Shown piece after piece: positions 1 through 64,000 of a stretch of 64,000 nucleotides of DNA (within the stretch, counting starts at the first letter, position 1; each line of letters starts with the position of its first letter). The notes below the pieces were generated by a model that saw nothing but the letters and a program-made list of their open reading frames with translations, searched no databases and had not been told where the DNA came from. A program made the position numbers and the translations under genes. Origin of the DNA: an uncultured delta proteobacterium (GTDB lineage Bacteria; Desulfobacterota; Binatia; UBA9968). The stretch lies in assembly GCA_963755715.1 (NCBI GenBank), contig CAVWLW010000076.1, forward strand, positions 32,001 to 96,000. The letters are read 5' to 3'.

Positions 1-198
1 ATCACCGCATTTACATTCGCCTATTATGATGCCAACGGCAGCGCGGTTACTTCCTCGGGGAATAGCGGGAACATTCGCAAAGTGACTATTAACATTACCG
101 CGCGCACTGCGAAGCCCGATCCGAGTTATACCAGCAACAGCGGCTATCGCACCTACCAAATCAGTGCCGATATCACACCGCCGAACATGGCACTCTAA
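1..198 (+). CDS. C-terminal part of a PilW-like minor pilin (truncated by window start)
   Basis: Frame 1 reads ITAFTFAYYDANG...IRKVTINITART...ITPPNMAL* (TAA 196-198). It resembles the C-terminus of the PilW-like protein at 2928-3578 (FTFYD...IKRVKI) and lies directly before a PilX-like gene. Confidence 0.65.
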   Translation: MTAFTFAYYDANGSAVTSSGNSGNIRKVTINITARTAKPDPSYTSNSGYRTYQISADITPPNMAL

Positions 199-214
199 CG
201 AGGAGCGGTTTTTT

Positions 215-1363
215 ATGAACCTCATTTATTGGGTGCGTGCAAATCGTCTTGGCCAAAAATTGGATGACGAAAAAGGCCTCGTCCTGATCGCCGTTCTATG
301 TTTGTTGGCGGCCCTGGTTTTGGTCGGAACCACCGCTTTTATCGTGTCGTCAACGGATGTCAAAGTTGTCAGCAATTACAAGACCGGTCAAACCGCGCTT
401 CAGGTGGCGATGGCTGGCACGGAGAAAGCGCGTGAGGCGCTGCGGGCCGCCAACGCGTCCAGCACCAATACCTCCAACTTTAGCGAGGAACTTGCAGCTC
501 GCGTTGGCGCCAATGGGGTGCTCAACGGCTATACGTCTTCGACTGATGACTCGGCACTGGCGAGTTCTAGCACGTTGGTCAGCGGTTATACGTATAACGC
601 CTATTTGACGAACGACTCGAGTGAAGGTGCCTCCAGTACGACCGACAGTAACGGCAAAGTAGTGATTACCTCGGTAGCGACCGGACCGAACAATGCTAAG
701 GCGATTGTTACGACTACGGTCCAACTCTACACTTTTTCAACGAACAGTCCTGCCGTTGTTTATTCCAAAGACAACGTAACATTGAACGGCAGTGCGATCA
801 CTATCAACGGCAATGATGCCGGGACTTGCGGCGGTACCAATCTCTCTGCCGTCTACACAATGGACCCAGCGACGACTAACCCGAACGGCAGCCCAACGAT
901 CACGGGCGGCTATTCTCACGGAAATACAAACATCGATCTTCAAGCGTTGGTGGATCAATTAAAGGGCGGAGCTAACTATACTCTGACCGCGGACGTGTCG
1001 AATGGGACTTATGGCAGCGCGACCAACTACGTAACTGTTTACGCTGACGCGACGGGCACTCAAGCGGACCATGAACTCAGGCTGAATAACGTTACGGGGT
1101 ACGGCGTTCTCGTAGTCAAGGGCGATCTGCAGATGGCGGGCAATCTTGATTGGCATGGAGTGATCATTGTCACCGGAGTTATGACATCATCGGGCGGTGG
1201 GTCTAACTCGAAGAATATTCAAGGCCAAGTCTACGCGGGAAGTTCTTCGTTGGGCGACACTACCATCAGCGGCAACATCGACATGGGTTATAACAGTTGC
1301 GAAGTGAAGAAAGCTCTGTCGAGCCAGCCGTTAAAAGTTGTCAACTGGAAACAAAACTACTGA
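215..1363 (+). CDS. PilX-like type IV pilus assembly protein
   Basis: RBS AGGAG at 201 and ATG at 215. N-terminal EKG|LVLIAVL hydrophobic prepilin-like helix, then ALQVAMAG (PilX_N pattern) and a Gly/Asn/Thr-rich beta-rich C-terminus. Confidence 0.75.
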   Translation: MNLIYWVRANRLGQKLDDEKGLVLIAVLCLLAALVLVGTTAFIVSSTDVKVVSNYKTGQTALQVAMAGTEKAREALRAANASSTNTSNFSEELAARVGANGVLNGYTSSTDDSALASSSTLVSGYTYNAYLTNDSSEGASSTTDSNGKVVITSVATGPNNAKAIVTTTVQLYTFSTNSPAVVYSKDNVTLNGSAITINGNDAGTCGGTNLSAVYTMDPATTNPNGSPTITGGYSHGNTNIDLQALVDQLKGGANYTLTADVSNGTYGSATNYVTVYADATGTQADHELRLNNVTGYGVLVVKGDLQMAGNLDWHGVIIVTGVMTSSGGGSNSKNIQGQVYAGSSSLGDTTISGNIDMGYNSCEVKKALSSQPLKVVNWKQNY

Positions 1364-1914
1364 GTTCTAGACCTAAGAGCGGTTTCTATGATGTCGCCGA
1401 TTTCGTGAGTGTCGTTGAATTCGCGGCCATAGTCGACAAATAGTTTGCTGTCTTTTGAAAGCTTGTTCTTAAAAGCGGTAACTTGATTCAACAGCTCACG
1501 GATTTCGCCTGTTAACATTCCGTCCACTTCCTTCGACTTTTCTTTTAGCCGATTGAACTCGCCGACAATCGGATCGTCCGGTGCTTTCTCTTTCTTTGGC
1601 TCTTTAACTTTCTCGCTATCGGGCTCGTCAATCGATTTCATCGAGTCCGCTTGCGGTTTGTCGGTGGGCTCGCGGTCGGAGGCTGTTATGAGCCGCACAA
1701 CTTGTTCCGTTTTCTCAATCCTTGCTACAAAAGAGTTTTCGATTCCAAAAACCCCGTCGTAAGTCTCAAAGAGCACCTGTTTACCCTCGCGCCAATAGCG
1801 AGTTGTGACGTACTCGTTGCCGTTTTTGAGTTTGATAACATAGGCCCCATCGACCGTGCCGATGCCGGCACCACAGGCTATAAAAAACACTCCGTATGTT
1901 AAGGCCTTGCGCAT
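1357..1914 (-). CDS. hypothetical exported protein
   Basis: Signal-peptide-like start MRKALTYGVFFIAC..., a YVIKLKNG beta motif, a charged linker and a helical C-terminus. Start chosen at the Met 20 codons into the listed ORF. Confidence 0.6.
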   Translation of the reverse strand: MRKALTYGVFFIACGAGIGTVDGAYVIKLKNGNEYVTTRYWREGKQVLFETYDGVFGIENSFVARIEKTEQVVRLITASDREPTDKPQADSMKSIDEPDSEKVKEPKKEKAPDDPIVGEFNRLKEKSKEVDGMLTGEIRELLNQVTAFKNKLSKDSKLFVDYGREFNDTHEIGDIIETALRSRTQ

Positions 1915-2058
1915 TACGGCTCCAATACTGAAATATAATTGCATTCTATCATTTGGTCGGATTTTCGCCAAAGAGTATTTCTTCGGCCTTTGTCAACTTG
2001 TCCACTCTTGACACTGCCCAGTCAGTGGCAGTATGGTCCGCCTCTCTCGGAGGCAGCC

Positions 2059-2508
2059 ATGAAAAACGTCCGAATAGCCAGAGGCTTTTCAACTATCGAA
2101 CTGATCGTCGCGATGGGCATCATGGGCGCTGTTGCCGCGATCGCTCTGCCGAAATGGAACAACTGGCTGCCGACCTATGCGTTGAACAACTCTACACGAC
2201 AGATTCAATCCGAGCTTCACAACATCAAAATGCGCGCTGCGGCGGAAAACGTCGGCTTCCAGTTGGCATATCTGCAAGGCGCGAACGCTTACACGATTCA
2301 GCGTGATTCTAAGGCGCTGGTGTCAAAGCCAATCGCAGAGGGAACGACTATTACCAAGGATGGCACGATTTCATTTTCACCGCGCGGTACGGCGAGCGCG
2401 AATCGGGTACGCCTGCGCAATGCTGCAGGGGCGTGCCAACAAATCGTCGTCAGCGCGACCGGCAGAGTTAGGAGTTGCACGCCGAATTCCTGCGCCGAGG
2501 ATTGCTGA
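2059..2508 (+). CDS. FimT/GspH-like minor pilin
   Basis: RBS GGAGG then MKNVRIARG|FSTIELIV (prepilin cleavage site with E5); C-terminal ISFSPRG...IVVSATGRVR typical of FimT/GspH. Confidence 0.8.
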   Translation: MKNVRIARGFSTIELIVAMGIMGAVAAIALPKWNNWLPTYALNNSTRQIQSELHNIKMRAAAENVGFQLAYLQGANAYTIQRDSKALVSKPIAEGTTITKDGTISFSPRGTASANRVRLRNAAGACQQIVVSATGRVRSCTPNSCAEDC

Positions 2509-2517
2509 GAAAAGCCG

Positions 2518-2931
2518 ATGATAAGTCCGATGATTTTTGGTCGAGAGGACGGCTTTACGTTCAACGAGATTCTCGCCGCGATGAGCATCATGGTTGTGGC
2601 GGTGCTGGGTTATTCCCTGAGCAGCGTCGGTCTTATTCAGCGACAGACAACCAGCAGTAACTCGACCGTCGCTATTCACTTGGCGCAAGACAAACTCGAA
2701 GAGCTGCAAGCACGGCCCGCCCCTGCTGACGCCGATGTATGCCCGACCGGAGGCGATCATGGCATTTCGGCAAGACCCGGCGCCGCGGGTATTTTTGATC
2801 GATGTTGGCGTATTGCGGTATCGCCTCTGGGAGCGAGCCTTAAGCAAATCCACGTAACGGTTTTTTGGCGCGACATTGAGCCTCATGAGATTACGCTCTC
2901 GACGCTTATTTTTACCGGTGATGGATCATGA
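2518..2931 (+). CDS. PilV-like minor pilin
   Basis: EDG|FTFNEIL prepilin motif, LAQDKLEEL helix, LKQIHVTVFW C-terminal strand. Confidence 0.75.
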   Translation: MISPMIFGREDGFTFNEILAAMSIMVVAVLGYSLSSVGLIQRQTTSSNSTVAIHLAQDKLEELQARPAPADADVCPTGGDHGISARPGAAGIFDRCWRIAVSPLGASLKQIHVTVFWRDIEPHEITLSTLIFTGDGS

Positions 2932-3578
2932 ATTCTTGGTGCGGTGACAATCGCGGTGCGACGCTAATCGAGCAATTGATGTCGTTACTAATCGGATCCG
3001 GTCTGATTGTTTCGCTTTACGGCTATTTTCGCAGCGAGCTATACCAGGCACTTGTTCTTGAAACGCGAACCGCCACTCTCGAAGACGCTCGCGGCGCGTT
3101 AGATATCATGACTCGGGATCTGAAAGAGTCGGGTTCATGGGGAACCGGAAGCGCGCCTTTGGAAATCGGCGGTACCGACGACCCCAATCACGATGGCGAC
3201 ACAGTTTGTAACCGAGTCTACGCCGCGACTGCGGCCATGATCCACGTTCAGATGGATCTTAATGGTAATGGCAATTGCGCGGACACCACGCCGCGCGAAA
3301 ATATTCGCTACGAGTTGACCGGACCGACGGCGACCTGCTCGGGTCCCAACATCATTCGTCGTAACGGCGATTGCTTGGTAGCCAACGTGGTTCCCACGGT
3401 CCCGGGAAAAGTCTTCACATTCTATGACGCCAGTGGAACTGATCTTGGCAACACGCCGCCTTTGGAAGCGATCAAGCGAGTCAAAATCGCCTTCAGCGTG
3501 CAAGTCAAGCATCCCGATCCGAGAATTGGCGGAAACTTGACTTCGGCGCTTTCGACGAGTGTCGAGTTTCGCAACTAA
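2928..3578 (+). CDS. PilW-like minor pilin
   Basis: NRG|ATLIEQL prepilin motif, ARGALDIMTRDLKESG helix; ATGA overlap with the PilV-like gene. Confidence 0.75.
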   Translation: MNSWCGDNRGATLIEQLMSLLIGSGLIVSLYGYFRSELYQALVLETRTATLEDARGALDIMTRDLKESGSWGTGSAPLEIGGTDDPNHDGDTVCNRVYAATAAMIHVQMDLNGNGNCADTTPRENIRYELTGPTATCSGPNIIRRNGDCLVANVVPTVPGKVFTFYDASGTDLGNTPPLEAIKRVKIAFSVQVKHPDPRIGGNLTSALSTSVEFRN

Positions 3579-4763
3579 TGTTTATCGTCATGAAAATCAC
3601 AGACGACCCGCTGCGCAATTCTCGCGGGATAGTTTTAATGAGCGCTCTCACAATTCTCTCGGTTCTGTTGGCGGTCGGTATCGGCATCCGTGTGATGCTG
3701 AAAAACGATTATCAAGTAGTAGCCAATCTTCGCGGCGGAACCGAAGCTTTTTACTATTCGGCTGCAGGGATCGAATGGAGCAAAAACGAGGTCGCCAGCA
3801 CGGCTGCTTTTCCTCCCGTTCCGGCAAACCAAATGAAGTCCTTCGCGGCAGGCGCTTTCGCTGTTTCATTCCTACACCCCGTTTTGGTCGGACCGCTGAC
3901 AGCGCGAGTCGCGGCCCGTTCTGTCGGCACTATCGGTCCGTCTTCCCATGTGCTCGAAGCTCTCTTGACGAAAACCTACGATCTTGCCGACGGCGCGTTG
4001 GCGCTCCGGGGCGCCGCCGCGCGTATGAATATCAGCGGCAGCGGCCTGTTTATTTCCGGAACGGACCACGATCCGGCAAACGGCAATCCTCTGACCGCGG
4101 CCAAATCACGGAGCGCGATCTCAGTGTCTGACTCGACAATGAATGACTTGGTCATGGGAGCGCTCGGAAATCCCCCGCCAGTCGGGATCCTAGATAGCGC
4201 AAACGACGTCCAGGCTGTGGCGCTCAGTGACTATCTATCCGGCACTGCCATTACGCAGTTGGCCAATGATCTTTGCGCGGCTCCCGGTGCATTGGTGCAT
4301 TCGGTGCCGAGCGAGGGGACTTTAGCTTTTGAGAATCAAGTTTGGGGATCTCAAGCTACGCCGCAGCTCCATTGCATCGAAGGGCAGCCGACTGGCGGCG
4401 ATGGAGCAAGCTTTACAGGGAACAACAGTGGCGTTGGTATACTAGTCGTCAAGAACGCCGATTTGATCCTGAACGGCGGGTTTCATTGGGATGGGCTCGT
4501 CATCGTTTCCGGCCAAGAAGTCGGTCTCAAAGGTTTTCGGATCGAGCAGCAAAGAAGTGATGGGGGCGACCTTGATAAATGAGACCGGCGCGCCAGGAAG
4601 CGCTACGGCAATTTTCGATATTCAGGGGAATTTGCGTTTACTTTTCAGTCGCCAAGCTCTGCGCCGAGCATCCGTTTTAATCCCGAGCGTTGCGCTCAGC
4701 CAGGCCTATACGGCATTGCCGTCGTATGTTTTGCAGGATTATTGGCGCACCGTCACCCCATAG
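3578..4763 (+). CDS. PilX-like pilus assembly protein (one frameshift near 4535)
   Basis: SRG|IVLMSAL hydrophobic N-terminus and AFYYSAAGIE PilX_N pattern. The C-terminal GILVV...FHWDGLVIV segment resembles the protein at 215-1363 and continues in ORF 4491-4763 (…YVLQDYWRTVTP). Confidence 0.7.
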
Positions 4764-4964
4764 AAGCGACTGCGTTACTTTTAATTTACAATGACCCCGC
4801 AAGATGTTAAATTATTAATCTACAACGATTTGGCAACCTAAAGAACCCTTTGTGAATCAGCGCTTTGAGACGGAACAGCCGCCCGTGTTTTCGACGGCTT
4901 TATAGTCCCGGCGAGACCGGGTTACGGACGAGCAATTATGGAACAGGTGGGAGAGGGAGTTAGC

Positions 4965-5348
4965 ATGGAAATAAAAAAGACCATAATGGTCGTCGACGAT
5001 AATCCCGATATCATTACGATCGTCAAAACCATTCTGGAAGGTCGTGGCTACACTGTTTTTAGCGCCGCCAGCGGCCCCGAATTGTTAAACATGCTGCCCA
5101 ATCAGAAGCCCGACCTGATTATTTTGGATATCATGATGCCTGAAATGGACGGTTTGGAAGTGCTCACTCGGCTAAAAGGCAAAAGTGAAACTGCCACGAT
5201 TCCGGTGATACTGTTGACGGCCAAGGTACAGTATGAAGATGTCTTGGGCGGTTACAAGCTAGGCGCCGACTATTACATCACCAAACCGTTCACGAGCACT
5301 CAGTTGGTCAACGGCATCAACTTGCTATTGGGCGAAGGCAAAGCTTGA
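4965..5348 (+). CDS. single-domain response regulator (CheY-like receiver)
   Basis: IMVVDD, PDLIILDIMMPEMDG, ILLTA and YITKPF receiver motifs. Confidence 0.9.
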   Translation: MEIKKTIMVVDDNPDIITIVKTILEGRGYTVFSAASGPELLNMLPNQKPDLIILDIMMPEMDGLEVLTRLKGKSETATIPVILLTAKVQYEDVLGGYKLGADYYITKPFTSTQLVNGINLLLGEGKA

Positions 5349-5451
5349 ATTGTTTGTCTTAGCCTGATCGGATCGCTGTCCGCCCCTTCCGTTGTCGCTA
5401 CTCGGTTGTGCTGTTTGCATCTTCCCGTCGTTTTCTCCATTCTTCTTATTG

Positions 5452-6096
5452 ATGGTTCGCTTGATTACGTTCGAGGGTGGGGACGGCACCGGCAAGAGCA
5501 CCCAAGTCCACGCCCTAAAGAGCTATCTTGGAAAAACCGGCCGCTCTTGCATTGTGACGCGGGAACCGGGAGGCACGGCGCTCGGTACTTCGATTCGCAA
5601 GGTTCTTTTGGAAGTAGGCGAACACGCAATCGCGTCGTCGACCGAATTGTTCTTGTACCTCGCGGACCGATCGCAGCATGTGCATGAAATCATCCTGCCG
5701 GCCATCGGCGCGGGCAAGATCGTGTTGTGCGATCGCTTTACGGATTCCACATTGGCTTATCAGGGATACGGCCGGGGGCTCGATCTTGCCCGGCTGCGTC
5801 AGCTGAACGATATGGCGAGTGGAGAAACTCGTCCCGATTTGACGTTTCTATTGGATTGTCCCGTCGAGTTCGGTCTGGCTCGCACGGCTCTGCGGCGCGC
5901 GCAATTTGCAACCGGTGCCGGCCAAGAAGATCGCTTCGAGCGGGAAGAAATCGACTTTCATCAAAAAATTCGCGCGGGATTTCTCGAACTGGCGCGCGCC
6001 GAACCGAGACGATTTCGCGTGATCGATGCGAGCCAACCCATCGAAGAGGTCTCAGCGGCCATCCGGCGCATCATAGATCAGGAACTTCTCCAATGA
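5452..6096 (+). CDS. tmk: thymidylate kinase
   Basis: ITFEGGDGTGKST P-loop, TREPGG, CDRFTDSTLAYQG. Confidence 0.95.
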   Translation: MVRLITFEGGDGTGKSTQVHALKSYLGKTGRSCIVTREPGGTALGTSIRKVLLEVGEHAIASSTELFLYLADRSQHVHEIILPAIGAGKIVLCDRFTDSTLAYQGYGRGLDLARLRQLNDMASGETRPDLTFLLDCPVEFGLARTALRRAQFATGAGQEDRFEREEIDFHQKIRAGFLELARAEPRRFRVIDASQPIEEVSAAIRRIIDQELLQ

Positions 6097-7082
6097 GCTT
6101 TGCCGATATCGTCGGTCATCAAAAACAGCTTGCGACTCTGCGCGCCGCGTGGGCGGGTGGGCGGCTGCATCACGCCTATCTGTTTCTTGGGCCCGAGGGC
6201 GTGGGCAAACACACTATCGCAATCGCGCTTGCCAAGGCGATTCACTGTCAAGCGAACGCCGACGATTTCTGCGGCCAGTGCGTCAACTGCGCGCGCATTG
6301 CGGATGGCAATCATCCCGATGTGCGCGCCCTTGAGCCGCTCGCCGACAAGAAGGAAATCAGCATCCAGCAAATTCGCGAAATCGAGCGCGAGCTCAACTA
6401 TCGATCGTTCACCGGCAAGCGAAAAATCGTGATCATCGATCCGGCGATCCTGCTGAACGCCGCGGCGCAAAATGCTTTGCTGAAAACCCTTGAAGAACCG
6501 CCGCAGGAATCATTGATTATTTTGATTGCGCCCACTGCCGGCGGACTTTTGCCGACCCTGCGCTCGCGCTGTTTGCGGCTCAGTTTCGCGCCCCTGTCGC
6601 GCCCAGAAGTAGCCGCCTATCTGCAAAGGCAGCATAGAAAGAGCGCCGAAGAAGCGGCGTTTCTCGCCGCCATGAGCATGGGCAGCATCGGCGTCGCCCT
6701 CGCATTAGATAAGGATGCATTGACGGAGACGAGACGGGCCTGGATCGACAGGCTCGGCGCGCTCAAGGTGGGTGATTTCCAGTCGGCGATGACGGCCGCC
6801 GAGGCGCTGGCGGGAAATCGTGAAGAGACGCTTAGATTTATCAAGTGGGCGGAAAGCTGGTATCGAGATCTATTGATTTCCAGGATGACGAGCCGGCCGG
6901 ACGACCTAGTGAATTTGGATATGCGAGCGCAAGTCGAACAACAAGCGGCGCAAATGAGCGTGGACGGAATCTGCGCGGCGATGGCCAACGCCGTCGACGC
7001 TGGAGTAGGAGTTCAGCGCAACTTGAACCGGCGTATGCTGCTGGAGAAACTCCTGTTTGGCGTGGTGGGAGAACGGCGATGA
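6093..7082 (+). CDS. holB: DNA polymerase III subunit delta'
   Basis: HAYLFLGPEGVGK, Zn-binding C..CGQCVNC, NHPD, QNALLKTLEEPP, TLRSRC; ATGA overlap with tmk. Confidence 0.95.
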   Translation: MSFADIVGHQKQLATLRAAWAGGRLHHAYLFLGPEGVGKHTIAIALAKAIHCQANADDFCGQCVNCARIADGNHPDVRALEPLADKKEISIQQIREIERELNYRSFTGKRKIVIIDPAILLNAAAQNALLKTLEEPPQESLIILIAPTAGGLLPTLRSRCLRLSFAPLSRPEVAAYLQRQHRKSAEEAAFLAAMSMGSIGVALALDKDALTETRRAWIDRLGALKVGDFQSAMTAAEALAGNREETLRFIKWAESWYRDLLISRMTSRPDDLVNLDMRAQVEQQAAQMSVDGICAAMANAVDAGVGVQRNLNRRMLLEKLLFGVVGERR

Positions 7083-8611
7083 ACAAAATCTACATCACGA
7101 CGCCGATCTACTATGTCAATGCCGAGCCGCACCTCGGCCACACTTATACGACCGTGGTGGCGGATACGTTGAAGCGCTATTACTGCGCGAACGGCTACGA
7201 CGCCTTTTTGCTCACCGGCACGGACGAGCACGGCGATAAGATTGCCCAAGCGGCTGCCGCCAATGGCACCAGCCCCAAGGAGTACGCGGATCGAATCAGC
7301 GGCTTGTTTCGTTCCACGTGGGATACTTGCGGCATCGCCTACGATCATTTTATTCGCACCACCGACGCTTACCACAAGGAATATGTGCAAAGCGTGCTCC
7401 AGAAGATTTATGACGCAGGCGATATTTATTTCGGCGAATACAGCGGCTTTTACTGCTACGGCTGCGAGCGGTTCTACACCGAGAAGGAGCTGGTCGACGG
7501 CAAATGTCCGGATCATCAAACGACGCCGGATTACATCAGCGAAAAGAATTATTTTTTTCGCATGAGCAAGTACCAGCAGCAACTTATTGAGGCGATTCAG
7601 AGCAAACCGGATCTCATTCGGCCCGAACGTTATCGCACCGAAGTCTTGGCTTTTCTACGCGAGCCCCTCGAAGATCTATGTATTTCACGCCCGACCAGCC
7701 GTTTGCAGTGGGGCATCTCGATGCCCTTCGACGATAATTATGTCACCTACGTCTGGTTCGATGCCTTGCTCAATTACGTGAGCGCCTTGCAGCACCGCGG
7801 CGCGGATTCCCTATCATCTTTTTGGCCGAAGGCACAGCATCTGATCGCTAAGGATATCTTGAAGCCGCATGCGATCTATTGGCCGACGATGCTGATGGCC
7901 GCGGGCCTGCCGCTTTACGATCACTTAAACGTCCACGGCTACTGGGTGATGGATTCCGGCAAGATGTCCAAAAGCTTGGGCAACGTGATTCGTCCGCTGG
8001 AGATGAAAGCGCGCTTCGGCATGGATGCGTTTCGCTATTTTCTGCTGCGTGAGATGGCTTTCGGTCAGGACGCAAAGTTTTCCGAGGAGGCTTTGATCAC
8101 TCGGATCAACGCCGATCTGGCGAACAATTTGGGCAACCTGGTGAGCCGCGTGTTGGCGATGCAGCAAAAATATTTCGCCGGCGTGGTTCAGCCGTTAGGT
8201 TCCGAGTGGGCTGCGGAAGATGTCGAGCTGCGGGACAAGTTTATTCAGGCTGAAAACGACCTGAATAGCTACGTTGCGGAGCTACAATTCCATCGCGCTT
8301 TGGAGTCCGTCTGGTCGGCGCTCGATCATGCGAATCGCTACATCGTCCAGACTGCGCCGTTCACGATGATCAAAGATCCAGAAAAGCAAGCTCGCGTCGG
8401 CGAAGTGTTGCATCATTTGCTCGAAGTGGTGCGAACTCTGTCGCGTTTGCTCGCGCCGTTCATGCCGGACACGGCGCGCGAGTTGAGCGCGCTGCTGGCG
8501 TTGAGCGACGATGCCTTGAAAATGCCTTGGGGTCAGGGATTTGCTGCCGGTCATACGGTCAATGCGCCTAAGGTTTTGTTTCCGCGCATCGAGACTGAAG
8601 CCAAGAAATAG
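7079..8611 (+). CDS. metG: methionine--tRNA ligase (short form lacking the C-terminal tRNA-binding domain)
   Basis: YITTPIYYVN, HLGH, YVWFDAL, KMSKS motifs. Confidence 0.95.
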   Translation: MNKIYITTPIYYVNAEPHLGHTYTTVVADTLKRYYCANGYDAFLLTGTDEHGDKIAQAAAANGTSPKEYADRISGLFRSTWDTCGIAYDHFIRTTDAYHKEYVQSVLQKIYDAGDIYFGEYSGFYCYGCERFYTEKELVDGKCPDHQTTPDYISEKNYFFRMSKYQQQLIEAIQSKPDLIRPERYRTEVLAFLREPLEDLCISRPTSRLQWGISMPFDDNYVTYVWFDALLNYVSALQHRGADSLSSFWPKAQHLIAKDILKPHAIYWPTMLMAAGLPLYDHLNVHGYWVMDSGKMSKSLGNVIRPLEMKARFGMDAFRYFLLREMAFGQDAKFSEEALITRINADLANNLGNLVSRVLAMQQKYFAGVVQPLGSEWAAEDVELRDKFIQAENDLNSYVAELQFHRALESVWSALDHANRYIVQTAPFTMIKDPEKQARVGEVLHHLLEVVRTLSRLLAPFMPDTARELSALLALSDDALKMPWGQGFAAGHTVNAPKVLFPRIETEAKK

Positions 8612-8626
8612 CTTTCTGCCAGAGTC

Positions 8627-9398
8627 ATGTTGATCGACAGCCATGCTCATATCCAGGGCAAGGAATACGCGGGCGAAGCGCGAAGCGGTGATCGAACGCG
8701 CGCGCGCCGCGGGCGTCGAGAAAATCATCGCGGTCGGCGGCGCCGGTGACATGTCCAGCAATACCGAGGCGGTGGCTTTAGCCGATTCGTTTCCGAACAT
8801 TTATGCCACGGTCGGTATGCATCCGCACGATGCCAAGGATGTCGGCGCGGACGAGCTGCGCGCACTGCGTGAATTGACATCGCACGCCAAAGTAATCGCC
8901 GTTGGTGAGACCGGGCTCGATTACTACTACAATCATTCACCGCACGAGGTGCAGCGCCGCGTGTTCACCCAATTCATTCACATGGCGCGCGAGACTGGCT
9001 TGCCGATTGTGGTTCACGAACGCGACGCGGCACAGGAAGTTGCTGAATTACTGCGCAGCGAAGGCGGACGGGAATTGCACGGTGTCATTCATTGCTTCAC
9101 GGGTAATTATGAAGCGGCCTCGGCTTATCTCGATCTAGGATTCTACATTTCCTTTACGGGCATCATCACGTTCAAAAACGCCGAACCGTTAAGGCAAGTA
9201 GTCCGACAAGTGCCGTTAGAAAAAATGTTCGTTGAAACCGACTCGCCATTTCTCACTCCGGTGCCGCACCGCGGTAAGCGCAATGAACCGGCGTACGTGC
9301 GCCTGGTAGCTGAAACAGTAGCGAGTGTCAAAAACATTTCATTGGAAGACGTTGCCAGGGTTACCACCGAGAACGTGCAAAATCTTTTCAAGATTTAG
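8627..9398 (+). CDS. tatD: TatD family deoxyribonuclease (frameshift near 8680)
   Basis: ATG 8627 gives MLIDSHAH. The rest (GMHPH, GETGLDY, IHCF, ETDSPFL) is in the frame of ORF 8643-9398. Confidence 0.9.
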
Positions 9399-9484
9399 TT
9401 ATTAATTGACGCTTTGTTCGAATGCTTCAGCCGCTGCAACATCCGAGCTTCATTCAATTCCGGCGAGAAATTTTACGGCAATGT

Positions 9485-10159
9485 TTAACGTTTCTCGCTC
9501 CAGCGAATGCCATTTGGCTGCACAAAGGAGAGCGACGAGATGTGGCGCGTGCGGTTAAACTTTTCCTCGCCGCTGCCGCCGGGCTTCTCATCGAAGTAGG
9601 TGATTTCCAATACGTAGCGCCCGGCCCACGGCGTCGGCAGTGTGATCCGGCCTTGGTCGTCGGTCACAAGAGGTTTTTCCCACTTGGACGGACCGATGAT
9701 CGTGAGCTCGGCTTTGGCCAACGGCGCGGCGAAAAATAACAGAACAAAAGTTTTGCCATTGACTTGCGTGGGCACCAACTCCAGGTCGAGCTTGGCGGCG
9801 GTTTCCGATCGCCCGGCCTTGGCGTAGTAAATCGTTTTAGTGACGCCGCCTTTTTCCTTGTCCTCGCGCGGCGGAACGCTGCTGTCCACGAAACGCACGT
9901 CGCCGCGGCCTTTGACGGCAAACTCCAAATTGTTTTCGTTCCTCTTGACCGGCAGCGGCTCGTCGCTTGCGCCGAGAAAAACCCGCGGCGTTTTGAACCG
10001 GTCAAGGAGACCGCCGGTTTTTTCTCGGATGTCGTCGATCCATTCGCCGAAGTAGGCGCGCGCCGGGCCGTCGCCGTCGCGTTCGAGCCAAACAAAATGG
10101 GCGTGCGCCGTATCGATCAGCGCCAAGATGAGTATCGCGATATTGATCAATCGTAACAT
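9485..10159 (-). CDS. DUF4198-family exported protein
   Basis: Signal peptide ending AHA|HFVWLE, FGEW motif, LELVP and TDDQGRITLP…GRYVLE motifs typical of this family, which is often found in metal-uptake loci. Confidence 0.65.
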   Translation of the reverse strand: MLRLINIAILILALIDTAHAHFVWLERDGDGPARAYFGEWIDDIREKTGGLLDRFKTPRVFLGASDEPLPVKRNENNLEFAVKGRGDVRFVDSSVPPREDKEKGGVTKTIYYAKAGRSETAAKLDLELVPTQVNGKTFVLLFFAAPLAKAELTIIGPSKWEKPLVTDDQGRITLPTPWAGRYVLEITYFDEKPGGSGEEKFNRTRHISSLSFVQPNGIRWSEKR

Positions 10160-10173
10160 TGGCGTTCTCCTTT

Positions 10174-10817
10174 TCACGCCGATATAGCCGTGAAACTCTG
10201 CTGCTGCAAGTTTACCAGCACGCCGTTGATCCAAGCTGCGGCGGCCCGGTTATAATCGGCGTCGCAATCGACGCGCGGATAAAACCGCGTGGCGCCGTGG
10301 CGCTCCAGCGCGGCGTCGAAGTCGCGGCCGCACTTGCAGAAGTGATCGTAAGTCGTGTTGCCGAGGGCGAGCACGGAAAATCTAACGCCGCGAAGATCGA
10401 GGCCGTTGCCGTGCACTACTGCTTGCCAAAACGGCGCGGCGTCGTCGGGTGGTTCGCCATCGCCGTAGGTACTTGCCACGACCAGCAGGTAGTTCGCTTG
10501 GGTGAGCACGTTCGGTTGGCAATGCGCCATGTCGCGGACACGCGCGGTTAAACCGGTTGGGCGCAGCGCGTCAGCCAGTTTTTTCGCTAGCGTCTCCGAG
10601 TTGCCGGTCACGGTGCCATAAAGAATCAACACCGACTCGCCGTTGGACGCCGCGGCAGCGTGCTCGCGCGCGAGATCCTGCACCGCGTGGGCGTGGCCGT
10701 TGGCGCCGTCGGACTCGATGGATTTGCGCTTCGCTCGATGGATGCGCGAGCGCCGCATCGACAGCTCTCGGTCTGGTGTGGGTTAAGAAAATTGCTTTGA
10801 TCGGTATTTGCATTCAT
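10174..10817 (-). CDS. flavodoxin domain (CysJ-type), probably the C-terminal part of a PepSY-flavodoxin fusion or a separate gene; frameshift near 10760
   Basis: ILYGTVTGNSE, VASTYGDGEPPD and ALGNTTYDHFC are FMN-binding flavodoxin motifs. Confidence 0.75.
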
Positions 10818-11997
10818 CACTGACTCCTCAGCAGTAAATTCTTTCGGTGTGCGGCGCCAAGAGCGGAAGCGACGCCAGGCCATGGCCAAACCGGTCCAGA
10901 CGAGAAAACAGCCGCCGAGAGAGGCGAGTCCGGCGACGGTCTGGCCGGGCAAGCCGAACGCTTCGCCGGTGTGCAGCGCGCGCACCCAGGTGCGCAGCTT
11001 TCGCCCCGTACTGTTGTTGGCATAAGGCTCCCATTTCACGACGGCGCCGGTGGCGCGATTGAGCGTGAGTTGCGAGCGCTGAAATGGATGAAAGGCATCG
11101 GGTCCTTGTATCGAAGCGGTGACCGGCCCGTCGCCGTGCGGTTGAAAACGCAACATGATCATCACCCAACCCGGCACCTGCTCTTGTGCCCGCGCCAATA
11201 GAACCTCGAAGCTCGCCGCTGGAACAGCAGCGCGAGTTTCGTCGCGTTGGCCGCGCGCGCGTACTCCTTGAGCTGTGGGATCCACGGGCCCTTCGGCCCG
11301 GCGTGGTGGTTCGCTGCCCGTAAGCGTGTACAACAAGTCATTTGCCCAGGGATAGGACATGACCGCCGCGGTCAGCGTGAGCACAACCAGCACCGTTGAA
11401 GACCAAAATCCGATGACGTTGTGCCAGTTCCAGTCGCGCGCTTTGCCGCGCAAGCGGGTACTGAACAGCAAACTCATTTTGAATCCGCGCCATTGCCAGC
11501 TATGCGGCCACCAGAGATAGACGCCGGTGATCGCAAGCCAGAAGAAGGCGAGATTGCAGGCGCCGGTGATGGCGCGGCCGTGGCGCGGCCTTCGCCTTCG
11601 GTGCCGAGCCAGCGGTGCCAATCGACAACGTCGCGCAGAAAATTATGGGTCGGCCGACTGTCCGCCTAGGATCTCGCCGTTGTAGGGATTGACGAAGACG
11701 GTATTGTCGCGGCCAAGATTGACCGCCACCGATGCTGTGGGATCGGACTTGACCATAATCGCCGCCGGGCGCGCTATCGGGATTAGCCGCGCGGACTTTG
11801 GCGATGAGCTCGTCGTAACTCAAGCGTCTGGCGTCAGGACCGGGCACGACCCAGCGCGCGCTACGTTCCGAATAGTCGCTGATCTGGGGTTCGTACATGA
11901 GTACCACGCCGGTGAACGACATGATGAAGATCACCAAACCGGCGCTGACGCCGGCGAACAGGTGGCTCCAAAAAATTATTTTGTGTAGCAATTTCAT
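10626..11997 (-). CDS. PepSY-associated TM helix protein (PiuB-like), several frameshifts
   Basis: MKLLHKIIFWSHLFAGV...SFTG, HRWL, ITGVYLWWP, WHNVIG, ALHTGE and WTGLAM are spread over three frames. Confidence 0.8.
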
Positions 11998-12019
11998 AAT
12001 CACTACTCTCCGTCTCAAA

Positions 12020-12565
12020 CTAACCGACCGTGCGGTTCTTGAGATCGCTGAATTCGGCGCGCAGCCAGTCGCGCAAAAGATCCTTTTCGTAGCGCAGGTA
12101 GTCTTCTCTCAGCCGCGAGTCCCGTCGTTGATAGTCGACGTCAGTCAACTCGCGTTTGCCTTCTTTGATGACCCGGCCGTTATCGTCGATAAGACGAAAT
12201 TCGAGGACGATGCGCGGCGGATAAATGCTCTTGATGATGCGCGTCTGATTGAATGGCACGCCAAGCCATGGCTCGAAGTCGCCCGCCAGTTTGACGTCCG
12301 TAACTTTGATCGACAGCTGCATCTCGGGCGGCAGCGCGCGCTCACCGGTTTCCTGCATGAACTTTGCGAGCGCGGCGAGCAGGCCGTGGGAATTGTGTTC
12401 CCATTCGGTGCGTCTTACGTCGGTAAATTTCTCCGGTTCGACGAAGGTGACAGAAACGCTCGAAACATGTTCCGGGGCTACAAATGGCGTGGCGCAACCC
12501 GATACGAACAAGGCGGCGATGATCAGCACTCGATAGATAGGGCGAGACAAAGAGCGCATTACCAT
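12020..12565 (-). CDS. DUF3016-family lipoprotein
   Basis: Lipobox FVSG|C; VTFVEPEKFTD, TDVKLAGDFEP, IYPPRI and LRYEKDLLRDW match this family from memory. Confidence 0.7.
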   Translation of the reverse strand: MVMRSLSRPIYRVLIIAALFVSGCATPFVAPEHVSSVSVTFVEPEKFTDVRRTEWEHNSHGLLAALAKFMQETGERALPPEMQLSIKVTDVKLAGDFEPWLGVPFNQTRIIKSIYPPRIVLEFRLIDDNGRVIKEGKRELTDVDYQRRDSRLREDYLRYEKDLLRDWLRAEFSDLKNRTVG

Positions 12566-13246
12566 TTATACCTCGGCGCAGCGCCTTAAAAGGTTGTGAT
12601 AACAATTGGTCAATTCCACGACGGCCGCATGGTTGGGCAAAGCTTGGTTGACTTTGTTGATGGCCATGTCGAGATCGAAAAGCAGAGTTCGCTGGCCGTC
12701 GTCACGCACCATACTCTGCACCCAGAAAAAAGCAGCCAGTCTGACACCGCGCGTCACCGGCGTCACATGATGAAGGCTACTCCCCGGGTAGACCACCATA
12801 TCCCCCGCAGGAAGTTTTACCGAGTGCGATCCATAAACGTCGTCGATGACTAGTTCCCCGCCGTCGTACTCATCGGGTTTGCTAAGGAAGAGTGTTGCAG
12901 AGATGTCGGTACGAATGCGGTAGGGCGTGCCGGGAATCTGCATGATAGAGTTATCCAAATGTATCCCGAACGTTTCGCCGCCTTCGTAGCGGTTAAAGAG
13001 CGGCGGAAAGACCCGGAGCGGCAACGCCGCTGTGATGAAGAGCGGGTTGCGCTCCAGCGCCGCCACAATCGTATCGCCGAGCTCCCGCGCCTCGGCGCTG
13101 GTATCCGTGATCTGCCGGTTTTTTTTGACAATACTCGATTGGTAGCCGGAGGTCGCCCGGCCGTCCACCCAGGCCGCGCGGCTCATGACCTCGCGGCAGT
13201 GGGCGACTTGTTCCGGGCTTAACACACTAGGAACCGTGACGATCAT
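12566..13246 (-). CDS. piuC: PKHD-type Fe(II)/2-oxoglutarate dioxygenase (PiuC/YbiX)
   Basis: [56 protein letters not shown]. Confidence 0.9.
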
Positions 13247-13258
13247 AGATGGGTATCC

Positions 13259-15452
13259 TCAGAATCTCGCGCTCACGCTGCCGATGAACGTGCGCCCGGC
13301 CCCCGGCACGCTGTGCGAAGGATGCACGGCCTCAATGAAGAACTGGTTGGTCATATTCAGAGCGTTGAAACGCAATTGAATTTTCTCCGTCAGATTGTAC
13401 GCGACCGTGGAATCCCAGCGGATGTAGCCGGGGACGCGGTTAATGTTGGCGTTATTGGCGTAGCGGCTGCTCACGTAGGTGGGCCCGCCGCCGATCTGCC
13501 ATTTCTCCAGGAAGTCGTAGGTGCTCCAGAAGTTGGCGCTATACTTGGGGATGTTTTGCGGGACTTTGCCTTTAAGGGGAATGGTGACTCCCTCCACTAC
13601 TTGAGTATCGTTCGACTTAAGGATCTCCGCGTCAAGATAGGTATAGCTCGCAAAGACGTTCCAGCCAGGGAGAATGCGGCCAACCAAACTCATCTCAAAT
13701 CCTCGCGATCGTTGTTTGCCGTCGAGCGCCTGAACGCCGGTTGCCGGGTCATTGGTGCGGGCATTGGTCTTTTCGATGTTGAATAGCGCCGATTGGAGAT
13801 TTAGCGCGCCCTGCAAGAAGCTCTAATTTTGCGCCGATCTCGAAGATCTCGTTTTTTTCCGGCGCCAGAGCCTCGTTGTTGGCGGCAAGCACCAACCCTT
13901 CGGCCGAGGGATTGAAGGATGTGCCATAGGAAAAGTAATAGCTTTGCGTCGGCCTGGGATGGAAAACCAACCCGCCGCGGTAGCTCATCAGATTATCCGT
14001 ATGCTCGAAATCTATCCCGCCCGGCAACCGGTTGTCTTGTTTAGCGCGGTAGTAGTCGTACCGGAGCCCGCCGACGATGTCGAAATATTCGCCCAGCCTG
14101 ATCTGGTCGGCACCATAAATACCGAAGCCGGTCGCCAGCGTGTCTTGCTTCACGTTGACCGTTTTGGCCGCCGGCAACTGGTTGTTATTAGGATCGGAGA
14201 GGGTCGTAGCGGGGCCGGCGCTTGCCCAACGAAGTTGATCGAAAGTTTCACGGCCCACCTCCAGGCCGGTGGTGAGTACGTGCTTGAAGCTGTAGGTATC
14301 GAATTTGGCGGTGAGATCCATCTGATTGCTGAGAATACTTTCTTGCGTATCTCGTTCCGGCCGACTCCTAGTGACGCCGGTCACGATGGCCGCGGGTCCA
14401 TTACAAGTAACGTTGCTGCATGTCACGGCGGGAATGCTGGGATCGGCATGGCGGTCGATATGGCTGTAGCGCAGCACGTTGCGCAGGCTTATCTGATCAT
14501 TGAAGGCGTGGTTGATGATGCCCGTGCCAATATTGGTAAATGTTTTTTCAAAGTCGCTTTTGGTCAGCCCGTACCACGTGTCGCGGTCAACGCGCACCGG
14601 CTTGCCGTGGAGAAAGGGCAATCCATCGTCCGGGATATTGTCCTCGTGCTGACCGAAGTAACTCACGGTCGCCTGTGTCGGTGTGCCCAGACCGTAGGTA
14701 AATGAAGGTGCGATGCCTTGGCGCGACCCTTCGACATGATTGCGCTCCACGATATCGGCTCGCTGCGCCATGAAGTTCAAGCGCAGAGCGGAGTTTTCCC
14801 AAAGAGGCTGATTGAAATCTCCCGTGCCCCGGAAGTACGTGCCACTGCCGCCGTTGAACACGCCGCTGTACAGAGATTCGGATAGCGGCATCTTGCTCAC
14901 CTGGTTGATGATGCCGCCGGTGGAGCCGCGACCGAAATAGCTGGAAGAGGGTCCCTTGATAACTTCGACGGACTGGATATTGAAGACGTCGCGAAAATAG
15001 GATCCTTGATCGCGGACACCGTCGATGAACATGTCATTGCGCGCGTTGAAGCCGCGCAGCGTGAAGCCGTCTCCCTGCGAGCCGCCGGCTTCGCCTGCGG
15101 TAATGCCGATGCCGGAGACGTTGCGCAGCGCGTCGCGCAGGGTGGTGCCGCCCTGCTCCTGGATTAACTTGTCCGGCACGACGATAACCGCTTGAGGCGT
15201 GTCTTGCAGCGGCACGGCAAATTTCGGCAGCGAAGACTGCGGCACGACATAGGGGCTATTTTGTTCTTGCACTACCACCGGCGGCAGGTTGATAGGTTCC
15301 TCTTTCTTGGGCTCCGCAGCGAAGGCGTTGCTGGCCAGAGCGAAAGAAAAAGCCACCGCCCGGCTGACGCCTTCGCCGGCCGCAAGACACATTTTTTGCA
15401 AAGCTGTCTTGTTTTGTTTTCTATCGTTGGCGCGTTTTTGTTGTCGACTCAT
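13259..15452 (-). CDS. TonB-dependent siderophore receptor (Fiu/PiuA-like), frameshift near 13815
   Basis: Plug motifs DTPQAV, LRNVSGI, LRGF, FIDGVRD, VEVIKGPSS, GGIINQVSK. The barrel continues in ORF 13259-13816 and ends PGAGRTFIGSVSARF (terminal Phe). Confidence 0.9.
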
Positions 15453-15528
15453 GCATTCCTCCAATGAAGTATATTTTTGCTGGCTGGCATGAGTCGGCTC
15501 ATACTCTGGCTGGCTGGGTTGGTAAGTT

Positions 15529-15720
15529 TTATTTCGTCAAAATAAGCTTGCCGTTTCGCGTAATGCGCAAGTTGTATTCCTGATTCTGATGCACGATGAC
15601 GATCTCGCTGTTGCCTTGAAAAAGGTGGTTGCTTTCGATGCGCGGTTTGGGGCTAGTCGAAGCGGACGCGATCGCGCCGCCCGGTCGTTTCATCGCATAA
15701 TCCATAAGTATCTCTCTCAT
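15529..15720 (-). CDS. hemP: HemP/HmuP hemin uptake protein
   Basis: IESNHLFQGNSEIVIVHQNQEYNLRITRNGKLILTK is the characteristic HemP C-terminus; start codon uncertain. Confidence 0.85.
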   Translation of the reverse strand: MREILMDYAMKRPGGAIASASTSPKPRIESNHLFQGNSEIVIVHQNQEYNLRITRNGKLILTK

Positions 15721-15728
15721 CGGTTTTC

Positions 15729-16550
15729 CTAGCGAAGCTCGAACTTCACCGGCAACATTACCCATACCGCCACCGCTTCCTTGCCCCTGCGAGCCGGTTC
15801 GAAGAGCCATTTTTTTACGGCGTCCATCGCGGAGAGATCGAGCTCGCGAAAGCCGGCGGATTGCTCCACGATGACGTCTGAGACCCGGCCGTTTTCCAGC
15901 ACGCGCACGCGGAGCGTGGTCACGCCCTGCGCGCCCGCTCTGCGCGCCGACTCCGGATAGCGCGGCTTAACCTGATAGCCGCCGAGCGGCCGGGCAACGC
16001 TTGAAAGCCCTTCGCCGGAACCGCCGCCGCCGGTGCCGTCGCCCTTGGCGCCTCGTCCCAGACCCGCGCTGCCAGTGCCGCCACCGCCGCCTTCGAGGCT
16101 GCTGCCGCCGATTACAGCTGTGTCGCCTTTGCCGAAAAGATTGCCGGCACCGGCGGCGCTGCCTTCGGCTTCGCTTGCTTTGGATCCGAGATTCCAGCCT
16201 GCGTTGGCCGAGCCTTTGTTGTCCGACAATGACGGCGGCGGCGCCGGCTCGATCGGCTTTTCTTTGATTTCTGCTTTAGAATTTCCCAGCGGCGGCACGG
16301 GCTTGGTCTCAAGCGTCGGCTTGGAAAGAAGTTTCGGCGCGGTAATATTTTTTGGCTTTGGCGCCGGCGGAGGCGGTGGCGCGACTTCGATTTTCTTCGG
16401 CTCCTCGACGCGCGGCACGTCGACGAGCTCGATGGGCACCATGGCGGGTTTGATCGGTTTGGCGTGCATTACTAATGCCGCCAGCGGAATGATCCCCAAA
16501 TGAATCAACGATGACGCAGTAAATGACGATACCAACCAGCGCTCGTTCAT
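15729..16550 (-). CDS. tonB: energy transducer TonB
   Basis: N-terminal TM with SLIH, Pro-rich and Gly-rich linker, C-terminal PRYPESARRAG…KKWLFEPA domain. Confidence 0.9.
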   Translation of the reverse strand: MNERWLVSSFTASSLIHLGIIPLAALVMHAKPIKPAMVPIELVDVPRVEEPKKIEVAPPPPPAPKPKNITAPKLLSKPTLETKPVPPLGNSKAEIKEKPIEPAPPPSLSDNKGSANAGWNLGSKASEAEGSAAGAGNLFGKGDTAVIGGSSLEGGGGGTGSAGLGRGAKGDGTGGGGSGEGLSSVARPLGGYQVKPRYPESARRAGAQGVTTLRVRVLENGRVSDVIVEQSAGFRELDLSAMDAVKKWLFEPARRGKEAVAVWVMLPVKFELR

Positions 16551-16960
16551 TTTTTCTGCTCCTTTGGTTTGACCGCGATCGCCATCTTGGCGACGTTGGC
16601 GCTGCGCGCGATGTCCATGACTTCGACGACATGGCCATGCTCGACGCCGTCGTCGGCATTGATCACGACCAAAAGCTCGGGATTTTTGGCGATTAGCCCG
16701 CCCAATCGGTCCGCTAAAGAGGTTTTCTCGACGGGCTGTTTATCGAGAAAGATCTGGTGTTCTTTATTGATCGTGATGGCCGCACTCTCGGCCGGCGCTT
16801 GCTGGCCAGAAGCGGCTTTGGGCAGATTGACCGGCATGCCTTTGAATTGCGTCATCGACAAAGTCGAGATCATGAAAAAGACCAGCAGGAAGAAGATCGT
16901 ATCGATCATCGGGATGATCTCGATGCGCGCTTTTTTTATGCTGCGGCGTTGAATGCGCAT
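16547..16960 (-). CDS. exbD: biopolymer transport protein ExbD
   Basis: EIIPMIDTIFFLLVFFMI, VNLPKA, INAD...VVEVMD. Confidence 0.9.
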   Translation of the reverse strand: MRIQRRSIKKARIEIIPMIDTIFFLLVFFMISTLSMTQFKGMPVNLPKAASGQQAPAESAAITINKEHQIFLDKQPVEKTSLADRLGGLIAKNPELLVVINADDGVEHGHVVEVMDIARSANVAKMAIAVKPKEQKK

Positions 16961-17568
16961 CAGTGTTTCCCCGCTTGGACGTGCAACTGCAATTCGAGCG
17001 ACGAGCTGAAATGTTCCATCTGGTCCATTTCCCGTTCCGCCCGCGCGGTGAAGTAGTTGTAGGAGACAAGGGTCAGGATCGCGATCAACAAGCCGGTGGC
17101 CGTGGCGATCAAAGCTTCGGCGACGCCGCCGGTAACGGCGTGAGGTTGCCCGATGCCCACATCGGCCATGACGTCGAAGGAGCCGATCATGCCAACCACC
17201 GTACCGAGCAAGCCGAGCAGCGGCGCGAGCGTGACGATCGTGTCGAGCACGCCGAGACGTCTTTTCAGCACCGGGATCTCGGCCTGGGCAGCCGCTTCCA
17301 TCGCCTTCGCCGGCGCGGGATTGCGGTGCGCAATGCCAGCGGCCATGACTCGCGCGATCGGTTGCTGCGAGGTTTTTCCCAGCTTCAAGGCTTGGTCGAA
17401 TTCGCCCTGCTCGACGTGCGTCAAAATTTCGCGGAGCACCTCTCGCGATTTCAGTTTCGCCCAAAACAAGATTCGCTCGATGGTGAGAGCGAGCGAGATT
17501 AAAGAACAAATCAGGAGCGGTATCATGACGATCCCACCCTTGACGATGACGGCAACGACCTGCGCCAT
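16960..17568 (-). CDS. exbB: MotA/TolQ/ExbB proton channel
   Basis: TLAPLLGLLGTVVGMI and GVAEALIATATGL. Confidence 0.9.
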   Translation of the reverse strand: MAQVVAVIVKGGIVMIPLLICSLISLALTIERILFWAKLKSREVLREILTHVEQGEFDQALKLGKTSQQPIARVMAAGIAHRNPAPAKAMEAAAQAEIPVLKRRLGVLDTIVTLAPLLGLLGTVVGMIGSFDVMADVGIGQPHAVTGGVAEALIATATGLLIAILTLVSYNYFTARAEREMDQMEHFSSSLELQLHVQAGKH

Positions 17569-17570
17569 GA

Positions 17571-17771
17571 CTAGTGCACCGATCCTTTCTTGACTTCTGC
17601 GTCGAGTCGCTCGACGCTGTCCGCCACGCTCTGCAACGCCAGCCCCAGGGCGCGCAAATCATCGAGGGAGATATGCAGCACACAATTGCCGTAATGAAAG
17701 TGGACGGTATCTCGACTGCAGTTGCACAGAGAGACCGACCATTTGCCTTCGCGCGATTTGATTCCATCCAT
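17571..17771 (-). CDS. 66-aa hypothetical protein with CxC and HxH motifs
   Basis: RBS GGAGG then ATG; MDGIKSREGKWSVSLCNCSRDTVHFHYGNCVLHISLDDLRALG...; stop 2 nt before exbB. Confidence 0.6.
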   Translation of the reverse strand: MDGIKSREGKWSVSLCNCSRDTVHFHYGNCVLHISLDDLRALGLALQSVADSVERLDAEVKKGSVH

Positions 17772-17784
17772 TTTGACCTCCAAT

Positions 17785-17830
17785 AAAAAAGCCCGAAGTC
17801 CCGCCGATTGTTCCGGCGCGCATCGGGCTC
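17785..17830 (-). terminator. terminator-like hairpin with U-tract inside the 5' leader of the exbBD-tonB operon
   Basis: Minus strand GAGCCCGA-tg-cg-CGCCG-gaacaat-CGGCG-ggact-TCGGGCTT-TTTT, immediately before the GGAGG RBS. Confidence 0.55.
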
Positions 17831-17862
17831 TGGATTCATGACCGCTGGCCGCTGACTTATTT

Positions 17863-17891
17863 CGTATATTAAAATGAAAATTAGTTGTCAA
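17863..17891 (-). promoter_or_regulatory. sigma70-type promoter TTGACA-N17-TATACG
   Basis: Perfect -35 at 17891-17886 with a 17-nt spacer; identical hexamers to the promoter at 26190-26218. Confidence 0.6.
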
Positions 17892-17906
17892 CACTAATAA
17901 AAAAGA

Positions 17907-17920
17907 TTAGTCTATACGAA
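17907..17920. promoter_or_regulatory. putative DtxR/MntR operator (copy 2)
   Basis: Reverse complement TTCGTATAGACTAA matches TTCGTATAGGCGAA at 26188-26201 at 12 of 14 positions. Confidence 0.5.
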
Positions 17921-17948
17921 AGACTGGGCAAAAGGGCTCTAATCAGAG

Positions 17949-18128
17949 TCAGCTAGTCGGTTTCGACACGGTTGGTCGGTCGGTTGCGGCCAACAACGGA
18001 ATGACCCACCGTCTTTTACAGCGACGACACTTGAGCTCCACTCCATCTGGCACTAAACGGGCCAGGAGATTGCCGCATTGACAGCGTAACGGCTCAGCGG
18101 GCGATTTTTTGGCGGCTTCTTTTTCCAT
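17949..18128 (-). CDS. Mu Com-like zinc-ribbon microprotein (copy 1)
   Basis: MEKEAAKKSPAEPLRCQCGNLLARLVPDGVELKCRRCKRRWVIPL...; the C-x-CG..LLA…(I/L)KCxRC pattern resembles the Com family. Confidence 0.65.
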   Translation of the reverse strand: MEKEAAKKSPAEPLRCQCGNLLARLVPDGVELKCRRCKRRWVIPLLAATDRPTVSKPTS

Positions 18129-18189
18129 CGAAAAACCAAGTAAATTTTCACGTTTGCTTCGACCGTGGCAGCAAGCAGACGCGAGCGAA

Positions 18190-18750
18190 TCAGGCGCGAT
18201 TACGGCGGAACTCTTTGTCTCGATGCCTTGCAGCCCTGCTGCGGGCGCTGTTCGAGGGCTTCTCAAGCTCGAGCAGCTTGGCGGTCCAGCCCCGCCCCGC
18301 CAGAATATGGGCGCAGAGAAGCGGCAAAGCGATCAGACCGATCACCCAATGGATCGTGCTGCTAAATTCGCGCACGGCGTCATCGCTCACGTAGTAGAGC
18401 AGCCAGCCGGATAGCACCAGCACGCCGTTCAGCGCGATCATCGTGAAGCCTGACAGACGGTTTGCCTTCAGAGCGGTGCCGCGCCGGATATGCGCGATGA
18501 GCGTGCCCAACAGCGCGAGGTAGACAAGCATGGTTGCGCCGTGAACTTTCATGCTGATCGTTTGCAGCAAAGTTCGCGCTACGCCAAGCTCCGGATCCTT
18601 GAACCACTCGATAAGCAGCCACAAGCTTCCACTGCCCCACAAAACGCCGAATACAATATAGAAGAGCCGGCGGTGCCAAGGTTCGAGCCGCACCTTCTCC
18701 CGCAGCAAGGCGACGATCTTGGCGGTGCGATCAGTGGCTTTATCGCTCAT
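18190..18750 (-). CDS. membrane protein with four in-membrane His, putative cytochrome b-type partner of a flavinylated protein
   Basis: Three to four hydrophobic helices with KVHG, IAHI, TIHW and CAHI; directly downstream of apbE. Confidence 0.55.
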   Translation of the reverse strand: MSDKATDRTAKIVALLREKVRLEPWHRRLFYIVFGVLWGSGSLWLLIEWFKDPELGVARTLLQTISMKVHGATMLVYLALLGTLIAHIRRGTALKANRLSGFTMIALNGVLVLSGWLLYYVSDDAVREFSSTIHWVIGLIALPLLCAHILAGRGWTAKLLELEKPSNSARSRAARHRDKEFRRNRA

Positions 18751-18766
18751 TGGATCTCGATCCCAC

Positions 18767-19696
18767 TCAGATTATCTCCTGCATCTGAGCGGGCCTAAAC
18801 CGCGGTGGATTCCCGAGGCTTCGCCGTCGCGCCGATTGCGCAATGCAACGAACACCGCGCCCGTCGATGATAATCGCTTGTGCGCCGAATTGCGGCAAAA
18901 TTTTTGCCGCGCGCCGCGGCGCCAGACGAACGACCTTGGTGAGCGCATCGGCAATCAGGCAACGCGGTGCGACGACGGTGACGCTCTGTTGCCAACGCAT
19001 TGTGGTGTTTCGTCGCGGATCGACCAGTGGATCGGTGCTATCGCCATCTTCGCGGCGCTCGGTAAAGCAGCCGCTGGAGCTTGCGACCGCCGCGTCTGTG
19101 AGAGTGCCAAGAGAAAATAATCGCGACGCATCTTCGGGGTGACGAATATGGATTGGCTGAGGGGCGCCGAAGGCGTAGAGATCGCCACCGGCGTTCACAA
19201 TGCCGCTGTCGACGCCGTTGCATTTGAGCGTTGCAGCCGCTCGATCGACCGCATAGCCTTTGGCAATCCCGCCAAGATCAATCCAGGCGCGGCGTCGTAA
19301 CAGCACGCGATTGTCGGAAAGCAAACTCAGGTCGCGGAAATTGGCTTCTTCAGACGGCCATTCAGCATCTTCCGGCTTGGGCAAAAACCCCGCAGCGACG
19401 AGCTTGCCTCCGACCGTGATGTCGAACGCTCCGTCGGAGAGCGCGCTGATTTTTTGCGCCCAGGAAAGGACTTCATAGGTTCTCGGGTCAACTTGCTGCG
19501 CAGTCAGAAGCGGCGCGCGATTGAGGCGCGCTATATCGCTGTCGGTTTCGTGAAAACTCATCAGCCGATGGATGATTTCAATTTCACGAAAAGCCGCCTC
19601 GATGGCCGGCGCGGCGTTCTCGCCTGCGGCACCGACTTCGACGAGCGTACCCAGCAAGGGCCGGGCGCGGCGTATTTCATTTGAAAGCGACTTCAT
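18767..19696 (-). CDS. apbE: FAD:protein FMN transferase (ApbE)
   Basis: LLGTLV, SDIARLN, SDGAFDIT, DLGGIAKGYAVD, VNAGGD, ADALTK. Confidence 0.9.
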   Translation of the reverse strand: MKSLSNEIRRARPLLGTLVEVGAAGENAAPAIEAAFREIEIIHRLMSFHETDSDIARLNRAPLLTAQQVDPRTYEVLSWAQKISALSDGAFDITVGGKLVAAGFLPKPEDAEWPSEEANFRDLSLLSDNRVLLRRRAWIDLGGIAKGYAVDRAAATLKCNGVDSGIVNAGGDLYAFGAPQPIHIRHPEDASRLFSLGTLTDAAVASSSGCFTERREDGDSTDPLVDPRRNTTMRWQQSVTVVAPRCLIADALTKVVRLAPRRAAKILPQFGAQAIIIDGRGVRCIAQSARRRSLGNPPRFRPAQMQEII

Positions 19697-20208
19697 AGGT
19701 TGCCAAAACCCGTTTCACGCCGTCGGCGATGTGGCGGCACGAGAGCGTCGCGCCGCTGATGTTCTTGATGTCTTTATTGAGTTTGAGCGGCGCCGCCGCG
19801 TTCTTGCCGACAAACTGCGCGCGCCAGTCGGCGTTGCGCACTTCGTAGCCGTAGCTTTCCCGATAGGTCAGGATCTCGATTTGCTTAACCGTGCCGTCAG
19901 GCGTTGAGGCCGACGGCGTAGGTGATGAATTCGTGTTTGCCCACCACCTCGTCGACTACGAAGAAGCCGCCGTTGGCCACTTTCCACAATTGTATTTCTT
20001 TGTGCCTGACGTTGGCGTCGCTGCGCCGCGCAATTTCACGCGCCTGCTCGTTAGTGAGCGTGATATTAGCCGGCGCGAGTTTTTCCCCAGGGAAAATCGC
20101 TTGTTGTGCTTGCTCCACGGTCAGATAAGTGGCGCCATACGCGGCTGGGGCCAGTATGGCGATGGGGATCTGTGCCGCCGGTAGCCATATCCATTTCGAG
20201 GTACGCAT
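19677..20208 (-). CDS. FMN-binding (flavinylated) exported protein, frameshift near 19900
   Basis: GKHEFITYAVGLN then, in the shifted frame, DGTVKQIEILTYRESYG...WRAQFVGK...IKNISGATLSCRHIADGVKR...FK*. SGAT is the ApbE flavinylation motif. Confidence 0.8.
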
Positions 20209-20300
20209 AGCTATCCCTTACTAAGTGAAGCCGAAAGCGTCATTGCGGCGCGGATAAAAATCCGTAAGCATTGGCGTCTGCCCCGGAAGAATGCCGCTCT

Positions 20301-21178
20301 CTAAAACACCCATGCAACCTTGAGACGAAATTCGTATCGTTCGTGCTCTTCCAATTCCAGGTTGCGGGTTCGTCCCGGTGTAGGCGGCGTGCCAGCCACC
20401 TGGTTCAAGAAGGTGAAAGTGAACCACCATTTTTCTGCGGCGTAGTGGATATTCGGCCCGAGAAAAAAAGCGCCCTCCTGGGGACCTTTAAATTCAGGAT
20501 ATGCCGCATGATAGCGGCCCTCGAGACCGACAAACCACTTTGGTGCGAAGCGATAGGAAATGCCCAAGGTATGCTCTACCTCCAGCTCTCTTTCACGCTC
20601 TCCGCTGGATTTGAACTTCGCCCACTCGGGCTCCAATGTCAGATTGTAGCCGAGGGCCAGTTGATCGTCGAAGAAGTTTTTTTGCAAAATAATTTTGCTC
20701 TCCAAGCCGAACTGATCCATGCGCTCGCCGGAGACCCTGTCAATTCGCGAATAGGACGGTTCCAAATACAGAGATAGTCCGAAAAGATCTTTGTAGACGC
20801 TCAACAGGTTGTACTTGAAGGCGAAATTCACGCCATTAAACTCGAGCCCACGAGAAATGTCGCGGTCCGGATCGTCTTCGAGGGCGCCGCCGGAGATCTG
20901 GTGGGACCGGCCTTTCAGATAAAAAGACGCCTGAAAACGGTCCGTGAAACCGTGTTCCAACTCGAGCATCTCATCCCAACCTCGGTATGTGCCTTTACCT
21001 TTGCTAGCACGAAGGGTGAGCCAATTATAAAGTTCGGTGCCGCCCTTTGGCAGGGTATCGGTACCATAAAGATAACCCCAGAGATTTTCATCGGCGTGAG
21101 CCGGCGGCAGAAAAAACAGCGCGGCGATCCACAGCACCGCCGCCAGCGCTAGGGGAAATCAAATGATCGAAAAAACAT
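20301..21178 (-). CDS. putative outer-membrane beta-barrel protein (DUF6662-like); frameshift in signal peptide near 21150
   Basis: RBS AAGGAG and ATG 21178; AHA|DENLWGYLYGTDTLPKG; alternating amphipathic strands; terminal VAWVF. Confidence 0.65.
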
Positions 21179-21401
21179 GACTGCTCCTTTCAAAGATTAA
21201 AGTTGAGGCTTGCTCGCTTCGTTGGATTGCACATCGGTGACCAGCACTACCTTGCTTCGTGCACCCATCTGTACAAAAGAAATTCATAGCCCGACTCCTT
21301 CCTTAGTTATTTTGCGAAGCACTGGGCTCTGGATTCTCGACCTCTGGCCGCTGAAGGATCCTGTTGTACGAAGCTTTTTACACGACTTACACTGTCTATC
21401 C

Positions 21402-21537
21402 TCACGGTTCCTTTGGTATCGACGCGGAAGAATCGACGCGACGTTTGCAGCGCCGGCACTTGATTTCTACGCCTTGCGCTGACTAACCGCGCCAAAAGAC
21501 TGCCGCAACAACAGCGGAGGGCGTCCTCATCGCGCAT
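21402..21537 (-). CDS. Mu Com-like zinc-ribbon microprotein (copy 2), frameshifted near 21478
   Basis: MRDEDALRCCCGSLLARLV then, in the shifted frame, QGVEIKCRRCKRRV; a clear paralogue of 17949-18128. Confidence 0.55.
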
Positions 21538-21587
21538 AGCTAGAACGGCATCCTGCCGCGATGTTTGATCCGGGCTTAAACTGCGAA

Positions 21588-23628
21588 CTAAGACTCCACA
21601 GGTCCTTTCTTTCCTGCGCCGACCCACAGGAAAGTCGCAAAAAACGCGCATAGCATAAGCGCTTGAGCCGCTAAACTTTCCAAGGTCGGATAAATTCCCA
21701 GCAGCGGAATCTGCGGCGGGAAACCAAGGGGGTTGTCGAAACCCAGCCCGCGGCCTGTAACTCTTTAATACCGTTACCGGCGAAAATGAACGCAATGATA
21801 TAAAGGAAGGTTCCGGTGACGCCGAAGAAATATTTCAACGGAACTTTGAGGCCGAGCTTCAAAATGGCAAAGGTCAGCACGACAAGAACCGCCAGTCCGG
21901 CGATGAATCCCCAAAGAATCAGATGATGGTCGTTTTCGTTCTGCAGCCATAGCGCTTGGTAAAACAACACGACTTCAAAAGCCTCACGATAGACGGCAAA
22001 AAATGAAATTCCCACCAGTCCGAGAATCTTCTTGCCGTCGACCACGTTCTGTACCTTGTCGTGAATGAAGCTCTGCCACTTCTTGGCCTCGGACTTCGTA
22101 TGCAGCCAATAGCCGACGTAGAACAAAGCTACGGCGGCAAAAACCGAGATAAAGCCCTCCATGCTTTCGCGATGTTGTCCGCTGAAAGTCAAAAACGTTT
22201 GAGTGGCGACCCAGGTGAGGCCGCCGGCGACGAGGGCGAGGACCCAGCCGATGATGGATGTAGCGAACGGCATGCGGTGGCGCCCATGACTTTGAGCATC
22301 GCCAGGATCGCGGCTAGAACCAAAGTCGCTTCCAGTCCTTCGCGCACAATGATCAGCGCGGAATTGAGGAAAAAATAGATGCCCGAGTAGTCGTCGTTGC
22401 GCGCGATGATTTCGCTGGCCCGATCGAGACCCGCTTCGATTTCACTGCGCCGTTTGTCGATCTCTTCCGGCCCAACTCCCTGTTTGATGGCGTTACGGTA
22501 CGCGGTGAATAAGCCCTCGAGGCTGCGGCCGAAGGAGGCGTCTTTGGCGAATAAGGCGGGCTCGGCCAGCTCGTAGCCGTCGATGTAGGCATCGACGGCC
22601 TTTTGATAGGCTTTTTCTTTTTCTCCGGCGGCATAGAGCGCTGCGCTTTCGCGCACCAAGTTCCGAGTCAGCACCAGCGGGTCCGCCGGCTTTTGTTCCA
22701 ACAGACCGCGGCGCAGATAAGCGAGGACATCGTTGACCTGATCTTCCTGATCGAAATAACTCTTAAGTTGTTCCGATAGCTGTTCATCGGAGTCGGTTGC
22801 GAGATTCGCCACGGCGGTCAGCTCCGCCGGCAATTTTTTCTGCTGTATCAGCGCCGCGCCGCGATCGGCTTGTTCGCGCGAGAAACGCAAGGACATGACA
22901 TAGAACGCGACCTGCCAGCGCTGCTCCTCGCTGAGCGCCGCAAACGAAGCCATCGCCGTTCCCTCCACGCCGAAGCTCGCCGTGTTGAAAGCCTTAAACG
23001 GCGACAATCCCGCCATTCGCTCAGGATCGGTGAAATTCGCCGGCGCGGGCGTCTTGGGATTCATCGAACTTCGCCCCGGTCCATCGCCCTTGCCGCTCTC
23101 GCCGTGGCATTGGGCGCAATTCTCCACGTAGAGTTTTTGGCCTGAGTCCAAAGACGGCAACTGTTTAGGATACGGAACGATTTTATATGCGGTGATCAGT
23201 TTTTCTTTGGCGTTCTGGGCGAGCTCGGCGACGATCTGGGGCTCGGCTTTTTTGTCGATCTGTGCGGCCAGTGATTTAATAGTCGATTCGATTCCGGCTC
23301 TGTCCGCCTTGTCGGCTTGTTTGAGCTGATTGAAAAGTTCTTGGCTGCGCTTGGAGAACTCCTGCATCTCGGCGTATTCGTCGGCGCTCAGGATCTTGCC
23401 GTCCTTGACGGCGTTTTTGTAGTCGCTGCCGAGATAGTCGAGTAGCGAGACCAGCCGCTTGGCGTCATCCGGTTGGGCGAAAGCCAGAGGCGCGGTGCTC
23501 AAGAGCGCAGCGATTGCCAGGAAACAAAAGAAGAGACGGCGGATACCGGGAATTCGGTTAAGTCGGTTGTCTGAGAAGCTACGAAAGCAACGGGTCGAGG
23601 TGGTTTTATTATGAGATGGAGGTTCCAT
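21588..23628 (-). CDS. cytochrome c / FTR1 iron permease fusion (PbrT-like), frameshifts near 22265 and 21720
   Basis: LLDYLGSDY..EYAEM N-domain, CAQCH heme c motif, REGLE and REAFE (two RExxE FTR1 motifs), C-terminal LGIYPTLES...VES*; start uncertain. Confidence 0.85.
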
Positions 23629-24401
23629 AGATCACGATGCTGTGCGCCGCCAGAAGATAGCGCCTGTCGTAGCCAGGCGCTGATGCCGTCCATGACAAGC
23701 ACGATCACCAACACCAATAATAAGATGGTTGCCAGCCGCTGATAGTCCAAACTCTGCAGATAGATTTGAATGACGAAGCCTAAGCCGCCGGCGCCGACGA
23801 AGCCGAGCACCGAGGAAGCGCGAATGTTGTACTCGAGCATGAACAGCACTTGGGCGAGAATCGCATTGGCGGCCTCGGGGACGATCACGAAGCGGACGAG
23901 TTGCAGCTTGGAAGCGCCGGTGCTTTGCACCGCCTCGATGATCTCCGGATCGGTGCCTTCGAATAAGTCGGCGTAGATCTTGGCGAGATAGCCGACGGTG
24001 TAAGCGGCGATGCCCAAGGTGCCGGCCAGCGGGCCGAGACCGACGAGGATGACGAAGATAATCGCCCACAGCAGCACGGGCACGGTGCGAATGCCCGCCG
24101 CGATAAAGCGCGCAAAGCTGGAAACCCACGACGAAAACAACCTGCGAGTGCCGAGAACGCTCAGCGGTAGCGACGCCAGGAAGCCGAGAAGGGTGCCGGC
24201 AAACGACATTTCAACGGTCTCCCACAAAGCGGCGCCGACGGTCGGCAGGATGCCGACGTCCGGCGGCAACATCTCCGAACCAAGAATGCCGAGATTGCGC
24301 ACGCCGCGCGCGAGGCGCTCGAGATCGAAAAAGCCGAGGTGCGCCAGCACGGCCAACAAAAAAAAGCCGGTGGTGGCGGGGAGAACCAAGCTGGTCTTCA
24401 C
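23499..24401 (-). CDS. phnE: PhnE/PtxC-type ABC transporter permease (3' end probably frameshifted near 23665)
   Basis: ETVEMSFAGT, RTVPVLLWA, GLGPLAG, EAVQSTGA, EYNIRASSVLGFVGAGGLG. Confidence 0.8.
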   Translation of the reverse strand: MKTSLVLPATTGFFLLAVLAHLGFFDLERLARGVRNLGILGSEMLPPDVGILPTVGAALWETVEMSFAGTLLGFLASLPLSVLGTRRLFSSWVSSFARFIAAGIRTVPVLLWAIIFVILVGLGPLAGTLGIAAYTVGYLAKIYADLFEGTDPEIIEAVQSTGASKLQLVRFVIVPEAANAILAQVLFMLEYNIRASSVLGFVGAGGLGFVIQIYLQSLDYQRLATILLLVLVIVLVMDGISAWLRQALSSGGAQHRDLWNLHLIIKPPRPVAFVASQTTDLTEFPVSAVSSFVSWQSLRS

Positions 24402-25148
24402 AGGCTGGCCTCGGCGCGCGCTGACTCGCGCAGTTGATTGCCGATATAGCCGGGCACGATCTCGCCGTCTTTGAGCGCGAGCACGTCGTCGCCGAATTGA
24501 CGCGCCAGGCCGAGCCGATGCATGCTCATGACGAAGGTAATGTTTTCTTTATCGGCGGCGCGGCGGATGCGCATGAGAATCTCCGACGCCAGGGCGAGGT
24601 CCAAGTCGGACGCAAATTCGTCGGCGATCACGATGCGGGGATGTTGCAGCAGGGTGCGCGCGATGGCGACTCGCTGGCGCTCCCCGCCGCTCAGACGAAA
24701 AACCTGCTCGGAGCGCTTGTGGGCGATGCCCATCATATCGAGCGCGGCCTCGGCCCGATCCGTTTCGGCGCGCGGGAACAGGCTGAAGAGTGCTTTGCCG
24801 ACGCCGATCCGGCCAAGTGAGCCCATCAAAACATTGTCGAGCGCTGAGAGACTTCTGACCAATCCCAATTGCTGCGGGATGTAGCCGATCACAGAACTGA
24901 GCCGGCGTTGGCCAAAGCCACTGGTCGGCTCGCCGAAAACCGCGACCCGCCCTTCGTTTGGTTTCAGAATTCCCGCCAACACCCGCAACAGCGTGGTCTT
25001 GCCGGTGCCGGAAGGGCCCATGATGACCGTGTGTTGACCGGCGGGAATCGACAGCGACACATCGCGCAGTACCCAATCGCGGCTGCGATAGGCGAACCAA
25101 ACTCGGTCCGCTTGGAGAGCGGGTAGCGCTGTCGCTATTCGAGGTCAC
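24398..25148 (-). CDS. phnC: PhnC-type ABC transporter ATP-binding protein (frameshift near 25120)
   Basis: GPSGTGKT Walker A, LSGGERQRVAIAR, IADE; GTGA overlap with the binding-protein gene. Confidence 0.8.
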
Positions 25149-26076
25149 AGACGCTCCGTAAACTTTAGATTTGCCGCTTTCAGATATTTTTGCAGCGAGC
25201 CGAGATGCTCGCTTGCCGTAGTCGGCTTGAAGCCGACGAAGATGCTGGAAATAAACGTGCGCATGAGCTCGCGGTGCTCAGGCGCGCCGAGCTTGACGAT
25301 GGTTTGCACTGCGCGGGTGCGCAGCGGGTCTTTCAACTCTTTGCTGAGCACGACGGCGTGGGAAGGGATCGGCCCTTGCTGCTCGATGGTGCGGCTGCCG
25401 GCTAGAACTTCATTGTAAAGCTTCTCCGGCACGTCGCCGGCGATGATCGTGGTGTCGACTTGGCCCTGCTTCAAGCGCTTGCCAGCACTGGCCGTAGCCG
25501 CCGCCGAACAGCACTTCTTTAAAATAGCCTTTGGGGTCGGCTTCTTTGCCTTCGCCCGGCTGCAACAGATTCATTTCGATCATGCGGCCCATCGGCGCGA
25601 CGAATCCAGAGGTCGAAATCGGACTGGGGAAGCAAGCGCTCTTGCCCTTCAACGAAGGCAGGTCTTTGTACGGCGAGTCGGGAGCAACAACCCAATAAGA
25701 AAAATAGTGCGGCGCCTCGACTTTATCTTTGCCGTGCAGCACCTGCCGAATCTCCGCCAGGGCGACTTCGGCGCCGCCGAGCCGGACCGCGAGCTGCGCC
25801 GGCCATGCCGACATGAAGGCGAGGTGCGCGTGGCCGAAAGCGAAGCGATTCCACCACGGCGGCGTAACTGCTTGGCACGTAGATCTCGACTTTGGTTCGG
25901 CCACCCAAGCCTTTTTCCATAAACTGCTGCAACGGTTTGGCCTTGTTCAGCATCTCGTCGCTCGCCACCGTCGGTTGGATCGCAACCACGAGTTTATTTT
26001 GCGCAAAGCTCAAGCTCGGCACGAGCGCAGCCAGAGCTAAAGCGAGCACTAGGTGCTGGCGAAAATATCGCTTCAT
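25145..26076 (-). CDS. phnD: PhnD/PtxB-type substrate-binding protein (frameshifts near 25840 and 25475)
   Basis: Signal peptide, SSYAAVVE, AFMSAWP, HYFS, SPISTSG oxyanion motif, GPIPSHAV. Confidence 0.75.
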
Positions 26077-26187
26077 CGCGGGCTCCTTTTCGCTTGATCT
26101 AGACAACTATCTTTACTATAAGATGGTTGTGTGATGAATTGTTCATACATTAATAATTTAATAGTAACCACATGTTAAAGTCAAAAG

Positions 26188-26218
26188 TTCGTATAGGCGA
26201 AAGAAAAAAGTTTGTCAA
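26188..26218 (-). promoter_or_regulatory. sigma70 promoter TTGACA-N17-TATACG overlapped by palindrome TTCG-N6-CGAA (putative DtxR/MntR operator)
   Basis: -35 at 26218-26213, -10 at 26195-26190, inverted repeat at 26188-26201 just before the repressor start. Confidence 0.55.
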
Positions 26219-26228
26219 GGCTACGGAA

Positions 26229-26888
26229 GTGCCCCAAGTCAGCCACGCCTTGGAAGACTATCTGAAATCGATCTATCAGCTCGCCGAGGAATCCCAGCCA
26301 GTCATCGCCGCGCGCATCGCCGCCGAAACCGGCGTTTCGCCATCTACTATATTTACCACGCTGCAGCGTTTGGCCCGGGAAGGTTACGTGACGATTAACC
26401 GGCATAAGGAGATCCATCTCACCCAGGATGGCAAGACGGTGGCGGAGAGAATCGTGCGCCGGCATTTTTTAACCGAACGCTTTCTCACCGACCTGCTCGG
26501 ACTCGATTGGGTAAAGGCCCATCAGGAAGCACACCGTTTAGAGCACGCGATTTCTCAGGACGTGGAGGAGCGGCTGGCCAAGTTATTGAGTAATCCGACG
26601 ACCTGTCCGCACGGGAACCCTATCCCGGGGGCGCTAGCGGGGCCAGCACAGAAGACTATTCCGCTCAACGAAGCGTCGGATGGGCAGAGCGTCGAGCTCG
26701 ATTTCATCACCGAAGGCGGTGAGCGCGACGTGCGCTTGCTGAGTTTTCTGCAGGAGCATGGCATGCGCCCCGGCGCCAAAGTCCATGTTCTCGACGTGGC
26801 CCCTTCGCTCGGCATGATGACTTTAAAAGTCGGCGCCGACGCGTTTTCTCTAGGGCTTGAAGCGGCGAAGAAAATCCGCGTTCACTAG
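26229..26888 (+). CDS. DtxR/MntR family metal-dependent repressor with C-terminal FeoA/SH3 domain
   Basis: EDYLKSIY, wHTH, RRHFLTERFL, EAHRLEH, CPHGNPIP, GMRPGA. GTG at 26229 is the likely start. Confidence 0.9.
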   Translation: MPQVSHALEDYLKSIYQLAEESQPVIAARIAAETGVSPSTIFTTLQRLAREGYVTINRHKEIHLTQDGKTVAERIVRRHFLTERFLTDLLGLDWVKAHQEAHRLEHAISQDVEERLAKLLSNPTTCPHGNPIPGALAGPAQKTIPLNEASDGQSVELDFITEGGERDVRLLSFLQEHGMRPGAKVHVLDVAPSLGMMTLKVGADAFSLGLEAAKKIRVH

Positions 26889-27059
26889 TGTCCTGACTCA
26901 GAAATTCGCAATATAATTCGATCGTCATTCCGGGCAAGCTGGCGCAGCTAGCGCGACCCAGAATCCAGGAATTTCAAAGGCATCTGGATATCGGCGTCCG
27001 CCGGTATGACGGATAACCGTAAACAACTTGTTTAACGAACTTCCGGGCCAGGACACTAG
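26885..27059. mobile_element. MITE-like element with ~24-bp imperfect terminal inverted repeats and CTAG ends
   Basis: Left CTAGTGTCCTGACTCAGAAATTCG; right end reverse-complemented CTAGTGTCCTGGCCCGGAAGTTCG; internal GTCATTCCGG...CCGGTATGAC palindrome; no ORF. Confidence 0.65.
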
Positions 27060-27245
27060 CTAGTCTGGCGGGTTGCTGAGAAAAGATGAGGAATGCTTCG
27101 AGCGTCTCAGGGTGACGGAAAATTACCAGCGATATCAATCCCCCTTCTTTGTCCTTGACGGACTCAAAGGGTTCTGATGCCTGTCCAAAGACGCCGAGAG
27201 GATTTTGCGATTTTGCGGAACTGGCTAGGGATTAAGTAGTGAGGA

Positions 27246-27518
27246 CTAGTCCTCGCTGGACGGCACGGCGATGATTGATGATCCCGAGTCGGCCTGACGC
27301 TCGGCTAGCTCGCTGGTGAGAAATTCGATTTGATCGCTGAGACGGGCGTCACGATCGATCAGAATCAGGTCTCGTCCATTCACCCGGCAGCTACCGCTCT
27401 TGGCCCGATATCCTGCCTCGCGTAAGAGTTTCTCGGTGCGCACGTGGATGTTCATGCGTTTGGCGCTGAGGATGAGCTCCTGCAGGCGGGCTTCCTGTCT
27501 ATTTTTTGGCGCGACCAT
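27246..27518 (-). CDS. conserved hypothetical protein
   Basis: Compact 90-aa ORF with VRTEKL…SGSCRVNG…ILID pattern; plausible coding composition. Confidence 0.65.
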   Translation of the reverse strand: MVAPKNRQEARLQELILSAKRMNIHVRTEKLLREAGYRAKSGSCRVNGRDLILIDRDARLSDQIEFLTSELAERQADSGSSIIAVPSSED

Positions 27519-27680
27519 GACCTGAGCGGATTATCCATAATATTGCCGCAATTGTAAACCGCGAGGCCAATTTTCTCCTTGCAAAAACGTCCTTCCTTGT
27601 TATCGTAACTTTGCGGATTTGATTGGAAGTTCGAACGGCGCAGGGACGTTTGCGCGCTCGGCAAACGTCAGGAGGTCGGC

Positions 27681-28517
27681 ATGATCAAAAACATTCTTGT
27701 CCCTCTGGATGGTTCGGAACATTCCAAAGCAGCGCTCGATTATGCCATTTGGATTACCGAGAAATTTAATGGCACGCTTTTCGGCCAGCATATTATCGAT
27801 ACGATCTCGATCGAAGGCACTTTCTTTCACGATATCTCCGGTTCCCTCGGCTTCGAGCCGTATTTGGATTTCTCTAGCAAGATGCGAGAAATCCTCGAGG
27901 AGCGGGGCAAAACCATTCTCGAAGATTTCGCCGCGCGCTGTGAAAAGAAAGGCATCCGTTACACCGCTCATCTCGATATGGGATTGATCGCCAATGAGAT
28001 TTGCGAGCGCTCCAAAGTTGCGGATCTGGTGGTCCTCGGGCATCGCGGCGTCAATGAAGAATTCTCCACCGGACTTTTGGGCACCACCGCGGAAACGATC
28101 ACGCGCAAGTGTCCGCGGCCGGTTTTTGTTTCGACAAGACAATTCAAACCGGTCGAAAGCCCGCTGTTGGCTTACGACGGCAGCCAACGCGCGAGTTCGG
28201 CGATGGAATCGGCGGCGGAATTTTGCACGGTGCTGCATTTGCCGCTGACCGTGCTGACGGTTTCCCGCGACGAGTCCGTGATTCGCGCCAATTTACAGCA
28301 AGCCAGAGGCTATTTGGGCTCCTACCCGATTGATGTGACTTACGAGACCGCGAGCGGTTATCCGGAGCAGAAAATCGTCGAGCAACTGGTTAGCCGCAAT
28401 CATGACCTGCTATTCATCGGCGCGTACGGCCACCGGCGGATCATCGAAATGGTGCTCGGCAGCACGACCGAATACGTGCTGCGTAACGCGCCTTGTCCGG
28501 TATTCCTGAATAGATAG
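27681..28517 (+). CDS. tandem-domain universal stress protein
   Basis: ILVPLDGS, DLVVLGHRG, LLAYDGS, GAYGH, VLGSTTEYVLRNAPCPV; RBS AGGAGG. Confidence 0.9.
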   Translation: MIKNILVPLDGSEHSKAALDYAIWITEKFNGTLFGQHIIDTISIEGTFFHDISGSLGFEPYLDFSSKMREILEERGKTILEDFAARCEKKGIRYTAHLDMGLIANEICERSKVADLVVLGHRGVNEEFSTGLLGTTAETITRKCPRPVFVSTRQFKPVESPLLAYDGSQRASSAMESAAEFCTVLHLPLTVLTVSRDESVIRANLQQARGYLGSYPIDVTYETASGYPEQKIVEQLVSRNHDLLFIGAYGHRRIIEMVLGSTTEYVLRNAPCPVFLNR

Positions 28518-28559
28518 GTCAACGGCTCAAAGATTTAAAAGTTCGAGGTTGCTTGACCC

Positions 28560-29366
28560 ATGAAGTTTCTTGCCGCAGCGATTCAGATGCTTGCCACCGA
28601 CGACAAGGCGGCCAATCTCAAGGAAGCCAAACACTGGCTGCGCCGGGCCGCGGCCCAGGGCGCGCGCGTGGCCGCGCTGCCGGAGGTTTTTATCTGGCGT
28701 GGTAACAAGAAATCCGAACGCGAGTCCGCCGAACCGATTCCCGGCCCGACGTCCAACGCGCTGGCCGAGTTGGCGCGTGACCTCGGCATCTATGTTTTAG
28801 CCGGCTCGATTCTCGAAGCGATTCCCGCCAGCCCAAAGGCCTACAATACGAGTTTGCTCTTCGAGCCATCGGGCAAAGTCCTGGCGGCGTATCGCAAGAT
28901 TCATCTCTTCGACGTCGATCTCGCCAACGGCACGTCGCTGCGGGAATCGGCTACACGCGAATTCGGCACTCGCGTCGCGGTCGCCGATATGGGTTTCTGC
29001 AAAGCTGGCTTGTCGGTGTGCTACGATCTGCGGTTTCCCGAGCTCTATCGAGACCTAGCCAAGCAAGACGTGGATTTGATCTTCGTTCCGTCCGCCTTCA
29101 CGGCATATACTGGAGAAGCGCATTGGGAAACGCTGCTGCGCGCCCGCGCGATCGAAAACCAAGTCTACATAATCGCGCCGGATCAGTTTGGCAAGAGCGC
29201 CAAGAGCTTTGAAACCCACGGCCACAGCATGATCATCGACCCATGGGGACAGATATTAGCGGAACTTCCCGACGGTCCTGGCATAATTACCGCTGAAATC
29301 GACTTGGATTATCTCGCCAAAGTGCGCGCCGAGTTGCCGGCGCTCAAACACCGCCGGCTGGTCTGA
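28560..29366 (+). CDS. carbon-nitrogen hydrolase (Nit1/YbeM-like amidase)
   Basis: LPE, YRKIHLFDV, VCYDLRFPE triad; LRARAIEN, GHSMIIDPWG. Confidence 0.9.
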   Translation: MKFLAAAIQMLATDDKAANLKEAKHWLRRAAAQGARVAALPEVFIWRGNKKSERESAEPIPGPTSNALAELARDLGIYVLAGSILEAIPASPKAYNTSLLFEPSGKVLAAYRKIHLFDVDLANGTSLRESATREFGTRVAVADMGFCKAGLSVCYDLRFPELYRDLAKQDVDLIFVPSAFTAYTGEAHWETLLRARAIENQVYIIAPDQFGKSAKSFETHGHSMIIDPWGQILAELPDGPGIITAEIDLDYLAKVRAELPALKHRRLV

Positions 29367-29400
29367 GTTCCCATGCAAGTGACCCGCACGGCGCAAAGCC

Positions 29401-30228
29401 ATGATTGAATCTCTACTGGTGGCTGTAACCAGAGTTTCGACGATGTCGGCCGGGACGATGTTGACCGGCGCCACCGGTTTTTTTTTCGAGCGCGACGACC
29501 GGCTTTTTCTTATTACGAGCCGTCACGTCGTGTTGGATGAGGCTAGTAATCACCGGCCGGATCGACTGGAAATCGAGCTGCACGTGGATCCGAAAAACAT
29601 CGCGGTGGTGACACAGATGTCGATTCCGCTTTATCGTGACAACCAGCCGGTTTGGCGCCAGGGTGTCGATTCCGGCGGCAGCGTCGATATCGTCGCCGTG
29701 GAGTTGCAACGGGCGGCGCTGCCGGAGACGATGCTTCTGTCAAGCTTTACTCCGTATCATCTCGTCACCGAGTTCGATCAGATCGAAGTTGGAACTGCCG
29801 TGCTGATCGTCGGGTTTCCCTTGGGCTTTCATGACAACTTGCATCATTTGCCGGTGGCGCGCCAAGCCGTGATCGCGTCGGCATTCGGTATTCGTTTCCA
29901 GGGACAAGGATATTTCTTGACGGACGCGAGAATGCACCGCGGCACCAGCGGGGCGCCGGTGGTCGCGCGCGTGACCACGGAGCGTTCCGGCCGCGCCGAT
30001 TTCCCGTGGATGTTGCTCGGCGTGCACGCCGCGCGTATGGATGTGAGCAACCGCGATATCGACGAGGATGAACGTCTGGATCTGAATTGCGCTTGGTATG
30101 CCGACGTTCTTCTAACGCTGACTGATGAGTCTGGTGTGATGGCAAAGGAAAGACCGTCGGTTAATTTTCCGCGACAAGAAGTGGGCGCAATGAATTGCGC
30201 CCCTACGAGAACGATGCCATTTCGGTAG
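29401..30228 (+). CDS. trypsin-like serine protease
   Basis: ATGFF, ITSRHV (His), DIVAV (Asp), GTSGAPV (Ser); no signal peptide. Confidence 0.75.
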   Translation: MIESLLVAVTRVSTMSAGTMLTGATGFFFERDDRLFLITSRHVVLDEASNHRPDRLEIELHVDPKNIAVVTQMSIPLYRDNQPVWRQGVDSGGSVDIVAVELQRAALPETMLLSSFTPYHLVTEFDQIEVGTAVLIVGFPLGFHDNLHHLPVARQAVIASAFGIRFQGQGYFLTDARMHRGTSGAPVVARVTTERSGRADFPWMLLGVHAARMDVSNRDIDEDERLDLNCAWYADVLLTLTDESGVMAKERPSVNFPRQEVGAMNCAPTRTMPFR

Positions 30229-31132
30229 TCTCTAGCGGTTCTACGGTCACTTTTACTTCCAGGGTTTGAACCCCGCCGCCGTTGATCACGCCGCGCAACG
30301 GCGTGATGTCGGAGAAATCGCGGCCCCAGCCGATGGTGATATGCTCCAAAGACGGGATCAGGTTATTGGTCGGATCGAGGTCGATCCAGCCACTGCCCGG
30401 GACGAATAGAGATACCCACGCGTGGGAGACATCGGCGCCGACGCGGCGCGGCTTGCCGGGCGCCGGGCGCGTGAGCAGATAACCGCTCACGTAGCGGGCG
30501 GCGAGTCCGTTCGAGCGCAGGCATGAAATCATGAAATGGGCAAAATCCTGGCACACGCCGCGCTTCTGCGCGAAAAATTTCATCACCGGCGTGGTGACGG
30601 TGGTCGCGGCGGGATCGAATTTAAACTCGCCGTGAATTTTCGCCATCAGCGTCATGGCCGCTTCTAAGATAGGCCGATTGGGTTTGAAGCAATCACTGGC
30701 GTAACTACGCAGATCTCGTTTGACCCGCGCGTGAGGCGATTCGAAGAGAAACTGCGTCGCTTCCAAAATTGACGGATCGGGACGCCAACCGGCGCGGTAG
30801 CGAAGCGCATCGCGAACCGTTTCCCACGCCGGCGTTTCTAAGGGTTCGATCGGGGTCGCCGCCGTTGTCTCGACGTTGGTGCGAGCGACGATCTCCAAGG
30901 CGTTATGAGCTGACTCGATGGCAATTTCGATCAGCGGATTGCCGAACGGATCGGTGATTTCGTGCCGCAGGGTCGGCGTCGGCATGATGACGATTTCGTG
31001 CGTTTCACTGCGCTGGCGCGCAAGCGCTCGCGGTGTGAGATGAAGCTGCTGATGGGAGAGCAGCACCGGTTCCGAATAACGGTATGCGGTGTTGTGCTCG
31101 ACCCGATAGCGGCGCGCGCCGTTTTGACTCAT
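30203..31132 (-). CDS. transglutaminase-like protein
   Basis: YRVEHNTAYRY N-domain, GVCQDFAH, ARYVSGY, SHAW, DLDPTN, WGRDFSD. Confidence 0.9.
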   Translation of the reverse strand: MSQNGARRYRVEHNTAYRYSEPVLLSHQQLHLTPRALARQRSETHEIVIMPTPTLRHEITDPFGNPLIEIAIESAHNALEIVARTNVETTAATPIEPLETPAWETVRDALRYRAGWRPDPSILEATQFLFESPHARVKRDLRSYASDCFKPNRPILEAAMTLMAKIHGEFKFDPAATTVTTPVMKFFAQKRGVCQDFAHFMISCLRSNGLAARYVSGYLLTRPAPGKPRRVGADVSHAWVSLFVPGSGWIDLDPTNNLIPSLEHITIGWGRDFSDITPLRGVINGGGVQTLEVKVTVEPLETTEMASFS

Positions 31133-33642
31133 GCCGCCACGCTCGTCTGCGGGCGCTCACCGGCGTGAACGAAAAATCGCTGGGTGAGCTCATCGGAAAT
31201 GCCGTAGGCGGCGCGTTCGCACGCCGCAAGCAACGCGGAAAGCGGTTCCGCCTGGGATTCGCGCAGTTCTTCCAGATAAGAAAGATCGAAGCCGCGCAGC
31301 GCCTGGAGCAACGAACGCGGATTGTTCAGCGGCTCGAAGCCGAGCCGTGTTTTGATCAGGTCGAGCTGGCCAGTGAGCGCCGCGAACTGGAAACAAATCG
31401 AATGCGGATTCAACTCGTCGAGCAGCAGTAGGTCGAGGACCGGCAAGAGCTCGGGCTGGCGCTGGTAGCGCGCCCGGTAGGTCATGCTGATGTTGCCGAT
31501 TTCCAGCAAGGCGCCGAGCACCGTTTCGCGATCTTCCTCGGCCAAGCCGAGGATCTGAATCGTGACCGAGCTTAAAAACGCCATGCGTTCAAGCTGTCTT
31601 CCGATGACGAGAAATTGCCAAGCATCGTCCCGCGTCATGTCATCGAATGCGTAGCCGGCAAGCGCGGTGCAGGCGGGAATCACGCTGTCGAGGATCGTCA
31701 AAGCCGCTTCCAAATTTTGCGGCACCGGCTCGTGCATGCGGGCGAGGCGCTGGACGGTGCGCCAATGATCGACCGACATACGATCGCGCAGCTGGGTGGC
31801 GCAGTAAAAAAGCCGCCCCGTGTTGGCTGGAATACCGTTCCGCAACGACGGATCGCCGGCCGCCGCGATCACCCATTCCGGGGTCGCGCCGGCGGGCGGT
31901 TTTCTCTTTGCCGCTTGGCCGGATGTCGGCGCCGATGCAACCTCGCGCAAACGCGCCTTGTCAGCCAAGGCCGTGAGAATCTTGACGATCGCCAAGTGCG
32001 ACGGATCGCTTTCCGTTAGTCTTTGAGCGGTGGCGCGGAGCAAACGGCCGACGTTCTCGACGCGCGCGCCGTAGCGACCCATCCAAAACAGATTTTCCAC
32101 GGCGCGTGACGGTGAATAAAAACCACCGCGAACGATGTGGCGCGCGCCGAGGCGCGGCAGCAGCAGCGATTGCCATGGCGTCGCGCCGTCGCCCAGGACC
32201 CAAACGTCTTTACTCGAACCGCCGCGCTGCATGGTGATGACTTCGGTGGCCGATTCGGGCGCGATGCGCGCGAGACCGCCGGGCATGACTTCGTAGCCGT
32301 CGCCGTTGGCGGTGGCATAGAGTCGCAAACCGACCACACGCGGTTCGAACTGTTGCTTCTCGGTTGACCAGGTCGGCGCCTGGGAGAGCCGCACCCACTC
32401 CTGCGCCACGAAGGCGTGCGGCGTGGCGCGCATGCGTTCGGCCAGCGTTTCCTGGCCGGCGCGATCGAGAGTGTGGCCGAAAGTCGGTTCCAATTTCATC
32501 GAAGGAAAAGCCGGTTTGATCACCAGCTCGGGAAGGTGACTGATCGCGTGTTCCAGAGCCGGGGCTTCGCCGCACCACCAGGTCGCCACCGAGGGCAATC
32601 TCAACGGTTCGCCGAGCAATCTGTCGCAAATCGCCGGTAAGAAGCCGGACATCGCCGGTGACTCGAGCACCCCGGAGCCAAGGGCGTTGGCGATCACGAT
32701 GTGGCCGGCGCGCGCCGCCGATAGGAGTCCCGCGACGCCGAGCGTCGAATCGGTGCGCAGCGCGGCGGGATCGCAGTATTCATCGTCCAGGCGGCGCAAC
32801 AGAACATGCACGCGCTTCAATCCCTGCAAGGTCTTCAGATAGACGCGATTATCGCGCACGGTAAGATCCGAACCTTCGACGAGCGGGTAACCTAAATAAC
32901 GGGCGAGCAAAACATGCTCGAAATAAGTTTCGTTGTACGGACCCGCGGTCAAAAGGGCGACCATCGGCGGCTCGCCGTCGGTGGGCGCCAGCGCCGCCAG
33001 TTGTTGTTGTAGAGTGCGGAAAAAATTTGCCAGGCGTTGCACGCCGAGGGAGCGAAAAATGTTTTCGTACAAAGGCGTGACGATGAGCCGGTTTTGCAGC
33101 GCGTAGCCGGCGCCCGACGGGCCTTGGGTGCGATCGTTGATCACCCACCATCGGCCGTCGGGAGAGCGGGCGAGATCGCAGGCATACAAGTGAAGGTAAG
33201 TTTTGCCGTGTGGTTCGATGCCGCGGCACGGCCAAAGATAATTATTATGCCCATGAATAATCGCCGGCGGGATTAGCCCTTCACTCAGCAAGCGATTTTC
33301 ACCGTATAAATCAGCCATCACCCGATTTAATACGCACGCCCGCTGCTCGATCGCGTTGGCGAGGAAATGCCATTCTTCCTTGCCGATCACGAACGGTAAG
33401 ACATCGACTTCCCAAGGCCGATCGGCGCCCTGGGGATCGCCATAGATGTTGTAGGTGACGCCGTGCTGCTCGACGGCACGGCGGATGGTTTGCGCGCGGC
33501 GGGTGAGGGCGGCGCGGCTGGCTCGGTGCGCCGCCAGCGCCAGACGCTCCCAGTGGCCGCGCGGACGCCCTTCGGCATCGAAGGCTTCGTCGTAGCGGTC
33601 GGGCTTGGGAACGTAATTCATAAATGCTGGTGCGCGCGCCAT
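31129..33642 (-). CDS. circularly permuted type 2 ATP-grasp fused to an alpha-E domain
   Basis: YDE, GVTYN, DRTQGPSGAGY, RRLDD, MPGGLAR, GGSSKDVWV, then ENLFWMGRY and DDMTRDDAW…GRQLER (alpha-E). Confidence 0.9.
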   Translation of the reverse strand: MARAPAFMNYVPKPDRYDEAFDAEGRPRGHWERLALAAHRASRAALTRRAQTIRRAVEQHGVTYNIYGDPQGADRPWEVDVLPFVIGKEEWHFLANAIEQRACVLNRVMADLYGENRLLSEGLIPPAIIHGHNNYLWPCRGIEPHGKTYLHLYACDLARSPDGRWWVINDRTQGPSGAGYALQNRLIVTPLYENIFRSLGVQRLANFFRTLQQQLAALAPTDGEPPMVALLTAGPYNETYFEHVLLARYLGYPLVEGSDLTVRDNRVYLKTLQGLKRVHVLLRRLDDEYCDPAALRTDSTLGVAGLLSAARAGHIVIANALGSGVLESPAMSGFLPAICDRLLGEPLRLPSVATWWCGEAPALEHAISHLPELVIKPAFPSMKLEPTFGHTLDRAGQETLAERMRATPHAFVAQEWVRLSQAPTWSTEKQQFEPRVVGLRLYATANGDGYEVMPGGLARIAPESATEVITMQRGGSSKDVWVLGDGATPWQSLLLPRLGARHIVRGGFYSPSRAVENLFWMGRYGARVENVGRLLRATAQRLTESDPSHLAIVKILTALADKARLREVASAPTSGQAAKRKPPAGATPEWVIAAAGDPSLRNGIPANTGRLFYCATQLRDRMSVDHWRTVQRLARMHEPVPQNLEAALTILDSVIPACTALAGYAFDDMTRDDAWQFLVIGRQLERMAFLSSVTIQILGLAEEDRETVLGALLEIGNISMTYRARYQRQPELLPVLDLLLLDELNPHSICFQFAALTGQLDLIKTRLGFEPLNNPRSLLQALRGFDLSYLEELRESQAEPLSALLAACERAAYGISDELTQRFFVHAGERPQTSVAA

Positions 33643-33768
33643 CGAGAAGCAATTTTATCACATGTCTAGCGAATTTTTCGACGTGAGGTCCGGTGTGGGG
33701 CAGCTAAACAATCGTCAATCGGCGTGTTAGTTGAAGTCTTCATCGAAGGCGTGCAGCGTAGGCGGCTA

Positions 33769-36700
33769 TTAGACTTTGCGTAGATCGAGGGTGAAGGGAA
33801 ACTCCGGGTCGGTGCAGGCTACACCAACGTCCAATTCTCCGGGAGAGTGACCGAAGCGGAAAAAGCGTTCAAGGCGGCGACTTTCGGCCTCAAACGCGTT
33901 GACGGGAAAGACCTCGTAGTGGCGTCCGCCAGGGTGCATGACGTGGTATTGGCAGCCGCCGAGACTGCGTTTCATCCAGCGGTCGACGATATCGAAGATG
34001 AGCGGCGTGTGCACGCCGATCGTTGGGTGCAATGCCGAGGGCGGTTGCCACGCTCGATAGCGCACGCCTGCGACGAACTCGCCGACCGTCCCCGTCGATT
34101 GCATCGGTAGCGGCACCTCGTTGCACGTGATCGCGTATCGATCCGGCGGCAGTCCGTTTACTTTGACTTGGATTCTTTCCAGTGACGAGTCGACGTAGCG
34201 CGCGGTGCCGCCAGGGGCGCCCTCCTCGCCCAAGACATGCCAGGGCTCGAGAGCAGCACGCAACTCCAATTCGATGCCGCGCACGGCGTAGTCGCCGTAT
34301 TTAGGGAAGCGGAATTCTAAGTGCGGCGCAAACCAGCCGCTATCGAAAGGGTAGCCTGCCTGATTGAGTTCAGTCACGACATCTTCGAAGTCCTGCCAGA
34401 CGAAGTGCGGCAGGAGAAAGCGATCATGCAGCTCCGTTCCCCAGCGCACCAAACGTTGCGGCTGATAGGGTGTTTTCCAAAAACGCGAGATCAACGCGCG
34501 CAAGAGCAATTGCTGGGTGAGGCTCATGCGCGCGTGCGGCGGCATCTCGAAGGCGCGCATCTCAAGCAGCCCCAGACGCCCGGTGGCGCTGTCCGGCGAG
34601 TAAAGTTTGTCGATGCAAAATTCGGCGCGGTGGGTGTTGCCGGTGACGTCGATCAGCAAATTTCTCAGCAGCCGGTCGACCAGCCAGGGCGGGCAACCGT
34701 CCGGATGTGAATCGGCACGCCGCTCCATTTCGCCAAAGGCGACTTCAATTTCGCGCACCGAATCGTTGCGCGCTTCGTCGATGCGCGGCGCTTGCGAGGT
34801 CGGACCGATGAAGAGGCCGGTGAAGAGATAAGATAGCGAAGGATGGTTGTGCCAATAGCTCAAGAGGCTGCGCAGGAGATCCGGCCGCCTGAGCCAAAGG
34901 CGAGTCCGCGGGCGTGGCACCGCCGAGGGCGAAGTGGTTGCCGCCGCCGGTGCCGGTATGGCGACCGTCGAGCATGAATTTTTCCGTTGCGAGACGGGAT
35001 TCGCGCGCCGCGTCGTAAAGAAACGTCGTCCGTTCGGCCAACTCTTCCCAACTCGACGCGGGGTGAATGTTGACCTCGATCACACCGGGGTCGGGCGTGA
35101 TGCGGAAGTGAAGCAGACGGGGATCGCGCGGCGGCTCGTAGCCTTCAAACAAAATCGGCTGGTTCATCGCCTCGGCGGTTGCTTCCGCGGCGGCAGCCAG
35201 CTCGAGATAGTCCTCCAGCGCTTCGACGGGCGGCATGAAGACATAGAGAACGCCGTTTCGCGGCTCAGCGCACATGGTCGCACGGGTGATCCACGCCGCG
35301 CTTTCATGCCGGTTCGGCATCCGATCGGTTTTGTCGCCCTGGTCTACGCCGCCGCGACGCTGTGATAGTGCGGTGCTTACGGCTCGTGCCGGGTCGACCT
35401 GAAAGTGAATTTGCGCGTAGCTTGCCAGGGGCGGAAACTGCTGCGTTGGATCAGGCGGGAAGATAACTGGGTAATCACTGGGGCTGGCCCAAGGCTGCGA
35501 ATCGAGGGGCAGCCGCAAGCCCATGGGTGAATCTCCGGGAACCAGATAGCAACGATCGGCGCGCAAAAACCAACGTCCACTGCGCCAATGTCCCGTGCGC
35601 AAATCGCGCACCACCGGCAGCGCATAGCCAGCGACTTCCGTTAAGCCTTGGGTAAAAATGCGCATGAGACGCTCGCGTTCGAGCGGATCTTCGAGCCGCG
35701 AATCGAATGGATCGACGTTGGCGGGCAAGCGCCGCTCGCGCCACATGTAATAGTAAAGATCTTCATAGCCGGGGAAGACAAAGCTCGGGTCCAAACCGAG
35801 CCGCTCGGCGACACCACGGAGAAACTCGCGCGCGGTAGCCTCGGTGGCATCGCCGGCGTGCGTTTCATCGGCGATCAACGCTTCGTCACGCCAGATCGGT
35901 TCGCCGTCGGCGCGCCAGAAACAGTTAAGCGACCAGCGCGGCAACTGCTCGCCCGGATACCATTTGCCCTGTCCGAAGTGAACGAGACTTTGAGCGCCGT
36001 ACCGTTTGCGCAGACGATGGTAAAGGTCCGCGGCCAGCCTGCGCTTGCTTGGACCGAGGGCCGCCATATTCCATTCTTCGCCTTCTGGATCATCCATCGA
36101 TACGAACGTTGGTTCGCCGCCCATCGTAAGCCTGACATCGTTACGCGTCAGTTCGGCGTCAACGGCGTGACCGAGTTGGTCGATGGCCTGCCACTGTTCC
36201 TCTGTGTAGGGTTTAGTGACGCGGGGCGCTTCCCAGATACGCGCGACCGACATCTCATGCGAAAAACTGACCTCGCACTTGTCGACGGCGCCGGTGACTG
36301 GGGATGCCGATCCCGGTTCCGGCGTGCAGGCAAGCGGCAAGTGGCCTTCGCCTGCGAATAAGCCCGACGTCGGATCGAGACCGATCCAACCCGCGCCAGG
36401 CAAGTAAACCTCAGCCCAGGCATGCAAATCCGTAAAATCTTTTTCCGGCCCGGACGGTCCGTCGAGCGACTTCACATCTGCAGTGAGCTGAATCAGATAG
36501 CCCGAGACAAATCGCGCAGCCAGCCCCAGATGGCGCAGGAGTTGGACCAGCAGCCAGCCGGAATCGCGACAAGAACCCGAACGCTTGACCAGCGTTTCTT
36601 CCGGCGTCTGCACGCCGGGTTCGAGCCGGATCAAGTATTTGATGTCCCGCGACAACTGCCGGTTGAGGTCCACGAGAAAATTATTGCTGCGCTTCTTCTC

Positions 36701-37108
36701 GCGCGAAATGCCGCGGAGATAACACTCGAAGAGCGGTGTCAGCGGCTGCCGCTTGAAATACGGTGCCAGCTCATCCCTTTGCCAGGACTCGTACTCGAAT
36801 GGGAAATACTCAGCGTGCGGCTCGAGAAAAAAATCGAACGGATTGATGACCGCCATTTCGGCGACGAGGTCGACCTCGATGCGAAATTCATTGGTCGATT
36901 CGAGGAAAACCAAACGCGCCTGATAGTTTGCCTGGGGGTCTTGCTGCCAATTGATGAAGTGCTTCTCGGGAGCGATCCGCAGCGAGTAGCTTAAAATTCG
37001 CGAGCGGCAGTGCGGCGCCGGCCGTAAACGCAGAACTTGTGGACCAAGGTTTACTTGGCGGTCATAGCGATAGTGCGTAACGTGATGGAGCGCAACGTGA
37101 ATCGACAT
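33769..37108 (-). CDS. transglutaminase + DUF2126 (putative amidoligase) protein, frameshift near 34895
   Basis: [39 protein letters not shown], then [33 protein letters not shown]. Confidence 0.9.
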
Positions 37109-37309
37109 GATTTCAAATCCGCGAAACAGCGGCTTCTAATCTAGAGGAGGACTCCGGCACGGTCAAGCAAACGTTGAAGAGAAGGCTCCGGCAAAATTGC
37201 CACGAAGCATTGCACCATGACAAGCACCTTGGCCATCTTGTTCCATGTCGAGAGCACGTCGACGATCGATGAACGCCGGTTAGAGAGTTGGAGGACGCTT
37301 TAAGGCCGC

Positions 37310-39028
37310 TCAAGGTTCGACGCCCAAGTAGGCGTTGCGCACGTATTGCAAAACCATTCGTTGGGTGTGGAAGAACGAGCCGTTTAAAGCGATCGTCGAG
37401 CGTCTGATTTCCGTGAAGGCATCGGGCTTGCCGTAATACAGCGGCAGAATCGCGTGCTCGAGCTTATCGTAAAGGGCATTGGCTTCGACCGCGGCATCAG
37501 TTTCGCGATCACCGTGGTTGCCGATCGCCCACCCTGTGACGCCTTCGACATGCCCCTCGATCCACCAACCATCGAGCACGCTAAGACTCGGCACGCCGTT
37601 CAGCGCCGCCTTCATGCCGCTGGTGCCGGATGCTTCCAGCGGCCGTTCCGGCGTATTCAGCCAGACATCCACACCGGCGCACAAAGTGCGGGCAAGATCC
37701 ATGTCGTAGTTTTCCAGGTAGACTATTTTGAGTACTTCTCGCAACTTCTCCGATAATTCGAAAATCCGCCGAATAATCGTCTTGCCGCCTTCGTCCTTCG
37801 GATGGGCCTTGCCGCTATAAATGATCTGGAAGGGTCCCGCCTGATCGGCCACGCGCTTCAGGCGCTCGATGTCGGTAAACAATAAATCCGCTCGCTTGTA
37901 GGCGGCGGCCCGGCGTGCAAAACAAAGCGTGAGAACGTTTTCGGCGAGGTGCACTTGGGTCCGCTGGGCGATTTGCGCGATCATCTCGCGCTTGGCCAGG
38001 ACATGGGCGCGGTGCACGTCGGCTAACGGCATCTTGATGGCGTAGCGCAAATAAAAATTATCGCGGCGCCACTCGGGAATATAGCGATCGTAAAGACTGC
38101 GAAACGGCGGCGCCGTCCAAGTGAAGGCGTGAACCCCGTTGGTAATTGAATCGATCGGGTAATGCGGAAACATGCCGCGCGAAATTTCGCCGTGGCGCAT
38201 AGCGACGCCGTTGATATAGCGGGATAAGCGCAGCGCGAGATAGGTCATGTTCAATTTGCCGTTTTGCACGCACTGCATCGCTTCCAAAGCTGCCGCCCGC
38301 TCGTTTCCCAAGACCGTCCGAACCAAATCGAGGGAAAATTCGTCATGCCCGGCCGGCACCGGCGTGTGCGTGGTGAACACGCTGCGTTGGCTGACGGCTT
38401 CGCGATCCGATTCCGTCACGGTTTCCAGATTGCCGCGCGTCGTTTCGCGTTCGAGTAGCGCGAGAGTCAGGAGCGCGGCATGGCCCTCGTTCATGTGGTA
38501 GGTGCTGATGTGCTTGTAACCGAGCGCCTCCAACATGGCGACACCACCCATGCCTAGAACAATCTCTTGACACAAACGATGCTGCGCGTCGCCGTTATAG
38601 AGCGCGTCGGTCAAGCTCTGTTCCCAGGGATTATTTTCGTCGCCGCCGGTGTCGAGAAAATATACCGGCACAACGTGCCCAAACACGCCGCGGACAACAG
38701 AGCGCCAGGCGCGAACCATGACGGCTTTGCCTGATATCGGCACGAATACGCACGGCACCATCGGCTCCAATGCTTGTTCGAAGTCCCAAGAGGCGGGGCT
38801 CTCGGTTTGATTACCGGCGCTATCGAGGCGCTGGCGAAAATAACCCTTGCGATGGAGCAAAGTGATGCCGATCATGGGCAGGCCAAGGTCGGCGGCGGCT
38901 CGTAACGTATCACCGGCTAGGATGCCGAGACCGCCACTATAGGTGGGCATGGTCGAGTCAAGGCCGACTTCCATGGAAAAATAGGCGATATAATCGGGCC
39001 GAATCTCTTTCGGGAGCATGGCTGTCAT
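37310..39028 (-). CDS. glgP: alpha-glucan (glycogen/maltodextrin) phosphorylase
   Basis: YFSME, YSGGLGILAGD, HMNEGH, TTHTP, ITNGVH, EASGTSGMK. Confidence 0.92.
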   Translation of the reverse strand: MTAMLPKEIRPDYIAYFSMEVGLDSTMPTYSGGLGILAGDTLRAAADLGLPMIGITLLHRKGYFRQRLDSAGNQTESPASWDFEQALEPMVPCVFVPISGKAVMVRAWRSVVRGVFGHVVPVYFLDTGGDENNPWEQSLTDALYNGDAQHRLCQEIVLGMGGVAMLEALGYKHISTYHMNEGHAALLTLALLERETTRGNLETVTESDREAVSQRSVFTTHTPVPAGHDEFSLDLVRTVLGNERAAALEAMQCVQNGKLNMTYLALRLSRYINGVAMRHGEISRGMFPHYPIDSITNGVHAFTWTAPPFRSLYDRYIPEWRRDNFYLRYAIKMPLADVHRAHVLAKREMIAQIAQRTQVHLAENVLTLCFARRAAAYKRADLLFTDIERLKRVADQAGPFQIIYSGKAHPKDEGGKTIIRRIFELSEKLREVLKIVYLENYDMDLARTLCAGVDVWLNTPERPLEASGTSGMKAALNGVPSLSVLDGWWIEGHVEGVTGWAIGNHGDRETDAAVEANALYDKLEHAILPLYYGKPDAFTEIRRSTIALNGSFFHTQRMVLQYVRNAYLGVEP

Positions 39029-39074
39029 CGAATCACATCAATCTCGAATGAGAGAAAATTCAACCTGGGGGTGG

Positions 39075-39091
39075 TGCAGGAAGTGTACCAA
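39075..39091 (-). promoter_or_regulatory. possible sigma54 -24/-12 promoter of glgP
   Basis: Minus strand TTGGTACACTTCCTGCA (GG-N10-GC), ~45 nt upstream of the start. Confidence 0.4.
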
Positions 39092-39310
39092 GAAAGCGAA
39101 GCAGGGTTATTCCAGAAATTCAAGCAATTGCCCGGCGATCGTTGGCTTAGCACGATGGCAAGTATTAAAAATTATGCAGGGCCCGCTTAAAAAAGCAGCG
39201 TCAATGTCGGTGAATCTCTATGGATCGATCGCGGCGAGCGCTCCGCCATGTACGATACTCGGCACCGAATTCGCAATGAAGCTAGTCAGTGAAGTCGTGC
39301 GGCAGCGAAA

Positions 39311-42101
39311 GTGACTGACTCAGTCGGAGAAACCGTGGATCCTGCAGACAATCCTGAATCTCTCGACAAAGATCGGCCCCTGCGCGAAGACATTCGCCTG
39401 CTTGGGCGTTTGCTCGGCGACACTTTGCGCGAGCAAGAGGGCGCCGGGGTGTTTAATCTCGTCGAGAATGTCCGGCAGACGGCGGTGCGTTTTCGCCGCG
39501 ACGGCGAGGCGCAAGCGCGGGCCGAGCTTCAGTCAACGCTCAGCGCTCTGAGCCTAGATGCGACCGTATCGGTGGCTCGGGCATTTACCTATTTTTCCCA
39601 GCTCAGCAATATTGCCGAGGATTTGCATCGTAACCGGCGTCACCGCGCGCACCAATTTGCCGGTTCACCGCCACAGAAGGGTAGCTTGGAGCATTCCGTC
39701 CAGCGAGCGCTGGATAGCGGTATAACATGTCCGGCATTACGTGGATTTTTCAGCACTGCGCTTATCGTCCCGGTACTCACCGCGCATCCGACCGAGGTGC
39801 AGCGCAAGAGTATTCTCGACTGCCAGCGTGACATCGCCGTCTTGCTCGAGGAGCGCGACCGGCTTCGGCTCACGCCGGCGGAGCAAGCGCGCCACGAGGA
39901 CGCGCTGCGCCGGTCCGTTCTCACGCTTTGGCAGACGCGCATCTTGCGCGAGTTGACGTTATCCGTGCGCGATGAAGTCGACAACGGTTTATCTTATTTC
40001 GCCACGACCTTTCTCGAACAGATGCCGCGCCTTTATGGCGAGCTCGAAGATTTACTCGATAGCCGTTGCAGCCGCGCCGCTACTCCTCTGCCGGCGTTTT
40101 TAAAAATCGGCAATTGGATCGGCGCCGACCGCGACGGCAACCCGCAGGTGAACGATGAAGCCTTACGGTACGCGCTGCATCGACAATCTGGCGTGGCGCT
40201 GAGCCACTATTTGACCGAACTAGAACGCTTGCGCCGAGAGCTCTCGCAGTCGCTTCGTCTCGTCAAAGTGACGACCGAGCTCGAGCAGCTCGCGCGTCTT
40301 TCGAACGACGCTTCGGCGCACCGGCGTGACGAGCCCTACCGTCTGGCTTTAAGCCATATTCGCGAGCGGCTCTTAGCGACGGCTTCGACTCTGGATCAAT
40401 CGCCCCGCGGCGAGCCGAACGCAGGCAAGGTCACGCCTTATGTCAATCCGGCCGAGCTGGCACGCGATCTTCAGATCGTCTCGGCTTCGCTCGAACAACA
40501 CGGTTCGGGCCGTGTCGCGCGCGGTCGTTTGCGCGGTTTGTGCCGCGCCGTCGAGGTGTTTGGCTTTCATCTCGCGCCGCTGGATTTGCGACAGCATAGC
40601 GCGGCGCATGAGCGTGTCGTCACCGAGCTGTTCCGAGTCGGCGCGCGGCGCGACGGCTATGATTTACTCGACGAGGCGGAGCGGCAGCGCTGGCTCCTGG
40701 AAGAGCTCACGCTGCCGCGTTTGCTGCGCTCGCCGCACGCGGTGTACAGCCGGGAAACCGAATCGGAGCTGAAGGTTTTTGACACGGCGGCGGAGATGCA
40801 AGGGCGCTATGGCCAAGACGCCATCGCCACGGTCATCGTCTCGATGACTGCGGCGGCGAGTGATTTGCTTGAAGCAACGCTGCTGCTCAAAGAAGCGGGA
40901 TTGATGCAGCTATCGCCGCAACCGCGCTTGGCGCTGAACGTCGTGCCGCTGTTCGAAACGATCGCGAGCCTGCGCGACTGCGCAAAGATCATCGACGCGC
41001 TGTTGAGCATGCCTGGCTACCGCCAGCTGTTGGCTGATCGCGGTGACGTGCAGGAAGTCATGCTCGGTTATTCCGACAGCAATAAGGATGGCGGCTATTT
41101 GACGTCGAGTTGGGAGCTTTACCAGGCGGCAGTGGCGCTCGTGCGCGTGGGCCGCGGCCACGGCATAAAGTTACGTTTGTTTCATGGCCGCGGCGGTACG
41201 GTCGGCCGCGGCGGCGGGCCGAGCTATGAAGCGATCTTGGCGCAACCGGCGGGCAGCGTTGCGGGGCAGATCCGGATAACCGAACAGGGCGAGGTGATCG
41301 CCAGCAAATATGCCGACCCGGAGATCGGCCGGCGCAATTTGGAAACGCTCGTGGCAGCGACTCTGGAAGCGACCCTGTTGTGTTCTGAAAACGAAGTGGA
41401 GGTCGGCTACCAGGAGGCGATGAACGAACTTTCCGCCGAAGCCTTCCGAGCGTATCGGGCGCTGGTTTATGAAACTCCGGGGTTCAGCGACTTCTTTCAA
41501 ACCGCCACGCCGATCAGTGAAATTGCCGATCTGCATGTGGGAAGCCGGCCCGCCTCGCGCAGCGGATCCAAGCGAATCGAAGATCTGCGCGCGATCCCAT
41601 GGGTATTCAGTTGGTCGCTGGCGCGGATCATGCTGCCGGGCTGGTTTGGCTTCGGCGCCGCGGTCGACGCCTTCGTTTTACGCCGCAGCGCGCGCCGGTC
41701 TTGAGCTCTTGCGCGAAATGTATGCGCGCTGGCCATTTTTCAATACTTTGCTCTCGAATATGGACATGGTGCTGGCAAAAAGCGATCTCCACATCGCCTC
41801 GCGTTACGCCGAATTGGTCGGCGACGTTGAGCTGCGTGACGATATCTTCGGCCGCATCCGGGACGAGCATGAGCGGACGGTTGCGCACTTGCTCGCGATC
41901 ACCCGACAGACGGAGTTACTCGAGGGCAATCCGCTGTTGGCGCGCAGCTTTCGCAATCGCGTGCCTTATATCGACCCGCTCAATCATCTTCAGGTCGAAG
42001 CCCTGCGCCGCTATCGCGCCGGCGAAACCGACGACCGCGTGAAACGCGCGATTTTGCTGACGATCAACGGCATCGCGGCGGGCCTGCGCAACAGCGGCTG
42101 A
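39311..42101 (+). CDS. ppc: phosphoenolpyruvate carboxylase (frameshift near 41695)
   Basis: [45 protein letters not shown]; C-terminus [12 protein letters not shown] in ORF 41469-42101. Confidence 0.95.
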
Positions 42102-42298
42102 ACGGGACGATCCCGATTAAAGTAAGAGCAGATCCTCGGTTTCTTCCATTGCGTCGAAGCGCGCAAAGGATTAAAGCGTCGCTTAGCACAGCGGATAGGC
42201 GAAGACTCTGATCAAAGCCGAGGCAATGGCTTGCTGAAAATTTAATCGTTCGCTTGTCAGTCGGGCACAGAACCATCACGATTCGGCTTATGGCCGCC

Positions 42299-42314
42299 TG
42301 GCATGCCGGTTGCG
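42299..42314 (+). promoter_or_regulatory. sigma54 -24/-12 promoter of the ATP-grasp/alpha-E pair
   Basis: TGGCATGCCGGTTGCG is a near-consensus TGGCA-N6-TTGC. Confidence 0.65.
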
Positions 42315-42390
42315 GGAGTAGCGGGCGAAACAATTTTGTGAGAAGCGTCGGTAGTGGTTCATTTTCAATGTGCTGTGAACCCTCAGATCG

Positions 42391-42469
42391 GGAAAGATTC
42401 CTCGCTTCGTGCTCGGAATGACAACCAATTAAGCCTTTGTCATCTCGAACGAAGTGAGAGATCTTTTCC
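42391..42469. repeat. REP-like inverted repeat pair
   Basis: GGAAAGATTCCTCGCTTCGTGCTCGGAATGACA...TGTCATCTCGAACGAAGTGAGAGATCTTTTCC form an imperfect inverted repeat. Confidence 0.6.
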
Positions 42470-42536
42470 AAAACGGAACCACAATCGAAGCGTCGATGAA
42501 CAGAGTAGTTTAGCGCAATGATCCGAAGGGCAGCCG

Positions 42537-43970
42537 ATGCAGTTTGCCACTTACGAGACCGCGAATTTTTATGACGAGATGTTTCTCGCCGATGGCTCGC
42601 CGCGCAGCGGCGCCCGCTTGCTGCAAGAGCGCATCGCCTCGCTGCCGGACGGCGAACTCCTAGCCCGCCAAGCGGCCGCCGAACGGCTGCTGCTGCAAAA
42701 CGGCATCACCTTTAACGTCTACAGCGATAGCGCCGCGACCGAAAAGATTTTCCCTTTCGATATCATTCCGCGGATCGTCGAGGCCGCTGAGTGGGATTGG
42801 CTCGAAAAGGGCTTGAAGCAGCGGGTTTACGCGCTGAATTTGTTCATCGACGATATTTATCACGAGCAAAAGATCCTCAAAGACAAAGTCATTCCCGAAG
42901 CGTTAATTCAATCGGCACGTTCCTTTAGAAAGGAATGCGTCGGCCTCAATCCACCGCAAAAGGTCTGGTGCCATATTACGGGGACCGATCTGGTGCGTGA
43001 TCGTGACGGCCAGATTTACGTACTCGAAGACAACCTGCGTTGTCCCTCGGGCGTGTCCTATGTGCTCGAGAACCGCCGCATCTTGAAACGAACCTTTCCG
43101 CAAGTCTTTGAAGCTTTGCGGGTACGTCCGGTCGATGAATATCCGAGCCGTTTACTGTCCACCTTGCAGTCGCTTTTCCCCGCCGCCATGGAATCACCCA
43201 AGGTCGCGCTGCTGACTCCGGGAATTTTTAATTCCGCCTACTACGAACACACTTTTCTGGCCCAACAGATGGGTGTCGAACTGGTCGAAGGCAATGATCT
43301 CGTCGCTGCCAATGGCCGGATCATGATGCGCACGACCAAGGGGTTTGAACCGGTCGATGTATTGTACCGCCGGATCGATGACGATTTTCTCGATCCCGAG
43401 GTCTTTCGTTCGGACTCGCTTTTGGGTGTGCCGGGATTGATGGAGATTTATAAAAAAGGCCGGGTTGCTTTGGCCAACGCGCCGGGCACCGGCATCGCCG
43501 ACGATAAATGTATTTACGCCTTCGTGCCGAAAATTATCGAATATTATCTCGGCGAAAAAATTATCATTCCCAATGTGCCGACCCATGTCTGCGCAGAGCC
43601 GAAAGAGCTGGCGTACGTGATCTCGAATCTAGACAAGTTGGTGGTGAAGGCAGTTAACGAATCGGGTGGTTATGGCATGCTCGTTGGGCCGCACGCGACT
43701 CCTGAGGAACGGTCGGAGTTCGCGCTCCGCATCCAAGAAAACCCGCGCAATTACATCGCTCAGCCGACTTTGGCCCTGTCGCGTGTGCCGGTCATCGTCA
43801 ACGGTCAAGTTGCCGGTCGCCACGTCGATTTGCGACCCTACGTGCTCTACGGCACCGACATTTATGTGCTGCCCGGCGGCTTGACGCGGGTGGCGCTGAA
43901 ACAGGGTTCTTTGGTCGTTAACTCGTCTCAAGGCGGCGGCAGTAAGGATACCTGGGTGCTGATGTCTTGA
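42537..43970 (+). CDS. circularly permuted type 2 ATP-grasp protein
   Basis: FYDEM, GITFNVY, LEDNLRCPSGVSY, RRIDD, HVDLRP, VVNSSQGGGSKDTWV. Confidence 0.92.
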   Translation: MQFATYETANFYDEMFLADGSPRSGARLLQERIASLPDGELLARQAAAERLLLQNGITFNVYSDSAATEKIFPFDIIPRIVEAAEWDWLEKGLKQRVYALNLFIDDIYHEQKILKDKVIPEALIQSARSFRKECVGLNPPQKVWCHITGTDLVRDRDGQIYVLEDNLRCPSGVSYVLENRRILKRTFPQVFEALRVRPVDEYPSRLLSTLQSLFPAAMESPKVALLTPGIFNSAYYEHTFLAQQMGVELVEGNDLVAANGRIMMRTTKGFEPVDVLYRRIDDDFLDPEVFRSDSLLGVPGLMEIYKKGRVALANAPGTGIADDKCIYAFVPKIIEYYLGEKIIIPNVPTHVCAEPKELAYVISNLDKLVVKAVNESGGYGMLVGPHATPEERSEFALRIQENPRNYIAQPTLALSRVPVIVNGQVAGRHVDLRPYVLYGTDIYVLPGGLTRVALKQGSLVVNSSQGGGSKDTWVLMS

Positions 43971-44019
43971 GGATCGGCTTTGGACCCGCCGGATCGTGGA
44001 ATTTTGCTGAAATAAGCCC

Positions 44020-45000
44020 ATGCTGAGCCGAGTTGCCAACTCGATTTACTGGTTGAGCCGTTACATGGAACGGGCCGAGAACGTTTCCCGATTCATCGAC
44101 GTCAACTTGCAAATGATGCTCGATCTTCCCTCCGGTTCCAATCAGCAATGGCGACCGCTTGTCAGCATTTCCGGCGATGATTCGGTTTTCACTTCGCGAT
44201 ACGCGACCGCCACACGGGAAAACGTCATAAAATTTCTCGCCTTGGACATGGAGAACCCGAACTCTATTGTGTCTTGCTTGCGTGCGGCGCGCGAAAATTC
44301 ACGCACGGTGCGCGAGGCGATTTCGTCGGAAATGTGGGAGCAGGTGAATACCAGCTACTTGGCGATTAACGCCGCGGCTTCGAACCCGCTGCTGATTCAC
44401 TCGCCTTATAGTTTTTTTAACGAAGTCAAAAAAGCCAGCCAGTTATTCGACGGCGTGGCCGAGGCGACGATGTTGCGCGGCGAAGGCTGGCATTTTTTCC
44501 GAATGGGCCGCTTGGTCGAGCGCGCCGACAAGACCTCGCGTTTGTTGGACGTGAAATATTACATTTTGCTGCCTTCGCTCACCGACGTGGGTACGCCTTT
44601 GGATGATATTCAATGGGCGGCGGTGTTGCGATCGGCGAGCGCGCTGGAAATGTATCGCAAGCGCCACGGCCATATCGCGCCGGAGCAGATCGTCGAGTTT
44701 CTCGTGCTCGATCATGAATTTCCGCGTTCGATCCATCATTGCCTGACCGCGGCCAACGACTCGCTTCACTCGATCTCGGGTACGCCGGTCGGCATGTACC
44801 GCAATCCCGCCGAGCAACGGCTCGGCCAATTGCGCGCCGAGTTGGCCTACGCGGACACGGAACACATCATCAAGCGCGGCTTGCACGAATTTCTCGATGG
44901 CTTTCAAACGAAGCTGAATCTCGCCGACCAATGCATCTACGACACCTTTTTTGCGCTCCGCCCCATCGGCGCCAGTGCGCCCTATCGACCCAATCAATAG
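44020..45000 (+). CDS. alpha-E domain protein
   Basis: MLSRVANSIYWLSRYMERAEN, ARENSR, ERADKTSR, FPRS. Confidence 0.9.
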   Translation: MLSRVANSIYWLSRYMERAENVSRFIDVNLQMMLDLPSGSNQQWRPLVSISGDDSVFTSRYATATRENVIKFLALDMENPNSIVSCLRAARENSRTVREAISSEMWEQVNTSYLAINAAASNPLLIHSPYSFFNEVKKASQLFDGVAEATMLRGEGWHFFRMGRLVERADKTSRLLDVKYYILLPSLTDVGTPLDDIQWAAVLRSASALEMYRKRHGHIAPEQIVEFLVLDHEFPRSIHHCLTAANDSLHSISGTPVGMYRNPAEQRLGQLRAELAYADTEHIIKRGLHEFLDGFQTKLNLADQCIYDTFFALRPIGASAPYRPNQ

Positions 45001-45093
45001 TCGTTCGTTTAGCGCGACGTTCTACGGCAGGCAATTCTCAGATTCAAAGAGCCGTTTAAATATGACTTGGTATCGAGGGGCCGCTATTTGACT

Positions 45094-46833
45094 CTACGCT
45101 CTGCTGGCAGCCGCTTTCTTGAAAACTTCGGCGCTCGTTATTTCGCTTGCCGCAATCAGCAACTGATCTCCACCCTCGAGTCGTGAGGAGCCACGCGGGA
45201 GTTGGATCTGCTGTTTGTGGATAATCGCTACGACAACGAGTTCGGGAAACTGGTCGAAAACCTCCGCGATACTGCGGCCAGCGAACTTTGAGTCGTCCGG
45301 CAAATTTACCGTCATCAAGATACCTTGCCCGCCATGAATGGGAACGGGCGTGCCGTGGCGCAGCAAAGAGGCTAAATGTGGCAACGTGACATTTCTGAGA
45401 TCCACAAGAGGACCACGCTCGAGCACCGCGAAGGTTGCCCGGAGCATAGTTTCCAGGTGGGTAGGTGAATCGGATCTTAGCTCTACCTGCGCCTCGTATA
45501 GTCGAGGATATTTGAACCCCGACGATACGGTTCGTTCTACGACAAATGCTATCGTCGTCGCGAGCATCGACGGAACGATCAATCCATAGCCGCCAGTCAT
45601 CTCCGCGACCATGATTAACGTGGCGATCGGAACGCGCGCCGTGCCGGCGAATACGGCAGCCATGCCGACGACCGCGAAGGCGGCGGTGTTAAAGCCGGCA
45701 CCCGGGATGAAATGGTCTGCGACAAAAGCAACCCACGCCCCCACCATACCGCCGATATACACATTGGGACCGAATACTCCGCCCGAGCCGCCGGAAGAGA
45801 TCGTCAAAGACATGGCCAATATTTTCGCGAGCGCAAGAAAGATCAGCGACCAGCCGATGTAATCTCCGGTCATTGCTTTCTGAACCCAGCCGTATCCGGT
45901 AGAGATTGTTTCGGGGACAACGAGGGCGAGCAACCCCATCAAAAGCCCGCCGATAGCCGGCTTTACATGATTGGGAATTTTTAAGGCTCGAAACAGATCC
46001 CTGATTCCGTAAAAGATCGGCGCTTCAATGGCGCCGACAATGCCAGCTACCACCCCGAGTATAGCGTAACCGACAAGCGCGATGGGCTGAGTAAAATGAA
46101 CAGTTTGAGGAAAGAGAAAAATCGGCGACCATCCGACAAACAATCCGTTCACCGCGTATGCCACGACCGATGCGACGACAGTATAAATAAGGGCTTCGGT
46201 TTCAAAGGCCATGCCCGAATAGAGAATTTCTACTGAAAAGATCGCCATCCCTAAAGGGGACCGAAAGATTGCGGCAAGTCCTGCGGCCATTCCAGCAAGA
46301 ACCAAGATTCGCCGTTCCTCATCTGGCAATCGCAACAAGTCCGCGAGCATGGAACCGACGCCGACGCTGATCTGCGCGGTGGGTCCTTCACGTCCGGCCG
46401 CTCCGCCGGATCCGATTGTGATGGCGGAAGCGAAGACTTTTATCAGCGGAACAATCGGTCTGACTCTGCCGCCTTTGAAGTGAAATGCTTCCACCGCAGC
46501 GTCGGTACCGTGACCTTCCGCCTCCGGGGCGAAAGTATAGACCAATATTCCTGAGAGAAGTCCGCCCAAGGTGGTTACCAGCGGGATCAGCCACAAACCC
46601 CAACTGCCGACAATAGGCTGGGGATTCAGACTTCCCGGTTCGGGTGGCTGGTAGCCGGCGATGCCGACTAGGAGCAGATGCTCGGTGAAATTCAAAATCC
46701 AGACGAAAAGCTGTGCCCCCAATCCACCCGCAACACCGATCAAGGCCGAATAAAATAAAAGCCGATACTCGTTCCACGGAGACTTGGTCAATTGCGTGGC
46801 AGGTTTAGTTTGTGGCTCAGTGCTCCCAGTCAT
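45094..46833 (-). CDS. ClC-family chloride channel/antiporter with C-terminal TrkA-C (RCK-C) domain
   Basis: GHG, GREGP, GGSGGVFGP; C-terminal AGRSIAE…VVAII…P.GSSRLEGGDQL. Confidence 0.88.
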   Translation of the reverse strand: MTGSTEPQTKPATQLTKSPWNEYRLLFYSALIGVAGGLGAQLFVWILNFTEHLLLVGIAGYQPPEPGSLNPQPIVGSWGLWLIPLVTTLGGLLSGILVYTFAPEAEGHGTDAAVEAFHFKGGRVRPIVPLIKVFASAITIGSGGAAGREGPTAQISVGVGSMLADLLRLPDEERRILVLAGMAAGLAAIFRSPLGMAIFSVEILYSGMAFETEALIYTVVASVVAYAVNGLFVGWSPIFLFPQTVHFTQPIALVGYAILGVVAGIVGAIEAPIFYGIRDLFRALKIPNHVKPAIGGLLMGLLALVVPETISTGYGWVQKAMTGDYIGWSLIFLALAKILAMSLTISSGGSGGVFGPNVYIGGMVGAWVAFVADHFIPGAGFNTAAFAVVGMAAVFAGTARVPIATLIMVAEMTGGYGLIVPSMLATTIAFVVERTVSSGFKYPRLYEAQVELRSDSPTHLETMLRATFAVLERGPLVDLRNVTLPHLASLLRHGTPVPIHGGQGILMTVNLPDDSKFAGRSIAEVFDQFPELVVVAIIHKQQIQLPRGSSRLEGGDQLLIAASEITSAEVFKKAAASRA

Positions 46834-47328
46834 CTATTTTCATTACCCCGTTGCAAGATTTGGAGACACGAGCGATATGTACGCCTGTATTATTTGGTCG
46901 ATCTCAATGATCACAGCATTAGTTGCGACAAGCATTCTTTATCATTGCCGTAGGCGGCACGCGGTTCAAGGTAGCCGCCCGTGGCGCACGAGAGCCGTGA
47001 ATGTGGATTGCCTAACGCGGATGTCGGACCCAGGCATCGATTTCGGTTTGGTTAATTAAGCAGAGTACATGCGAGATTTCGGTTGGAATTGGAAACTAGG
47101 TCTAAATACTCATTTTGACGAAATAAAACCGTATTAATGGGATTTCAAAAAGTACGTCTGCGCACGAACCATTGCGGCAACGGAAGCGTTATTCTCCACA
47201 CCCGCGATGCGGAATGAAACGAGCCAATTATAAATAATATCCATTTCCAACCTCTCGTGTACTTTTTCGGCACCTTCAGTATGAAGAGACGGAACGACAT
47301 TCTCGTCGCATTAAAATAGTAAAGATGG

Positions 47329-48204
47329 CTATACGCCTGATCCCACTTTGGGACGCCACTTATCAAACCGGTGTTCGATTCGATCGAGAATTTCGGTTAG
47401 TACGATGCCGGAGATGGCAAAGATCAATACGCCGACAAAAACTTTATCGGTCTGGAAAGTCGCGCCGGCGACGGTGATCATAAAACCGATTCCCGCCGTG
47501 GCTGCATAGAGCTCGCCAACTAGCACCCCCACCAGCGCGCGCCCCACAGCGATTCGTAAACCGGTCAGAAGAAACGGCAGGGTGGAGGGGAAAACGACGC
47601 TCTTAAATACTTGCCATTCCGACGCGCCGAAACTCCTCGCGGCGTTGATCAAATTGAGTGGGGTGGTTTTAACGCCGTCTCGTGCGTTGATCAACATCGG
47701 GAAAACCGCGCCGAGAAAAATAATTCCCACCTTGGAAAGAATTCCAATGCCCAACCAGATGATCACCAAAGGCAGAAGGGCCACACGCGGGGTAGCGTTC
47801 ATGGCATTGACGAAGGGATCAAAAACGTAGCTAAGCCGCTTATACCAACCTGTCAGAATGCCGAAAGGAACAGCGACGACGACCGCGAGCACATATCCCC
47901 AAAAGAACTCGATGCTGCTGATCTTGAGGTCGTGATAAATCTCTCCCGACGAGAATAGGCCGACCGCCGCCTTGAAGATGAGCGACGGCGCGCTCATGAA
48001 CATGGGGTTGATGCGCAAAATCGGGATGGGATTGTAAACGCTCAGGGCGCCGCCCATAAACTCCCACAGCAGCAGGAATACGATCACCGCCGAGGTACCC
48101 AAGATCTTGCTCTCCTGATTGAGGTAGAACTTGTAGAGTCTCGACGCGTCGGCGACGCTTACATCTAGAAGCACATCTTGCGGAGCAACTTTTTCATTGG
48201 CCAT
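47329..48204 (-). CDS. ABC transporter permease (NitT/TauT/SsuC type)
   Basis: TPRVALLP, INAARSFGAS (EAA loop), LVGELYAA. Confidence 0.85.
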   Translation of the reverse strand: MANEKVAPQDVLLDVSVADASRLYKFYLNQESKILGTSAVIVFLLLWEFMGGALSVYNPIPILRINPMFMSAPSLIFKAAVGLFSSGEIYHDLKISSIEFFWGYVLAVVVAVPFGILTGWYKRLSYVFDPFVNAMNATPRVALLPLVIIWLGIGILSKVGIIFLGAVFPMLINARDGVKTTPLNLINAARSFGASEWQVFKSVVFPSTLPFLLTGLRIAVGRALVGVLVGELYAATAGIGFMITVAGATFQTDKVFVGVLIFAISGIVLTEILDRIEHRFDKWRPKVGSGV

Positions 48205-48258
48205 AGTAAATCCCTCCGCGTTTTTTCGCTCGTGGCGCTCTCCTTGTTGTTCTCGTAG

Positions 48259-48806
48259 TCATGTCGTCGGAACGTTTTTCACGACAAACCGATCGTGGCG
48301 GTTTTTCTGCCAGCATTCCTCGTCTGTGCTCCTGGCAAACCGGAAGCTCTTTCCCATAGCTGATCGTGGTGATCCGGCTCAGCCGGAATTCCCAACGTCA
48401 CGAGATAGTCTTTGGCCGTTTGCGCCCGCTTTGCGCCGAGAGCCAAGTTATACTCGCCGGTGCCTCTCTCATCGCAGTGTCCTTCGATTTCCACTTGGGC
48501 CGAAGCACTGTTCTTCAGCCATCCCGAATGGGACTTGAGCACGTCTCGGGCGTCTGTCCTTAGGTTATATTGATCAAAATCAAAGTAGATATCCTTTAAA
48601 GGTCCCGAGGCAGGGGCTTTTCCCTCACGATGTGCATCCAAACTAGAGCCGGAGTTGGAGGCTGCCGTCTTGATTTGTTTTGCAGTAGCCACCTTTTGTT
48701 GTGGTTGCATCGTCGTGGTATCCGGCGGCTTCGTTGATGATTTCGTAGAACAAGCCACCAACGCCAAGAAATAGCAAAGCGATGAGAAAGCTCTTGCCAG
48801 CCACAC
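48259..48806 (-). CDS. pal: peptidoglycan-associated lipoprotein (Pal/OmpA), frameshifts near 48380 and 48325
   Basis: Lipobox LVA|C, IYFDFD, EGHCDERGTGEYNLALGAKRA, then ISYGKE and ECWQKNR in shifted frames. Confidence 0.8.
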
Positions 48807-48850
48807 CAGACTCGATATGCCGTCTATCTCTCATTGTGACGTCTCCTTTT

Positions 48851-49204
48851 TTAGAACCAGTTTAAATGCTTCTCTAATTCTCGCGTCGTCATGACGGTCG
48901 CGTTCGAAACCAAGCTCGCGAGAGTCTCCTTGGGAACCGCGCTTTTAACTGTGTTCGCCCGATCAGACACTATAATGAGTTCCATTGAGCCGCTGATATC
49001 CCTTAGATTTAAAACGGTCTCCGCCAGATCCATCTCTTCGCCGGTCGAGATCAGTATTGCCGCATCAAACATCTCGTGTTGCGCGCGCGATACTGCCATC
49101 TTTCCGTCTGGGATATGTGTCACTCTAGAAGTCGCAGCCCGAAATATAGCGTTTAATGACTGTGGAATTTCCGAACCGATAACCATGATTTTCTCGAGCG
49201 TCAT
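48851..49204 (-). CDS. degenerate stand-alone receiver-like protein
   Basis: Receiver-like beta/alpha pattern (KIMVIG, FDAAILIS, LIIVS) without the acidic pocket or phospho-Asp. Confidence 0.55.
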   Translation of the reverse strand: MTLEKIMVIGSEIPQSLNAIFRAATSRVTHIPDGKMAVSRAQHEMFDAAILISTGEEMDLAETVLNLRDISGSMELIIVSDRANTVKSAVPKETLASLVSNATVMTTRELEKHLNWF

Positions 49205-49296
49205 CGAAAATGACCGATCTCGCCGCTGTCAGCGGACGGATCTCACAGTTGCTTCATCTAAATCGTAACAGAGAACAGATTATTCGAAGGAGCACG

Positions 49297-49312
49297 AGCA
49301 ACCGAGATGCCA
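49297..49312 (-). promoter_or_regulatory. sigma54 -24/-12 promoter
   Basis: Minus strand TGGCATCTCGGTTGCT; TGT...ACA-type palindromes lie ~70-130 nt upstream (49384-49443). Confidence 0.65.
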
Positions 49313-49506
49313 GGTCGCTACTTCCGCAGGAAATCAGGAAGTTTCAGCAAACATGAAATAGCGATTCGGCGCACACGAAGAAGTGTGTGCGGATTTTATA
49401 CACTGAGAGCCAAGCTCGGAGCAAATGAGCGAAAATTTTACACGGCACCGATAGGCGTGCACGTAGGCAAGTTTTCAGCTTAGAGGAAATCTTTCCTGCT
49501 CTGTAA

Positions 49507-50522
49507 CTACAACAGGTGGTGTCTCTTGAGTTTGTCGTAAAGGGTGCGGCGGCTAATACCCAGAGTCGACGCGGCTTTTTTCTTGTTTCCTGCCGCAGAG
49601 GCTAGAGTCATCGCGATAAATTCCTTTTCCGCAGCTTCGAGGGTCATGCCGATATGGATCGGAAAGCTTGCCAAGAGCGACTCGCGATCGGACTCTCCAG
49701 CATTTCTGATTCTCGCCGGAAGAAGATCGGAGGTGAGCTCGTTCATCTTCCGCTACCAGGACCGCACGCTGGATAACATTCTTAAGCTCGCGCACATTGC
49801 CGGGCCAGGAATAACTTTCGAGACATCGGAGCGCATCCGCGGAAACTGAGCGCAAATCTTTTTTATACATCCGACCAAATTGAGCCAGGAAATGTTGGGA
49901 GAGAACCCTGAGCCCGCCCGGTCTGTCTCGCAAGCGGGGGTAAATTGATGCGAAAAACATCGAATCTATAGTAGAGATCTTCGCGAAATCTATTGTTTTT
50001 AATCGCCGCTTCGAGATTTTCGTTAGTTGCGCCGATGACCCGAACGTCGACACGAATGTCCCTCTCACCGCCAAGCCGACGAAACGTTTTTGTTTCTAGC
50101 ACGCGAAGCAAAGACACCTGGCATTTCTCATCCATCGTGCTGATTTCGTCGAGGAAGATCGTCCCGCCGTCGGCGAGTTCGAAACTGCCTTTGCGCGCAG
50201 CCATGGCGCCGGTGTACGCTCCCTTCTCATGTCCGAAGAGCTCACTGGCGATCAATTCTGCAGGCATCGCTCCCGTGTTAACGGCGACAAACGGCTTGTC
50301 TTTCCGCCTGCTTCGATTGTGAATCGCGCCGGCAACGAGGTCCTTCCCCGTTCCTGTTTCGCCCGTGATCAACACAGGAATATCTGCCGAAGCGGCGTCG
50401 ATAATGCTTTGGAATACTTCGAGCATTGGCAGACTGACTCCAAGCATCCCTTCGAACTGATTGGGAACAGAGGTTTGCGCAGAGGAGGTGCGCTTAGTTT
50501 CGGATTGAGATTGTTTTGACAT
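49507..50522 (-). CDS. sigma54-dependent Fis-family activator lacking an N-terminal sensor domain (frameshifts near 49935 and 49745)
   Basis: GETGTGK, SELFGHEKGAYTGA, IFLDE, FREDLYYR, WPGNVREL, C-terminal HTH NKKKAASTLGISRRTLY. Confidence 0.88.
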
Positions 50523-50853
50523 AATGCCCGTTCGGTAGCGAAGCGCTGTACGAATATCAGTAACGGATTAATTTGTCTATTTCTAACTACTTGCGAGCGC
50601 TCAAGAAACATCGTCGGTCACACGCAATTCAACTTCTAGACAACCTGATCCGTTGGCGACGTCGAAATCGTTGCAGTTTGGCGATGCAAAATTTGTCTTG
50701 GAAGGTCATATAAGCAGGCGCGCTCCGTGCGATTGGGAGCCTGCAGCTTAGACCCCTGATATTGGCTTTAGGTATTCCAGAGTATAAAAACCAGCTGGGT
50801 ATGATTCACGAAATTTCTTGCGGTGTCTTGGCGTTGGCGGAAGCGACAAGTCG

Positions 50854-52146
50854 ATGAAGATAAAAACACTCGTATTTTTCGTGATTCTCGCTTCAGTCGT
50901 ATTCGCGGGCGCGCAAGGTCACGGAGATGCGATCAACGATCTTCTGCTGGCTCTCGTTATTCTTTTGCCGGTCGCAAAGCTGGCCGGGATGTTGGCCGAA
51001 AAATTGGCGCAACCTGCCGTCATGGGAGAGCTGCTGGCGGGCTTGATTCTCGGTAACCTGAGCCTACTAGGGATGGACGGCCTGATTTTCTTAAAGACCG
51101 ACACTGGACTGGAAATTCTCGCCCAACTGGGAGTCATCCTCCTGCTCTTTGAGATCGGTCTCGACGCCAGCTTGGCCGATCTCATGAAAGTCGGCGTTTC
51201 ATCGCTGCTCGTCGCCGCCGTCGGCGTGGTCTTGCCGTTCGTATTGGGTTGGTCGGTGAGCGCTTGGCTGCTGCCCGATCGTTCGTTCTACGTACACACA
51301 TTTATTGGCGCGACGCTTTGCGCAACCAGCGTCGGGATCACGGCACGGGTGCTCCAAGACATCGACGCCATGCGCACGCAGGAGGCGAGAATAATTCTCG
51401 GCGCGTCGGTGATCGATGATGTGCTTGGCCTGCTCATCCTGGCTGTGGTCTCCGGTATGATTGTCGGAGCTGATCGAGGAACACCGGTCTCAGTTGGATC
51501 GATTAGCTATCTGATCGGCACCGCCATAGTATTTTTGGCGGGCTCCTTGTTTGTCGGTATCCGGCTTGTGCCGCATATTTTTCGCCACGCGGCGAAAACC
51601 CCGTCGCGCGGCGTGCTCTTCACCTTGTCGCTGAGCTTGTGTTTCCTTTGTCTTATTTGTCGGCGACGATAGGGCTGGCGCCGATCGTCGGCGCCTTTGC
51701 TGCGGGATTGATTTTAGAATCTGTGCCCATGGAGAAATATTTACAAGCGGAGGAGCTGTCGCCCGATAAAATGCTTCATCCCTTGTCCGCATTTCTTGTG
51801 CCGTTATTTTTCGTCCAGATGGGTTTAAAAATTGATTTTGGCAGCTTGTTTCGCATTGAAGTATTGGCACTGGCGACTGCGCTGACCGTGGCGGCTATCG
51901 TCGGGAAGCAGGCATGCGGGTTGGGCGCTCTGGACAAAAATCTGAACCGGATTTCGATCGGCATTGGCATGATTCCCGCGCGGCGAAGTCGGATTGATCT
52001 TCGCCGGCATCGGGCTCACTCTCGCGGTCAAGGGCGAAAGGATCCTCGATGACGCGGTGTTTTCCGCGATCCTCGTCATGGTGATGGTGACGACGATCAT
52101 AACTCCGCCGCTTTTGCAGTGGAGTTTTACGCGCCATGGAAAATAG
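50854..52146 (+). CDS. cation:proton antiporter (CPA2/NapA-like), frameshifts near 51650 and 51975
   Basis: QPAVMGELLAG, ATSVGITA, SVIDD, GAFAAG, PLFFV, GMIP(R)GEVG. Confidence 0.85.
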
Positions 52147-52283
52147 GGAACCTCTTGCAATTCCCCCATACTTTTATCGAGCTTTAACATTGTGAACTGA
52201 TCCCGAGTTTTCACCACACACTCCAGCGGTTGGACAAAAATTTCTGCGGCGCCAATTCACGTCGACTGTTGTTTGACTTCAAT

Positions 52284-52320
52284 TGCTTAGAATTTAGGCT
52301 TCCCGCCTAATTGCTAGGCA
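52284..52320. promoter_or_regulatory. tandem 17-bp NtrC-type enhancer sites
   Basis: TGCTTAGAATTTAGGCT-tcc-CGCCTAATTGCTAGGCA, ~100 nt upstream of a sigma54 promoter; repeated at 54882-54918. Confidence 0.6.
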
Positions 52321-52417
52321 TATAATTCCCTCGCCGACGACAGCTCTGGGCCATCGTTCCAAACAATTTATAAGGATTCCAAGAACTAGCACGTTGTCCA
52401 GCGTTGCTATTTAGCTA

Positions 52418-52433
52418 TGGCATCACGGTTGCT
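52418..52433 (+). promoter_or_regulatory. sigma54 promoter of P-II/amtB
   Basis: TGGCATCACGGTTGCT (GG-N10-GC). Confidence 0.75.
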
Positions 52434-52488
52434 CTAGCCCAAATGAAACGAAAAATTTTTCTGTTCAATCTTAATGGCCAGGTTTTGA

Positions 52489-52842
<354 letters not shown>

Positions 52843-52873
52843 GAACACGCACACGATATAAAGGGGGGAAATC

Positions 52874-54730
52874 ATGAAACGAAAAATCTTTGGCTACGTG
52901 TTTGCGTTCATGGCGATGCTGCTGTGGGCGAGTTTGTCTGATCGGGTTTCTTTCGCGGCCGATGAAAGCAAGGAAGGGGCGCCAGCAGCGGAGGCGCCTA
53001 AAGCTGAAGCTCCGTCCGCTGCGCCTGCTGCACCGGCGGCGGCAGCGCCGGCGCCGAAATTACCGCCGTATTTCACAGCGACGAGTCCGGATCCGAAAAC
53101 GCCCGCACCTTGGCCCGATCCGACGGGCTCTGCCTCTGGTGTGTGGGCAACTCCAGCCGGTGACGGGAAGGGTGATGTTCCTGATAAGCTGTCGATGCAA
53201 GATCTCTATGATCGGATGGCGCACAACCTATATTCTATTAATTACGTTTGGGCTCTGGTCGCCGGTTTTCTAGTCATGTTCATGCAGGCTGGCTTCATGC
53301 TCGTTGAGACCGGGCTTTGCCGCGCGAAAAATGCGTCGCATACCGCAGCCATGAATCTCATGATTTATCCGCTAGGCTGTCTCGCGTTTTGGGTCTACGG
53401 GTTCGCCATCGGGTGGGGCAACTGGTGGAATGGTCCCGTCGCTCCAGGTTGGTACCCGTCTCTAGGTCCAGGCCTGTCACTGCTCAATGAGGGTTGGGGC
53501 TTGGGTGCGGCTGTCGATGCGGCGGGAAAGGCAACAGGTGCGTTTACTTATGGCCTAATCGGTTTGAAGGGTTGGTTTTTGACCGGTGCTGTAGGCGATA
53601 CCGCAGTTTTGGTGTTGTTCTTTTTCATGATGGTTTTTATGGATACCACCGCAACGATTCCCACCGGTGCGATGGCCGAACGCTGGGCCTGGAAGAATTA
53701 CTGCCTGTTCGGATTGTGGATTGCGCTGCCTTATTGCCTCTACGGCAATTGGGTGTGGGGTGGGGGTTGGCTAGCCCAAGGCGGCGTAAATTGGGGACTT
53801 GGTCATGGAGCGGTCGATTTCGCCGGTTCTGGTGTTGTTCACGCAATGGGTGGCGTGATCGCGCTCGCGGGAGCCATGGTTCTCGGGCCGCGCATTGGCA
53901 AATTCAATGCACAGGGTAGACCGAATGCCATGCCTGGTCACGACGTGCCGATGGTCGCGTTGGGAACGTTCATCTTAGCTTTCGGTTGGTTCGGTTTTAA
54001 TCCGGGCTCGACACTCGCGGGCACCGATTTGCGAATCAGCTACGTCGTTGTGAACACGATGCTCGCCGGCATCGTTGGTGCGCTCGCTGCAATGGTGACA
54101 CTCATGATGAAGGGGCTTAAACCGGATACCACGATGATGTGCAACGGCATGCTTGCTGGCTTGGTCGCGATCACGGCGCCATGTGCGTTCGTCGATCCGT
54201 GGGCGGCGGCTGTCATCGGTTTGGTGGCTGGCTGGCTCGTGGTGGTAAGCGTGTTCTTCTGGGAAGCTCGGGGCATCGACGATCCTGTCGGTGCGATCTC
54301 CGTTCACGGAGTCAACGGGTTGTGGGGCGTTATTTCAGTAGGCATATTCGCGACCGGCCAATATGGCGCCGGCTGGAACGGTGTCGTGCGCGATGGGATG
54401 GTGAAGCTGTACGGTTCAGACGGTGTCCGCGGTCTGCTTTACGGCGATTTCTCACAGTTCATCATGCAAGTGATCGACGCAGGCACTGTGGCGGTCTTCG
54501 GTTTCGTGATGGCATTCGTATGGTTCAAAGTCAGTGATCTCATCACACCGATTCGCGTCAGCAAAGAAATTGAGATCGAAGGTCTTGATGGTCCGGAAAT
54601 GGGTGTGCTTGGTTACCCAGATTTCCAGCTTCATCCATCGGCATCGGGAGGCAGTGCAGCTATCGACGTCGGCAGTGCAGCCGCGTCTGCACCTTTGGGT
54701 GTGCAAGTAAGAAAGGTTGTTACCGACTAG
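52874..54730 (+). CDS. amtB: ammonium transporter with long N-terminal extension
   Basis: FMQAGF, DFAGSGVVH, GWFGFNPGS, GLVAIT, DDPVGAISVHG. Confidence 0.93.
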   Translation: MKRKIFGYVFAFMAMLLWASLSDRVSFAADESKEGAPAAEAPKAEAPSAAPAAPAAAAPAPKLPPYFTATSPDPKTPAPWPDPTGSASGVWATPAGDGKGDVPDKLSMQDLYDRMAHNLYSINYVWALVAGFLVMFMQAGFMLVETGLCRAKNASHTAAMNLMIYPLGCLAFWVYGFAIGWGNWWNGPVAPGWYPSLGPGLSLLNEGWGLGAAVDAAGKATGAFTYGLIGLKGWFLTGAVGDTAVLVLFFFMMVFMDTTATIPTGAMAERWAWKNYCLFGLWIALPYCLYGNWVWGGGWLAQGGVNWGLGHGAVDFAGSGVVHAMGGVIALAGAMVLGPRIGKFNAQGRPNAMPGHDVPMVALGTFILAFGWFGFNPGSTLAGTDLRISYVVVNTMLAGIVGALAAMVTLMMKGLKPDTTMMCNGMLAGLVAITAPCAFVDPWAAAVIGLVAGWLVVVSVFFWEARGIDDPVGAISVHGVNGLWGVISVGIFATGQYGAGWNGVVRDGMVKLYGSDGVRGLLYGDFSQFIMQVIDAGTVAVFGFVMAFVWFKVSDLITPIRVSKEIEIEGLDGPEMGVLGYPDFQLHPSASGGSAAIDVGSAAASAPLGVQVRKVVTD

Positions 54731-54757
54731 ATGCAAGTTTCGAAGTAAAGCGCAAAA

Positions 54758-54788
54758 CTGCCGGGATCGCTGTCAGCGATCCCGGCGG
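54758..54788. terminator. GC-rich hairpin after amtB
   Basis: CTGCCGGGATCGC-tgtca-GCGATCCCGGCGG; no U-tract on the + strand. Confidence 0.5.
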
Positions 54789-54881
54789 GGGCGCTTACGG
54801 TAGATTCCCGCCAGTTCTCTCTTGTGGACATTTCAACCGCCAGCAACTTCGCCGATTTCGGAGTGAAGCTTTAATGCCTAC

Positions 54882-54918
54882 TGCTCAGAAGTTAGGCTTC
54901 ACGATTAATCATTAGGCA
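54882..54918. promoter_or_regulatory. tandem 17-bp NtrC-type enhancer sites upstream of glnA
   Basis: TGCTCAGAAGTTAGGCT-tca-CGATTAATCATTAGGCA; same architecture as 52284-52320. Confidence 0.6.
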
Positions 54919-55011
54919 ACCCTCGCATTAAACAGGCGGTCTGATCGTTCTCCAAGCAAAAATTTCTTTTTGTTTTTGGCGGTGAGCCGAAGGTCGCGGA
55001 AATAATGTTTG

Positions 55012-55027
55012 TGGCATTGAGCTTGCT
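55012..55027 (+). promoter_or_regulatory. sigma54 promoter of glnA
   Basis: TGGCATTGAGCTTGCT (GG-N10-GC). Confidence 0.75.
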
Positions 55028-55092
55028 CATAGATTTTGGCGGCGGGCGATTCACGCGAACATTTCTACGGGGCTCTAAATCGAGGAGTTTTT

Positions 55093-55203
55093 ATGAAGAT
55101 GGTTAAAGCGATCATAGAGTCCTTCGAATCGGACGAAGTGAAGCACGCGCTCACCACGGCCGATATTGGTTCATTTCTCCAGCCGTCTAAGCGGCTGGGA
55201 TAA
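55093..55203 (+). other. 36-aa uORF homologous to the P-II N-terminus (glnB remnant or leader peptide)
   Basis: RBS GAGGAG; MKMVKAIIESFESDEVKHALTTADIGSFLQPSKRLG* versus [25 protein letters not shown] of the P-II at 52504. Confidence 0.7.
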
Positions 55204-55249
55204 TTTTTTCACTGGATTCAAACGCGACTTCACTTAAGGAGGCAAATAC

Positions 55250-56668
55250 ATGTCAGTGAAAGACGCCTTAGAGATGGCGAAGAAGAATAAGGTCGAGATC
55301 GTGGATTTGAAGTTTGTCGATTTTCCCGGGTTATGGCAGCACTTTTCGATCCCGGCAGCCGAGTTATCCGCCGAGCTGTTCGAAGAAGGATTGGGGTTTG
55401 ACGGTTCCAGCATACGCGGATTTCAATCGATCAATGAATCCGACATGATTTTGCTGCCCGACGCCGACACCGCCATGATGGACCCGTTCACCGAACACTC
55501 CACCATCAGCTTTATCTGCAACGTCCTCGACGCCATCACCCGCGAGTCCTACACCCGAGACCCGAGATACATCACCCAGAAAGCCGAGAAGTATTTAAAG
55601 TCCACCGGCCTAGCCGACACCAGCTACTGGGGCCCCGAGATCGAGTTTTTTATCTTCGACAGCGTGCGCTTCGACCAAAACCATCATGAGGGCTACTACC
55701 ATATTGACTCGGTCGAAGGCTTTTGGAACTCCGGCAAAGGCGGAGACCAGCCCAATCTCGGCAACAAGATTCGATACAAAGAAGGCTACTTCCCCGTCCC
55801 CCCCATGGACCAGTACCAGGATCTAAGATCCGAGATGGTGTTAAATTTAGAGAAATGCGGAGTCAAGATCGAAGTCCATCACCACGAAGTCGCCACCGGC
55901 GGCCAGACTGAAATCGACATGCGCTTTGACACCATGACCAAGATGGCCGACAAGGTGCTGACGTATAAGTACGTGGTCAAGAACACCGCCAGGAAGAGAG
56001 GCAAAGTGGTCACGGTCATGCCCAAGCCCTTGTTTCAAGACAACGGCTCCGGCATGCACTGCCACCAGAGTCTGTGGAAAGCCGGGAAGAATATCTTCTA
56101 CGACAAGAAAGGCTACGGGTTGATCAGCGACACCGCCCGATACTACATCGGCGGGTTGATTAAACACGCCCACGCGCTCTGCGCCTTCATCGCCCCCACG
56201 ACCAACTCCTATCGAAGACTGGTCCCCGGCTATGAAGCGCCGATCAATTTAGTCTACTCGGCCAGAAACCGCAGTGCCTGCGTGCGTATACCCATGTACT
56301 CCACCAGTGAGAAGGCCAAGAGACTAGAGTTTAGGACCCCCGATCCCAGTGCCAATCCGTACTTTGCCTTCCCCGCCATGCTGATGGCGGGACTGGATGG
56401 GATCAGAAACAAGACTGAGCCGCCCAAGCCGATCGACAAGAACTTATATGAGCTAGAGCCCGAAGAGGCGGCCAAGGTGAAATCGATGCCGGGGTCGTTG
56501 GATCAGGCGCTGGATGCTTTGGAGAAGGATCATGAGTTTCTGCTCAGAGGGGATGTATTCACCAAGGACGTGATCGAGACCTGGCTGGAGTACAAGAGAA
56601 AGGCTGAGGTCGATGCCATCCGTCTGCGTCCCCATCCTTGGGAGTTCGCTCTGTACTTCGATATCTGA
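55250..56668 (+). CDS. glnA: glutamine synthetase type I
   Basis: FDGSSI, HHHEVA, DNGSGMH, RLVPGYEAP, NRSACVR, NLYEL (adenylylation Tyr), HPWEF. Confidence 0.97.
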   Translation: MSVKDALEMAKKNKVEIVDLKFVDFPGLWQHFSIPAAELSAELFEEGLGFDGSSIRGFQSINESDMILLPDADTAMMDPFTEHSTISFICNVLDAITRESYTRDPRYITQKAEKYLKSTGLADTSYWGPEIEFFIFDSVRFDQNHHEGYYHIDSVEGFWNSGKGGDQPNLGNKIRYKEGYFPVPPMDQYQDLRSEMVLNLEKCGVKIEVHHHEVATGGQTEIDMRFDTMTKMADKVLTYKYVVKNTARKRGKVVTVMPKPLFQDNGSGMHCHQSLWKAGKNIFYDKKGYGLISDTARYYIGGLIKHAHALCAFIAPTTNSYRRLVPGYEAPINLVYSARNRSACVRIPMYSTSEKAKRLEFRTPDPSANPYFAFPAMLMAGLDGIRNKTEPPKPIDKNLYELEPEEAAKVKSMPGSLDQALDALEKDHEFLLRGDVFTKDVIETWLEYKRKAEVDAIRLRPHPWEFALYFDI

Positions 56669-56673
56669 TGGCA

Positions 56674-56765
56674 AGGACTGAGGACTGAGTAACGAGGACT
56701 GCGCAAGGAACAAACGTGACTCGCGCCGCCTAGCCGACAACTCAGTCCTCAGCGACTCAGCACTA
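56674..56765. repeat. short heptamer repeats in inverted orientation
   Basis: AGGACTG-AGGACTG-AGTAACG-AGGACTG ... CTCAGTC-CTCAGCGA-CTCAGCA. Confidence 0.55.
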
Positions 56766-56784
56766 AGCCGCGTGAGGGACCGTT

Positions 56785-57531
56785 ATGGAAGAGGTCCTGG
56801 TTTTCCAGCATGATCCGTTCGAAGACTTAGGATTTTTCGCCGAGGTTTTAGAAAAGCAAGGATCGGATTATCGAGTTGTTCGTTTGTTTCACGGCGAAAT
56901 GCCGGCGGAGGAATGGGAACATGTAAGCGCGCTGATCGTTCTCGGCGGGCCGATGAACGTCGATGAGGAGGAAAATTTTTCTTTTCTCCGCTGGGAGAAA
57001 AGAATTATTCGCGCCGCGATCGACGAGGCAGTGCCCGTATTGGGCATCTGCTTGGGGGCGCAGCTAATCGCCTCCGCGCTTGGCACGGCAGTCTTTCATG
57101 GTCCCGTCAAAGAAATCGGTTGGAGCCCAATTTCCATCACGCCGCATGGCCAGGTGGATTCGCTGCTCGGTTATTTGCCCGAGAGCGCGACGGTTTTTCA
57201 ATGGCACAGCGATGGCTTCGAATTACCCGCCGGCGCGATCCGGCTCGCGTCGTCGGCCCATTACAGCACCCAAGCTTTTCGCCTCGGCAAAACGATTTAC
57301 GGCTTGCAGTTTCATCTCGAAGTGACGCCGCGCATGATCGAGCGCTGGCTCGACGAGCGTTCGAAAGATTTGGCGCTCGCACCCTACGTCCTACCCGACA
57401 AAATTCGCGCCGATACGCAGAGCTACGCGCCGACCTTGAAATACTACGCGGAGCGATTTTTATCCGAGTTCGTTCGGCGCATGTCGCGTTCACGCAATCG
57501 CAAAGTGGATGGAGGCCAGGCGACTGAATGA
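56785..57531 (+). CDS. class I glutamine amidotransferase-like protein
   Basis: LGGPM, LGICLGAQL (Cys), QWH, LQFHLE (His-x-Glu). Confidence 0.9.
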   Translation: MEEVLVFQHDPFEDLGFFAEVLEKQGSDYRVVRLFHGEMPAEEWEHVSALIVLGGPMNVDEEENFSFLRWEKRIIRAAIDEAVPVLGICLGAQLIASALGTAVFHGPVKEIGWSPISITPHGQVDSLLGYLPESATVFQWHSDGFELPAGAIRLASSAHYSTQAFRLGKTIYGLQFHLEVTPRMIERWLDERSKDLALAPYVLPDKIRADTQSYAPTLKYYAERFLSEFVRRMSRSRNRKVDGGQATE

Positions 57532-58115
57532 GACGCGTCCTGGTCATCGACGATCATGAGTCCTCGCGCAAGCAAATCCTTGCGACATTAAAAGACGGCG
57601 GATACGAGATCGCCGGCGAGGGGACCAGTGGAAAACTGGCCGTGGCCTTGGCACGGACGGCGCTGCCGGACGTGCTTTTGATGGCCGTCGGTCTGCCCGA
57701 CCTCGACGGGATCGAGGCGGCCCGCGACGTGATGCTCGCACAGCCGCTGCCGATCGTTCTAGTGACCAGTCACTTCGACAGCGCAACGGTAGAGCGCGCG
57801 AAATCGGCGGGCATCAGAGGATATCTGGTCAAGCCGCTGCGGGCTGCGGAACTCAGTCCGGCGATCGAGCTCGCCATCGCGCAGTTCCGCGACTTTGTCT
57901 CGCTCAGAGCTGAAAACTCAACGCTCAAAGAAACTCTCGAAGCGCGCAAGCTCATCGAGCGCGCCAAGGGCTTGTTGATGGAGCAAAGGCGTATTTCGGA
58001 AGAACAGGCCTATACCTTGATCAAGAAAACCAGCATGAACATGCGCAAGCCCATGGCGGACGTCGCTCAGGCGATCATTCTGGCCGGCGGCTTTTTCAAG
58101 GGCGAGAAGAGTTAG
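57528..58115 (+). CDS. ANTAR-domain response regulator (NasT/AmiR-like) with a pseudo-receiver
   Basis: Receiver fold followed by RKLIERAKGLLM...EEQAY..I..SM (ANTAR). The phospho-Asp position is Ala (LLMAVGLP). Confidence 0.88.
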   Translation: MRRVLVIDDHESSRKQILATLKDGGYEIAGEGTSGKLAVALARTALPDVLLMAVGLPDLDGIEAARDVMLAQPLPIVLVTSHFDSATVERAKSAGIRGYLVKPLRAAELSPAIELAIAQFRDFVSLRAENSTLKETLEARKLIERAKGLLMEQRRISEEQAYTLIKKTSMNMRKPMADVAQAIILAGGFFKGEKS

Positions 58116-58237
58116 ATAATTCCACACAGACTCGACCGCTGCCATGTCTCTAGGCAGACCCTGACTTCCACATGTGCAACAGCGGCGCAGCCCTGATCGG
58201 CAGCGCTGAAATTGCAACGATTTCTCTCGCGCGATTA

Positions 58238-58253
58238 TGGCATAACGATTGCT
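58238..58253 (+). promoter_or_regulatory. sigma54 promoter of the nitrite/nitrate operon
   Basis: TGGCATAACGATTGCT; upstream 17-mers TGCCATGTCTCTAGGCA (58140-58156) and TGACTTCCACATGTGCA (58162-58178). Confidence 0.75.
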
Positions 58254-58268
58254 CATAAAATCAACGAG

Positions 58269-58332
58269 GGCAACGACGCTTTCTTTGAGCAAAGGCGCTC
58301 ATCGGGAATCCGATGGAGCGCCTTTTTATTTT
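58269..58332 (+). promoter_or_regulatory. ANTAR two-hairpin antitermination RNA with overlapping intrinsic terminator
   Basis: P1 GGC-AACGAC-GCT and P2 AGC-AAAGGC-GCT (hexaloops with A1/G4). P2 overlaps the terminator AAAGGCGCTC-ATCGG-gaat-CCGAT-g-GAGCGCCTTT-TTATTTT. Confidence 0.8.
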
Positions 58333-58347
58333 ACGAAGGAGGGTGGG

Positions 58348-58548
58348 ATGACCAGAGCGCGGCAAAAAAGTCCGACCGGCAGGATCTTCGACAATATTCT
58401 TTTTTTGGCGGAAGTGTTCGGCGATCAGGCGGACCAAGATATCCCGAAGATGCCGGTGTTGGAGATGGCGCAGTGCTTCGACCTGCAAGCCCCGAGAGTC
58501 AGCCCTCCGAGCCGGCGTCGTAGCAAAGCCTGGGCGTTATGGAAATGA
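58348..58548 (+). CDS. 66-aa hypothetical protein
   Basis: Strong RBS AAGGAGGG then ATG 58348; first ORF after the ANTAR terminator. Confidence 0.5.
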   Translation: MTRARQKSPTGRIFDNILFLAEVFGDQADQDIPKMPVLEMAQCFDLQAPRVSPPSRRRSKAWALWK

Positions 58549-58554
58549 ACGTAG

Positions 58555-58893
58555 TTGAAGTATCGGGTCAGCGACACAGCCGGCTGGGTCATCATCAGAC
58601 CGTCCGGCAAGGCTCAAAACAACGAGCCGCTGCGGGTTAGATATCTGTTTCGACGCTGGTTATCGCGTGACGGTGTGCGCGTGATCGTCGACTTGAAAGA
58701 GCTGGATCAGTTCGGCGTTTGGGAAGTCGGATTGCTGACTTCATTCAAAAGAGAAGTCGATCAACGCACCGGGGTCCTTCGTATCTGCAGCCTAGATCCA
58801 AACCTGGAAGGCTATTTTAAAAAAGATCGCTTTGCGTGCCAGTTCGATATCTACCAAGACCTCGAAAGCGCGATGACGCCGGAAAGGAAGTAG
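58555..58893 (+). CDS. STAS domain protein (anti-anti-sigma fold)
   Basis: VIIRPSG, VIVDLKEL, GVLRICSL, FDIYQDLESA; start uncertain. Confidence 0.7.
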   Translation: MKYRVSDTAGWVIIRPSGKAQNNEPLRVRYLFRRWLSRDGVRVIVDLKELDQFGVWEVGLLTSFKREVDQRTGVLRICSLDPNLEGYFKKDRFACQFDIYQDLESAMTPERK

Positions 58894-58896
58894 GAG

Positions 58897-59631
58897 ATGG
58901 GAGCTTGCAGCACCGCTGTGACTGAGCTCAATCCGGGCATTTTTCAGATCCGCGGCCTGGGCGGGAGCAGCCACAGCTATGTAATCAAGGGCGATTACAT
59001 GAACGTGATGATCGATTCGGGTTCGGATCAAAATTTTCCAGTGCTTGAACGCGGGTTGCGCCACATCGGGATAAAGGTCCGCGACGTCAACCTGGTGATC
59101 AATTCGCACGAGCACTGCGATCACATCGGTGCCAATCGTTATTTTCAAGACTGCGCGATGATCGCCGCCTATCGTCTCGCCGCATCCAAGATAATCACGG
59201 GCGATTACTACGTGACCATGTACAAGGGTAACGACTTGAACGAAATTCCGCTGCGCGTGCACCTGTGGCTCGAAAACATGACGCGCATCGATCTGGGCAA
59301 TTACAGCCTGCGTGTGTTTCACACGCCCGGTCATACGTCCGGTTGCATCTCGATCATCGAGGCGCGATGCGGCCTGCTCTTTTCCGCTGACAGCGTGTTC
59401 GCCGGCGGCACGCTTTCCTATATCGCCGAGTCGGGAAGCATCGGCGACTATTTGGATTCTTTGACTCGTCTGCGCTGTTTTGGTTTGCGCGCGCTGTATC
59501 CGGGACACGGCAGGATTTCGACGACGCCGATCGAAGACATCGACCAAGCGATTGCCAATGCCGAGAAAATGCTCGACGAGCGGAGCCAAACCAGCCCCGA
59601 GATCTTCTATCAAAAGGGCGCGGAAAGTTAA
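58897..59631 (+). CDS. MBL-fold metallo-hydrolase
   Basis: IDSG, SHEHCDHIG, TPGHT, FSAD, YPGHG. Confidence 0.85.
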   Translation: MGACSTAVTELNPGIFQIRGLGGSSHSYVIKGDYMNVMIDSGSDQNFPVLERGLRHIGIKVRDVNLVINSHEHCDHIGANRYFQDCAMIAAYRLAASKIITGDYYVTMYKGNDLNEIPLRVHLWLENMTRIDLGNYSLRVFHTPGHTSGCISIIEARCGLLFSADSVFAGGTLSYIAESGSIGDYLDSLTRLRCFGLRALYPGHGRISTTPIEDIDQAIANAEKMLDERSQTSPEIFYQKGAES

Positions 59632-59664
59632 TCGGCAATGCGGCCGCTCTAGGAATCGCCTCGG

Positions 59665-61512
59665 ATGAACAAGATTGAAGAATACAAACAAGAGAAAGAC
59701 GGGCTGGATATTCTTCAAGACATTCCGCGTTATGCCGCCGAAGGCTGGGAGAAAATCACCGACGGTGACAAGGAGCGTCTGAAGTGGGCCGGCGTATTTT
59801 TCCGCCGCCAGACGCCTGGCCGCTTTATGATGCGTTTGCGCGTTCCCAACGGTTTCATGACGGCGATACAGCTCCGCACCATCGGTGAAATCAGCGGTGA
59901 ATTTGGCAAGGGCTTCGCTGATATCACGACACGCCAACAGATGCAGCTGCGCTGGTTTACTATCAACGAGGTTCCGGAAATCTGGAATCGACTGAGGGGC
60001 GTCAATCTAATCTCGCTGCAAACCGGCATGGATAACATTCGCGGCGTGATCGGTTGTCCGGTCGCCGGGCTCACGCCTAACGAGCTTTTCGACGCCTCGG
60101 CGGTGGTGCGTGATTTCACGCAAATGTTTCTCGGCAACAAGGACTACACAAATTTGCCGCGAAAATTCAATGTGACCATTACCGGTTGCAAGGAAGCCTG
60201 CACCCACGCCGAAGCGCAAGACATCGCCATGACGCCGGCGCTAAAAACAATCGGTGGCGCCGAGGTCCTTGGATTCAACGTCGCCGTCGGCGGAAAGATG
60301 GGCTCGGGCGGCTATCGGATCGCCTCGCCCTTGAATTTGTTTGTCACGGTCGACGAGGCCGCGGCGGTCTGCAGCCAGATCGTTCTTATTTTCCGCGACC
60401 ATGGCGCGCGCGAGTTGCGCACCAAAACGCGTTTGGCCTTTCTCATCGAAGCCTGGGGCGTCGAAAAATTTCGCAAAGAATTGGAACGTCGCGTTGATCG
60501 ACCGCTTGCCTCCGCGGGAATTGACCAACGGACGCCGAAGCACACCGACCATGTCGGTGTGCTTCGCCAGAAACAGGCGGGCCTCAACTATGTTGGGCTC
60601 ACGGTGCCCGTCGGACGCATGACCTCGGAACAAATGCTTCAAGTGGCGGACCTGGCCGAAAATTACGGCAACGGCCAGATCCGACTGACCGTCGGGCAGA
60701 ATTTGATTATTCCCAACGTGCCCGACCGCATGATCGGCGAGCTCACGAGCGAGCCCGTGCTCCAGGAGCTACGTTACGATCCTTCCGAGGTCATGCGCGG
60801 TCTGGTGAGCTGTACCGGCATGGACTACTGCCATTTCGCTTTGATCGAGACCAAGGGGTGGGCGCTGAAGACCGCGCGCGCTCTGGAAGCGAAGCTCGGC
60901 AAGACCCAGCCGCTGCGCATGCATTGGTCCGGCTGTCCGGCGGGTTGCGGCAACCACACAGCCGCGGACATCGGCCTGCTCGGCAAAAATATCAAAGTCA
61001 ACGGTGAAATCATCGAAGCGGTCGACGTGTTTGCCGGCGGCGCTACCGGATGCGAGGCCAACGTGCCGGTAAAAATCATGGAAGACGTGCCGTGTGAGGA
61101 TTTGGCCGGCGTCGTCGGCGGTTTAGTCAAGCACGGCGCATTCAAAGCGATGCGCCAGCAGTTGCGAAAGATTCCTCTAGCCGTAGCTGTGCCGTCCAAG
61201 CCTGCAGCCGAAGTGGAGCGGCCCATAATAAAATCTCAAGAGCTCGCAGAAGGCAGCGCGAAGTTAGTGCGCGCACGAGGTGAAGAAATGGCTGTATTCA
61301 AAAACAACGGACAACTTTATGGCATTCAAAACATCTGTCCGCACGAGGGCGGCCAGCTTTGTAACGGTTGGATCGAAGGTGGTGAAGTCGTGTGCCCTCT
61401 GCATGGATACAAATTCGATCTCAAGACCGGGGCGTGCTCGACGGATCCCAAATTGAAAGTCAGGGTTTTCAAGCTGGTGGCACAAGGGGACCAATTTTTA
61501 TTGGAAGGATGA
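59665..61512 (+). CDS. nirA: ferredoxin-nitrite reductase (NirA) fused to a C-terminal Rieske (NirD-like) domain
   Basis: MMRLRVPNG, TTRQ, NLPRKFN, SCTG..YC and SGCPAGCG (siroheme-[4Fe-4S] ligands); C-terminal CPHEG…VCPLHG Rieske motifs in the same ORF. Confidence 0.88.
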   Translation: MNKIEEYKQEKDGLDILQDIPRYAAEGWEKITDGDKERLKWAGVFFRRQTPGRFMMRLRVPNGFMTAIQLRTIGEISGEFGKGFADITTRQQMQLRWFTINEVPEIWNRLRGVNLISLQTGMDNIRGVIGCPVAGLTPNELFDASAVVRDFTQMFLGNKDYTNLPRKFNVTITGCKEACTHAEAQDIAMTPALKTIGGAEVLGFNVAVGGKMGSGGYRIASPLNLFVTVDEAAAVCSQIVLIFRDHGARELRTKTRLAFLIEAWGVEKFRKELERRVDRPLASAGIDQRTPKHTDHVGVLRQKQAGLNYVGLTVPVGRMTSEQMLQVADLAENYGNGQIRLTVGQNLIIPNVPDRMIGELTSEPVLQELRYDPSEVMRGLVSCTGMDYCHFALIETKGWALKTARALEAKLGKTQPLRMHWSGCPAGCGNHTAADIGLLGKNIKVNGEIIEAVDVFAGGATGCEANVPVKIMEDVPCEDLAGVVGGLVKHGAFKAMRQQLRKIPLAVAVPSKPAAEVERPIIKSQELAEGSAKLVRARGEEMAVFKNNGQLYGIQNICPHEGGQLCNGWIEGGEVVCPLHGYKFDLKTGACSTDPKLKVRVFKLVAQGDQFLLEG

Positions 61513-61516
61513 TGAC

Positions 61517-62788
61517 GTGGCTCAAGTGAAAAAAAAGCAAAGCCAAGATTTGACTCGGCGAAATTTTCTAAAACTGTCTGGCGGCGCGTTAGGTACCCTG
61601 TTGGCCGGAATGCCAAAGGGCTGGATTGGCGGCGCGTACGCCGCGGACGGTCCAGAGACGACGAGCATCCGGATTGGCATCATTGCCTTGACCGATTGTT
61701 CGTCGATCGTGATGGCGCACGAATTGGGACTGTTCAAAAAATACGGCATCGAGTCAACGATCTCTAAGGAAGCATCCTGGGCCGCGATCCGCGACAAAAT
61801 CAATCTCGGCGAAAACCAGGCAACGCACATGCTTCTCGGCATGCCTTACGCGTCGACCATGGGACTTCTCGGCTCGCCGCAAAAGCCGATGATCGTCCCT
61901 TTCTATCTCAACCGTAACGGTCAGGCGATCACGCTCGACAAAGAATTGCTCGCCAAAGGCGTAAAAACGCCGCAGCAACTCAAGCCGGTTGTTATGGAAG
62001 CCAAAGCGAAGGGCGAACCGATGAGCTTTGCCATGACTTTTCCGCCGGGAACCCACGCTATGTGGATGCGCTATTGGCTGGCGTCAGGCGGTATTCATCC
62101 CGACAAGGATGTTTCGTTGATTACGATCCCGCCGCCGCAAATGGTGGCGAATATGAAAGTCGGTAAGATGGACGGCTTCTGCGTCGGCGAGCCGTGGAAC
62201 GCGCGCGCTATCGCTGACGGCATCGGTTTCACCGCGATCACGACGCAGCAAATCTGGAAGGATCATCCGGAAAAAGTTTTAGCGTTTACCGCCGACTTCG
62301 CCGACAAGAACCCGAAAACCGTCAAAGCGATTCTGCGCGCGGTGACGGAGTCGAGCCAGTACATCGACAAACTGGAAAATCGCGCGCACATGGCCGAGGT
62401 GGTGTCGAAACCGCAATATATCAACACCCAGAAAGAAGTGATTCTCGGGCGCATGCTCGGCGATTACGATTACGGCGACGGTCGCAAGGAAAAGGATCCT
62501 TTGTACATGACTTTCTTCGATCGCAATACGAATTTCCCGTGGAAATCGCATGGCGTGTGGTGGCTCTCACAATTCCGCCGCTGGGGCATGGTGAAAAGCG
62601 CGCCGGATTACACGGGCATCGTCAATAAAGTTCATCGGCCCGATCTCTACCGTGAAGTCGCCAAGGAGATGGGCATTACCGTACCGAAAGAAGACATGAA
62701 AAAGGAAACACTCTTTGACAAGATCGAGTTCGATCCCGCCAAACCGGAAGATTACGTAAAGAAATTCTCGATCAACAACCTGGCGTAG
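61517..62788 (+). CDS. nrtA: nitrate/nitrite ABC transporter substrate-binding protein (NrtA/CmpA)
   Basis: Tat signal TRRNFLK, IIALTDC, NGQAI, MTFPPGTH, CVGEPW, DHPEK. Confidence 0.88.
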   Translation: MAQVKKKQSQDLTRRNFLKLSGGALGTLLAGMPKGWIGGAYAADGPETTSIRIGIIALTDCSSIVMAHELGLFKKYGIESTISKEASWAAIRDKINLGENQATHMLLGMPYASTMGLLGSPQKPMIVPFYLNRNGQAITLDKELLAKGVKTPQQLKPVVMEAKAKGEPMSFAMTFPPGTHAMWMRYWLASGGIHPDKDVSLITIPPPQMVANMKVGKMDGFCVGEPWNARAIADGIGFTAITTQQIWKDHPEKVLAFTADFADKNPKTVKAILRAVTESSQYIDKLENRAHMAEVVSKPQYINTQKEVILGRMLGDYDYGDGRKEKDPLYMTFFDRNTNFPWKSHGVWWLSQFRRWGMVKSAPDYTGIVNKVHRPDLYREVAKEMGITVPKEDMKKETLFDKIEFDPAKPEDYVKKFSINNLA

Positions 62789-62802
62789 AGGAAAGTCGCA
62801 AA

Positions 62803-63576
62803 ATGGAAAAACGCATGGACTCCGCCGCGATGATCTTGCCGATGTTCGGTATCGGCCTAGTGTTGATTATCTGGACGGCTCTCAGCCTCAAGGTGGCGCC
62901 CGATTTGCCGTCGCCGCTGCGCACCTGGCAAGAAAGCCAGAACTATATCCTCAATCCGTTTTTTAAAGATGGCGAGATGAACCAAGGCATTCTCCGCTTC
63001 GCGTTTTTAAGTCTTATTCGCGTGGCAAAGGGTTTTCTCTTGGCAATCGCGATCGGCACGCCATTGGGTTTTTTGCTCGGCCTCTCGGCGAATTTTCACC
63101 GAGCTTTCGATCCGGTGATTCAAGTGCTCCGACCGATTTCGCCGTTGGCTTGGCTGCCGTTAGGTCTGGTCATCTTCAAGCAGTCGGAACCGGCGGCGCT
63201 GTTCACGATCGCGCTCTGCGCTATGTGGCCGACGGTGATCAATACGGCGATGGGCGTGCGCAGCATCAGCAGCGAATATCTCAACGTCGGTCGGGTGCTG
63301 AAACTCTCGCCGCTCAAGAAGCTCAGCAAGATTATGATCCCCGCGACGTTGCCCTACATGTTCACCGGCTATCGTCTGAGCCTCGGCATGGCTTGGCTGG
63401 TGATCGTCGCCGCCGAAATGCTGACCGGTTCGCCCGGTCTGGGAGGTTTTCTCTGGCAGGAATACAATAGTCTCGTCTACTCGCATATTCTCCTGTCCGT
63501 CATTTCCATCGGGCTCATCGGCTTTGCTCTCGACCGGCTCATGAGCGTGGTCGAGCGACGTTTCAAAACCGCGTGA
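62803..63576 (+). CDS. nrtB: nitrate ABC transporter permease
   Basis: LRPISPLAWLP, WPTVINTA, AWLVIVAAEM. Confidence 0.88.
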   Translation: MEKRMDSAAMILPMFGIGLVLIIWTALSLKVAPDLPSPLRTWQESQNYILNPFFKDGEMNQGILRFAFLSLIRVAKGFLLAIAIGTPLGFLLGLSANFHRAFDPVIQVLRPISPLAWLPLGLVIFKQSEPAALFTIALCAMWPTVINTAMGVRSISSEYLNVGRVLKLSPLKKLSKIMIPATLPYMFTGYRLSLGMAWLVIVAAEMLTGSPGLGGFLWQEYNSLVYSHILLSVISIGLIGFALDRLMSVVERRFKTA

Positions 63577-63584
63577 GACACGCG

Positions 63585-64000
63585 ATGGCCTATCTTGAAA
63601 TCAAGGGAGTTGGCAAAAGTTATCGGCGCAACGCGACTGGCGCGTCGGCAGATAGCGCCAGGCTGGCGGTGTTAAGCGACATCAATTTGGCGATCGACGA
63701 AAACGAATTTGTTTGTATTGTCGGCCGGTCCGGGTCGGGTAAGACGACGTTGATTTCATTGATCGCCGGACTGTTGGAGCCCGACCGTGGCGAAATTCTT
63801 CTCGATGGACGGTCGATCGACGGGCCGGGTCCCGACCGCGGCGTAGTGTTTCAAAATTATTCCTTGCTGCCTTGGATGAACGTTTTCGAAAACGTCTATC
63901 TCGCTGTTGACGCCGTGGCACCTCATCTTGCCGAGGCGGAGAAACGGGAGCGTGCTGAGCGCTATATCAACTTGGTCAATCTCGGCGCGGCGATGAAGAA
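63585..64000 (+). CDS. nitrate ABC transporter ATP-binding protein (truncated by window end)
   Basis: MAYLEIKGVGKSY...VGRSGSGKTT...GPGPDRGVVFQNYSLLPW. Confidence 0.85.
   Translation, partial: MAYLEIKGVGKSYRRNATGASADSARLAVLSDINLAIDENEFVCIVGRSGSGKTTLISLIAGLLEPDRGEILLDGRSIDGPGPDRGVVFQNYSLLPWMNVFENVYLAVDAVAPHLAEAEKRERAERYINLVNLGAAMK

Follow-up and report, generated by a model that had tools for sequence, protein, structure and literature searches.

Two Com-like genes in an iron acquisition locus

We analyzed a window of 64,000 nucleotides (the whole stretch of DNA under study), in which genes for two Com-like Cys4 microproteins lie on the minus strand at module junctions of an iron locus. The upstream part is a cytochrome-c/FTR1 fusion gene (21606..23628, minus strand), recognized with Pfam and tblastn frames, and it is followed by the first microprotein gene in reading order, Com2 (21402..21537). 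Downstream of Com2, module 2 (18190..21178, minus strand) comprises genes assigned with Pfam to a DUF6662 outer-membrane protein, a 103-aa protein, ApbE, and a 186-aa membrane protein, a gene order that also follows Com in two related loci (L048 and L078). Com1 (17949..18128) closes this module and precedes a leader whose first gene encodes a 66-aa CxC/HxH small protein (17571..17771, minus strand) with no Pfam or NCBIfam family. The rest of module 1 (13259..17568, minus strand; Pfam and reading frames) encodes ExbB, ExbD, TonB, HemP, and a frameshifted TonB-dependent receptor (TBDR). A DtxR/IdeR-type iron-dependent repressor, identified with Pfam, is encoded divergently from the locus (26172..26888, plus strand). 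The original prediction had described each Com-like gene as ending one module and preceding the leader of the next, with no prophage genes nearby, and both statements hold: no phage Pfam family was detected in the 17 locus proteins and 43 further window ORFs.

Translation also agreed with the two predicted Cys4 microproteins. Com1 translates to 59 aa with a CxC...CxxC zinc ribbon and contains the peptide that had been quoted for it, and a 58-aa database homologue shares 93% identity and the same start. In an AlphaFold2 (AF2) model of Com1, a three-strand core was obtained with pLDDT values of 76-92, flanked by tails below 50. Com2 is a paralogue of Com1 and, as had been noted, is frameshifted: the frame open from the ATG at 21537 covers only the first half, and the second half lies one base out of frame and ends at a stop codon at 21402-21404. 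When the region is read with one four-letter step at 21474-21477, a continuous 44-aa protein results. The similarity to an intact homologue extends to 21567, so Com2 may in fact begin upstream of 21537, at most at approximately 21594. The frameshift is probably an assembly error. A contig from a related population has one letter fewer at 21477, and relatives' contigs carry indels at and near the site, which are suggestive but not decisive; among sequencing runs, none contained above 21% of the sampled words. The locus has further frameshifts: two in the cytochrome-c/FTR1 gene, and the TBDR gene is frameshifted too, as judged from tblastn frames.

An alignment of 49 database homologues revealed a near-invariant core in which all four Cys residues are conserved, with CxC as the first pair throughout the subfamily and CxxC as the second. 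The KCRRCKRR core is invariant, and the protein is very basic. Com-like genes were found in 350 stretches of reference genomes, and the family comprises 1166 representative clusters at E<=0.001; this breadth, together with the near-invariant core, indicates that Com1 and Com2 are more than chance ORFs. Two tandem Com-like domains were observed in some relatives.

Relatives were found in MAGs and genomes whose titles name Binatia, Myxococcota, or delta-proteobacteria. Their genes lie upstream of ExbB-ExbD-TonB, ApbE, cupredoxin, or heme-uptake operons, and in Myxococcus upstream of a TBDR-HmuY-HemS-binding protein-ABC arrangement. The expected association with FTR1, ApbE, and TonB genes was strongly supported among 79 related loci: cytochrome-c/FTR1 lies directly upstream of Com in 35, TonB is present in 23, ApbE in 15, ExbB and ExbD in 19, and DtxR in 31. 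On sequence grounds, we propose that this Com-like subfamily serves specifically in loci for iron and heme acquisition.

Relationship to phage Mu Com

Com of phage Mu is a translational activator of mom and has been studied so far as a single-purpose phage regulator of that gene. The predicted kinship of the window proteins with Com was supported by profile comparison and pairwise alignment, but the direct HMM match to a Com family was absent. Using hhalign, a profile of the Com-like family matched a profile of Mu Com and 19 PF10122-bearing homologues with a probability of 96.6% (E 4.9e-10, 37 columns), and BLASTP gave 39% identity to Mu Com over 44 residues. Neither window protein matched Pfam PF10122 (Com) at E<=1, an NCBIfam scan of the window proteins returned no Com match, and only one of 51 family members matched PF10122, with an E value of 1.7. 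Among other candidates, generic zinc-ribbon families gave only sub-threshold matches in the Pfam and NCBIfam scans, and protein kinase C C1 domains appeared in a PDB sequence search as chance matches (E>=0.7). A Foldseek search of the Com model against PDB retrieved nothing at E<=0.001, which is uninformative because the ribbon is small. Given the significant profile-profile match, the window proteins are, as far as sequence comparison goes, a distinct chromosomal subfamily of the Com family with a CxC first knuckle.

The two groups have much in common. In both, approximately 60 aa form a Cys4 zinc ribbon at the N terminus followed by a disordered tail, and both carry the core RC..C..LL...(V/I)E(L/I)(K/R)C.RCKR. 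They differ in the first knuckle, which is CxC in the Com-like family but CxxC in the CxxC...CxxC spacing of Mu Com, and the Com-like family falls below the threshold of PF10122 (Zn_ribbon_Com). The window genes are moreover chromosomal, belong to loci for iron and heme uptake, and have neither a prophage nor a mom gene in their vicinity.

According to a study of Mu Com (PMC6483171), Com is an RNA binder by experiment, and it binds a short hairpin that adjoins and partly overlaps an inhibitory structure of mom. The SELEX motif given there is GAG(N)2CC or CC(N)2-3GAG, mostly in two copies flanking a 3-4-nt stem.

A conserved element in the leader RNAs

Both Com genes in the window are followed by a 35-nt element in which a covarying 3-bp hairpin is flanked on each side by a CCAG(A/C)G half-site. 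Leader element 1 (17821..17855, minus strand; CCAGCG, hairpin, CCAGAG) is located at the 5' end of the leader to the ExbB module and scored 47.9 bits with the covariance model. Leader element 2 (21320..21354, minus strand; CCAGAG, hairpin, CCAGAG) was found by pattern match and scored 45.4 bits; it starts 49 nt past the Com2 stop codon and is 86% identical to element 1. In the 7.4-Mb genome containing the window, the pattern matched exactly twice, once after each Com gene, and a reversed-pattern control gave 0 matches. Rfam 15 yielded no match at E<=1 over window positions 11000-28000.

In related loci, the element was found after 61 of 81 Com copies, 23-166 nt past the stop codon; none was found near the other 20, including all five loci titled Sorangium. 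Extra copies occupy other module junctions of the same loci, and 21 copies do not directly follow a Com gene. Across 1.32 Mb, 82 copies lie on the Com strand and 3 on the other, and a covariance-model search gave 88 matches, 87 of them on the Com strand. Among 65 matches examined, a first ORF was found in 63, starting 5-137 nt downstream on the same strand; relatives of the CxC/HxH small protein are the commonest first gene.

The 3-bp hairpin is supported by covariation in 73 copies. Pair 19-29 is GC in 49, GU in 12, AU in 11, and another combination in 1, and pair 20-28 is UA in 52, CG in 18, and UG in 3. Overall, 99.8% of cells are paired and 0 of 500 shuffles reached the observed score, and the presence of 15 G-U pairs against a single non-pair argues for an RNA of the Com strand. 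The outer 3-bp helix of the element is invariant and hence carries no covariation signal. By itself the element folds weakly, no better than shuffles, and many copies have GCG in place of GAG in one of the half-sites. An alternative hairpin, GGCC-NNN-GGYC, was 93.5% paired but showed no compensatory change and was broken in 12 of 73 copies; the covarying 3-bp stem was therefore preferred. Long-range pairing of the element with the coding start was considered for Myxococcus-type leaders but not adopted, as no more than four pairs, weakly supported, appeared in the consensus fold.

The element, with its CCAGAG/CCCAGAG half-sites, abuts a terminator. In leader 1, the 5' arm of an intrinsic-terminator hairpin with a U-run (17785..17832, minus strand) starts inside element 1, and beyond the hairpin come GGAGG and the start codon (ATG) of the CxC/HxH small protein. 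Its predicted fold (-27 kcal/mol, z -4.3) was more stable than 200 of 200 shuffles, and the stem is kept in the consensus fold of 33 leaders. Such a hairpin, with the start of its 5' arm inside the element and a U-run at its end, was found in 43 of 84 copies (median -25.3 kcal/mol); Myxococcus-type copies have no terminator and form other hairpins instead. In leader 2, a weaker hairpin without a clean U-run (21288..21328, minus strand) overlaps element 2 and carries the Shine-Dalgarno-like AAGGAAGGAG in its loop; its fold of -14.7 to -19.8 kcal/mol was not better than shuffles. The attenuator layout of element, overlapping hairpin, U-run, and start codon is thus present in copy 1 of the window but not clearly in copy 2. 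A 42-aa ORF after leader 2 (21159-21287) was unlike the small-protein family in any frame and absent from L048 and L078, and was therefore treated as non-coding leader. One metatranscriptome contig spans 21184-21332, an observation that can show neither transcription nor transcript ends.

Upstream of element 1, a promoter-like TTGACA-17-TATACG was read by eye (17863-17891, within 17863..17925, minus strand), with operator-like TTAGT/ACTAA palindromes overlapping and preceding it. The motif is kept in all 14 ExbB-type leaders inspected, and its position puts the start of transcription at the 5' edge of element 1. A simple promoter/terminator scanner flagged neither this promoter nor terminator 1, the evidence for the two being reading by eye, conservation, and folding. 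In short-gap copies, in which the element lies 23-60 nt past the stop codon, no promoter was seen.

To compare the distribution of element and protein, we searched samples of genomes from two classes. In the window's class (151 genomes), the element occurred in 33 and Com in 56; all 33 element-bearing genomes encode Com, and the element is absent from each of the 95 genomes that lack Com. For the Myxococcus class, Com is present in 42 of 43 element-bearing genomes. Both classes together give 75 of 76 element-bearing genomes that also encode a Com-like protein, and one of 165 genomes without Com in which the element was found, this match being the weakest. Com genomes without an element match numbered 23 of 56 in the window's class and 9 of 51 in the Myxococcus class, counts obtained at E<=0.01 with strict filters and from related genomes that are not independent. 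Because gene and element share one locus, their co-occurrence may be partly co-inheritance.

A candidate protein-RNA switch

Taken together, the two Com-like proteins and the conserved leaders suggest a protein-RNA switch for iron acquisition that has not previously been described; in open-access papers and preprints, no description of Com-like proteins in iron loci was found. We give an even chance to the reading that a Com-type RNA binder overcomes termination, thereby passing expression from one iron module to the next, with both the binding and the direction of its effect deduced from the sequences. The binding site of each Com-like protein would be the approximately 35-nt element that the following module carries in its leader RNA. 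Since the 3' half-site forms the base of the intrinsic terminator, binding would prevent the terminator from forming, and transcription would enter the next module (antitermination). For high-GC relatives with no U-run, the effect of binding might instead be to expose the ribosome site. Translation of the FTR1 module upstream would in this way control the expression of downstream modules, and the relay would be layered on DtxR-type promoter control. The post-transcriptional relay that had been predicted is indirectly supported by the conserved covarying element with its terminator and by the genome-wide co-occurrence. In contrast to Mu, where the inhibitory structure is a ribosome-site hairpin, most leaders here have a transcription terminator in that role. 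As in Mu, the gene lies directly upstream of its presumed RNA target, which would be a short hairpin with CC..GAG-type half-sites that abuts and overlaps an inhibitory hairpin; here, however, there are several target copies per locus, and the half-site spacing of CC-N1 or N2-GAG fits the published CC(N)2-3GAG only partly (PMC6483171).

Other explanations were weighed against this antitermination model. The element could be sensed by a ligand or metal, as a compact riboswitch, or by another protein such as the CxC/HxH small protein, leaving the Com-like protein with a different job. Its layout is riboswitch-like, with a conserved 5' element and variable downstream hairpins (a terminator in 43 of 84 copies, others in Myxococcus-type leaders), and the copies detached from a Com gene and the frequency of the small protein as first gene would also fit. 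We nevertheless consider this unlikely: a 3-bp covarying stem that folds weakly alone offers little for a ligand pocket, no Rfam family matched at E<=1, only one of 165 genomes lacking Com gave an element match, the weakest of all, and the element resembles the Com SELEX motif of PMC6483171. The database name "Com family DNA-binding transcriptional regulator" (NCBI) points instead to a DNA-binding transcription factor whose operator would be the element, located where the transcribed region begins, and in ExbB-type leaders the element does sit at the predicted transcript start, where repressors can act. This appears very unlikely in view of the G-U wobble pairs, which a DNA palindrome would not favor, the nearly exclusive use of one strand, the short-gap copies without a visible promoter, and the RNA binding of Mu Com demonstrated by experiment.

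An iron-regulated small RNA, in which the conserved 5' part would be a pairing seed and the Com-like protein a chaperone or unrelated, would account for the conserved promoter, element, and strong terminator of ExbB-type leaders, which together would give a transcript of approximately 75 nt, and for an element conserved more strongly in sequence than in structure. It is rendered highly improbable by the first ORF a short distance past the element, with no promoter seen in the gap in the leaders inspected, by the several copies per locus, and by the Myxococcus-type copies without a terminator. Tight synteny with FTR1, and a Cys4 site with a capacity, judged by sequence, for iron in addition to zinc, might alternatively mark the microprotein as a non-regulatory accessory of the iron machinery, in metal handling or as a membrane-complex subunit, and the element as a mere conserved terminator region. 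Such a role seems very improbable for a very basic protein homologous to an RNA binder, whose gene precedes modules as unrelated as heme uptake, TonB, cupredoxin, and ApbE and so tracks the element rather than one machine.

Protein-dependent antitermination is known from BglG/SacY with RAT RNA and from ANTAR regulators. The antitermination proposed here resembles these systems in that the leader of the regulated operon contains a conserved RNA element overlapping a terminator's 5' arm, which would make binding and terminator formation mutually exclusive. It differs in using a zinc ribbon, not a CAT/PRD or ANTAR fold, in a protein without an evident sensing domain, and in a much smaller element.

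Eukaryotic IRP/IRE and bacterial apo-aconitase RNA binding are examples of protein-RNA control of iron genes, and the Com-like system would be another, although the Com-like protein has no sequence or structural relation to them and its iron sensing is putative. The Cys4 ribbon might itself be a sensor-antiterminator whose RNA binding is changed by metal (Fe or Zn) or redox state, acting on an element repeated at iron and heme module junctions, which would make a phage-type protein the basis of a prokaryotic equivalent of IRP/IRE; we regard this as quite unlikely. Soil lineages, among them the genetically tractable Myxococcus xanthus, have this subfamily fixed in their iron and heme uptake loci, paired with a precise candidate RNA target showing both covariation and overlap with terminators. 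If the binding proves real, it would represent a new protein-dependent antitermination system and a further level of iron control on top of Fur/DtxR and small RNAs, and its core of approximately 35 aa and RNA of approximately 35 nt would provide a natural, very small protein-RNA pair for engineering.

Two Com-like genes and their relationship to Mu Com

Translation of the window placed the first predicted gene (Com1) at 17949-18128 on the minus strand, where it encodes a 59-aa protein with the expected Cys4 peptide. Its paralogue (Com2) is also present, in frameshifted form: 21 codons are in frame from the ATG at 21537 (minus strand), and the remainder, up to the stop at 21402-21404, lies one base off. 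A four-letter step at 21474-21477 gives a 44-aa Com2 whose core matches that of Com1 in length and pattern. No other credible match turned up across the 7.4-Mb genome.

The proposed relationship to Com of phage Mu was supported by homology but not by family searches. Pfam and NCBIfam scans of the window proteins returned no Com match; PF10122, the Pfam Com family, was touched by only 1 of 51 family members, at E 1.7, and none of the 49 close homologues carries a precomputed Pfam domain, and 11 of them are named "phage FluMu protein Com" by JGI. We took the Mu Com sequence from an annotated phage record and gathered 21 relatives, all with PF10122, 19 of which were aligned with it. Profile comparison of the window family against this alignment gave 96.6% probability (E 4.9e-10, 37 columns), and BLASTP gave 39% identity to Mu Com across 44 residues. 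The first cysteine pair is CxxC in Mu Com, whereas it is CxC in the window family, the core of which is almost invariant. In the AlphaFold model, three strands form a ribbon core (pLDDT 76-92) and the tails are disordered; neither a PDB sequence search nor a fold search returned a useful match. The family comprises 1166 representative clusters at E<=0.001.

The Com2 frameshift is one of at least six within 13259-26106; counting it, ~13 kb of otherwise well-conserved genes contain no fewer than six or seven single-base shifts. Intact homologues align to the window across three frames for the PhnD-like gene (two shifts), two for the TonB-dependent receptor (one) and three for cytochrome-c/FTR1 (two), and the DUF6662 gene has probably lost its start through a base missing from a C-run. 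Because so many single-base shifts fall in well-conserved genes, the pattern points to assembly indel errors rather than decay, and is the typical picture of such errors in long-read assemblies. A contig from a related population is one letter short at 21477 and another at 21484, and no sequencing run was found to contain the window itself. We consider an assembly error the probable cause in Com2; a true pseudogene is rather unlikely, and programmed frameshifting is very improbable.

Iron-locus context

Among pattern matches in reference genomes, 350 of 361 encode relatives. We fetched 79 loci, titled Candidatus Binatia, delta-proteobacterial MAGs, Myxococcus, Corallococcus, Sorangium and Syntrophobacteraceae, and counted neighbors using the window's proteins as probes. 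The predicted iron-gene context is kept: cytochrome-c/FTR1 lies directly upstream of the Com gene in 35 loci, and DtxR occurs in 31, TonB in 23, ExbB and ExbD in 19 and ApbE in 15, with HemP and the receptor present in 14. The Com gene stands upstream of a TBDR-HmuY-HemS/ChuX-binding protein-ABC series in Myxococcus, of a TonB-fused receptor in Sorangium, and of an unknown 466-aa protein, ApbE, imelysin and a di-haem oxidoreductase in other Binatia. In agreement with the original statement that no prophage genes are nearby, phage families were not found in the window. The iron locus continues leftward through 9485-12018, with a PepSY_TM protein (10626-11621), a weak DUF4198 match (9485-10234), DUF3016 and a PKHD-type 2OG-Fe(II) hydroxylase.

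A conserved leader element associated with Com genes

Just downstream of each window Com copy lies a shared 36-nt repeat, corresponding to a ~35-nt element of two CCAG(A/C)G half-sites around a 3-bp hairpin (17821-17855 and 21320-21354, minus strand). The element follows 61 of 81 related Com copies, 23-166 nt past the stop, and 21 further copies occupy other junctions of the same loci; 82 copies are on the Com strand versus 3 on the opposite one. A covariance model gave 88 matches in 1.39 Mb, 87 on the Com strand. Across 73 distinct copies the stem covaries (one pair GC 49, GU 12, AU 11, other 1; another UA 52, CG 18, UG 3), with a score reached by none of 500 shuffles and collapsing in slid controls; the pattern used to select copies restricted some positions, but in the second pair the 3' base was free to vary. 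The flanking half-sites never vary, nor does a putative outer GGC/GCC helix, which accordingly gives no covariation signal. A competing local hairpin was not supported. At 21318-21359, many unrelated metagenome contigs match the ~30-39-nt element alone, with both flanks diverged, which marks it as an island of conservation shared among organisms.

In the window's own genome the element occurs twice, each time behind a Com gene, and the reversed-pattern control gives none. Five further genomes carry one or two Com genes together with one to four true elements, all within the same locus. In the window's class (151 genomes), 33 have the element and 56 Com, all 33 having both, and the element is absent from all 95 Com-less genomes; in the Myxococcus class (121 genomes), 43 have the element, 51 Com and 42 of the 43 both, the exception being the weakest match. 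These counts come from related, non-independent genomes in which Com and element are linked in one locus.

Leader structure and a proposed mechanism

The consensus fold of 33 leaders has a small hairpin followed directly by a conserved stem, AGAGCCCGG/CCGGGCUCU, surrounding a variable inner hairpin, and then a U-run. The terminator test was passed by 43 of 84 copies (median -25.3 kcal/mol). The window leader after Com1 folds at -27 kcal/mol (z -4.3), with UUUUUUAUU, GGAGG and the 66-aa protein start 3' of the hairpin; the hairpin after Com2 is weaker. In these folds the second half-site thus forms the terminator base. U-runs are missing from Myxococcus-type leaders, where other hairpins lie close to the ribosome site. 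ExbB-type leaders share a conserved TTGACA-17-TATAC(G/A) promoter-like sequence with TTAGT/ACTAA palindromes (17863-17925, minus strand, and 14 related loci), from which transcription is predicted to begin at the 5' edge of the element; a simple consensus scanner did not flag it. The palindromes resemble DtxR/IdeR-type operators, and a DtxR-family gene lies at 26172-26888.

Nowacka et al. (2019, PMC6483171) report that the short hairpin bound by Com lies proximal to the mom translation-inhibition structure and partly overlays it, and their SELEX yielded GAG(N)2CC / CC(N)2-3GAG, in most cases with two copies flanking a 3-4-nt stem. Relative to that account, the element shares the layout (half-site, 3-bp stem, half-site) beside an inhibitory hairpin, but its spacing fits only in part and one half-site is often GCG. 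In some family members (P0075, P0076, P0082, P0124, P0162, P0167, P0190) a single chain has two Com-like zinc ribbons in tandem, which fits a two-half-site target. The most likely mechanism would be protein-dependent antitermination, to which we give an even chance. The original observation holds, and its interpretation does so in part: there is support for Com homology and the iron-gene context, indirect support for a post-transcriptional relay, and the metal-sensing role is hypothetical.

Most of the ORFs that come first behind the element are of five kinds: a ~70-aa CxC/HxH family, a ~93-aa family, coiled-coil outer-membrane-like proteins of ~470-520 aa, cupredoxins and DUF6662. Some are TonB-dependent receptors, and a ferritin-like gene and an imelysin module were also seen. 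Commonest is the CxC/HxH family, of ~66-72 aa, in which Cys and His are conserved (CxC ... HxH; window 17571-17771, minus strand, and many other loci, for example L013:10335-10547 and L088:15052-15267), which had no Pfam or NCBIfam match and may itself be a metal-binding regulator. The ~93-aa family recurs ahead of ExbB (L011:10353-10634, L016:4585-4866, L023:14874-15155, L010:17019-17315). One element copy precedes the ferritin-like gene (L019:19069-19715 and L024:18977); the genes behind the element thus cover iron storage in addition to uptake, a point that bears on the direction of regulation.

Elsewhere in the window, 55250-63576 holds a nitrogen-assimilation cluster with glutamine synthetase, a nitrite/sulfite reductase with a Rieske domain, an NMT1-type binding protein and an ANTAR response regulator (57528-58115); with the last of these, the window also contains an RNA-binding antiterminator of a known type. 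Circularly permuted ATP-grasp, Alpha-E and transglutaminase genes occur in two sets, at 30203-37108 and 42537-45000.
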